Shown here: positions 1 through 64,000 of the stretch, piece by piece
Layout of the letters: each line of letters opens with the position of its first letter
How positions within the stretch are numbered: position 1 is the first letter of the stretch
Source of the DNA: Lingula anatina
Lineage: Eukaryota; Animalia; Brachiopoda
DNA length: 64,000 bases
NCBI GenBank assembly: GCA_051362555.1
Contig: CM120642.1
Location: 23,188,001-23,252,000 of the forward strand
Direction: 5' to 3'
Program-made: the position numbers and the translations under genes
Notes under the pieces: generated by a model
What the model saw: the letters and a program-made list of their open reading frames with translations, nothing else
Databases searched by the model: none
Told to the model about the DNA's origin: nothing

Positions 1-2805
1 ACTAGGTGATGACGTAGCTCCAAACAAGTGAACTTTCATCCTGTATATTCCTGGTTCCTCATTGAAGTCTTCTGTATCCCACCAAAGGAATCTTAAGTAG
101 TCACAGTGAGCTGGGCTAACTCTCACTTGATGAAACATTTCTTTGATATCTCCCATTACTGCTACTTCATTTTTTCTAAATCTTGTGAGCACACCAAATA
201 ATGAACTTGTAAGATCGGGCCCCTGTAGCAGACAGTCATTCAAAGATCTTCCTTTGAATTTGGACGCACAATCAAAAACTATTCTTGTCTTCTCAGGTTT
301 TGCTGGATTGAATACTGGAAAATGTGGCAGATACCATGCCTGCGGTTGATCTTTGTTTGTCATAACTTTCTCAGCATATCCCTTCTTCAAGTTTTCCTTC
401 ATTGCACCCACATAATTCACCTTTAACTCTGGGTCCTTGTCCAACCTCTTCTTTAATAGTAACAGCCTCCTCCTTGCCATATCAATGTTGTTATCAAGAG
501 GTTTTTCTTCTCTCCATGGTAAGTCTACGCAATAATGCCCATCTTCATATTTCACACTTGTCTTGAATATCCCTAGTGCCTTGATATCTTCTCTGGACAT
601 CTCTTCTTTTCCTTTAACTTCCTCAAAGTCTCTTTCAGTGTACTTGTTAAACATTTGAGTAAGTTGGGAATCTTTCCTTATGAAATTTGAAGTCACAGTC
701 TTTCCTTTCCGTTTTAGTGGGCCATTTATTGTCCATCCGAGTACAGTCTGTATAGCACATGGTTCTCCCTCTCCTCCACTAACCACTTTTTTGGGCCTTA
801 ATGCTTCAAAGTTATCATTTCCAATAAGCAGCCCTATTGTTTCATCTTGTTTGTGGAAGTAGAAGGGGATGTCCTGTAAGTGGGTCCACTCACTGATGTC
901 TTCTTGTGTTGCCCTGTCTTCTAATGATATAGGGAGTTTGCTTCTTGTTAATACTGTTGACAGTTGCATACTATGGTTTTCATCTACATCACTTATCTGT
1001 AAGCTGACAATTTCTCCAATCACTGGGGTAGCTTCTTTTTCTAGGGTTGTTAGTGTGTACTGTGTTTTCTTTCCCTTTATTCCCAGTTTCTTCTTGAGAC
1101 CTTCAGTGCAGAAGGTGGAATTTGAACCGCTGTCCAGTAGTGCGTACGTTTGCACTACATTGTTTCCATTTGGGTTTTTCACCTTCACTGGCACTATGGG
1201 TAGTCCAATTGCAACATTTTCCGTGTCAACAAACCCATTAGCAGCACGTGGAGGGGTAGAGGAATTGTTCTCATTTGGCATACTATTGTAACTATGTAGA
1301 AGAGTATGATGCCTTTTCCCACAAACTTCACAGTTCCTTTTAAATTTACATTCATGTGCTGTGTGGTTTGGTTTAAGACATTTGAAGCACAGACCTTTGC
1401 TTAACACCATCTTCCTTCTTTCTTCATATTTGTCTGACACAAAAACTGGGCACTGGTCCAACCAATGATCTTGGCTGCATCTGATACAATGCTTGCTGAC
1501 TGCTGCAGGCAGATTACCTTCTCTTGAGAAACTTTCTGACGCTTTGGATTCAGCAATAAATGACTGAGCCTTGATGGACGATTTGCTTGAAACAAGTGAC
1601 ATGTCAACCAAAGAACCAAATACAGGGTCACGCCTCTTCTCTGCTTCCACTTCAACCATCTTTACCACATCATTCAAAGTCGGAAATTTGCCCAATGCTG
1701 TGATCTTGTGATTGTTCTCTAACCATTTTTTCCTCATATCTAATGGAAGTTTCTCAATAATTCTTCGTAAGGATTGTCCTGTATTTAATTCTGCCTCACA
1801 ATTCATGGCACTTAACGTATCTTGGCACCCTCGAAGTGTATCGGCAAATGCTCTCAATTGTGCACTGTCTTTTATTGATTTGTGATTTAAAACTTTGTTG
1901 ATCCAGGCTTGAGAAATCAGATACGGATTGCCAAACCTTCTCTTCAGAGTTGTCATCGCTTCTGAGAAACCCTTACTTGGATCTGGGTGGTACAAACAGG
2001 GGGATATAGCATCTCTTGCTGGGCCTACTGTGTAATGATATAACCTAGTTAGTTTTTCATCATCGGTCACTGTCATTTTATCCACCATTGAAGAGAAAAG
2101 TCTCATAAAAGGCCAATACTTTATGTGATCTCCATCAAACTTGATGAGATCTGCCGGTGGGAGACGCATAGACTCTATGCTGGCTTGTTGTTGTTGTTGT
2201 GATAATTTCAAAAGTTGGGCCAATGAAGACTCAGCTGCAGAAGCAGGTGATTCAGCTGTTATTCTCTTTTCACCTTGTGTGGTTTCTGGAAAAAGCGGCT
2301 TTACGTCGGTCTGCTCCTTAACTAATCTAAATTCCTCACGTAACCTTTCTTCTTGCTCTTTTATAAGACGCGAAAATTCTTGTTTATCTTGCTCCTGGCT
2401 ATCACGTTGCTGTTTGATCTCCTTGAGAATCTGATTGAGTACAGAAGTCACATTTTCTTCAGCTTGCTGTTCAACAAGGGGCTCTGGTTTCTCCATTACC
2501 CTGCCAATCCAAGACAAAGTTGAAGCTCTAAAATCCCTAACTTCATGTAGCACTGATGATAAATATCCTTCTGAGACATCAATGTCATCCTCGTCCTTCA
2601 GAGTTACATGGTAACGTTCATGGGCTTTAACAAACTTACTAACTGCTTGACTAAGTGCTTCGAGCCCTTCTTCTACCTCCTTTACTAAATTGCTACTCAT
2701 AGATGAATTTATCTGATTTATGGTTCGTGTCACAACACCTTTAGCGGCCCCTCGTAGACGTTTTAAATTCATTGGGTCTTCGGTTACATCTTCTAAATCA
2801 GACAT
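1..2805 (-). CDS. BEL/Pao LTR retrotransposon gag-pol polyprotein (5' part; runs off the window edge)
   Basis: ATG at 2805 (MSDLEDVTEDPMNLKRLRGAAKGVVTR). Triple zinc knuckle CIRCSQDHWLDQC...CFKCLKPNHTAHEC...CEVCGKRHHTLLH (~1295-1490), aspartic protease YALLDSGS (~1125-1147), and RT motif YRMKVHLFGATSSPS at 1-45 in the same frame. The ORF track lists no stop-terminated ORF in this frame, consistent with an open frame to the edge. Confidence 0.95.
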   Translation of the reverse strand, partial: MSDLEDVTEDPMNLKRLRGAAKGVVTRTINQINSSMSSNLVKEVEEGLEALSQAVSKFVKAHERYHVTLKDEDDIDVSEGYLSSVLHEVRDFRASTLSWIGRVMEKPEPLVEQQAEENVTSVLNQILKEIKQQRDSQEQDKQEFSRLIKEQEERLREEFRLVKEQTDVKPLFPETTQGEKRITAESPASAAESSLAQLLKLSQQQQQASIESMRLPPADLIKFDGDHIKYWPFMRLFSSMVDKMTVTDDEKLTRLYHYTVGPARDAISPCLYHPDPSKGFSEAMTTLKRRFGNPYLISQAWINKVLNHKSIKDSAQLRAFADTLRGCQDTLSAMNCEAELNTGQSLRRIIEKLPLDMRKKWLENNHKITALGKFPTLNDVVKMVEVEAEKRRDPVFGSLVDMSLVSSKSSIKAQSFIAESKASESFSREGNLPAAVSKHCIRCSQDHWLDQCPVFVSDKYEERRKMVLSKGLCFKCLKPNHTAHECKFKRNCEVCGKRHHTLLHSYNSMPNENNSSTPPRAANGFVDTENVAIGLPIVPVKVKNPNGNNVVQTYALLDSGSNSTFCTEGLKKKLGIKGKKTQYTLTTLEKEATPVIGEIVSLQISDVDENHSMQLSTVLTRSKLPISLEDRATQEDISEWTHLQDIPFYFHKQDETIGLLIGNDNFEALRPKKVVSGGEGEPCAIQTVLGWTINGPLKRKGKTVTSNFIRKDSQLTQMFNKYTERDFEEVKGKEEMSREDIKALGIFKTSVKYEDGHYCVDLPWREEKPLDNNIDMARRRLLLLKKRLDKDPELKVNYVGAMKENLKKGYAEKVMTNKDQPQAWYLPHFPVFNPAKPEKTRIVFDCASKFKGRSLNDCLLQGPDLTSSLFGVLTRFRKNEVAVMGDIKEMFHQVRVSPAHCDYLRFLWWDTEDFNEEPGIYRMKVHLFGATSSPS

Positions 2806-2895
2806 CTTTGTTGACTTGACTTGGTGTTGACTTGGTACAAATCAGCTTCTTCTTTCTTTAGGTCTGTTCCGTGATAGGCAAAAGTCTAAACTGCA

Positions 2896-3419
2896 TGTAG
2901 CGTCCAATATCTTAACAAACGCAGGTTGTCTGTTTGAGCCTTTATTGATCCACTACAATAAGATACGTTCTGAAATAATAATAAATAAAGAGACTTAACA
3001 TCTATACTTCATGTTCCTTTTCAATATGACTTACTTATATAATGACTGAATGTCACTGTTATTAAATCAATTTCTTTTATAAGTGCATTACAAAGTTAAG
3101 AAGAAACAAATTAATTCCAAAATTAAATGATAACATACATAAACTAGCTACTCACTAGACTTGTCTAGCCTCGACTTGTGAAACATGACAAAATACCGTA
3201 ACCTTTGTCTGCTGACACTGTAATAAATATAAAACAACTTCATGAAATTATGTAGCTAGCTGAGAAAAACATACTCAATATCTAAGGAAAGAAAATAAAC
3301 GTAAACTAACAGGCCTGACAAAGTTCGTTTGTTAACCACGCCTAATACATTCATGCATTATAACACGTGTTCTTAAAATGCCTTTACTAGGTAGATCACA
3401 ATCCGCTAGGGGCGCTACA
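2896..3419 (-). repeat. 5' LTR of the BEL/Pao element (524 bp)
   Basis: On the - strand it begins TGTAGCG (3419) and ends CGCTACA (2896), a 7-bp terminal inverted repeat with TG...CA ends. AATAAA lies ~45 nt before the end (tttatt at 2941-2946). The partner LTR is outside the window. Confidence 0.75.
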
Positions 3420-4470
3420 GTCGTAACTGTCCACGGGCAGTGAAGTGTTAAACTGAAGTCGGCCTGCTGACAGTTCGCCTATGGAACCCCTTTTTTAAAT
3501 CTCTCTTTTAGCGCTGCGTAAAAAAACTAATACAAGCCATTAACTAAATAAGTTGTAAATCAAAGAGTAAAATCCGGTCACATGATTTTCCCATGTTGCA
3601 GTCTTTGACAAGTTTCGGTTCTGCTTGTTTTAAGTTTTGCCTCTACAAAATGCTAAAAAATTTCAGGTAAGTGCTGGTATCATCTTTTTGAAATTTATAT
3701 CCAGCAAAGTTTATGAAATTTGCTATATTATGTAGAAAAATCATGAAATTTGAAGGTTGCGAAGTATAGTTAATTTAATCCGCAATATTACATGATGTGA
3801 AAATTACCACAGGGAAATAGCTCTGCCCTGATTAGTCACAGGCTATGTGAGCCAGACAATAGGCTGAGCACACAAAGACACACAGGGTGCTCTGCTGCGC
3901 CTGAGTGATCACTGCTGGTCAGTGGGCACAGGTTTTGAGCTGAGAAGTGTGGACACTTTTGGTGGATTTTTGCAGTTAAAAAACTTCAATATCTTTGTTG
4001 CTTGTAGGAATATTTAAAAAATTCCAAATGATTTCATCCGGTTTTTGCATTACCTTTCAGATGATATAAGTATTTTAATTTTCTGATCAGTTTGAAAATT
4101 TTTCTGATATACCTACCTTTACATTACTTGCAAACTTATATGCTAATTACTTAATGAGCTATAAAATAGGTCTAGTAACCAAGCAACATATATAAAATGA
4201 GTTTTAAGAAAGGACCGGGCAAATACATACTGTACTTATTTGTCTTTTTTCCTACTTTCTCTTCATACGTGCGAGTGTTGCGTCCTCCGTGAATCTGAAC
4301 GTGTGCACCTCTCCCAACTTACGAATCTCTTTCTTCTAAAGATCATTTTCTCAACCAAATACATAGCAATTGCACCGAATGCAGTATGTGAGACTACATG
4401 GTAATTACTTTCCCTTAAACACGGGATATAGAATTCTAGCCACTACACAAGCGGTAATTCATCGACTGCG

Positions 4471-4744
4471 TTCCCATAACCCAATCGTACTACCAGGATC
4501 GATATTTTTCAGCGGGATTCTCCCTAAGCCACAGACAATGTAATCAACTTGTCTGGCACGCCTACTTCGCAAGCAACATGAACAACATCGTGGACCACAA
4601 AGTTTTCCCGACTTTATCCAAGTACTTTTAGTTACGAGTGGGCGTGCCAGACATTAAAGCCGTTTAAACTGAATACAATTTAGAGAGAATCCCCGAGGAG
4701 TTGGATCGATCCAGCTAGTACAATAGGGTTATGGGAATGGTCCC
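4471..4744. mobile_element. Palindromic MITE, family A (GATCGATC / TGTCTGGCACGCC core)
   Basis: TTCCCATAACCC...GGGTTATGGGAATGGTCCC ends; internal arms TGTCTGGCACGCCTACT / AGTGGGCGTGCCAGACA; about 9 related copies in the window. Confidence 0.75.
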
Positions 4745-5001
4745 ATTGATTATTTTTTCTTCACTATTGCCTATCGTCTTGTCACATATCATACGACAAA
4801 TGTGATTTCAATTTTCTGTTATATTCGTCTTCAATTTTATATTTAAATAAGAGGTTGAAATGTTAGTTACCGCATGTGTAGTCTTCTTTAATATCACGAT
4901 GCACTTATAATTAAACGTCAAATGAAAGTGCTCATTTTGATGGCAAATTGTGTATATCTTCATTTGTTGTCAATATTTATTTTATTTATTTCGACTTGCA
5001 G

Positions 5002-16895
<11,894 letters not shown>

Positions 16896-19800
16896 GTTCC
16901 ATGACAAATGAGGATAATTTTTTAATCAATGTGATAAAAAGATGTCTCTTAAATTAAACACTAGATTCTTTGGTCTGACATGTACTTTATTTTTTGCACC
17001 GTGTAAAAATACATGTACAATTTAATCTTTGTGTACATTCAAGGACACTAGACCTGACCGAATGCATTTTTTTACAATGATGCTTTTTATGTCACTTTTT
17101 AATAATTAATTTTATTATACGATGAGTGATGCACCTTTCAGTGGAGCTAATTTTCACAGTAGGCAATTGTTGAATCACAAATTGTAACGAGGTTAAAGAT
17201 TGGTTCTTATATCTTTAACTTAGTTGTCTTTAAATGACAATTTTAACTCAATTAAATTAAATTAAACTGAACTAATTTATTCAATTTTAAAATAAATAGG
17301 TATTCTTGATGTTTGACTGCGTTGTTTAAAATATCAGTCGTGTTAAACTGGGAGCATTGCAATGCTAGTGCATTCTAAGTAAATAATAATAATAATAAGT
17401 TACATGAGGATGTTGGAGGGACGTGTCCCCCCCCCCCCCCCCCCCCCCCATATTGAAAAACAAAGTTTGATTCTAGCCCCCATACCTGACCAAAAGCTGG
17501 GTGAGGGTACATGCATATATAATTACATCACTAGAAAAATAATTCAATAATGCTTAAACACTCACTTAAAACAATTTTGCCAAAGATTGTCTCTGCAACA
17601 TGGTTGGATGGCAAAAAAGGGAATGTCTCATATATTTCACATACTCACAAGCTCACACACACACCCACACACACACACACACACACACATCGTGGGTAGT
17701 ATTAATTTAGTGGAATCAATATCCGTAACAAAACGACTGACAATAGAATCGTCCTTCGGATAGGGCGGCAGGATTCCATTCCTACCATTCCTGTCACAAC
17801 ATTGAAGAATATATACCCACAGTGTATGATTTAATCTAGACCACCTCCCACTTATATTGAGATCAGGACTGGCTGCCCCGCACACCGTTAAGGACAACTA
17901 AAGTATACGCTTATTATATGTAATATTATGTGCATATTCACTCCACAGCAGTTAATATTCACACAATATCGATAGTCGTCTTGACGACGTGTACTGTATG
18001 TATCTGTATTGCATGCGCTACTACGCAGTGCGTATCACCCGGGGTCCCCCCCTTACACACGCGCGCGCACACACACACACACACTCACTCACACACACAC
18101 AATACATACAGAAACAGATGTGCCAATTTGCAACAGTGTTAAATGGATGCAGGGAATTGTTATCTTTCACAATTAATATCGTCATGGAGAACAAACGTTT
18201 CTTGAAATCATATTTATTTTTCTCAGTTGAACTGACCCCAAGAAGGCAAAGCTCATATGCACATCTTAAAGATCCTTTAACCCAAGCGAAAGGATAATTA
18301 GAGGACGAACACAAATATATTGTTCAGAATTTGGCCGGTAGCGGCCGCTTTTATTGAAAGGTCCCACTTGTAAAAAATGGTGTTAGACATAAGATAATGT
18401 TTATTAGTTAAAATTACGCAATGTTATATCATAAAGATTCTTTTTAACGAAATTCACGGCCAATCGTTGTGATCATCTTTGTTACATCTGAAGGAAAATT
18501 CATTAGCAAAAAGGACACTATTTATAGATCTTAAGAAACAGGAAGATGCTATTTTACACGTAGGAACACCTCTTTTGACAAGAAACGACCCGAAAAGACT
18601 TAGTGTATTACCACGACATAAGACGCTCGTGCTTGAAGAATGTGCGAAAAGTACCGCGTCCTGTCAGCGTGTTAAAAAGCTAGCCACAATTTACATATCT
18701 TGAAGGTAGATCTCAATTTGGGTGGAGTGCTTGGGCACCTGTTACATTTATTCGTAGGTCCTGAATCATTATAGACTATTAATCTAGAAACGAGATAATT
18801 CAAAAGGTCGGACGAGTTGACTTGGGCGTGATTTTATAGACAAAAGAAACTGACAAGTTAAAGAGTCACGTGTTCTCGTAACTGTGCTCAAATTTCATTT
18901 CTTCCTCTTGGTTTCTCTCTTTCTCTCTGCAAGTTGGTGCATCCTTCTATGTTACATTGACAAGGATTCCCTGCAAACAATCGTGATCATAAAAATAATA
19001 TCGCCCGACATCGGAATTACATGTAATATTGCAGTAATTTGAGTTTATTTAACAATGAGTGCTCATTTAAGAGGGCTCATTTAAGAGCTCATTTAAGAGG
19101 GCTGTTTTTCTATCAAAAGTAAATTGTATATTGGTGTTTAAGTTATAGTGTCACTTTACCTGGCGTCATGTTCACCTAATTAAACCAGTCCAGGCTCGAC
19201 CTTGAACTCTTCGCCTCAACAATACTTCAATATCCAAAAATACATTTACCTTTTTTCATATTTGAAATTCTGAAACCGTGGACAAGAGAGCCAAGCCTTA
19301 CCTCCTAATAAGATACTGTAGCAATTGGCAATATCTACGCCAGACCGCGTGTATTTTATTGTCTTTCAAATACTTGTTTGATGAAAATATATCTAGGATT
19401 CCTTTGATCAATTTTTATTTTAAAATGTCTTAAGAAGCAGCTAAGGGCTCCCCATAACTCATCCTGTATTCCCTGAATGACAGGCCACCATCCACAACAT
19501 GGCGGAGGTCACGGATGTGAGAGTCTTTAAAACTAATGCAAAAAGTGACGCGCAGTTACAGTATTTTTAGCCTTAAATAACGAGGAACTGAGCGTTCACT
19601 TTTGATCGCACGCACTCCTTCAATGTATTAATGTGCACGCACTAGCAATGTATATTATATTGAACGTCGGAGACATCACATGGCAGTAAGGAACGCAAAG
19701 CTAGTAGCGTGCATGGCTGTGTGAACCAATGGAATAGCATCTGACAAGCCTTGTATATGGTACGTATCCAGTTTACTTTTTTATCGCTGCAGTTACTGTT

Positions 19801-22800
19801 CGTTTGGAGTGTCCATGATTTAGCAGTGACATGTTCAAAATATATTAAGTTTTTAATCATATAAGGCAAGTTTTATTGCAGATTTGGATTTACTCATTCC
19901 CTGAGCTGATTTAATTACGTCCGTTTCCTAGAATGATGTCAATTCTTCTGCCTCTTATATATATATAAAAGTACCTCTTTTTATAAATTTTGAGAATATT
20001 TGCACATCCGAATAATGTATTTCAGTATGTGCTTGGGAGGTTACAGGTGGCTCATGCCCGTGTCCTTTCAAATATGCTCCATTTACTATTTCAAAAATAC
20101 CCCTGTATTATCAGGATGGAGATGGGGTGTCAACATCGGGAACAACTTCGGGACACAGAGATCGTTGTTTTTTTACAATGCAATATCAAGTTTTATAGTT
20201 AAATGTATTGCAAAAAATATCAAAGACAAATATATTGCAAAGATGAAATTTGCGCACAAATCATTAAAGGCATTTCTCTTATCTGTCAACAGAACGTATA
20301 AAACTACACGCTAAACCAGCAGACCATATGGTATTACAGCAATAAAATAGGAAGATAAAAATTCCGCCTGGTTGCATTGCACGCATGGCCTATCTTATGA
20401 AATTCCGGTTCCCCAGTCATCGTACCTACAGTGTTTTAAACATGTTTAGTGTACGCGACAACTGGGGGTCCTATCACTGTTCTTATAAGAACTTTTCATT
20501 TGCGTTTTTTTTTTTGTCCGTGCATTTTAAATGACAATTGCTCGGGAAGCTCTTTCCTTTGTAAAGTATACGTTTTCAAGAATAAGCAACAATATGTAAC
20601 TGAATCTAACAGAATATGCGATACAAGATATAATTATAATTATTATCTTTGTCATGGGTAAAATCATGTTGACTCTGACATGACGCCCACGTTTCATTTC
20701 TGATGCACCCTCTCCCGCGCCTCAAGTATTCGGCAAGCGCAGAAAACGTATTTCTTAAGAGCCAGGTTGAGACGCTCTCGATCCCAAGTTATATCGAATC
20801 GATTGCACACCAGCCACGTAGTAGGCAAATTTGAAGGTCTACCTGTTCGGAAAAGTAGAAAAATTAGCGACGGGGTTTTGGGGAGGAATTCCCTCTAGCC
20901 ATCCTCCCCCTTCTTACATCCCAGTTATCGTTATGTCTTCACAAGGAGGTATAAACTTGATAGCTTTAAGGGATAACTGTTCAAAAATATCGTGATTATT
21001 TATTTATCATACATAATTATATTGAAATTAAATATATTTCTTTGGGTTGTTAACAATATTTTTAATGTGAAATATGAATATCACACTAATAATTGCTATC
21101 CTTTTAAATCTTTCACTCGTTAATTACCCTTTTCCACGTCAACGTTGTTTGATGCTTGCAAATCATGACCCTCCACATAGCTTATGGCAGCTTTAGGTAG
21201 ATATGACTCGGATATATCTTGATGTCTGCACTCACAGGAATAACTGTTGATAACGTTGATAATTCTAATTGCTGTACTAATGATGATATCGTTCAAATCA
21301 TGACGCCAAAACTGAAATAATCATATGCGTTGGGGAGGGGTTACCGAGGGCGTTGACACTATAGCTTTAGTCCACAATTAGGATAACGAAATATTACTAT
21401 TAGTACAGTTACACCGTTAACTTGAAGCACTAAGTCTTACAAACTGTGAACTGTGAAAGGCAGCAATAAACATTATCCATTACATATCTTGATTGTGACA
21501 CTCCCTAGCTACAAGTGTATACATATGTATGGGCAATGGTTAGACAATTTCAACTGAATCGCTATCCAAATATTACAGGCATAACCTCCCCCCCTCACAT
21601 ACACACACTCACGCTTGTGCCTCTGTATCTGTGAAATGTGATCATAATTTCACAATTCAAGAGATGTGACACCTTTTTTCCGACGGAATATTCTGCGAAT
21701 TTTACAGGAATTGTTAATTACAATAGCAAGATACCCATTTTATTGAATACTTAGACAGTAGCGAAAGGCCTTGAAACGAGAAACACACATATGTGACGTT
21801 CTAAACTAAGGATTAAAATCGCATTAACCTCAAACGTAGAAAAATATTGCATTAATGACCTGACTTGGCAACGTTAATCGGGGATCCTAGGGCTTCCATT
21901 ATTTACCTGAAATGAGTATTCAGATTATTCAAATAAGAAGACATGCTCCTTTATTCTTCAGTGGATTTATGCTTCAAATACTGTCTTCAATTCTAATGAG
22001 GTCTCCGTGTGACCATAAACAACCACGCTTATTACGCAAATAGACAAGTAGGAAACAATAAAAGTTGTTTGATATCACTAACTATCCGCCTATTCTATTA
22101 AAATCCACCGAGGGACCAACCCTCATGCGTGTATTCAATAAAATTTCCCTGCTTTATCAAGAAAGCGATATTTCTCCAGAGGAAGCCGACATGATAAAAT
22201 GCCTCAATTACTTTCGACAAAGATCGCGGTTTCTGATACAGCTGTTTTCTAACACCTTGGCGGAGTCTTATCAGGTTGGGTTCCCTTCTAATTGCAGGTG
22301 AGTGAGCGCCCGGTGATGTATGCGCCCTCTCCGCATACTGTGTGGAACCCAGGCCCAACACCTTGACAACACTACCCGCTGTGACGATCACCTCTTAGTA
22401 CAGTGGAGTGGAAAGTGAGTGAAGGAGAGACAGTGAGGTTATTTGCACTCAAGCTCCTGTTTCGTTTGCACCAACAGCAACTGGACAGCTGCTGTTTATT
22501 CGATTTAACCATAGCTGACTGAGCAAGTTCTGACTATTGTTGGGTCAAGTATATACAAGGATACGTTTAATTAAAGGTATATTTGGCAGTGGTAGAGCTA
22601 AATTCATCGTCTAGTTAACGTGCGCCGTTACTTCAGTTAATGAGTGCATACTTAGTGCATTGTGATACCATTCACAGTGAGTGGAAAAGAGACGCTCTAC
22701 CTGAACTATGGCACAAGACAGCTGACACAGGACAGACTTTATTAATTTTGACCCTGTTCTTACTTACCTAGCAATTTCAAAAGTGACATAAACTTTTTTG

Positions 22801-22805
22801 AAACC

Positions 22806-25193
22806 ATGGATGAGACGGCCGCGATGTATGCGGCAGTTCAGAAGCATTCAACGCCCGTAGCTCCGCCTCGGAGTCGAAAGAAAAGCAGCACTAGTAGCAG
22901 CACCAGTGGCAGCTCTACTCCCAGAACAAACCAGGACCCTGTCGCCCCGCCTAGGCGGAAATCGGTGGAAAAACAAAACCGATTGGTTGAATATAAGGAA
23001 GTCTATAGTAGCCTTCGATCTGCTTGCAAGTCACATAACCACGAGAAGATCAAGGACTTATTAAAGACACACGAAAAAGCAGCTCTAGACTTGTGTACCC
23101 GGTTTGAACAGTCGGAGGGGCAAGGGTCTCTGATGGCGAACGCGGCGTTAAACTGTGCTACAGACACCTTAAAATTGTTCTTCGATGCCGGAATTCCTGT
23201 TAACTGCATGGATTTGAACGGAGAAACGGCTCTTCACGCAGCTGTCAAGGGAAACCATGGCGCCGTCGTACACTTTCTTTTAAAGAATTACACCGAAGTG
23301 GACGTGGAATTACGAGACTTGGACGGCGCGACAGCTCTGATAACGGCGGTTGAAAACGGCAACATTGAAATCGTTAAGATGTTACTGGATTGCAAATGCA
23401 ATCCAAACTGTTCCTACAAACACGGGTTTACTGCTCTGCAACAAGCGGCCGCGCATTCAGAAGTAGAAATATGCAAGGTGTTACTGGAGAACGGCAAGGA
23501 TATCGATATCAATCAGCCAGACGAGGACGGAAACACGCCGCTGATTTTGGCAGCAAGCATAGGGTGTGAGAAAGTTGTAGAGGCGTTGATCAAGCATGGG
23601 GACTGCGACATTAATCGCCACAACAAACAGGGCTTTACGGCGCTCCACGGGGCAGTGGACGGCGGATACAGGGACGTTGTGTCCATCCTTGTTGAGGCAG
23701 GTGCGCAGGTAAACCACGTCCCGTCAACCGGTGTGACAGCTCTTTTCCAAGCTGTGGAAAATGGATTCGATGAAATCGTAGAGATCCTTCTAGAGAACAA
23801 AGCTTACGTCACGTTAGCTAAACCGGATGGGTCAACCCCTCTTCACGTCGCTGCATCTAAAGGGCGTGAGCAAACGCTGCGGAAGCTCATCAAATCAGGC
23901 GCTTGTATCGACCAGCAAGACAATGCCGGTGCCACGCCCTTGTTTGACGCGGCTTCCAAGGGACAAGAAGAAGCCGTGAAACTCCTCATCGCCGCCGGGG
24001 CTAACTTGCAGTTATCGGATAAAGAAGAATGGACGCACTTACACGTAGCTGCCAGCAACGGGCACGCAAATTTAATAGAACTTCTGGTGGATGCCGCAAG
24101 CGATAACATAAATAAACAAGGCAAGGCGGGGGTAACGGCTCTGTATCTTGCAGCCCAAAATGGTCACGTGGTGGCTGTCAGCGACTTGCTGGAACTAGGC
24201 GCCGACTTGAACATTGCAGAAATAACCAAGTCTCGCACTCCTCTCTTCGCCGCCGCTCTCAACGGTCACCTCGATATCATCAAGTTGCTTCTCTCAAAGG
24301 GCGCCGACATCAACTCGCCGGCATCCAACGGCTGTACACCACTCATGGCGGCCACGTCGTCACGCCACACTAGAGTCGTCAACTTTCTCCTAGAGAACGG
24401 TGCCAAGGTTTCCGGACACGATGATAAAGGGTTCGGTGCTCTCCACCTCGCCTCAGCCAGTGGGGATATTACTCTGGCTAAGTTATTCGTCGCTGCCGGG
24501 GCTGATGTTGACGCTCAGTCTTTTACTGGCATAACAAGTTTGTATCTTGCGGCACAAAACGGCCAAACTGATATGATAAGGTTTCTGCACTCTAAACAAA
24601 CTGACATGAACGTCATTGGGAAGAACGGGTATAGCGCTCTCCATATAGCGACCATTATGGGTCAAGAAGATTCGGTAAAGACGCTGCTTGAGGAAGGTGC
24701 TGACAGCGATGTTTGCAGTGCAAAAGGAGACACCAGTTTGCTGCTTTCCGTGATCTACGAAAAGTCAACCATCACAGAAATCTTAATATCATATGGTGCA
24801 GACGTGAACTGCAAAGACTCAGACCAAAAAACGCCCCTTCACCACGCCATAGAGAGGCATGATATTCTAATGTTGGAACTTCTCTTGGAAAATGACGCTG
24901 ACCCGAACAGCCAAGATGTCGCTGGCTGGACCCCGCTTCACATAGCGTCTCAGTTAGGGGACACTGATGCAGTCTCCGCTCTACTTTCCAATGGCGCTGA
25001 CGTCAACAAAGGTGACGTCGACATGACGACACCCCTTCACGTGGCTGTTTACGCCAAACGCACTGGGGTCACGAAGCAGCTTGTTAAGGCTGGTGCCGAT
25101 GTTTTAGCAGCCGGCTTTAAAGGACAGTCTCCCATGGACTTGGCGGTGACCTCTGAGATACGCAGAATTCTGGACGCTGCTGTAAAGCGGTGA
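22806..25193 (+). CDS. Ankyrin-repeat protein (~20 repeats, 795 aa) with Pro/Ser/basic N-terminal tail
   Basis: Uninterrupted 2.4-kb ORF with good start context (ACCATGG) and ~20 consecutive 33-aa TPLH-type repeats from about aa 105 to the end; N-terminal PVAPPR twice. Confidence 0.95.
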   Translation: MDETAAMYAAVQKHSTPVAPPRSRKKSSTSSSTSGSSTPRTNQDPVAPPRRKSVEKQNRLVEYKEVYSSLRSACKSHNHEKIKDLLKTHEKAALDLCTRFEQSEGQGSLMANAALNCATDTLKLFFDAGIPVNCMDLNGETALHAAVKGNHGAVVHFLLKNYTEVDVELRDLDGATALITAVENGNIEIVKMLLDCKCNPNCSYKHGFTALQQAAAHSEVEICKVLLENGKDIDINQPDEDGNTPLILAASIGCEKVVEALIKHGDCDINRHNKQGFTALHGAVDGGYRDVVSILVEAGAQVNHVPSTGVTALFQAVENGFDEIVEILLENKAYVTLAKPDGSTPLHVAASKGREQTLRKLIKSGACIDQQDNAGATPLFDAASKGQEEAVKLLIAAGANLQLSDKEEWTHLHVAASNGHANLIELLVDAASDNINKQGKAGVTALYLAAQNGHVVAVSDLLELGADLNIAEITKSRTPLFAAALNGHLDIIKLLLSKGADINSPASNGCTPLMAATSSRHTRVVNFLLENGAKVSGHDDKGFGALHLASASGDITLAKLFVAAGADVDAQSFTGITSLYLAAQNGQTDMIRFLHSKQTDMNVIGKNGYSALHIATIMGQEDSVKTLLEEGADSDVCSAKGDTSLLLSVIYEKSTITEILISYGADVNCKDSDQKTPLHHAIERHDILMLELLLENDADPNSQDVAGWTPLHIASQLGDTDAVSALLSNGADVNKGDVDMTTPLHVAVYAKRTGVTKQLVKAGADVLAAGFKGQSPMDLAVTSEIRRILDAAVKR

Positions 25194-26846
25194 AGCTAAA
25201 AAACTAGTCAACTGATTTTCTTTTTATTGGTATCACTTACTAGGACAATACCATGGATGTAACACGACTGATTTAAAAAGCATTCATATTAATTGATCTC
25301 GCATATGACTTTGCAGAGAACGATATGAACTCTCCATGTTGTCACAGCATATCCCCAACAGCAAGTTATATAGTAGATACATTCAAAAACCTGGTAAAAA
25401 CGACATTGTGGTATTCATTAGATGTCATCCTTCATCTTCGTCATCCAAAACAAGAGGGAAGAAGATATCATTAGACACATGTCATCATAACCCGTTTAAG
25501 AGCATGAATTTATGTTAAACAAATGTCAGTATATAGTTATTATATTTATAATAAGCCCGTACGTCGCGGTAACATTATTACTTCCAGAGTTTGCAATAAG
25601 ATACGTCGCAGCAGAAATTCTGTAAAATGAAACAGATTTATGTAATGCATTTAAGCAGTTACCGTAATTAGACATGTAGAATAATTGCTGGGTTGTAGTT
25701 ACACAAATACAATTATTTCACATGTGAACTCATTTTCTTGTTTTTTTTTAACAAAACAATTTGGGCACAGCAGACAGGAGAAAGGAGATGTGTTGGGGGA
25801 AGATGAGAAAAACCAAGGGGCAGAGCCAAATTTTTGCATGTCATTCACAAATCTACTAGTTATTTCTGACCTGACACGTCTACTGGATACTCATTTATCA
25901 ACTTCGTGTGAATTTTTTTGTTCAGCATTTTTTGGGGTGGGGATATGAACGTTCAAATGTTCATCACAAAATTTTAATAATAATGATATATTTCAAACTT
26001 AAATCATGGATGCTAATCATTCGAATGTAAGAGATTAAATAGAGGCCACTTATATACAGATGGTGTGATGGAAAGATGAAATTTCAACATATTACTCAGA
26101 ACGCCTATTTTAATATTAATGTATTTGAATCCGGCATCTTTCACATCTGGCTGGTGACCAGCTTTCTCCGAATTGGCCGCCAATGGCAAATAACCTTGAA
26201 CCAAGATAAGTTCCTTTTGTGTTATTTTAACAATGCACATAAACTAAGCGTGGTAAGCAAGAGAAAACATCAAAAAGAAATCCACAGGGACTTGTTGCCT
26301 TTGCCGTTCGTTAGATACATGTATATGTTTCTGAGCCGAAGAATGTGTGTATTTACCTTACATTTAAAGACCAATGTATTGGCAAAATCAATACAAAAAA
26401 GTCACTGGAGTATTTACCGTCACTACAGTTCCGTTAACACCCTCAAACCTGAAGCTTAGACATATGAGAACATCGAATGTCTTATATTTGGAAATATATA
26501 CAGTTTTTATCTAAGTCGAAATTGATTAAACATACAGCCGGGTTTTTTTTTCACTTGCCGTGGGAACGTAGGTGCTGACTGCAACAAAAAGCACAGATGG
26601 GTCTATTATTAAAGACGCATCACAGCTCGAAACAGAGTTTATAGCGTTAGCAATTCTATGCCTTATCTAAAGGAAATTGATGCTAAAGGAATATATAATC
26701 ACCAACGGTTTTGTTAATTGATCGTCTCAGTAGGATACTTAATTACCCCAACCCCACGGTCATGTTCACGGTATACATAAGTTACCCAGTGCTGGGTTTG
26801 CTAAGAATACGTACACAGGAAAGGTTTTCATGCGATCTCACACACG

Positions 26847-28140
26847 ATGGACGGTCGATCAGTACTAGCTTTGGCATTCCTTTCCTTCTGCGTCGTAGGA
26901 GCTTTCAGTTCAGGTAAAGTAGCCGACGAATGAGATTATGTTAACGTATTTTGGAACATTTGATTTGTTTTGTATTAATTTTTCTTCTTTAACAATTTTC
27001 ATGGCAGTTGTGCGTAATTAATAGACAAAATTAAGGTATCAAATGTATCAACGTTTATTTTGCGAGGCGACTTATATGACCCACCTCTTTATTTTCCAGT
27101 TGCTCTTTTCATATTTATTTTTATTATCCATTTCGATGCAAGTGAATTTGATATAATGACTATGACCTAATACATTCTATAACAACGGCAGTAAAACTAA
27201 AATGCATTAATTTAGGCAATATTAAAACGAAGGTAATAAACTATATACATCGGATGACTCTGTATAACAGGTGATTATTATCTTCTCATAGATTTGCATT
27301 CCTGCTACGTACCATGTGACGTGTTAACATTCAATAAAAGAAATTAAACCATGATTTTCCTTTTGAAGCGTGAGAAAACAAAACTAGTGTATATCGTGAT
27401 TAAGTTTAAGATAGATATTTACATAGTAGAGAGACACATAATAAGTGCTATGCAATAAAGGGTGTGACAGAGCAAGACGTTGAGCAAGAAGTTGTAAAGA
27501 GTACAACTTCTTGGACAGAGGGTGTGAATTCAAGTAGTATTTTGCCCAAAGCAGTGGGTCCACCAATCAAGTAACGATGGAGTTCATTCTGGCTAAAACA
27601 TGCTACATGTATTCAAGTTCCTATTTCTGATTATTAAAATAGATCAGTTCGGAGGCTGGTGCGTAAAGCATTCAAAAGTATATCAGTCAGTTTGCTGACA
27701 CACAAAGCGACAAACAAAGTTCCTTTAGCTGTACCGTACATCTATAAGAAGCCAAAAAGTGCTTTAGAAATACTCATTCACAGGGACACGTTCTCATATT
27801 ACACGATTGCGTTGTCATGAAAATGCGTTTAATTGTGAAGTGGCGTAGTCATTTTCCACGATAATCAAAGATGCTTTTTATATATTCAGATCGCCGAGCC
27901 TACTACCGTCGTGTTCTCCTGTCACACCATCCTGATGACTTGTTGGATACAAAAACTGTGTCGACCGCCATGAACTGCGCACGCGCATGTCTCAAGACTG
28001 CACAGTGCGCGGGGTTTAACGTCAGCAGAGGACGTGCTTTCAACAACGGAACAGCATACACGTGCGAGATACTCTCTGGGCCTTTCAATACGTCTGCATT
28101 GCAAAACAGTGTTGATTATGATTTCTGGGAGCTTCAGTAA
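26847..28140 (+). CDS. Small secreted PAN/apple-domain protein (105 aa, 2 exons)
   Basis: Exon 26847-26913 encodes a signal peptide (MDGRSVLALAFLSFCVVGAFSS) and has a phase-1 GT donor. Exon 27890-28140 encodes PAN Cys spacing CARACLKTAQCAGFN...TCEI and the stop. AATAAA at ~28276. Confidence 0.85.
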
Positions 28141-28774
28141 ATGCATTACCGATGAAGTTGGCGTGAAAGTGCATTGTACAAATAACACACCTGGTTGGCC
28201 TGCCAGCAACACCAAGGCTTATGTTGAACTTTTTTTTTGGGGGGGGGGGGGGGGGAGGGGGGGGGAGGGGGGGTAAATAAAGTGCGTGAAGTGCGTTATA
28301 AAATGTCATATTCTGCCCATGGCACTATAATTTCCAAGTTACTCGTTATACCATTGTCATAGTAAAGAGCATTTTTCTGTACGGCTCAAAAACTTTCACC
28401 TAGGAACTATGAAGTTGAAAAGCAGTGTAGATGTTTGTTACAGGCAACCGAGAGATGTGCAGACCCCTACCACCTACCACCTCTATCATCCGTAATAAGG
28501 AAAAGAAGACTGAATTTTGCCATACACCCTGTCCGAACACTAAATCAATCAAGCTTATCTTTAGGTTTTGGGCACCGCCAGGTAGGGAGGCTAATCTAGG
28601 CAGACCAAATGTTACCTAAACAGACACTTTCATGATTAATACCAACAAAAACACTAGGACTATTGACACGGAAGCTACTCTGTTGCTACCATTTCACCTA
28701 TGGCCTGGAGCGAAGGAGAGTGTATATGGGAGGGTTTACCTTCCCAAATGACTCTGAACTCCATCCTTATTCGC

Positions 28775-28865
28775 CTGCTAACCCGACTGCTAGCCTTCTA
28801 ATCTGATCGATAGTCTTTTGATCCGACTGCTAGCCTGCCAATCCGACTGCTAGCCTGCTAACCCA
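28775..28865. repeat. Degenerate ~19-bp tandem repeat (CCGACTGCTAGCCTGCTAA)
   Basis: 3-4 visible units. Confidence 0.7.
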
Positions 28866-30010
28866 AATGTTGGCATTCCGATTGCCTTTTTTGAATGCTC
28901 AGAGATTTAAAAAGAAACATTAAGGAAATACACCATTTCCAGAGCTTTGAGTTGTTGTTCGATGTCCCTTTAACGCACATAGCAGTGGCAGGTTACATTA
29001 CTTTGATTGACATACGCATTGAAATATAAAATATTAGTTAAAACTGCAGTATAGACATTCAAAATCCAAAAACAGAAGAAAAACGAAGCCGAAGACAGTT
29101 AACGGGAAATTCTTGCCTGTTTTAGAAAATACTGAAGGAACAGTTTATCATGATATCGATGTGTATAACAAGGCTGGTTTGACTAATTATAATACACTTT
29201 AGCCCGGAAACATTGGTCTGTTTCAATTCAAGACCCATATATCATCCCACCTTAATAATGTAAGTACCGATCTGAAACATTGTTACGGTGGTTATTAACT
29301 TCGTAACTATTGATGAAAGGAGTCAGTTCTTGGAATATACTTTGCTTTATTTCTGAGTGCAGTTTACAAGACTTCTAAGTGCTAACTTCAACCCTTTAAG
29401 TCACTGCTCTTACTAGTAGTTGATCCTCTGTTTTAGCACTTGAGCTTTTCGGAACTTGACTAACTTTTCAATAAATTTCACATATATTTATATTATAATA
29501 AATAGCGTACCGTTTGCAAATACAAAGGTACCGTGTGCATTTTACCATATATGGTCAGAATTACTTTACGCATTGAACAATAATGATTGCATGGACAATA
29601 GGTGAAATCATCAAACCTAAATGCTGGATTACATGAGATTGGTTATACAGATCATTTACGGCATGCAGCTAATATCTTTACCTTATTATGTATAATGTGA
29701 TGCAGGAGGCAGGTCATTGTTTTTGCTTAGGTATCAATGTCCAAATTTCCCTAACTAATTGTCACGCCTCAAAAATAAAACATGACTTCACAACTTAAAT
29801 GCAAAGACGATCATCCAGTGCACAATACAGTGCATAGGGTCAGATAGTTCTCGGTATATTGAAGAGGGGTTTTCCAAAATTTTCATTTTAAACGTTATGT
29901 TACCCCGTGACAACATTAAGCACAGCTTTCTTGTTATCAATAATAACATTTCGTGTGATTGAAATGACACTATTTGTCGTACATGTAGGTGTAAGGAATC
30001 GTTCACAATG

Positions 30011-30160
30011 AAACCATCGGTCTACGTAGATCGATCCGACGCTGCGGAGGTTCTACTCAACTTTAAAAGGAGTGTGTTAATCTCTTAATCTGATTGCATT
30101 CAGCGAGAGTCCCCGCGTAGATGCATCGATCTACGTAAACCGATAATTCCATTGGGAATG
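30011..30160. mobile_element. Internally deleted family A palindromic element
   Basis: ATCGGTCTACGTAGATCGAT ... ATCGATCTACGTAAACCGAT arms. Confidence 0.55.
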
Positions 30161-31210
30161 AGTACAAATCAACTTAAAATTTTGGCCTGGAAGTTCGGAT
30201 TAATTTTCGGGTTCAAGCAATTACGTATAAATGACACAGGCCCCATTATTCCAGCTTTATCCACTAGATACGGCCTAAATTACCCAGTCAACAACTTGTC
30301 TTGGTCACAAAGACGCGAAGACGTCTGATATGAAAGACTTTCGCAAGAGATCCCAAAGACTTTTTTTTACAAAATGAATGGACAACGTCTTGATGTAAAG
30401 ACCACACAGATCGGCGTTTTTTCCAACAAGAAAGAGGGTTAAATGTTTTGATCTTTCCTAATATATAATTAATCTCGTCGTGCTGGAAAAATTACCCCCG
30501 ATTGTGACTTTGTGCATTGCTTTAGGTGGGACACACACCAGGGTTACATTGATTGCAGCGACACCTAACCAAAGCTGTAATTACCGGTAGAAAAAAATAA
30601 CAAATTTATGTTTTAAATATTCAAGTATTTTTGTACTTCACAAGTCAAATAGTTTTTGTTTTTTTTTTTCTGGAAAATAATATTTTAGCTCTGAAGTTAT
30701 TCATCCTTCAATTATTTTCAAAGTCGTGAAACAGCACAATAACGGAAGACTTTGTAAACACATAAAATAGTTGCCAATAGTAGGCTATTTATCGCATGAC
30801 TTTCGATGTGCCTTCGTATGGCCGTCATATTCATTACCAAACTTTTATATCTTTTCGATGAACACACAAGTCTCCAAGATCAAATGATTATTTATAAAAA
30901 ATATTTGTGATTATCCGTTTTTTTAAAGAAAAATTCCGGATACTGACAAAACTAAACTGAATTTATGTGTCACTGCAACACTGATGGATGCAGACTGATA
31001 CATGTTATGGGATATTGTTGCTTGACAAATTTTAAGTAAATAGTGATCTTAGGATCAATGCTTGTAACTTATAAAATAACAGTAATTTAGTCGTCTCCCG
31101 CACATAGTTGTGTAGGCAGTTGAACCCCCCCCCCCCCCCCACCCCTCAGAATTTTGAAATAAAGTTATCATTGTGGATCTGTACTAAAAACTTTTAAGTA
31201 TTTTCCTTTC

Positions 31211-32363
31211 CAGTAAATTATATAGACACAATCAATACCCTGGATTGGTTTAACAAGGTTAAACGAAGTTCAAATAAATTACTTTATATGATGTGTTTCC
31301 ATAAAAACAGAGCATCAATTTTAGATCCATTTTATACGTTTTCAGTGTTTTACGTCAGCAATTCAACTTGGGCCGATCAATGTTACTATGCAGAAATCCA
31401 TCTCTGTTTAATATTACCCACAACATAACGAGCAGGCTAGCACTTTACCCCTCTTGTGAAAGTTATGTCGTCTCTTGGCAGAGCCCCCCCCCCCCCAAAA
31501 TCACACACATGAGCGCGCGCGCGCACGCGCACAGACACAGACACACACACACACACAAGTCGCCAATCTACTAGAGTGGTACAAGCAACAATTGCCTTGA
31601 ATGAACGATCACAGACGGGGGTTGCTCTTAATTCTTAAGTCCTATGGAAAATATAGTGAAGATCTCAGTAATGCACCAATGTACCAATCTGAAACACAAA
31701 CCAACAGAAAGACTGACAGAGCGATTAGTCTGATGATCGCAGTTCATTAATTATATAAATACTTGGTATGGTTATAACTTTTATATCTTAGACATGCATC
31801 ATATTTTTGTTTCAGATTCATAAAGCTATTACAATCGTGGCGATAATTGCGTTGGACAAAAGTAGGTTTATTGCCTGTATTAATTTACCGTACAATTATA
31901 GATTTTTTAGCGTGAAACGTTTTACGTAGAGACAGACGAGAGAAACGTATTAAGATACCAGCGAAATACTCGAGCTATCTATAGGGCTACCAAAATCAAA
32001 GAATAGTGCAAAGCTTTAGAAAGGCGTTTTACTAACCCAATTTTCCAATTCCACCCTGTAGACTTTTGCAGACTTAGTGGTGCCTCTCTATTTTATCCAC
32101 CTCCCCCTAAAATCTTGAAGACTGATAACTGATCAGCTCTGTGGAAGCTCAGATTACGGCGTGGTGGCAGCTTGTGCAAGCAAACGTATTTTTCAAACAT
32201 TACCGGTGCCGGTGGGGAGGAGTAAATGTAGGAGAGTTTTTTTAGTCTCTTCCTTTCTCCCGCTCCAGTAGAAGTACAGACATAATCAATAACCTGGGTT
32301 GGTTAAACAAGGTTTAATGAATTTCAAATAAAGTACTTTATTTGATGTTTTTCCATAAAAACA
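31211..32363. repeat. Diverged ~100-bp direct repeat pair (31211-31308 and 32266-32363)
   Basis: AATCAATAcCCTGGaTTGGTTtAACAAGGTTaAA...TTTCCATAAAAACA is present twice. Confidence 0.75.
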
Positions 32364-32509
32364 AACTTCAGTTCTTATATATCGCTGTAAATAAGGGTAC
32401 TATAATGGTCCCCGTCCACTTCATTTGGAAAAGAATCGTAACTTGATTGATTTGCCTTTCTTTTTATTCCTTACTAAAGAATTTAATCACTGGCGGATTC
32501 AAGACAAGA

Positions 32510-32612
32510 TGTAATTCCGCCGCGGGGTATTCAGGGCACAGACCGTGATCACAAGATACCGCAAATAGATTTTTAGATTTTTAGAAAATAGATTTTTCAT
32601 GTAAACGCAGCG
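32510..32612. repeat. Half copy of the palindromic MITE at 39105-39361
   Basis: GTGATCACAAGATACCGCAAATAGATTTTTAGATTTTTAGAAAATAGATTTT...CATGTAAACGCAGC matches the arms at 39105-39361. Confidence 0.8.
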
Positions 32613-33896
32613 TAAGTCCCTGGGCTGAATCTGAATGGGGAAACGAGACTACAGGTTAGCTGTGGTTCACTGTCGTGCGTGACTGAAGGAAACGAAACAG
32701 TATTGGGTCATAACACCTGTGATTGCACGCTCAGGTGACAGGATTTTCCTATACATTGTTGTTTTATGAAAAGCAGAGTGTATTTCAGAGTATTTCAATT
32801 TCCCAAAATTGAACGATTTGTATAGTTCGCGTGTGTGGGCGATAATACTTTGTACTGATGTTGAAGACGAAACAGTGGTAACGCACAACAACCCGTTTTC
32901 TTCACCCATCATAACATGACAATACTATTCTGAGACTTTTCTTTTCCAAAATGTACACCTGCAAACAGACTGGTATGTCTGTGTCCCAGATTTAAGCACT
33001 GTTTTGGCGTCATTTTCGGATAAGAATTTAAAAAGTTTAAAATACAGAGCAATGTTTGGAAACACAAATTTGTTTTTTTTATAATAAGACAAATCCATCC
33101 CCTTTCACATGAAAGCACCCCATTGTAATCTAACACATAGGGATATTTTGACAGACTTTCAAAGATGATAACCCATTGTTGTAATCCAGTACCGTGGACA
33201 TGCAGATATGAGTATATGCATGAAAAAGAAGAAAACTATCCAAACCATGAAGTTGGAATGTTTACTTTGACACTCGTTAGATACTACTTGTAGTATTTGA
33301 TGGACAAATAATCGTTAAAGGTTGATGTTAGCATGCAGCAAAAACAGTTTTATAATGAACTATATATTAGACCTTTTCAATATAAATGATAAATGAAGAT
33401 TGACAAGTTCATTGGTTGTCGCGGTGCTTTGCCATCGCCATATTGTTTCCGATTGGTGTGACGTCTAAAGGCATTGTGGAGAGTTCATTCTAAACTTGGA
33501 CGAGAAATACATTGTATTTGTGTTATTTGTCCAAGTTCTAAACTACGGTCAGTTGGAACAGGAGAATGAAGGTAAGATTGTATTATCGCAATACATTTGA
33601 GAATCAACGGCAACTAGTACTAATGATCCAGCGACATCATAGACTTGTGTATACGAGCTGTATTGTCACTGAGAATGTCCTACTCTAGCATAGATAGTGG
33701 CAATAAAATTCGTTTGGCTAAAAAAACCAACGAGGTTTATATTACTTAACCATCCATGATTTATCACCTAGCAGACGATGGAAATAATTAACCAAAGAAA
33801 AATCGATGATTGTATTGTTGTGCTTTAATTCGAAAGCGTTGAGCTTATTCTGTAAATTTTACATACTGTTCATTCGACATGTTACCGGTAATAGGG

Positions 33897-36800
33897 ATGA
33901 TGAAAACCGAAGCTGCCCTTGCTTTCATACAGCTGATAATCCTGTTTTTTGGAAGAAAGGGATGCGTGCATGGGGAAGAAGGTAAGTGGAGGTTGGATAC
34001 AGTTACTTTTATCAACGTATTACGAACAGTTAAAACTATGATAAACGTGGAACAATTCTCGCACAGAATACAACACCACACGGATACCGATGGAAACATT
34101 CATTAAAACCCTATCTTAAAAAGCACTTACTTGATTTAAAATGTCACCTTTCAATGTGGTTTCAAACGATTGTATTCAGACCCGTAGCCAGCAATTTCAA
34201 AAGGGGTTTCTTTTTCTGAAAAAGTGGACCTTTTACCATGAAACCTTCATCTTCTTAGAGAAAATTTTACTCAGAGGGGGACCTTTTCTCGGCAAAAGGG
34301 AAAAAACCGAACACCCCTGGCTACAGGCCTGGTCTTAAATAATGCCAACAACAGAATTGCGTAAACGCGTGATGAAGCGGGCACAATATCTGTAACTTAG
34401 CTAAGCAACAGCCCTCTGAAATTGAATTTAATGGGATGGTGATTTGAAAATACTGAACTAGCTTATCATATCAATAATTTCTTATAATAGGTTTTTGTAT
34501 TTCGATATTATTTTTTGAAATTTCTCCCCCTTGCGTTAGAACTGAAATTGATTACTGACATAGATCTAATTATTACAAAGACTTGCCCTATTCCCCTATT
34601 GCAGCCAAAATTAGATTAGTTACACTAAAAGACTTTTTACGGTTAAAGAATAAGGACTTCTGAATCATTCACGTCTTTTTCACATATCCAGCAAAATTAC
34701 AGTTTACATTTTTAAATATATATTAAGAAACAGATTTAGAAAATTTATTAAAATCGTCACTGTGGCGCGTATTTCAGATTCCTTGACTGTGTATGGTGCG
34801 CAGTCACTGCCGGCAGATGACGCCACATCCACTGCCACGTGCCCAGATGGTTACGTCATTCGTTCGTGCGAATGTTACATGGTCGGAGTGTATCACTGCG
34901 ACGGGTCAGTTATAGAGGATGACGTCACTTGCGTTTCCTATAATGCTGGTCATCCCTACATTTCACAGGTCAGATAACATGTAATTTCAATTTTTAGATT
35001 TCCATTCATTTTCTATAAAGGAAATATAGAAAAAATTAAAAAGATTTCTGAATGAATAAAATAGAGTAAAAAAAATAAAATGCAGTTTTTGTTCTCCGTG
35101 TGTCTGAAAACCAAACGGCGAAAATGCATTTCTTTTTAAATAGCACTGGGGAGAGCTGATATGGCAAATTTCATTCGGAAAATGTTTTGCCTAAATTTTG
35201 TAAGTCGTAAATAGGAAGCAATGTGTCTGATCAATATCGTGTCTTGCAAGTCTCCAAAAATCCGCACACATTTACTTACAAATCAACCAGCACATTATGA
35301 AAATCAACAAAACAGCAATAACAACAGCAAAGATAAATAAGTGTACCTCATTCATTCTGTTTTGCTTTGTGTATAGGCCAAGGCGACTTGCGTACGTGAC
35401 AGGGGGAATTCAAACTTAATCACACTGTACGACCCAGAGACAGACTACACTATGGTACCTACCGCCACATGCCCGCCCATGTTTGCCATGGTTTCGTGTT
35501 CTGTTCACTCTGCGTAAGTTTTCATGTTGTACTTTCATGTAACCGTGACTTAATATAAAAGCATAAACGTCAAGGAATTTTTTCCAGAGCAAAATCTGGC
35601 TTATCTAAACATGGCAGGCGACAGCTTTTAATACACCTGTATACTACTCCAAAGAATTTAGGGAACACCAGCCATTTAAAATCCAAACGTTTGAACCATG
35701 CCTATTATTAATTAATACTAGCAATTCTAAGACAAAGGGGGCGTTCAGATAAACCCATCGTACTTGCCAGATCGATCCAACTCTGCGGGAGGTTCTCCCT
35801 AAGGTTTTAATATCATTTAGCGATTTTACAACAATCGTTTACTATCCAATCAAGGTGACAGCCGAGCGTGTATTTAACCCCCTTGCTTTTTTGCTTTACG
35901 CATTATGATATTTGATAGTTAAGTCCAAACGCAATGCATTATTCAATAAAGTGATGGTCGACAGTTATTATTTTTACAATTTTACTTGTTGAACGGTAAA
36001 CGTTCTTTTTAAATATTTGTTATTCTAATTGTACCCTAATTCTTTTTTGGTAGTATACTAAGCAACAATAGTGAAAAAAATTGAACAATGTTAAAAGGCT
36101 GTATATATACATTGTAAATCTTACTCTGGTTAAAACTTTTGTCTTTACGTAGAGCAAATACAAATGGCTGATTTCGCCTTGCAATGTGACTTATGCTCTC
36201 AGGTGGACTGCGACAAATGTCGTCTTGACCTTGGATTACCAAAGGGAAACCTGTACAGCTATTGGCTGCGGAGGGCGTGGATGCCACATTAGTCTACGGT
36301 GTCAACGGTTAACAAGTATGTATGCTAAGATTGTATTGTATAACTATATATACCCCGGACCTGTAATCACAATATCCACCCCAGCTTCACTGTGCACTTT
36401 ATGATTGTATGTCTGGTAAAAAGATATTTCACTATTGACGGTGTCCAAAGCCTACTTCCAAGGCAACTGATATATTTTCCGTACATAAGTGATTATACTG
36501 CCTCCATCTGTCGATTCTCTCTTTAATATCATATCTTTGTTGGTACCGACTGGCTCATGCAGCCATTGTAAAACGACCAGATTTCTTTTCATAGCAACAT
36601 AATAGTACAAACTATCATTTCAGAGTCAAGAACTGGGTTACCATACCTAGATCGATCTAAAAGGATCGAACCATCTGTAAGGGGTTTCTCGCTAAATTGC
36701 TTTCTGCTTAAATATCTGGCACGCCTACACGATAGTTAATTACCTTCTAACAGCTTCAGTGGGCGTGCCAGACATCTAAGCCGCTTAAGCTGAAAGTGAA

Positions 36801-38468
36801 TTAGCGAGAAACCCCTTGGGGATAGATCGATCCACAGTAAGCGCTATAGGGTCTGGGAATGGTCCCCAATTTTTCTGTAAAACATTCCTAATGAACACAA
36901 TGCAGAGCGTGAAACTGAACAAGTTTAGCGTATCACCTTCGTCTATTCACTGTCAGTCCGTCAAAACGTCTCGTCAAGTACAAAGAGAAAGACAGAACAT
37001 TGCATGTATTTGTTAATTTGTTGACAGAACGTTGACAGCTGTCAACCCAAACATAACACGTCACATCAAAAGTGACAAGTGCAGCAAGCGCACGTGCTTA
37101 CATACAAAGATTAACGGTGATCCAACATCCTGCAAAACTAACAAAAGTTAGGAATTTTATTTGTTTGAAACGAAACGGTCGATATATCACTAACTTGAAA
37201 GTTTAGTTTAATTGTTATCAAGATTATTTTCCACAACTGACTGAATCTATACATCTCGTTTTCTTTCATATACACAGGTTTCCATCGATTTTTTGTAAAG
37301 CTTTGTTACGGAAATATTATGCACTGACATTGAAGTGGAATTCTGTGTTGTGTTCAAAGTTGTTAGATTGACATTGATGGTAATTATCTACAATCGATAA
37401 TTGAAACAATCCTACAGAGACAATCGTTTGTGGGTTAGCCTCCTTTTTCTGGTCTGCATTTTGCATCAGGTCACCGTCAGATGTATACTTCTTAGAGTTA
37501 ATTCTGAGCAATGCATGTGTCATCTTTAAGTCCATAGTATCACCCCACTTCATTCGATCCAGTTTATGTAATGTGACGGCAATGTGTTTGTAACTCTCCT
37601 GAAACGATAATATAGACCAAAAATCATATATTTGGATATTTCGTATGATAAAGCACTAAAGTTTCAGTGTATTATTTGCTTGCAGAAGAGATGAGCTATC
37701 AAAATAATTACTGCACAATGTGTTCAATGACCAGAGGGATAAATAGATCAAATTTGAAGAAGGTGCACTATTAAAGCTATTTTTGCTGACTATGTGACTG
37801 ATTTGGTTTATCCTTTGGCAAATTGACTTTATTTGATCCGTATAAAAATTAGTAGAAGTGGTTTATATACCTTACAGAGGTTTATATGCCTACTCTCGCT
37901 TTATGTGTATATGTAAAGAAATCCTATGGCCTACATCGGACTAAAATTGAGAACTGACAGATCGTCAAAGACATAACTCAATAGCCACTGAATACTTTTA
38001 AAAATAATGGAAAATTCTTTAAAACTAACTCTGCCATTGGCATTATTGACTTTCAATGAACTACGACAATTTACAACAATTTAATGCAATTTTGTTAAAA
38101 TTTCTTTGTGAAATCACGAGACCTGAATACGGACAGAAAAATGCCACATTTCTAAAACTGTTGAATTTTTTTCACTTGAGTTTGATAGATAATTATCTTT
38201 AAACCCTATATTTACAGACAGAGGTGCAATATTCCAAAAACATCGAAACACGAGATACGCAGGGAATACGACGAGCCATTGGTCCACGCCGTCAAAGATA
38301 CACTGCGCTGCTAAGTGTTTGGAATCGTGGGTTTGCACCGGATTTAATTTTGTCGATCGTCCGTCAACTTTGCCTGATGTCCCTATTTGTGAGACAGCGA
38401 TGGACTTTCCGCTAGCAAGCCAGAATTTGGTTGTGTCAGAGGAGTATGCATTCCATGAAAAAATATAA
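33897..38468 (+). CDS. Secreted Cys-rich protein: signal peptide + two PCSK9-C-terminal/resistin-like modules + PAN/apple domain (258 aa, 5 coding exons)
   Basis: Exons 33897-33981, 34778-34968, 35377-35513, 36203-36315, 38218-38468 (TAA); GT-AG introns in phases 1,0,2,1 give a continuous frame. Module 1: TVYGAQS...ATCPDGYVIRSCEC...CDGS...TCVSYNA...AKATC. Module 2: ATCPPMFAMVSCSVHSAW...TCTAIGCGGRGCHISLRC. PAN: HCAAKCLESWVCTGFNF...ICE. Confidence 0.85.
34177..34332. mobile_element. hAT-like MITE (CAGGCCCGTAGCCAG termini)
   Basis: CAGACCCGTAGCCAG...CTGGCTACAGGCCTG; related to 40480-40651 in the opposite orientation. Confidence 0.65.
36628..36866. mobile_element. Palindromic MITE, family A
   Basis: AAGAACTGGGTTACCATACCTAGATCGATC ... 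GATCGATCC...GGGAATGGTCCC; core TCTGGCACGCCTAC / GGGCGTGCCAGACA. Confidence 0.75.
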
Positions 38469-39028
38469 AGCGGACAATACACGTCGAAATGTACGTTAGA
38501 ATTATCACGTCAAGATTGTCAGTTTTAGGAGTTTCCTGTTGTTTAACTCTCACGTGGGTATGTAGAACCATTTGTAGACAATTGCAAGGAAATTGACTTA
38601 ACACTAAAAATAAATTTGACTGGAGTGCTTTTATATTAGAGTTCCTTTAAAGGAGTACCAGACTGTGCCTTCGGGGCAACTATCGACAGTCTGCCAACAT
38701 TCAACGATCTGAAACACCACATAGATCAATGTAATGATCATTTTCAATTCAACCCTTTACTCATCTAGGAAAGCTGCCGGTGTTCTCATGTCGCAGTGGC
38801 CTATTACGAAGATGGTCATATAACTGGAATAGTTGATCTTTCAGCCCTGCATAACTTCATGATCCTCTGAGCAATAATACATGTGAAGTCATTTTGTGAT
38901 GAGAAAATAGATCAAGGCACGTATATATATTTTGCTTGAACAAAACAGTTAAGTTGGGATAAATAGAAACTAAATATAGTTTCAGTCAAGTGGGATCAAT
39001 CGATCCGATTTGGGCCATTGGTTTACAT

Positions 39029-39762
39029 TACCCTCTACCAGGGCCACAGATTGATTTTTCACTAGATATTTTAATATTAAATTAAAATTCAATATTAATT
39101 AAAAGGCTGCGTTCACATGTAAAATCTATTTTCTAAAAATCTAAAAATCTGTTTGCGGTATCTTGTGATCACGGTCTGTGCCCCGAATACCCCACAGCGT
39201 AATTACGGGCAGCGCGAGCCAGTTACTTACAAAGCTGTAATTAATTCTCGGCGCTGCCAGTAATTACGCCGCGGGGTATTCAAGACACAGACAGTGATCA
39301 CAAAATACCGCAAATAGATTTTCAGATTTTTAGAAAATAGATTTTGCATGTGAACGGTCCCTAACAGATATGTCTCTGGTTTAACAGCTGGCTAATTTCT
39401 GCACTGTGACCCTGTTCTGAAATCTCAAGGATGATTACATGGCTTGTAATTGTTTACATATAATAGCTACTCAGGCACTGTCACTTAGCAAGCCCCTGCC
39501 AAGTCCCCTTGACAGTAATCAAGACAGTTAACTGCTCATCTGGACAATAAAAACAGCCCCTCAGAAGACAGACAAGACAAGGCAGGTTGCGTAACAAGCG
39601 CTTATTACATTGGCGCGAAGCCCAGCTCTCACTGAGCTCTTGCAGAGCAGGTACAATGCCATCTGCGCGCGTGCAGATTTAATTGCTCCCATCTGGCCAA
39701 ACGTGACAGGGTCGCCTCAGCAAAAATGTCCACAATAATAACTGCGGCCCTGGTAGAGGGTA
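39029..39762. mobile_element. Non-autonomous Mutator-like DNA transposon (9-bp TSD)
   Basis: TIR TACCCTCTACCAGGGCC(A/G)CAG (20/21 match), flanked by an exact 9-bp duplication GGTTTACAT (39020-39028 and 39763-39771). Confidence 0.85.
39105..39361. mobile_element. Palindromic MITE (PIF/Harbinger-like) nested in the Mutator-like element
   Basis: ~100-bp arms GGCTGCGTTCACATGTAAAATCTATTTTCTAAAAATCT... / ...AGATTTTTAGAAAATAGATTTTGCATGTGAACGGTCCC. Confidence 0.8.
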
Positions 39763-40479
39763 GGTTTACATTACAAAACTTACAATCTAATGCAGGAAGC
39801 AGCATAACAGCATTGTGGTTGGTGCGACGGGCCGAGCTCAGCTAGTGCAATATAGCTTCCAGTTGCATCTAACAGTACATGTAATTGTAAAAAGTTTGAT
39901 GTGTGCTTATATATCTAATAAAATTATTTTTATCTTTCCTCCAAAATAGTTGTAGTCCAATGTTAAGTCAGTTAAGAAAATCCACACGCCTGTTTTGTCA
40001 CGCTATATCTTTCAGTGTTCTTAAATTTGCTCCAAATAGGGGATGTTAATGGAAAAGGACATTGCAACAAATCCACAGTGCAACACTATACATTTTTCTT
40101 TTTAACGTTTTGCGAACATTTTTTATTTCGATCGCATTTTCAAGTTTTCTCTACTCCGTGCTTAGAGGTTTATAATGATACATACTTCTGGTGCGTATTC
40201 ATTATTTTATATGTAGGGTTTAAACTACATGTACTATCGCAGGGTTGGGCCACTTAAAGGTACTTTGTTATGTCATAAAGGAATAGACGCTCCCACAACA
40301 TTGTTTAATGCTTCAGTATCCCAAAATCAATAAAACAATAAAATAAAGAGAAAATAATGACATTTCAAACTTTTAAAACAATAGAATGGTGAGCAAATCA
40401 GAGACCACACCTGCTGTTATATATCAAACACCACCCAGCAGTTCTCCCATTCCTCCTACATGAATATTCAATTAGAACT

Positions 40480-40651
40480 CAGGCCCGTAGCCAGGGGGGG
40501 TTCGGGGGGTTCGAAAGAACCACCCTTTTTGCTGGGAAAAGGTCCACTCTGGGTAAAATTTTATCTATGTACTTGAGGATTTTATGGTAAAAGGTCCACT
40601 TTTTCAGAAAACGACCCCCCCCCCCCTCTGAAATTGCTGGCTACGGGCCTG
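40480..40651. mobile_element. hAT-like MITE
   Basis: Perfect TIR CAGGCCCGTAGCCAG / CTGGCTACGGGCCTG. Confidence 0.75.
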
Positions 40652-42727
40652 GAACTTCAGGTCTACTTACTAAAACTTTTTAAAATCACGAATGGTTCTT
40701 CATTCATTCCTTACTCCATCCGTAGGATAAATTGAAAGTTAGTTGTTGGCATATGTATTTTAATGCCATTGTTCGAACAATTATTGTATCTGGATTCTGT
40801 TAAATATTTGAACCCCCACCCCAAATTGACCTGTGCATTTACATGTACAAGATTTGCTATTCTTCTGAGTAATAATGCTGAAACAATACTGAAAACAGTT
40901 GAGACTGTTATAAGAATTTCAAACACTGTTGCATGTTATTATTTTGAGTGCATGTACACTATATGTAACTTTTATTGGCGACAATATCAAACTTGAGCGG
41001 ACAAAGATTTCCTTATAGCTTTTGGCAGTAATGCGTCAACAACCTCTTATATAAGGTCATTCGGGGGAGAGGGGAGGGCGAATGAACTGGAGAATAACCC
41101 TTTTTTGTCAACTCAAGGGGGGGGCTTTAGGGGCACACATTGGAAAACCTATAGCTCGACTAACAAAAGTATGTCTACAAAAAAAAAAGAGCCACTGCGT
41201 GTACAATGTGTATGTGTGTGAGGTGGGGGGGGGGGGGTGAAGTGGTCTGTTTGACCTCTCATGGACGTGACAGAAGTTGGCAAGCATGTAAGAACATTCA
41301 AGAATGTACTTATACTCTACGGATAAATATCTTTATATCTCATTTCTCTGCTTGGTTATGAGACCATCCTGTATTTAAATTTGATCATGTGTTTAACGGT
41401 AGCGGTTTAGCGGGAGACTGATTCCACTATGCTTCATGCAGGGGCTCACGCAACTGCACATCGAAGATTAAGAGAAAGTCCGATTTCTCTGCTCTTAGCT
41501 CGTCGTTCGGTTTTTACGAAAAATTGCACAAAAAGCTAGCGTATAGGCAAGTACTCCATCCTGAATTCACGTATTCATACGTGTTAGGTACCGGTTTCGA
41601 AAAATAAAACGTCAAGAGTGAATTTATCTAAACGTGCGCGATCTGATGCAAATGTGTCTTGCTATATTTGAAAATGAGGCCATTGACTTCTGTGAAGTAA
41701 ATCATCTCTTTGCTCGTTCTAAATTATGATCTTTTTAATCATCTTGTAATTTAAGAGTTTATCTCTGTGTAAACACAGACTAAAATATGAAATATGACAC
41801 GGCCTTATCTGCGTGAGAAGAATATACAAAACGTTTTCTTCTTTTGTTACGATAATTCTGCCAACGTCTCTTGGGTTTATTGTTAGCGTAGTGTAGACCT
41901 AATGTTGTCCAGGTCAGGATTCGGGTAATGCCATTTCATTTCCTGGGGCGTATTGGTACTAGACCAGATTCTCAAAGAATGTTTTAAGTCTGCAGTGATA
42001 GCGGTTGAACTGTCCTTGGTTAAAGCTAGATTTAAGTTGAATCCTCACTAGGTTAAATTATACATGTAATTTCATTGTATCCCACTTGGATCAGATTTAG
42101 ATTTTTTTACAGTTTCTCTGGAGGACCGTGACGTCATATGTACCTGTAACTACATGGGATTGAAAAATTTTGTTTACATGTAAATGCCAGTTCTTAAATT
42201 TTGGAGTCCGGGTGTTTTTCAAAAAGTGAGGTGTATTCCCCTTTATGGTGAAACATGACAGCATCTTAAAAGAATGCCAAGTTAAAACAAATTTGGGGTA
42301 TTAAAAAAAATCATCATGGAGGCTTAGAAATAAATATTGAATGTCGCTAATACATTTCATTATTCTGCATTATCCTAATTCAACAGCAAAATCTAAAATA
42401 ACGTTAAGAATTAACGTGTTTATATTTGCGAATATGTTACCTATAGTACACAATTCTAAAGCTTTAGATTTCTGTTCTGTAAATTAATTAAGCACGTGAT
42501 TTAGGACAAAGAACCAGCAGACGTTCTTATCTGAACTTCCCCCAACCTAGCTGTTTTTTTTTTTTTCTTTTTTTTAAATCTATCAAGGGACAAGAAGTAG
42601 GGGGCGGCTGCGGCTTAATTCCCTCACACAGGTTTATAACCCCTCGTACTGCAGCATAAAACACTAACATTTGATAATAAATTTTAGTAAAACTCATGAA
42701 ACTTTTACGCATTGCTATTTTTAGTCG

Positions 42728-42920
42728 GTGAAATCCCTAAAGTCAGACTAATGGTATGGACTATGTTCTCCGCCAAAACTGGGACAACGCACCATACATT
42801 CGCACACACAAGCGTCTCATGCCAAAGTTTAATAAGATCCGCTCTCGCTCAAATCCTACGTCATGAGTAATCTTGGAGGAAGTAGGTCAAACTGGTGCTT
42901 GTACATTTCATTTGCTCATT
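42728..42920 (+). promoter_or_regulatory. Candidate promoter of the PGRP receptor gene
   Basis: kappaB-like GGGATTTCAC (- strand, ~42729-42738), CRE/AP-1-like TACGTCATGAGTAAT (~42857), AAGTAGGTCA half-site and Inr-like TCATTT upstream of the candidate first exon. Motif matches only. Confidence 0.3.
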
Positions 42921-43028
42921 TCACTGCACAGTCATAACGCCAGCTCTGCCGAGGGGAAGATGCTGTCAGATTCTGAGGATTTGTACCAATTATTCTAGGA
43001 TATCAAGGAAAACAAAAACGACACCAAT

Positions 43029-45447
43029 ATGAGGAGTAAAGGAAAAGGAGGTAGGTGAATGAAGTGGGCTCTTAGTTTCTTTGTAAGCGAGACCAGTATG
43101 GAAATATTTTATTTACAAGAAGTCGATGTAGACCTGATGAGTGTCGCTACACAGCGGCTTTGTTTCAGCGCGGTGGAGCGCAGGCGGTTTTACGTTGCGA
43201 CTGGATCTGGTTAACACTTCCCCGCACCTCATGTTTGCGTGTTTACGAGGCCAAGTTTACTCTAACTGAGAGAATTTTCATTCATTTCTTGCCGCCCGTG
43301 ACAAGATAAGTTAAAAGTTTGTTAACTGGCAAATATATTTCTAAGATGTCTTGTTTAGAACCATGTATTCGACCACTGTTTAATATTTTATCCACGACAC
43401 CCCCAAATTGATCACACCTGTTGATACTTTGAAGGGAAGTCTGGATAAACACGTGCGTTTGTCTGTTCAGTTTCAATGTCAACAATGATATTTTGATCTG
43501 CCTTAAACACTAGTCTTCTCTAGTTCCTTAAAGTAATTGATTGTACAAAATGATGACAAATTATCCTTGACATTTTGTGTCAACGTAAAGAATTTAACAT
43601 TAACTTGTCATTCTTTTTTGCACATGATCTTTATAACATAATCTGTTTTAATGTAGAATCGGTATTTGTCATCGTTTTTATAAAGCAGTTTTTATTGCTC
43701 TAAATTTTTTTTCGCTCAGATATTTGACTTCAAAACAGTTTGGCTGTATCAATTGTTCTGTCTGTCTGTCTGTCTGGGCAGTAAATACATAAATTTTAAA
43801 CTTTTAATATTCAAATAAAAGACAGTGGGGTTCAGTGTAGTTATCTTAGGTAGATATAGACCACGCCAGAAGGCGCTAGACTGGCTTAGTATAAATACAT
43901 GCCGAGTCAGCACGAAGAGCAATGGGATCTGAGCGTCTAATCTACGAAATTAATACAATCAAGATTCTTGATACAATCCATAAGTGTTTATGAGCGAGAT
44001 TTATTTCATGATTAATTTCTTTGTCAGTAAACATTATACGTATTCCATATTCCCACAAAACAAACACAGGGTAATGATGTCATTAAATGGTTTTTGATAT
44101 CATAAATGCCTTGAACGAGGTCAAAACTGAGCTAGGCTAGATGGTCGAGGCTGATCAAGAGCGCGCCTCGTACGATCGTCTTGAGAGATCCAGCTGGGGT
44201 TATAATCTTCACATTCTCTCATTCTGATGTCAGTAGATTTTAAAATACTATACAAAATTAAAGTATAGATACAATAAATTAGTTACAGACCTCTAGCGGA
44301 CCCTGTGGTCAGAGTGCACCCTCATCCTTGATTCAAAAATGAATGCGAAAACACGTTGTCAACATGTACCTAATATATAGGTAACTGTTGAAAGGACTTT
44401 GTGACTTGTCTACCACGGTGAAGTACTGAGAAAAAAAGCTCCACGATTGCATAGACACGTATTATAGCCTATTATAAAAAATATTGGGTTTGCGCTCAAA
44501 GCCACATTGATGTTATTTGTTAATGCTAAACACGGATTGCATAATTCATCGTTCGTTCTGAAAGGAAAGGACGTCTTAATGACAGTATGGCAGAGAGGGC
44601 CAGCATCAGCTCCTTCTTGTTTTTGACTTGGGTGTGTTTTATAGGGAGAGAGAGAGAGAGAGAAAGACCTGATGTGTGGCAAAGCGTGTCTTAAACCATC
44701 TTTCTTCTGACGCAGCTCGAGTGCAAAATTATTCACAAAGACTGTTATGTTTAGGGCCAGTGAATGATGTCGTGTCATTTTACAATTACTCCCCTTGTGT
44801 TTTTGTCCATCAGCATGGTAGCACTGCGTTTTGTTACTTTTCATGATTTTCGATCTCAGACTACGTATTGTTTTCTTGTTCAAAATTGGAATTCACTGTA
44901 CGATTGTATGTGCTACACGTAGACTGTTCTTTTTTTACGCATTACAGTACATTTTACTGTATAGTTCATCATAATATAGGCTACAATGCAGTGAATATAG
45001 TAGTGGAAAAATTCAGACTCCCGAAATGTTTTTGTGGGTGTCGCGTTGAAGTTGATGGGGAAAATGTGACTCACAGGGGGGCGGATTGGGAGGGGTGCGG
45101 CAGTTACTGTGACCTTCACATTTCAAATGGGGATCCAGATATCAATATGCATGATAAAAACCTATGGAAACCACCAAGTATACAAACAGACATTGAAATT
45201 AGATATTTGCATCCGACATTGGTGGATAAATAAATAAAGGGGAATCTCCGTTTGAAATGTAGTCAACGCATCACCGGTAACTATTGAGTTATAACGTAAC
45301 AGAAGAGATAACGGCACAGAGAACCAGGATGCCAGAGGAAAGGAGTGTGCCGATTACATTCCAGACAGCGACCTCTAGCAGACCCCTTAATCACGAAATT
45401 GAGCCCAGCGATTGATTGCAGTAAGCCGTTAATTTTTGCAATGAAAA

Positions 45448-45524
<77 letters not shown>

Positions 45525-48011
45525 GCACGTGCGACATTCGCATTCTAATTTATATCGACGACCTGCATAATTAAATTAATCAGACATACGGCTCGATTAA
45601 TGATCAAGCATTTCATACTTTTATAATCCAACACAGATAACATAACATGTCCTGGGCAAAAAAAGCACATTTTATGCCGGATAACCGGCTTCTGAACAAT
45701 GTAGGGCATATCACGATCCAGATGACGAATGGTCCAGGAACTAAAGGCTTCGACAAGCGTTCAACACAAGCGTTTGTTTTAAATGCAGCTTCAAAATTAA
45801 TGGCCAGTAAAGGTACAAGCTGTAACCCCAGAGTCATCATTATCCCTCTAACTCAAAAAGAATGACCAATTGCTCGTGGTCACGCACGTATAGGACATCT
45901 ACAAGTCATCCAAAGTGTGTGAAGGGGAAGGTGGGGGGGGGGGTCATCTTCAAAGCGCCTCTTCGATACGTTTTTCACAGATCGTGAATGAAGTTTCATT
46001 TGGCTTTACATTTTTCTCTTTTTTCATCAGTTGATTTATTTATTTATCTATTTAAGAGCCATATAGATAGAGCGACTTTACGTGTGTCCTTGAGATGCTG
46101 CCGTTGCCTAATGACCCTACCCCAAAACTTCTGATGTACTTTCGTTATGCTGTTTACGTCAGATAAACAACGCGCGATTCACGGAAATGAACCGGGAAGA
46201 AAATATGTAAATCAACGTGATTGGTGCTTTGAAAAGTGTAAGACTTAAAATATCTGGAAGCTTAATTTTAACAGAAATATGCTCCTTACATGAATATAAT
46301 ACCGAGTAGTATCACAATTAATTCGGCACATTGGATTTAAATTGAATAATTTGAAATTAAACCAAATGTCACCATGTCAATCATATACATGTACATGTCG
46401 TTCGGTTGACATACTAGTAGCAGACGTCTGTTGCTGTGACTGGGCATTCCCCAAATTTATTTCACTGAGCTTGCCTCAGGGACCAACATTAAATCAATGG
46501 AAGCATTGTTCATAAAATAATATTACAGTAGCAGACAGTGTTACAGTAGAGAATTACGGGGTCAGTTTTATGACTTAAGCAAAACAGCATTCATTATTTG
46601 ACCGTAGCAGTGGGTAACGTCCCTGTGTGGCGAATAAGGACCTCGTCTAAAAATCGGTAAGTATAAATAAAAGCACGGTTTTGTTCAAGTGGACACCTCA
46701 AATTCTAAAACAAATCGCGTTTTATATCAATATAAACAAGTCGTCGAGAGAAGTACTGAAGAAGTCACCGAGAAATGTCAAAGTGCTATTGCGCCATAGA
46801 TATTCGTATTATACGGTATAAAACAAACAGGAATATTGCCGAAAGAAAACTGGAGACCAAGAAAACTGGACTCACTATTAGGGTTTGGAAGATTTCCAAG
46901 GAAGTGGTGATATTTTTCAGCGTAATGTATGAATCACACTTGAAACGCTTGTTGTTTAGAGTGTGTCAACCCAAAAAAATATTTGTTAATAATTTTTTTC
47001 ATTCACGTATCTAAAATAGATACCACCAGTCATCTGAGAGTACGTGTACTAAACAGATCAAAACTCTTTATTAGCGTACACTGTTGATGAATGTATATGT
47101 TGATGTCGCTGTTCATTTCTTTCCATCAGGCCTTGTTGTGCCTATACTGGAGACAGAGAGGGTGAGGACAAGGAGCTCCACTCCTCTCTGTTCTTCGCTT
47201 TTGCGTGGCAACCATGCTATAAACAGGTCCAACCTGGTAAGGAAACACCTACGCCTGTCCACAAATCGATATTCGATCCAGCTTAACCGCGGTTTGATGA
47301 AAACCGCACCGCCACTGTCATGCTTAGAAATGAAGAAAAAAGTGGACACACCATGATGCATTCTGTAAACCGACTTGATTATTTTAACTCTACTAATTAA
47401 GCCTTTGAAATAACCAAACTTTGAAAGACCACACCCTCTGAAATTAAAAAAAAACGTTTCTGTTTAACAAATTAAGTTATTTTATCTCTATAGAACTGAG
47501 TCAGTTAAGTGGCATTAAATCGGCCGGTTTAACTCCGAGATTCTATCTTGGACATGGCGAGACAAGTGATTACCGGATGAGATGACTTATCTCTCCAATA
47601 GTACGTGATGTATGATAAAGAAAATTAAACATTTCATAAAAACTAGAGCTAATTACTCACGACTCCGCTGTGCATCAGATATACCTTTACTTATTATACG
47701 TGTGTCAGTGAGTAAGCACGCGCGTGTGGGGAAAGGAAATAGATAGCACGCGCGCGCGCGTGTGTGTGTGTGTGTGTGTGTGCCAGAGGGGAGAGTACCC
47801 CCATATGGGTCTTTAAGAAATCTTCATCACTGATGTAATTCGTTGTCTTGCAGTATAATGTAGGCCTTTACCTAGTAAAAATGAAAACCAGAAGCGGTAA
47901 TACAACTGGTAGGTGTAGAAGTCTAAAGCAGAATGGGTCTTTCATGGATGACGCAGAGATATGATTTTTTTAGTCATTGATTATTCATTATTTTCGGAGA
48001 CAGAGGCAGAA

Positions 48012-48050
<39 letters not shown>

Positions 48051-51000
48051 CGTGCGTGCGTGGGTGCGTGTGTGTGTGTTTGTGTGCCCTGCTGCAAATT
48101 GTAAAATATTTCACGTGGTTTTCTTTGCTTTTGCCAGTACAATCAGGAAATGCGCAAACAATGCATCTATAGTCAACAGAAGTGATTTATGACCGCAGTA
48201 AATACTACCACGCATTTCATTGTATGAAGAACAACAGCAGAGTACGAAGAAGCAAGCATTTTTTCAGGTCGTGGACCGCAGTCTATATCTGCCATAAATT
48301 TCTATTAATTTTAATGAATCCATGTGGTTAAAAAGCCCCGTTCTAGTTTAGTTTAGTTTAAAAAAACACTGATTCTAAATATACAATGTAAAATAAATCT
48401 ATTGCTTACTTAATACGATATTTGAAAAGACTTCTGTGAATAACTTCTTAATTTAAAAATGAAATTGTTTATGGGTGAATTTCTTCATTCTTTTTGTTTG
48501 AAGAGTAAAATAAAACTCAAAGCTGCAAGTTTAAACTGACGATTTGTCTAATTCTTGTAAGCCAGTGCGTTTCCTTAGTTGTGTTCGCTTATTACAGCGT
48601 AAATGCACTGTGGAAATTAAAAAAGACAACCTGACCTCTTCTGGTGCACATGTGTAATTTTAAGATAATCAAAGGCATTCTAACTTAATTTTATAACTGA
48701 ATTATAAAAGGTAATGACATATAGTGATAATGAGAGCACGCTTCTTACTTTTTAGTTACATGTACTTATTAGCCGTCAGATTCAGTGGGTCGAACTTGAT
48801 AACTTTATTTAATCGCCACCCTATTTATCCGTTAAAACGCTCTTGCTTGTATAAACAAAGTTTTAAACATGCGACGTGAATACCATGCTCATGGGGGTAT
48901 ATCTTTGCACTGAAATGTAGTGTAGTTGGTGGTTTGTTAGCTGGGGAAGATTTAAAATCTTATATAAGACCAAACCTCTTCTAACCCGCGTGGACCACCA
49001 ATAATCATATTGTATTTTATCATATTGTATTTTATACAAGCCTTGTAAATATAAGCTGGGCGGCTAAACAGAATATAGTCTACAGAAGGCATGACAGACA
49101 GTGACAAAATCCCGAAAACTGATAGACCGCAAGATAAATCTGTACACGTTTTTTCCCCTCTTATCTATATGAATGCTGTATTTAATGGTTCACTCGCATG
49201 CTGGTTTACATTAGACTTGCTGCTACTGCACTTTGCTCCACCGCCTTGATATCTGGCATAAAAATCCCATTGCTGAGACCTGAAAGTGGCTTATATGCTA
49301 GTGTAGAAAGTTTTTATTTATTTTACTATTAGATCTTGGTTATATAAACATCTAGAAATTCACTCTAATCTCCGGTACCACAGCCCACATGTGATGCTGG
49401 TGTTTATTAGAGTACACGTGTAAGAGTAATATTTCCGAATTTACTTTATTTTGCTTTGCTTTAAAATCATTGCAAAACTCACATTGGCCTACGGTACAAC
49501 GTATGTATGGAGTCGTTGGAATTTAGGCTAATCTATACGGTAAAGTATTTTTTATAACCAATTTATATGTATTTCCTGAACGGACCCCAAATCTAGCTTA
49601 AGCACGAGCTTTGGGGTGTTTGTATTATGCCGACATGTTTTGGGCACTAAATAATGCACGGCCCACGAGCCCGATGTACACGACAGCATGCGAGCGAAAA
49701 CGAGGGGGGTACCAGTGCATTATTTGTCATACATACAAAGGAAAATGGTACATGTTTCCCACCCAAAATAGACTACGTTGATATCACCGCGCTAATATCA
49801 CCGCGTATGGGGTCAGCCCCTCGGTATGTAGATATAAAACGCCAGTCACTGCACGAGAAAAAGAGAGAGGGAAGTGTGGAAAGGAGAGAAACCTCGTCCA
49901 AGCCACATACAGTCACCATAAATCCTATTTTATTTGAATAAAGACCGCTGTTACTGTTAGTTGAGTCACTTGTCAGTCGACTGTGTAATTTTTTAACATA
50001 CTGTGATGACCATCTTAAAAGCCCACCGATGGCCATCTGTTAACATATTTTTACTACGGTGACTCCGTTCTTATTACTGATGTTTACCTGACAGTGTGCT
50101 CACGCGATAAAATGTTAATCGCGATTTACTGGCTTACTGTGCTTTTATTGTACTTGGTCCGTTAGTAAGGCTCTATATCTTTTTTCCATCCTTTTGTTAA
50201 AAATATATTTTATTAGATATGTGATGTAAAAAACAAGAAATTGATTGACGTTTTTCAATGTGTACACATATGCACCCACATACACATATGCACGCGCATA
50301 CACATACAAGGCTTCTACCATACGGCTTTATAGAACGTGTGAATAATATTCATACCGTATAACACTTACATGGTGCGTAAAAACTTTTCTATTATAAAGC
50401 ATTTTATCTGATTCTTAAGAATCTGGCCAAATTATTGCACCCGTCATTTCTATGACTCTCCAACCACCTTGTGTCAGCCGCGCCTATATATTACGTGCAG
50501 TACGGGGGCCGATGGTTTGATAGTAGAAATCCCGGAACAAGACTAGTAAAAATCAGACGGGTATTGTATGCTTCATACCATCAGTATACTCGCCGAGGGC
50601 CGAGGCGTTTCAAGTAATACGGACTGCGTCTGAATAACGGACTGTCCACTTTAGATATGTGGAATAAATAAATGGGGTTCCTTTATGTGCTTCATCACGC
50701 TCAGAGCTTTGTAAAAAGAAATCACAAATAATGCCCGCCTTATATCCAAATGAAGAAAAGTCAGTGACACCTTACATGATAAAAAAATAAAGGAATGCTT
50801 TTGTGTATGGTTTTTCCATATTTTGTTGGCGTTATTTTTGGACATGTTTGTGCTTTAGTTACATGTGTAAATTGATGTGTTTGTAGAAAATGTTGTCCTT
50901 GGTTTCTTCATGTCGGTTCGTTCATTTTCCATATACATGGGTATTATATATAATATAATTAATTCCATATATCTTTTTTTTGCTTGGCTTTTTAACTTTC

Positions 51001-54000
51001 TTTCTTCCTTCTCGCCCCTTTGTTCTCTTCTTTTATTTCTTCCTATTCTTTCTGTCCCACATTTACTCAACCATTAGCTCCTAAAAATATGTTTTTTGGT
51101 CTTCCGAAATCTTTAAAATTGATGGAGTACCACGGGTTTCTTTCGCCTTAAAAAATCTTTACAGACTAAACACTAGATAAAATTTAATAAATTGCATTAA
51201 TCATTTATGTGGTGATACATGTATGCATATATGTACCAGTGTTTGTAACAGTAAAATTATTTACCAGATATTTAACTCTATAAACCAGGGGAGAGTCGGG
51301 GGGGGGGGGCACGAGACCCCCCCCCCCCCCATTTCCCCTTCGATTTCTGAAAACAATCACATCAATCTTGAAATTCGAATTTTGACCAGCTGAATCGTTC
51401 TAAACCGTACCAAATGCCACCGTTCGCCCTCTAAAATACCAACATTTTCCGTGGCCCTTCAACAGGCCCCGAACCCCGCGCCAAGGGGGGGGGGGGGGGG
51501 GGGTCGGCCTTTCATTACCAAAAACGGACCCCCCTTTCAAGTAATCCTAGATCTGCCCCTGTTTACAGTGTACACGCCGATTCGACACAAGTTGTACAAC
51601 TTGCTGAATTACTCATCAAAAATCAAGACAACTTATGCTAGTGTATTATTTACAAGGGAAGGACTGCAATGTTACAGCTTCTGCAGAATACTAGCTGTAA
51701 TTTTGTTGACGTGTGTACAGGATTAAACAACTCATTAAGTGTTTGTCCTTGACCTTCAAGACGCCTTCGATTGTTACTAGCAAAGTCAATATCAACTTTC
51801 AACCAGGAAGAAAAAGCATAGGTCTACAGTTTGACACACGAAGTGCCGCTGGCCGTGAACCAACATAATTTAACAAGAGTTTCTTATAACCCAAAATTTC
51901 TGTGCCCTTAAAGAGTATTCGAGTGATCCCACCTGACTGAGCATACTGTGGTATTTGGCAGCCGTTTTCCCACTGCCAGTGGACTTTAATGATTTGAAGC
52001 TGCCTGTATATGCATGTAACTTTAGTCGAGCCTCGCTCCGTTTTGGTGACATGCACTTCGTAATTTATGTGGGGTAAATCCGGAGTAAATCAGAGAGACG
52101 TTTTTTTCGTACTTTTTAACAGGGTGAGCCCATGTGACAATTTAAGCCAAATATAAACAGACGCTCGAGTTTTAGATGGAACGCTCTGTGCCTGTCAGAA
52201 AATTTGTCTGTAACGTGGTACATGTAATAAAGGAGTGACGGAGTAGGTGGAAAGAAAAGACTGGCGAGGCCTATCCCATATAATGAGCTGTAACCTTCAT
52301 TTTAAAGCGTGGTTTTATTAAAACAAAAGTGGCTTGTTTAATACATGCAATTCATAATGCATCACCTCTGGAAGGAAATGTTCCTACTTTTTTTCGTCCT
52401 GTCTAATTTAACAGCGGTCATTAATTCTGCGAATTAAAAAATACCTTTTCATATCCCTTGTCTATATATGGAAACGCCTTTAAATTCTATCTTCCTTGAT
52501 GGATAGCAGAGTAACTGATTTAGAATTAAAAGCCTTTGGGTTTAAACAAACAAGTATGCTCCTTTATTTTGTAAATGTGTTCGTAGCGCGCCCATGTAAT
52601 GTCGCATATTCCTATTTGTTTGAAAATTGTCGGCAAAAAAAAGTAATCATGAGAATTACGTTACTGAAATGATTTTGATAATGTGCAGTGTATTACTCCC
52701 CATGCCAAACGTAGGCCTACATGTTTTACTCTTTCTCATGCAATCAAAAATAAAATCAATTTTGAAATGAAATGTCCAGATATACTTGTCTATGTTTATA
52801 TGGCCTCTGGTAAATTCGAGTGAACATTGCATAGAATTTTCCCAATGCCTCTTTTTGTTTTAGGTAAGGAGTGGTTGTCACAACAACTGCAGGACTTAAT
52901 GCTTTTTTTTATTATATTGGAAGGTGGCACATGTATAACATTTTATTAAAATACAACTACATATTTCGACGTCGTCGCAAAAAGCGCTTATTCGTTTTTC
53001 ACAAACGCATCTACGTCTATCTAGACCCTTGCTGTCCTTTAACAACTATTAACATTTGGGTCAATTAGTGACAGTATAGTGTAAAAAATGAAAATGAAAA
53101 ACTTAACATGTTAGTCAAAGTACGTAGAATCCGAACAGTTAAGAGAACCTTTATGTGAGGCAAAAATATATATTAAAATTTTTTGTAACCCACTGACCAT
53201 ATGGAGAGATGAAAGATGTTCTTATCCATGGATTTCATAATTAAAATGGCTTGTAAGGGATTTGATTACTCTGCTGTTAATTTGAAGTGTCTGTGACTTG
53301 GATTTCAATCCAATTTTAAAGTTCAGGTCCGATTTTAAAGTAACACATGTAAATCACTCCTACTAGTCTTATGCAACTCATATAAAGCCCACGTGCCGAT
53401 GAAAAAACCAAATTAATCATTCGATCAACCAAGAACCTTCAAGTTTCTGGTCGTAATTTTCCTTCCATTCTGTTCGAAAAGTCCGCAAATTTCGTAGTTA
53501 GGTAGGGGCGAATCCAGGATTATTTGAGGGGGATCCGCATGTGCAAAGCCGACCCTCCCCCCCCCCCCCCTTGGAGTGGGGTTAGGAGTCCCGTGAAGGG
53601 CTTTTGTTTAATTATGTGTGTACACGACCAGTGGAACTTCGTGTGTCAAACTGTAGACCTATGCTTAAAAATTTCCTCCTGGTTGATAGTTAATGTTGAC
53701 TTTGCTGGTAACAATCGAAGGCGTCTTGAAGGTCAAGGACAAACACTTAATGAGTTGTTTCATCCTGTAAACACGACAACAAAATTACAGCTAGTATTCT
53801 GCGGAAGCTCTAACATTGCAGTCCTTCCCTTGTAAATAATACACTAGTTTAAGTTGTCTTGATTTTTGATGAGCAATTCAGCAAGTTGTACAACTTGTGT
53901 CGAATTGGCGTGTACACTGTGCACAGGGGCGGGTCCAGGATTACTTAAAGGGGGTCCGTTATTTTGGGAATGAGGGCCGCCCCCCCCCCCCCCACCCCCA

Positions 54001-55608
54001 CCTTGAAGTGGTATTCGCGGCCCTTCAGCGGGCCCCGAAAATTTTTGGTATTTTAGAGGACGAACGGTGGCATTTGGTACGGTTTTGAACTATGATTCAG
54101 CTAGTCAAATTTTTAACTTCAAGAGGGGACCATTGGTGTGATTTTTTTTCAGAAATTGGACCCCCCTGTATGACGCATTACTGCTGTGCACGCAATAATA
54201 TTATTCATATGAAGTTTGGCGAAAACGACCGAGTGTAAGAGAAGAATGTATTTATTAACGTGACATGTGAATATATAAATATATGAATCACCTGTTCGCG
54301 TGGGCTTACAAGTCACCGAACTTTGCACATTTATCAAAAACATCAGGTTAAGGTTATAACAAGAACAAACACGGTTAGATATATGATAATACAGTATATA
54401 CAGTAGTACAGTAGTTATTTATGGTACACTATGTATCTTTATTTGTCTTTGTGATATGTGACGCAGAAAGATAACCGAAAATATTTGTTCAAATACCAAG
54501 TATCAATTTTTATGATAAATAAATATACACATATAGCTCATACATTTAAAAGGCAATACTGTACTAGAGCTGCCTTATAGGAAATAGTGAGGGCCATCTT
54601 TTCATCGCACACATTCCTTGAGAACACCTACATGTATGGTGTATTTTAAATCTGCATTGATTTTAATCTTGCCCTGTGACATATAATAAAGGTGCATAAA
54701 TACATAGATCACCAATCAATTTAATTATTGCCACTGTTTTCCAGGGGATGGCATCTCATTCATTGGCTACAACGCCATACGCCAGCTCTCTTTATTGCTG
54801 GATCCTCATGACGCATTCGGCAATGATTGGAGAATGCTGGCAGACATATTGGGATTCAGTTTCCAAGAGATCCGAAAACTGGAACGAGAGAATGAACCCA
54901 CCAAGGCCTTGTTGTCTATCTATAGCGGTAGATGTGGCCAACCAGGAAGACAGTTCGTGGATAATTTGTATCAAGGGGCAATGTCTATGGGACGGACAGA
55001 CGTTGCAAACGTTCTACAGGATATACTGGATAAGTATGACAATCACAAGGCACCTGTACCTCACAGCATTAACACACTGCCTGTAACTGACACAGAAAAA
55101 ACGGCACCGTCCGATGAAATTCAAAAAGATCCTGTTGGCTGGACGCCTTCTTGCCATAAAGAGGGAGACTTAGAACCTGAAATAGGCAGCACGCAGGATA
55201 AAGACGTCAAGTTACTGAACATTAAAAATGCAAATGAACACAATATACCAAATAACTGTCCGACGTCTCCTGAAGATAATTCTCTGGCAAACGAATTTTG
55301 CCAGCCAGTGCCAAATGATTGTGACAATGGAGACGACACATGTGTATTGGAGCTCGGTAAGGAATCTCCTTCTATATAATAACACCTAACAAAATGAGAA
55401 CGACTTATGGTCATGTAGTGCTGCTTATGGAAGTTCATGCTTTGCATGAATGGTCAAGATTAAAAGGCGCAGATATATGTTCAAATTCTATCAATATTAT
55501 TCAGTCAAATTACACACAATGGAGAATGGAAGTGTCACCCCCTGAATCAGAGTAATCAATAATCAAAGAAGTCAGATCTTGAGTATTTATAATGCCTGGT
55601 CTTCATTT

Positions 55609-55643
<35 letters not shown>

Positions 55644-58600
55644 TGTGTGAAATTTGATGTTAATAAAATGATACCAGGAGCATATCATTCCACATTCATT
55701 TATCTCCCCCAAAGTATTGGTTCAGTAGGGGTGACACTTCCATTGTCCATTGTGTGTACTTAGTAGTATACACACTGACTAAAGTAGTCAACGGTTGGTA
55801 ATTGTATAATTGCTACAAATGATTTTTTAGAACCAGGTTTTGGTGAAGAACCACTGCCGCCGAGCGTACCTGAACTATGCAGCCTTCTGCGCGCAGAATG
55901 CAGAGCATGTCTCGTGCGATACCTCCAATCCCATCTCCCTTCTAAAACCAAGAACGTGGCCAAAGTTCTGCGCGAAAAGAAGTATCGAGAAAAAATAGAG
56001 ACTCTCAAAGAAAACAGCATTATTACAGAAGAGGAATTTGCACTTCTATATCCTGCGCAAGGGGTTCAGTGTGACGTCACTGAATTGGACTTGCCTCTCC
56101 TAGTGGTCCTCATTAGGAACATTACCCGTGGGGTCAAGATAAAATGGGATAAAACACCCCAAGAATTTGAGATCTCAAAATCGGACGATGTGCTCCGAAT
56201 AAGAGCGTTCTATCCTCTGATTAAACAAGAATCTGCAAAAACAATGGACCTGGAGGAATACGATGAGTTGTTTGTTGGTGTTTCAGAGCCCCTCCGGAGA
56301 ATGGGGGCTAACGTGGACAATTTGGTCAACTATAGAAGAGACAGGGTGACCCTAACTGATCCGGAGATTGTGGAAAATCTTGAGGAACAGAACCAGGGAA
56401 TCAAAAGACTGACGGAAATCGTTCATAAATACGGGAAACTTGGATTAGTTCTTGGTGTTGCGGTGCTACTTGTTATTATGGCAGTTATAGTGTATGTTGT
56501 GTCTGCGCCCAAAACGGAGTTTCCGACTATAGAAACGCCATGCAGAAAGAATATTGAACTTATAAAAAACCGTGAGTGTAGTCTCATTATACAATTTATC
56601 ACATCAGAGCCTTAAAATCACATTGAGGTGGGATGTGCTTTGCTCACCTGGACAAAAATGTCGCGTAATCGTCGGTCCATTGGCCTCTATGATATAGAAT
56701 TAGTCCCTCGATGATGTAAGTCATTATTGTAAGTCTAATGTTTTGGTTAAAAAGTGAGCTCAAAGCAATGACAAATCACTTAAGGCCCTTCCGATCTTTT
56801 TTAAAATGTAGTACAAAAGAGTCGATACACTTTGATGTTTACATTTCGATATTTGTATATTTGTGTATATGTATACAGTATTTTACTGTTTATGTTTTTT
56901 TCAGACACGTATATCCAACTGATGCCAAGAGCTGGATGGAAAGCTCGATATCCATCTGGCGAGCGAGACAAGCTCGTCTTGCCAGCGCACCGAGTTATTA
57001 TTGCTCACACTGGCGGCCTCTACTGTGGTCCCACAGAAACTCAGAAATGCTGCGAGTATGTAAAATCTATGCAAGATGATCACATGGATGGGAGAAGTAA
57101 GTAGTATATAAATATTTTTAAGTTTCTTTGAAAGATTTTTTTTTTTTTTGGGGGGGGGGGGGAGGGGGGGTCACAAAGAAAAGCCCATGCAACTCCGTTG
57201 CCCTCGCTCCATTACCGTTCCCGTGCCAGTTGAAATTAATTTTTTCATTTACATCCTTTGAATTTACTTCTTCTTTGGTCTACTTACGTACGCTTAACTT
57301 TATTGATTGACAAAGTGACAAATGTCATACTTACATGTTGATAATAATTGTATGCCAATTTGTCATATCCAAGTTTAGGCCCTCATTTTCGCTTTAGAAT
57401 AAGCCTAATCGTGAACATTTGAAACCTATCTTAAATAAGATTGTGTATTTTTTAGGTAATTTAAGATGGAACAATACAACGACCCATAATTGTCAAGAGC
57501 GTATGAGCCTGGAAATTAAATTAAATTCTTCTCATGACATACCTGTATTATCCGAACGTATTTCCTTCTTTTCGTCGTCTGACTGCCAAAGCCCCGAGTT
57601 GAAATAGCAAATCATATGAATAATATCTAGAATTGTGGGGAAACTGAAAAACAAGCCCTGCTATAAAAAAGTACTTAAATGGATAAAGCGATGCTCAATG
57701 ATAAAGAAAATTATTTATTTGTGTCAAAATCCAGAGCGTTTGGCAGGAGGTAGGCACTATATTACTTCAACATGTCATGACTCAAACGCTAGAATTAAAT
57801 CAGTCGTTAAAAACGTAGGAAACTATGATACAGTTTATTTAAATTGACACTGTTGAGGTCTACCAGGTGTTTTACAAAAATATAATATTTAATGCAGACT
57901 ATATTTAGCTATAGGAAACCAAAAACCAAAAGCCTGCACAATAATAATAATACTGCCCGCCGAGGGGTTTAGTGGTGATGGTTGGTGAAGAATTATACTT
58001 GAGTCAGTGAACACTCAATTATTGATTTTTTTTCTAAAAGAAAAAAGTATAGAAAAGGGAACGCTGAAATCGATTCATCTTTTGTGGATAAGTAAGGAAA
58101 ACGGGCTTAAGACGTCATCAGTAGTTAAAGTCTGTGTTAGAGATAGCGGCTACGGAGATGCTGCTCATTTTCACAGTTTCACTTTAAAAGTAGTGCCGTA
58201 AGTGAGAAGCGCTGATGAAAATGTCGCGTGCGTCTGATGCTATAGTGACTGACGCATTTCCCAATACAATTAATTGACTTAGCCCATCACAATTTTAGCC
58301 TTCTTTTCCTATGACACCATGCGTGCAATGAGTGAAAATGTTTATTATTTTGTCCGGAGAACATTTTTAAAGTCTGAAATCCTCAGTGAGCAAAATGTTA
58401 ATAATGCACGCCCGGGGTCAAAATTTAATTTTATTTTGACCAAAGATAAGTCATTACTAGTTCTATTCCAAAGAATATCACCGCTGATAAATAAAATAAA
58501 TCCTGAGTCGATCTTGCCATAATGGGGAGTATGTAACAAGTCATTCCCATACCTAGATCGATTTAGCAGGATCGACCCATCTCCGAGAGGATTCTTGCTA

Positions 58601-61141
58601 AATTGTATTCAGATTAAGCGGCCTCAATGTCTGACACGCCTACTGAAACTGCTAAACGATAATTAATTACACCCTATCAGTTTTAGTAGGCGTGCCAGAC
58701 ATCAGAGCCGCTTTAAGCTGAATGTAATTTAGCGAGAAACCCGTCGGAGATAGAACGGTCTATGAGATCGATCTAGGTATTGGAATGGGGTCTTATTCAA
58801 ACTGCTGTATATGCAAAACGTCTACTATCATTCACGATTATGATCGCCACCGCTTGCTAATAATCTTCCGTGCTGTGGCTAAAATGGCCCGCTAAACATG
58901 TTTGTTTTCCACCCGGCTCTCTGTGCTACGCACGTTTTATATGGTTTGTGATCATAAGAGGTCCACATGATGTGCGCCCACACGCCACCTGTTTTTGCTT
59001 CCTCTTATAATCTTGAATGGTCAATTGGTTGCCCTAATGCTTTCCCCGCAAAGTCTTCGCCTTATATAATAAATGAACCTTGAATTGTGAAGTCAAAACA
59101 ACATTATCAATATTACGATAAAATTCATCTTTACTGAGTATTTAATTAACATGGGACCTTATTTTATTATCTTTTTTTTTCTTTTTGAAGAAATGCTAGA
59201 CTCCGTGAAGTTTATAATTATTATCATAATAACATTTATTTTATTTTATAAAAGTTTATAATATTGAATTCCAGACTTAGGGAGGTAATGGGCTAAATAA
59301 TATACAATCCCAGAATTTCATATACTGTATTTTGGCGAGATAAGGAATTCAAGATCCGACACCAACGTCCAATTAGCGTCCGATTGTAATAACTGCGAAA
59401 TAACAACAGACTCATTGGCAGAAAGAACAGGTCGTTTAAGTTCAAGCCAGGGCTTTTAGGGTCGTTGTTTGACCTTACGAGATCATTGCTAAGAAACCGT
59501 TTACGTCAGTGATATAGTAATAGACCGCGTTCAGATAAACCCTAGCTGGATCGATCCATATATGAGGGGATTCTCATTCAAGTGCATGCATTGTAATCAG
59601 CTTAATTGTCCAACAGGCCTCCTCGAGTGAAAGAGCTTCCGAGAGCCGAGCACGCACCTTAGTCAATTACCCACTTACTGGTCAAGGAGGCATACCAGAC
59701 ACATAAGCTGATCACATTGACTGCACTCCAGCGAGAATCCCCGCAGAGTTGGATCGATTCATCTAGTTTGAAAGGTTTATCTGAACGCTCCCATTGCCTG
59801 CACTTCAGCAAGAATCCCAACAGAGTTGGATCGGTCCATGGGGTTTATCTGAACCCTCTCATAGAAAGCACGCTTAAAGTTGTCGTTCAGATTGCCATTA
59901 ACACATCTCCGTCAGATCTCTGTTACGTCTTGTATTTCTATTTTCAGAATGGTATGACATCGGCTACAATTTCCTGGTGGCTGAAGACGGTGTGATCTAC
60001 GAAGGTCGAGGGTGGGATTACATCGGGGCTCACAGCTATCGGTGAGGACACTTCAAGTCCTGATACATGTACTACGATTACAGCATTTGAGTTTGATAAT
60101 GTTTTTTAGAGACTGCAAGAGATTGACTTCGTCTCTCTCATTGTTTGCTTTCAAGTTTGATTGTTTTCCTGTTGAAAAAATGTCCAGGCTACGGATTAGC
60201 CAGTTTTACCACATTTCAAAAATTTTAATTTACCCTTAAAAGGTGAATCTGTACAGCAGCGGACAGGTTGTAGTTTTAATTCAGTGATACTGGCCTGGGT
60301 GTATCAAAAATAAATACCATTCTTCATGGGAAAGAAAGTCGAAGACCAGAAGAGGTCTTGCCTGCATTTTGTTAACATCGAAACTATTTCTTTTCAACAT
60401 ATAATCATAGCTACAATATCCTTATAACAGGCATTTCAATCTCTCCTTATACCTTACAGCTGGAACAACGATTCCTATGGCATCGCATTCATCGGTGACT
60501 TCCGCTTCCAGGCGCCCAAGGAACGCGCTCTCACCGCTCTCAGAGAATTTCTGAAGTACAGTGTTTATAAGCAGAAACTGTCTCCGGATTATGTCTTGTA
60601 CGGACAGTGCCAGGTCCGCCCCTTCGAGAGCCCGGGGGAGGAACTCTATAAGATTTTGATGACATGGGACCATTGGGTAAGTAGGTCAGATAGTTGATTG
60701 CAATCAGTAGCAATGGGCTCAGGATGATAGAGCTAACAAGTTACGTTGAGCCGGTTCAGAACCTGTGTGTTCATGTACGAGTCTCAAGATTTTAAATCTA
60801 GTGTGGTACGAGAAAATGAAACTGTCCTTTTCTCAATACGCAAAATCGTAAGTTTTTAGCATTTTACATGCAGACTCTCTAAATCTTTTCTTGTGTGGCA
60901 CGTTTTTTGAATTTCTTTCAAAAAAAAAATAGAAAACATGTTCGATTATCGAAAAATGATTTATTGAAGAACTTCACGCGAGGGCTATGATTTGTAGTTC
61001 AGTTCAGCAAGTATGTCATATTTATGTATTTATATATTTATTTATGATTTCTTTTTTCAGCAACCGCGCATTGGTACGAACGAGGAACTAAAACTTGGGC
61101 CTCACAATAGGACGTCATATTGTGTAGACGATCGGTTGTAA
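43029..61141 (+). CDS. Transmembrane peptidoglycan-recognition receptor: death domain - linker - DZIP3-type HEPN-like domain - TM - non-catalytic PGRP domain (~652 aa)
   Basis: Exons 43029-43050 (candidate start MRSKGKG, least certain), 54745-55356, 55831-56571, 56905-57096, 59948-60041, 60460-60676, 61061-61141 (TAA). GT-AG introns in phases 1,1,1,1,2,0 give one open frame. Death domain RQLSLLLDP...[12 protein letters not shown]...PTKALL...[14 protein letters not shown]-like LLYP...[13 protein letters not shown]...W...P...[36 protein letters not shown] motifs [54 protein letters not shown]...W.HW. Confidence 0.85.
45450..45521. repeat. (GT)n(GA)n compound microsatellite
   Basis: Direct reading. 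Confidence 0.95.
48013..48085. repeat. (GT)n/(GCGT)n microsatellite
   Basis: Direct reading. Confidence 0.9.
51286..54168. repeat. Long inverted repeat (arms ~51286-51879 and ~53601-54168, spacer ~1.7 kb); foldback-like element with hAT-like CAGGGG termini
   Basis: For example CAAGTTGTACAACTTGCTGAATTACTCATCAAAAATCAAGACAACTT and GCATAGGTCTACAGTTTGACACACGAAGT in the left arm are reverse-complemented in the right arm. Confidence 0.9.
54753..55030 (+). other. Death domain (MyD88/IMD-like) coding segment
   Basis: [57 protein letters not shown]...[22 protein letters not shown] fits the six-helix death-domain pattern. Confidence 0.85.
55513..55756. mobile_element. Tc1/mariner-type MITE (TA TSD) between the death-domain and HEPN exons
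   Basis: TA|CACACAATGGAGAATGGAAGTGTCACCCC ... GGGGTGACACTTCCATTGTCCATTGTGTG|TA. Confidence 0.85.
55870..56320 (+). other. DZIP3-type HEPN-like domain coding segment
   Basis: Pattern [12 protein letters not shown]...[14 protein letters not shown]...WDKTP...[11 protein letters not shown]...[15 protein letters not shown] parallels the invertebrate DZIP3-like HEPN consensus recalled from memory. Confidence 0.75.
56439..56501 (+). other. Transmembrane helix (type II signal-anchor)
   Basis: 21 hydrophobic residues [21 protein letters not shown] preceded by basic HKYGK. Confidence 0.9.
58542..58794. mobile_element. Palindromic MITE, family A
   Basis: CATTCCCATACCTAGATCGAT...ATCGATCTAGGTATTGGAATGGGGTCTT; very similar to 63611-63877. 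Confidence 0.85.
59525..59860. mobile_element. Family A-related palindromic MITE with duplicated right end
   Basis: GCGTTCAGATAAACCC...GGATCGATCC left end; GGTTTATCTGAAC right end occurs twice (~59775 and ~59842). A left-end fragment also occurs at 35737-35800. Confidence 0.65.
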
Positions 61142-63610
61142 CAAAATGTATTAGATGAAAAGCACAACTCGAATGTGTCTGCCGAGACAACTACCACAAT
61201 CCTCGAGCAGTTCAACATCATTAAGGAAAATGACGTACCGTTGCTTTGATAGTTGATGTGCTCAGCAGGCACATCGAAAAAGACGGCCTTTTGTATATTA
61301 AAACGGCAGGTGGACGTCACACCATTAAAAAAAATTACAAGAGGAGCCCGAGGTTTTGTGTGACAAAATACGTCTCACAAAGTTTGTATTTTAGAGTCGA
61401 TGATATTAAGATACAATATGACTGCCGATGTTGGTTTTATAGAAGAAATATAACAGCAAGTGGTGTGGTTATATGCAACAATGATGAGTAAAAATAAACG
61501 ACAGCAAAAACAATAGAATGTCTAGAGTCATCACTACCCCACAGGTTGCACTATGCCCAGATATGCATAACATGTATGCATTTATTTCTTAGCATTGCCA
61601 AAGGCGGCGAAATTACAGGGACTTGATACTCATTGATGCCATAGAATTTTTAGGCAGGCATGTTCCAGTAGTTTTCGAATGTCAGAGTACTGCTGTTGGA
61701 TATTTAATTCTGTTCAGGGCTTAGTTATTTTTATTTGAGGGTAAACTGTACACATAGAACTGGCCTAATTTTATTTTCATCTAGTCGCTCAATATAAACG
61801 TTACAAAATGGCTGTTTTGTTATCAGCCACTCATAAAGGTAGCAGCAATCAAAATTGAGCATTTAAGGTAACTTTTAAATGGTATTGTCTAGTCATGTAT
61901 AGAGGAAGCGGCATAGGCTCCAATTTGCTCCATAAACAGTGTTCACAGTATACTACATTGTAAATATAGCTACATGTACATATAAAATGATCAACTGGTT
62001 ATCCAGTTTGACATCAGATTGCCAAGAATTTTTTATTTTTATTTTTTAGTTTGAATGTTATAGATTGACCTATTATACATTGTCAACAAGAGCGAAGATA
62101 GCATAACGTTGTATTATGCTTAATGTTATTCTGCATGGTACTATTAACAGATATTTAGCAAATATTAACTATTTTTAAGTACAAGAAAAATATGCATTCT
62201 GCGTACATAGTGGGATCAGTGGCAATAGAACCCTGACAACTGCCTTCTTTTGTATTACTACAAGCGTTGGAAAACAGTGCAGTTTTTTTCACTCACCTTA
62301 CAAATTGTTTAAAAGTAGGTACTTTGCATGTATATAAAGGTCATTGCAATACGATTAAATGTGTAAGTATTAAATACTGACTTAATGATATTTCATTTTC
62401 AGTTCTACAGTGTAATTGTATCTTAATTTACACTGTATGCCCCTTGAGTACTATTTCTGATAAAACACTATGGGTAGTAAGTGTTGTAATTAGTGTTTGG
62501 GGTGTGACATATCCCATCAGCCATAAACATTTTCAGCGCTGGAAAATAAAAAAGTCCCATTTGTGTATTGTATTATATTTACAATAGCGTTTGGTCTCAA
62601 TAAACAGAAGTCCCACCGTGTATTTTGTACACAAGCATGTAAATGTTTAAATATTTTTCAATATATTTTTTATTATCAGTGAAATGTATTCCTTTTCATA
62701 TATGGGGGCCAAAATTAAGATAAAACTATTTAAGGTCATCTGGTAATATGATAGTTATTTTTTTGGCAATTGCCAAACTTTATTTTAAGAAAGATAGCGT
62801 CGTCTTTGTTTTACTTTTAGCATTAAATTACTATAGAACAGTGGTGCTGCCAGTTAGTTTGCAACCTACAAACATAATGTATTGAAGCTTTTCAAGTTAT
62901 GCACACTCTTTTGTGAAGAAAGTTGACATTTTAAAGTTCCATTACTGCTACCCACTGGAATGTAAAAAAAAGCAATTTGCCATTTAGATGTATGTAGTTG
63001 GGATTCCGGGTAAGACATTAAAAAAACCAGAATTCTATTGTAAAAAGGCTTTCAGTGACCACTAGTCGGTTATTACAGGTATATATCACAAGAACACCGT
63101 TTAACGAGGAACCAGTCTTCCAAGCATTGCTAGTATTCGTTATGGAATTCAATAGTGTAAACAAAAAAAAACTGTCTCATTCAATTTCCGTGTATTGTTG
63201 GCTATAAGACCATTCACTTTTGGTCTGTATGTATTACATCTATCCATGAAATAAATAAATCTAATGATATATATTTACATGTACATTTTAATTACTCCAT
63301 CCCATTAATTTTTTTTTTTTTTTTTTTTGGGGGGGGGGACAAAAATCTGCATGGCCTATTATTCAATATTGTAATTTACTCATATAATAACAGTCATTAA
63401 TTGTCCGTTTTTCATAACATCTTTTCTCCCCTCTACAATCTCGTACATATACATTTTGTACGTCCTTATCTACACAAACACATGCTATAAAGTGAATAAA
63501 GACGACCAATTCATCGAAAACGTTACTGTTCTATTTCAAATAACGACAAAGGCTCAATTTATACAAGGGATAATAATTCAAATCATGCCGACCATTAAAT
63601 ATTGTAGTTT

Positions 63611-63877
63611 AAGAACCCATTCCCATACCTAGATCGATCTAGCAGGATCGACCCATCTCCGAGGGGATTCTTGCTAAATTGCATTCAGGTTAAGCGGCTT
63701 AGATGTCTGGCACACCTACTGACGCTGTTAAACGATCGTTAATTACCCCCTAACAGCTTTGGTAGGCGTGCCGGACATCAGAGCCGCTTAATCTGAATGT
63801 AATTTAGCGAGAAACCCCTCGGAGATGGGTCGATCCTGCTAGTCGACCTAGTAAAGTATTTGTGGGGATGGGGTCTT
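63611..63877. mobile_element. Palindromic MITE, family A (least diverged copy)
   Basis: TTAAGAACCCATTCCCATACCTAGATCGATCTAGCAGGATCGACCCATCTCCGAGGGG ... CCCCTCGGAGATGGGTCGATCCTGCTAG...GGGGTCTTAA. Confidence 0.85.
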
Positions 63878-64000
63878 AAATTATACATACAATTACCGAT
63901 AAAATATCGTACAGTGCATGCTTGATTGAATGCGACTTCTGTTTCCAACCCGTTGGTCTCAAATTCCTATGTGTACATGTAGTGTGGTGTTATGCAATGA

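Follow-up and report, generated by a model that had tools for sequence, protein, structure and literature searches.

A Lingula anatina gene for a predicted transmembrane PGRP joined to a MyD88-like death domain and a DZIP3-type HEPN domain

How transmembrane PGRPs signal in animals without RHIM motifs and IMD is left as an open point in passages of PMC9835746, which, citing Gerdol et al. 2018, report RHIM-less transmembrane PGRPs in brachiopods and molluscs and state that IMD was not found there. The window analyzed here, a stretch of 64,000 nucleotides of Lingula anatina DNA, contains a gene that bears on this question. Its product, the 652-aa protein LOC106168506, consists of a death domain, a DZIP3-type HEPN domain, one transmembrane (TM) helix, and a PGRP domain. 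LOC106168506 is very probably among the brachiopod transmembrane PGRPs already reported; for these PGRPs, the citing passages in PMC9835746 refer to no death domain and to no HEPN domain. No description of the whole arrangement was found in the literature searched, and the Lingula immunome paper of Gerdol et al. (2018, Dev Comp Immunol 82:7-30) may already note the death domain. The protein suggests a concrete, testable answer, namely, that the receptor carries the adaptor's death domain itself, nearer to that of MyD88 than to that of IMD or FADD.

Gene structure and transcript

An earlier note on this DNA had proposed that six exons splice in one frame, and all six were located as claimed (coding exons 2 to 7 in Table 1). 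After splicing, a single frame stays open for 644 codons, whereas the remaining two contain 25 and 45 stops, and the introns between the exons have GT..AG ends throughout. Spliced RNA reads crossed all five proposed junctions, which places the death-domain, HEPN, and PGRP exons in one transcript, again as proposed. In runs X1/X4/X5/X7, the reads numbered 0/0/3/4 at junction 55356/55831, 0/2/4/7 at 56571/56905, 0/12/6/13 at 57096/59948, 0/7/2/14 at 60041/60460, and 0/10/4/11 at 60676/61061. The first two junctions had been named for checking, and both are thus backed by reads; for the first, a second read set gave seven reads in X8 and listed none for X4 and X6. The RNA evidence consists of short-read runs chosen by species label and, because the reads are short only, no single read spans the distance from the death domain to the PGRP domain.

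The six-exon model was incomplete at its 5' end. The exons at 54745-61141 contain no in-frame ATG ahead of the death domain; the start lies in a further coding exon 11.7 kb upstream, at 43029-43050. Its junction to 54745 skips 11694 bases with GT..AG ends and was supported by 14 reads in three of four runs (5, 3, 0, and 6 in X4, X5, X6, and X8). Reads on the start exon extend 5' past an in-frame stop at 42996, and the 5' UTR runs through that stop. All six junctions of LOC106168506 are thus present in at least two runs, each with GT..AG ends. An ankyrin ORF at 22806-25193 was rejected as the 5' end because it has its own stop and no phase-1 donor near its end, and because the gene's true first coding exon begins at 43029. 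The gene was found to be expressed in animals with no known challenge.

Table 1. Coordinates of the coding exons and other features of LOC106168506 in the window
Feature	Position	Strand	Description
Coding exon 1	43029..43050	+	ATG, residues 1-7 and a split codon
Coding exon 2	54745..55356	+	Encodes the death domain and an acidic linker of low complexity; phase 1-1; length a multiple of 3
Death domain, MyD88-like	54783..55025	+	Residues 21-101; Pfam E 5e-12, above curated cut-off
Coding exon 3	55831..56571	+	HEPN, helical stalk, TM helix, start of outer stalk; phase 1-1
DZIP3/hRUL138-like HEPN domain	55950..56312	+	Residues 252-372; PF18738 E 7e-15, above cut-off
HEPN Rx4H RNase motif site	56211..56228	+	Tyr339 and Gln344 replace Arg and His of relatives
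Single TM helix	56445..56501	+	Residues 417-435; mean hydropathy 3.24
Coding exon 4	56905..57096	+	First part of PGRP domain; His493 retained; Cys499, 507, 508
Coding exon 5	59948..60041	+	PGRP core: Trp524, Tyr529, Arg543
Coding exon 6	60460..60676	+	Last PGRP part; Gln603 for second zinc His, Ser611 for zinc Cys
Coding exon 7	61061..61141	+	C-terminal tail: glycosylation sequon, Cys647, stop
3' UTR	61142..63300, approximate end	+	Stranded read depth to ~63.3 kb; AATAAA at 63250

Domain organization and membrane topology

The Pfam assignments Death, HEPN_DZIP3, and Amidase_2 were all above their curated cut-offs. Only one hydrophobic segment (residues 417-435) was present in the protein; it is preceded by four basic and one acidic residues and followed by two of each, and its N-terminal side is thus the more basic. 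Six outer cysteines are common to the Lingula protein and its counterpart in the annelid Owenia, and the outer part also bears glycosylation sequons. From these cysteines and sequons, the basic residues on the inner side of the single TM helix, and the lack of a hydrophobic signal at the N terminus, we infer a type II (N-in/C-out) topology, in agreement with the earlier proposal. AlphaFold2 models of the protein had low mean pLDDT (37.3 with a single sequence and 35.4 with two), and a search of the ESM Atlas with the whole protein gave no usable feature match; its structure rows were PGRP-LC-like, with TM-scores of at most 0.34.

PGRP domain

The Amidase_2 (PGRP) domain covers residues 486-605 (Pfam E 4e-15, above cut-off), and its best match in the PDB was PGRP-LCx (2f2l chain X; E 1e-40). 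Of the three zinc ligands, only His493 is kept; Gln603 stands in for the second His and Ser611 for the Cys, and the zinc Cys was missing in all ten family sequences. Zinc-ligand residues are used to label PGRPs as noncatalytic in passages of PMC4833078. Because two of the three ligands are lost, the domain is predicted to bind peptidoglycan without cleaving it, and its residues suggest that the target is probably of the DAP type.

LOC106168506 resembles insect PGRP-LC in its N-terminal tail, single TM helix, and C-terminal noncatalytic PGRP domain; in both, Ser occupies the zinc-Cys position and the conserved Arg is present. By contrast, a simple, home-made cRHIM-like pattern matched neither the Lingula nor the Owenia protein (0/2), whereas it matched both insect PGRP-LC controls (2/2). 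The insect tail has no Pfam match, whereas that of LOC106168506 is composed of two folded domains (Death and HEPN); its PGRP domain also falls outside the LC clade and has extra outer cysteines. The topology above is consistent with the arrangement that had been suggested, with the PGRP domain outside and the death domain inside; to judge from the zinc residues, the PGRP domain would be noncatalytic, and the pattern scan showed no cRHIM.

Relationship of the death domain to MyD88

Compared with the PDB set, which holds mostly vertebrate and fly death domains, the death domain matched MyD88 best, with an E value of 1e-7 as a single sequence (next, 5e-3) and 2e-10 as a four-sequence profile (next, 3e-3; IRAK3, 0.16). 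The FADD, IRAK4, and RIPK1 death domains were not among the 49 PDB matches of this profile at E ≤ 10. In terms of sequence similarity, MyD88 (PDB 3mop and 6i3n) is therefore its closest solved relative, and the domain appears specifically MyD88-like; in the ESM Atlas, it matched generic Death clusters. Unlike MyD88, LOC106168506 has no TIR domain in a Pfam scan of the whole protein, and its death domain is covalently joined to a membrane sensor. The cytoplasmic tail contained no match to TRAF-binding patterns. FADD, IRAK, and caspase had been suggested as partners; the likeness to MyD88 makes IRAK4 a likelier partner than FADD or caspase. TNFR-type death receptors are type I proteins with N-terminal cysteine-rich repeats and a C-terminal death domain; in LOC106168506, this order is reversed, and no TNFR repeat was detected by Pfam.

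HEPN domain

The HEPN domain matches the DZIP3/hRUL138-like type (PF18738) of invertebrate NLR-like immune proteins. This type is fused to DEATH, CARD, NACHT, ankyrin, TPR, RING, and LRR in Table 1 of PMC3710099, and expansions of such proteins are described in passages of PMC9646362 and PMC8260672; fusion with TM and PGRP appears neither in the PMC3710099 list nor in the other passages searched. Passages of PMC3710099 tie the Rx4-6H motif to RNase activity and class the KEN domains of Ire1 and RNase L as HEPN, whereas the active site of DZIP3-type HEPN is termed putative in a passage of PMC9646362, and no RNase activity of this type was reported in the literature passages searched. Unlike most of its relatives, LOC106168506 has lost the motif at the homologous position. 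Pfam detected no kinase or KEN domain in the whole protein.

A model of the HEPN homodimer scored 0.37, against 0.01 for the best of three controls, with 100% contact agreement between runs and pLDDT ≥85. This score is near the mark of 0.32, which was attained by 21 of 30 microbial pairs, by 17 of 29 eukaryotic pairs (7 of 16 from animals), and by 0 of 23 single chains, and it may echo memory of solved HEPN pairs. The modeled interface comprises residues 265-275, 304-308, and 317-318, with the motif site (339-344) outside it.

Related proteins and age of the fusion

The Owenia protein CAH1777915.1 is colinear with LOC106168506 and 40% identical, has all three Pfam domains above cut-off, and is likely its orthologue. 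In Lingula, a 46%-identical paralogue has the same domain order, and a second death-domain version exists (LOC106153404/LOC106165502). At least seven distinct HEPN-PGRP proteins were found; all seven have the HEPN domain and three have a death domain. What the cytoplasmic parts of all members share is thus the HEPN domain, not the death domain, and the latter is not the essential output of the family because four members lack it. The Rx4H motif is intact in five of the seven, including all four without a death domain, and four of these five are linked to the PGRP domain through a membrane helix. The motif is absent from the two death-domain versions in Lingula, whereas the Owenia protein keeps both death domain and motif.

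The likely annelid orthologue and the several Lingula paralogues lead us to infer that the fusion predates the brachiopod–annelid split. In a quick unrooted maximum likelihood tree (71 of 184 domains), an insect PGRP-LC branch with SH-aLRT 96 excluded the HEPN-PGRP family; in a second (32 rows), the family branch had SH-aLRT 90 and was not starred. The fusion thus appears independent of insect PGRP-LC, which upholds one sense of the earlier phrase "independently assembled"; in the sense of a lineage-specific origin, the phrase is not supported by the annelid and paralogue sequences.

The representative search covered the best 150 of 8909 matches, mostly plain PGRPs, and more members may lie lower. 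With an exon-3 query, the sole match in 2516 candidates was the protein itself, and a two-sequence profile yielded, besides itself, one bacterial lysozyme. Because this profile missed even Owenia, such word-based searches have little sensitivity for this protein. A metagenome scan (80 loci kept of 533) matched the amidase part only, with no HEPN and no credible death-domain match.

Possible signaling mechanisms

We give about an even chance to LOC106168506 being a type II receptor in which peptidoglycan clusters the PGRP domains and the MyD88-like death domains recruit IRAK4/Tube-type kinases, turning on NF-κB without IMD. To judge from their residues, the outer PGRP domains would bind peptidoglycan, which would cluster them, and the motif-dead HEPN domain is predicted to act as a pairing or scaffold module beneath the membrane. 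The death domains, from their likeness to MyD88, might then nucleate a Myddosome-like assembly; in effect, the receptor would carry the upper half of MyD88, the TIR step would be dropped, and the recruited kinases would activate NF-κB with IMD bypassed. Signaling without IMD, as the earlier note supposed, is plausible, and the fusion would likely let Lingula and Owenia start immune signaling without the adaptor of insects. If so, a single molecule would couple the insect IMD pathway's sensor to the Toll pathway's kinase cascade, a union putatively as old as the brachiopod–annelid split.

A wider reading, tentative and rather doubtful, takes the family as ancient lophotrochozoan peptidoglycan receptors with a wall-triggered, clustering-activated HEPN ribonuclease resembling Ire1/RNase L, some of which add a MyD88-like death domain leading to Toll/IRAK; LOC106168506 would be a nuclease-dead subunit specialized for signaling, and the Owenia protein would act both as nuclease and in signaling. 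The five members with an HEPN RNase motif and a PGRP domain would then be bacterial-wall-triggered RNases, of which none was found in the literature searched.

A TIR-less death domain could equally be a dominant-negative sink. PGRP-LF dampens PGRP-LC, and LOC106168506 could likewise be a decoy that binds peptidoglycan while its death domain and dead HEPN domain sequester IRAK4 or active partners. Both of its catalytic sites (PGRP and HEPN) are dead, the HEPN motif is gone from both Lingula death-domain versions, and the gene is expressed in unchallenged animals as far as is known. We nevertheless consider a brake unlikely, as the Owenia protein retains death domain and motif, and receptors whose outer part clusters and is coupled to a death domain are usually activators, as in TNFR/Fas and TLR-MyD88.

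Ire1 and RNase L are activated by clustering. Like them, LOC106168506 couples a sensor to a HEPN-superfamily domain, and Ire1 is also single-pass (passages of PMC3710099); unlike them, it lacks a kinase domain, belongs to another HEPN family, has an inverted topology, would sense peptidoglycan, and carries a dead motif. It could be a pseudo-nuclease subunit, with a death-domain arm, that pairs with active paralogues whose clustered HEPN domains would cleave RNA as the main output of the family. The universal HEPN domain, the motif in all members without a death domain, the modeled dimer, the absence of replacement variants in the dead HEPN (six silent), and the statements on Rx4-6H and KEN in PMC3710099 point this way; the site in DZIP3-type proteins termed putative (PMC9646362), the interface that excludes the motif site, and the missing kinase domain point away, and we rank this complex after the decoy, as likewise improbable.

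Less probable still is a route in which the death domain replaces that of IMD and recruits FADD and caspase-8/Dredd, leading to Relish or cell death. Passages of PMC9835746 report that brachiopods and molluscs have FADD, Dredd, and Relish orthologues but that neither IMD nor PGRPs with a RHIM were found in them, and the best solved PGRP relative is PGRP-LCx. However, neither FADD nor RIPK1 matched the death domain at E ≤ 10, against 2e-10 for MyD88, and the PGRP domains cluster away from insect PGRP-LC. Finally, an artifact of gene prediction or misassembly joining neighboring genes would fit the low junction counts (2-14 reads per run, none in X1) and the lack of a read over the whole coding region, but it is largely refuted, and very improbable, given six GT..AG junctions each in at least two runs and the same domain order in the annelid protein and the 46%-identical paralogue.

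Returning to the receptor itself, among the best-supported RNA-read variants (40 of 149 and 40 of 162, with some reads from divergent animals), the folded parts had 26 silent and 7 replacement changes, whereas the linker had 2 silent and 7 replacement changes (Fisher p = 0.003).

Gene model and expression of LOC106168506

LOC106168506, on the plus strand, is a real, expressed, and conserved gene. The six exons proposed in the earlier note all have GT..AG ends and, as claimed there, splice into a single open frame, in which no ATG precedes the death domain. Exon 3, used as a protein query, matched a single record, P0001 (XP_013403046.1, "uncharacterized protein LOC106168506", Lingula anatina, 652 amino acids; automatic annotation). 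Four of the 644 residues translated from the window are different in this record, which is longer by eight N-terminal residues that map to an added start exon. This record may have been built within the same genome project and so does not count as independent evidence for the gene model; raw RNA reads, from six runs in three studies, do. Junction 43050/54745 and the five proposed junctions, including 55356/55831 and 56571/56905, were each spanned in at least two runs (2–14 reads per run), and no alternative exon-to-exon joints were found among the read-table rows listed, which were all but 1 in one table and all but 18 in the other. Reads at 43050/54745 extend to 42974, beyond an in-frame stop at 42996, placing the start at ATG 43029. 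We infer that the RNA comes from the plus strand, with first mates on the minus strand in stranded libraries. Run X6 had no reads at the two junctions checked in it, and run X1 had none over any junction. X1, a poly-A run, was also almost without exon reads in 54745–61141 despite having more letters read than X4 or X5, and this near-silence suggests tissue- or stage-specific expression.

Features of the window (nucleotides) and of the LOC106168506 protein (residues)
Feature	Position	Strand	Remark
Exon 1 (added start exon)	43029–43050	+	
Exon 2	54745–55356	+	
Exon 3	55831–56571	+	
Exon 4	56905–57096	+	
Exon 5	59948–60041	+	
Exon 6	60460–60676	+	
Exon 7	61061–61141	+	stop 61139–61141; spliced frame 644 codons
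Death	residues 21–101		Pfam, above cut-off
HEPN_DZIP3	residues 252–372		Pfam, above cut-off
Hydrophobic segment	residues 417–435		only one; N-terminal flank more basic
Amidase_2 (PGRP)	residues 486–605		Pfam, above cut-off
Ankyrin ORF	22806–25193	+	intronless, 795 aa
Open frame	1–2841	-	947+ aa, continues beyond window
Inverted repeat pair	about 51400–51830, 53500–54100		long first intron
Intronic stretches	55511–55760, 39029–39360, 40480–40650		high read depth

Domain content and topology

The Pfam scan recovered all three domains named in the earlier note. C-terminal to the hydrophobic segment lie six cysteines kept in the Owenia counterpart, and also three glycosylation sequons; together with the single segment and its basic flank, these features suggest a type II topology.

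Drosophila PGRP-LCx was the nearest solved relative of the PGRP domain. Trp524 and Arg543 correspond to PGRP-LCx positions that we take to favor DAP-type peptidoglycan. His493 and Tyr529 are retained, whereas Gln603 and Ser611 occupy the second zinc His and the zinc Cys positions, respectively, so that the domain is predicted to be non-catalytic by the zinc-ligand criterion in PMC4833078. A cRHIM-like pattern, the motif by which insect PGRP-LC recruits IMD, was absent from the Lingula and Owenia proteins and present in both insect controls.

The HEPN-PGRP family

HEPN and PGRP occurred together in 7 of 175 proteins, which included the best 150 of 8909 matches from a representative search.

HEPN-PGRP family members
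Protein	Near-copy	Source	Domains
P0001 (LOC106168506)		Lingula	death domain
P0006 (CAH1777915.1)		Owenia	death domain
P0031 (LOC106153404)	P0176 (LOC106165502)	Lingula	death domain
P0039 (LOC106150586)	LOC106168632	Lingula	no death domain
P0065 (LOC106156274)		Lingula	no death domain
P0160		unnamed record	TM; no death domain
P0063	P0178	unnamed record	no TM; no death domain

The Owenia fusiformis protein (609 amino acids), one of 27 other matches in the PGRP-part search, carries the same three Pfam domains and is colinear with LOC106168506 at 40% identity. Its PGRP domain is closer (52%) than those of the Lingula paralogues (46–48%) and is placed as sister in a quick tree (SH-aLRT 85); it is therefore likely an orthologue, and the fusion would then predate the brachiopod–annelid split. 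Family PGRP domains and the short HEPN-less P0082 fell on one side of a branch from insect and catalytic PGRPs in unrooted trees, with support that was not strong (SH-aLRT 82 with 71 of 184 domains, 90 with 32 domains). The zinc Cys is missing from every member.

A death domain is present in three of the seven, a TM helix in six, and an intact Rx4H motif (the HEPN RNase motif) in five, as RNxxxH in all four members without a death domain and RHxxxH in Owenia; the motif-less members are both Lingula death-domain versions. The exons that encode the death domain and HEPN-TM form separate phase 1-1 cassettes, which would fit gain or loss of these parts by exon shuffling.

In P0063/P0178, a HEPN domain with intact RNxxxH is fused straight to a non-catalytic PGRP domain, possibly a cytosolic peptidoglycan-sensing version. 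P0031/P0176 have Thr in place of a conserved PGRP Arg, presumably involved in peptidoglycan-type preference, and may prefer another type. Another match, P0087 (749 amino acids), has two amidase/PGRP stretches in one chain with DUF6973 and a lysozyme domain of the Pesticin-like type.

HEPN domain: constraint and predicted pairing

In LOC106168506, Tyr339...Gln344 replaces the Rx4H motif. We classed 43 coding differences from the best 40 of 149 and the best 40 of 162 read-table rows. Silent and replacement changes in these rows numbered 6 and 0 in HEPN, 5 and 0 in the TM/stalk, 8 and 2 in PGRP (plus one stop-to-stop change), 7 and 5 in the death-domain region, and 2 and 7 in the linker. The contrast between linker and folded parts (p = 0.003, in a small sample skewed to well-covered sites) points to purifying selection on the folded parts, the motif-less HEPN included.

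A HEPN homodimer model (residues 222–392) scored 0.37, compared with 0.01 for the best control, with 100% agreeing contacts and pLDDT of at least 85. The mark was passed by 21/30 microbial pairs and 0/23 single chains, and by 17/29 pairs in eukaryotes and 7/16 in animals. The pass is marginal, and recall of solved HEPN pairs may be its source. The modeled interface contains the family-conserved Asn308 and Trp317, with the motif site outside.

Candidate signaling mechanism

Against solved structures, the death domain was closest to MyD88 in a single-sequence search (E 1e-7; next match 5e-3) and with a four-sequence profile (2e-10; next 3e-3); FADD, IRAK4, and RIPK1 were not among 49 profile matches at E ≤ 10. 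The most likely model, to which we give an even chance, starts from the observed transcript and domain content and predicts that polymeric peptidoglycan would cluster the outer PGRP domains, that HEPN domains would pair beneath the membrane, and that MyD88-like death domains, on a flexible linker of 110–150 residues, would nucleate an assembly that recruits IRAK4 and signals to NF-kB, with IMD, a TIR step, and RHIM amyloid all dispensable. Foremost among the alternatives, and itself improbable, is that the product is a decoy, followed by a doubtful role as a pseudo-nuclease subunit in an RNase-receptor complex. A FADD/caspase route downstream of the death domain is less probable still, and an artefactual gene model is extremely improbable.

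Relation to known systems

The product is predicted to work like a PGRP-LC-type receptor with an attached MyD88-like adaptor piece; by their defining features, it falls outside the PGRP-LC, MyD88, and Ire1 families. Gerdol et al. 2018, on the Lingula immune system, is the account most likely to mention this gene; whether the death domain, which is easily detected, is already noted there we judge a toss-up. The HEPN profile, PF18738, joined Pfam later than that account, which makes a mention of the HEPN domain less likely. No description of a Death-HEPN-TM-PGRP or HEPN-PGRP protein was found in the accessible text of the literature searched, which covers few subscription journals. PMC9835746 reports transmembrane PGRPs in brachiopods and molluscs, RHIM-bearing PGRPs and IMD as not found in either, and an imd gene in a nemertean. 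Among the DZIP3-HEPN architectures given in the accessible part of PMC3710099 are fusions with DEATH and several further domains, none with PGRP.

Other features of the window

The ankyrin ORF, 18 kb upstream of the LOC106168506 start exon, has a short Ser/Pro-rich start and its own stop; ankyrin repeats fill nearly all of the rest (Pfam Ank_2, E 2e-133). The minus-strand open frame matches DUF1759 and aspartyl protease and resembles gag-pol of an LTR retrotransposon, which we assume to be of Bel/Pao type. The inverted repeats contain poly-C/poly-G tracts, give similar translations from opposite strands, and draw many poly-C reads. The three short intronic stretches, with loose read ends on both sides, are probably repeats transcribed elsewhere; a single read class joins 55758 to 40481.
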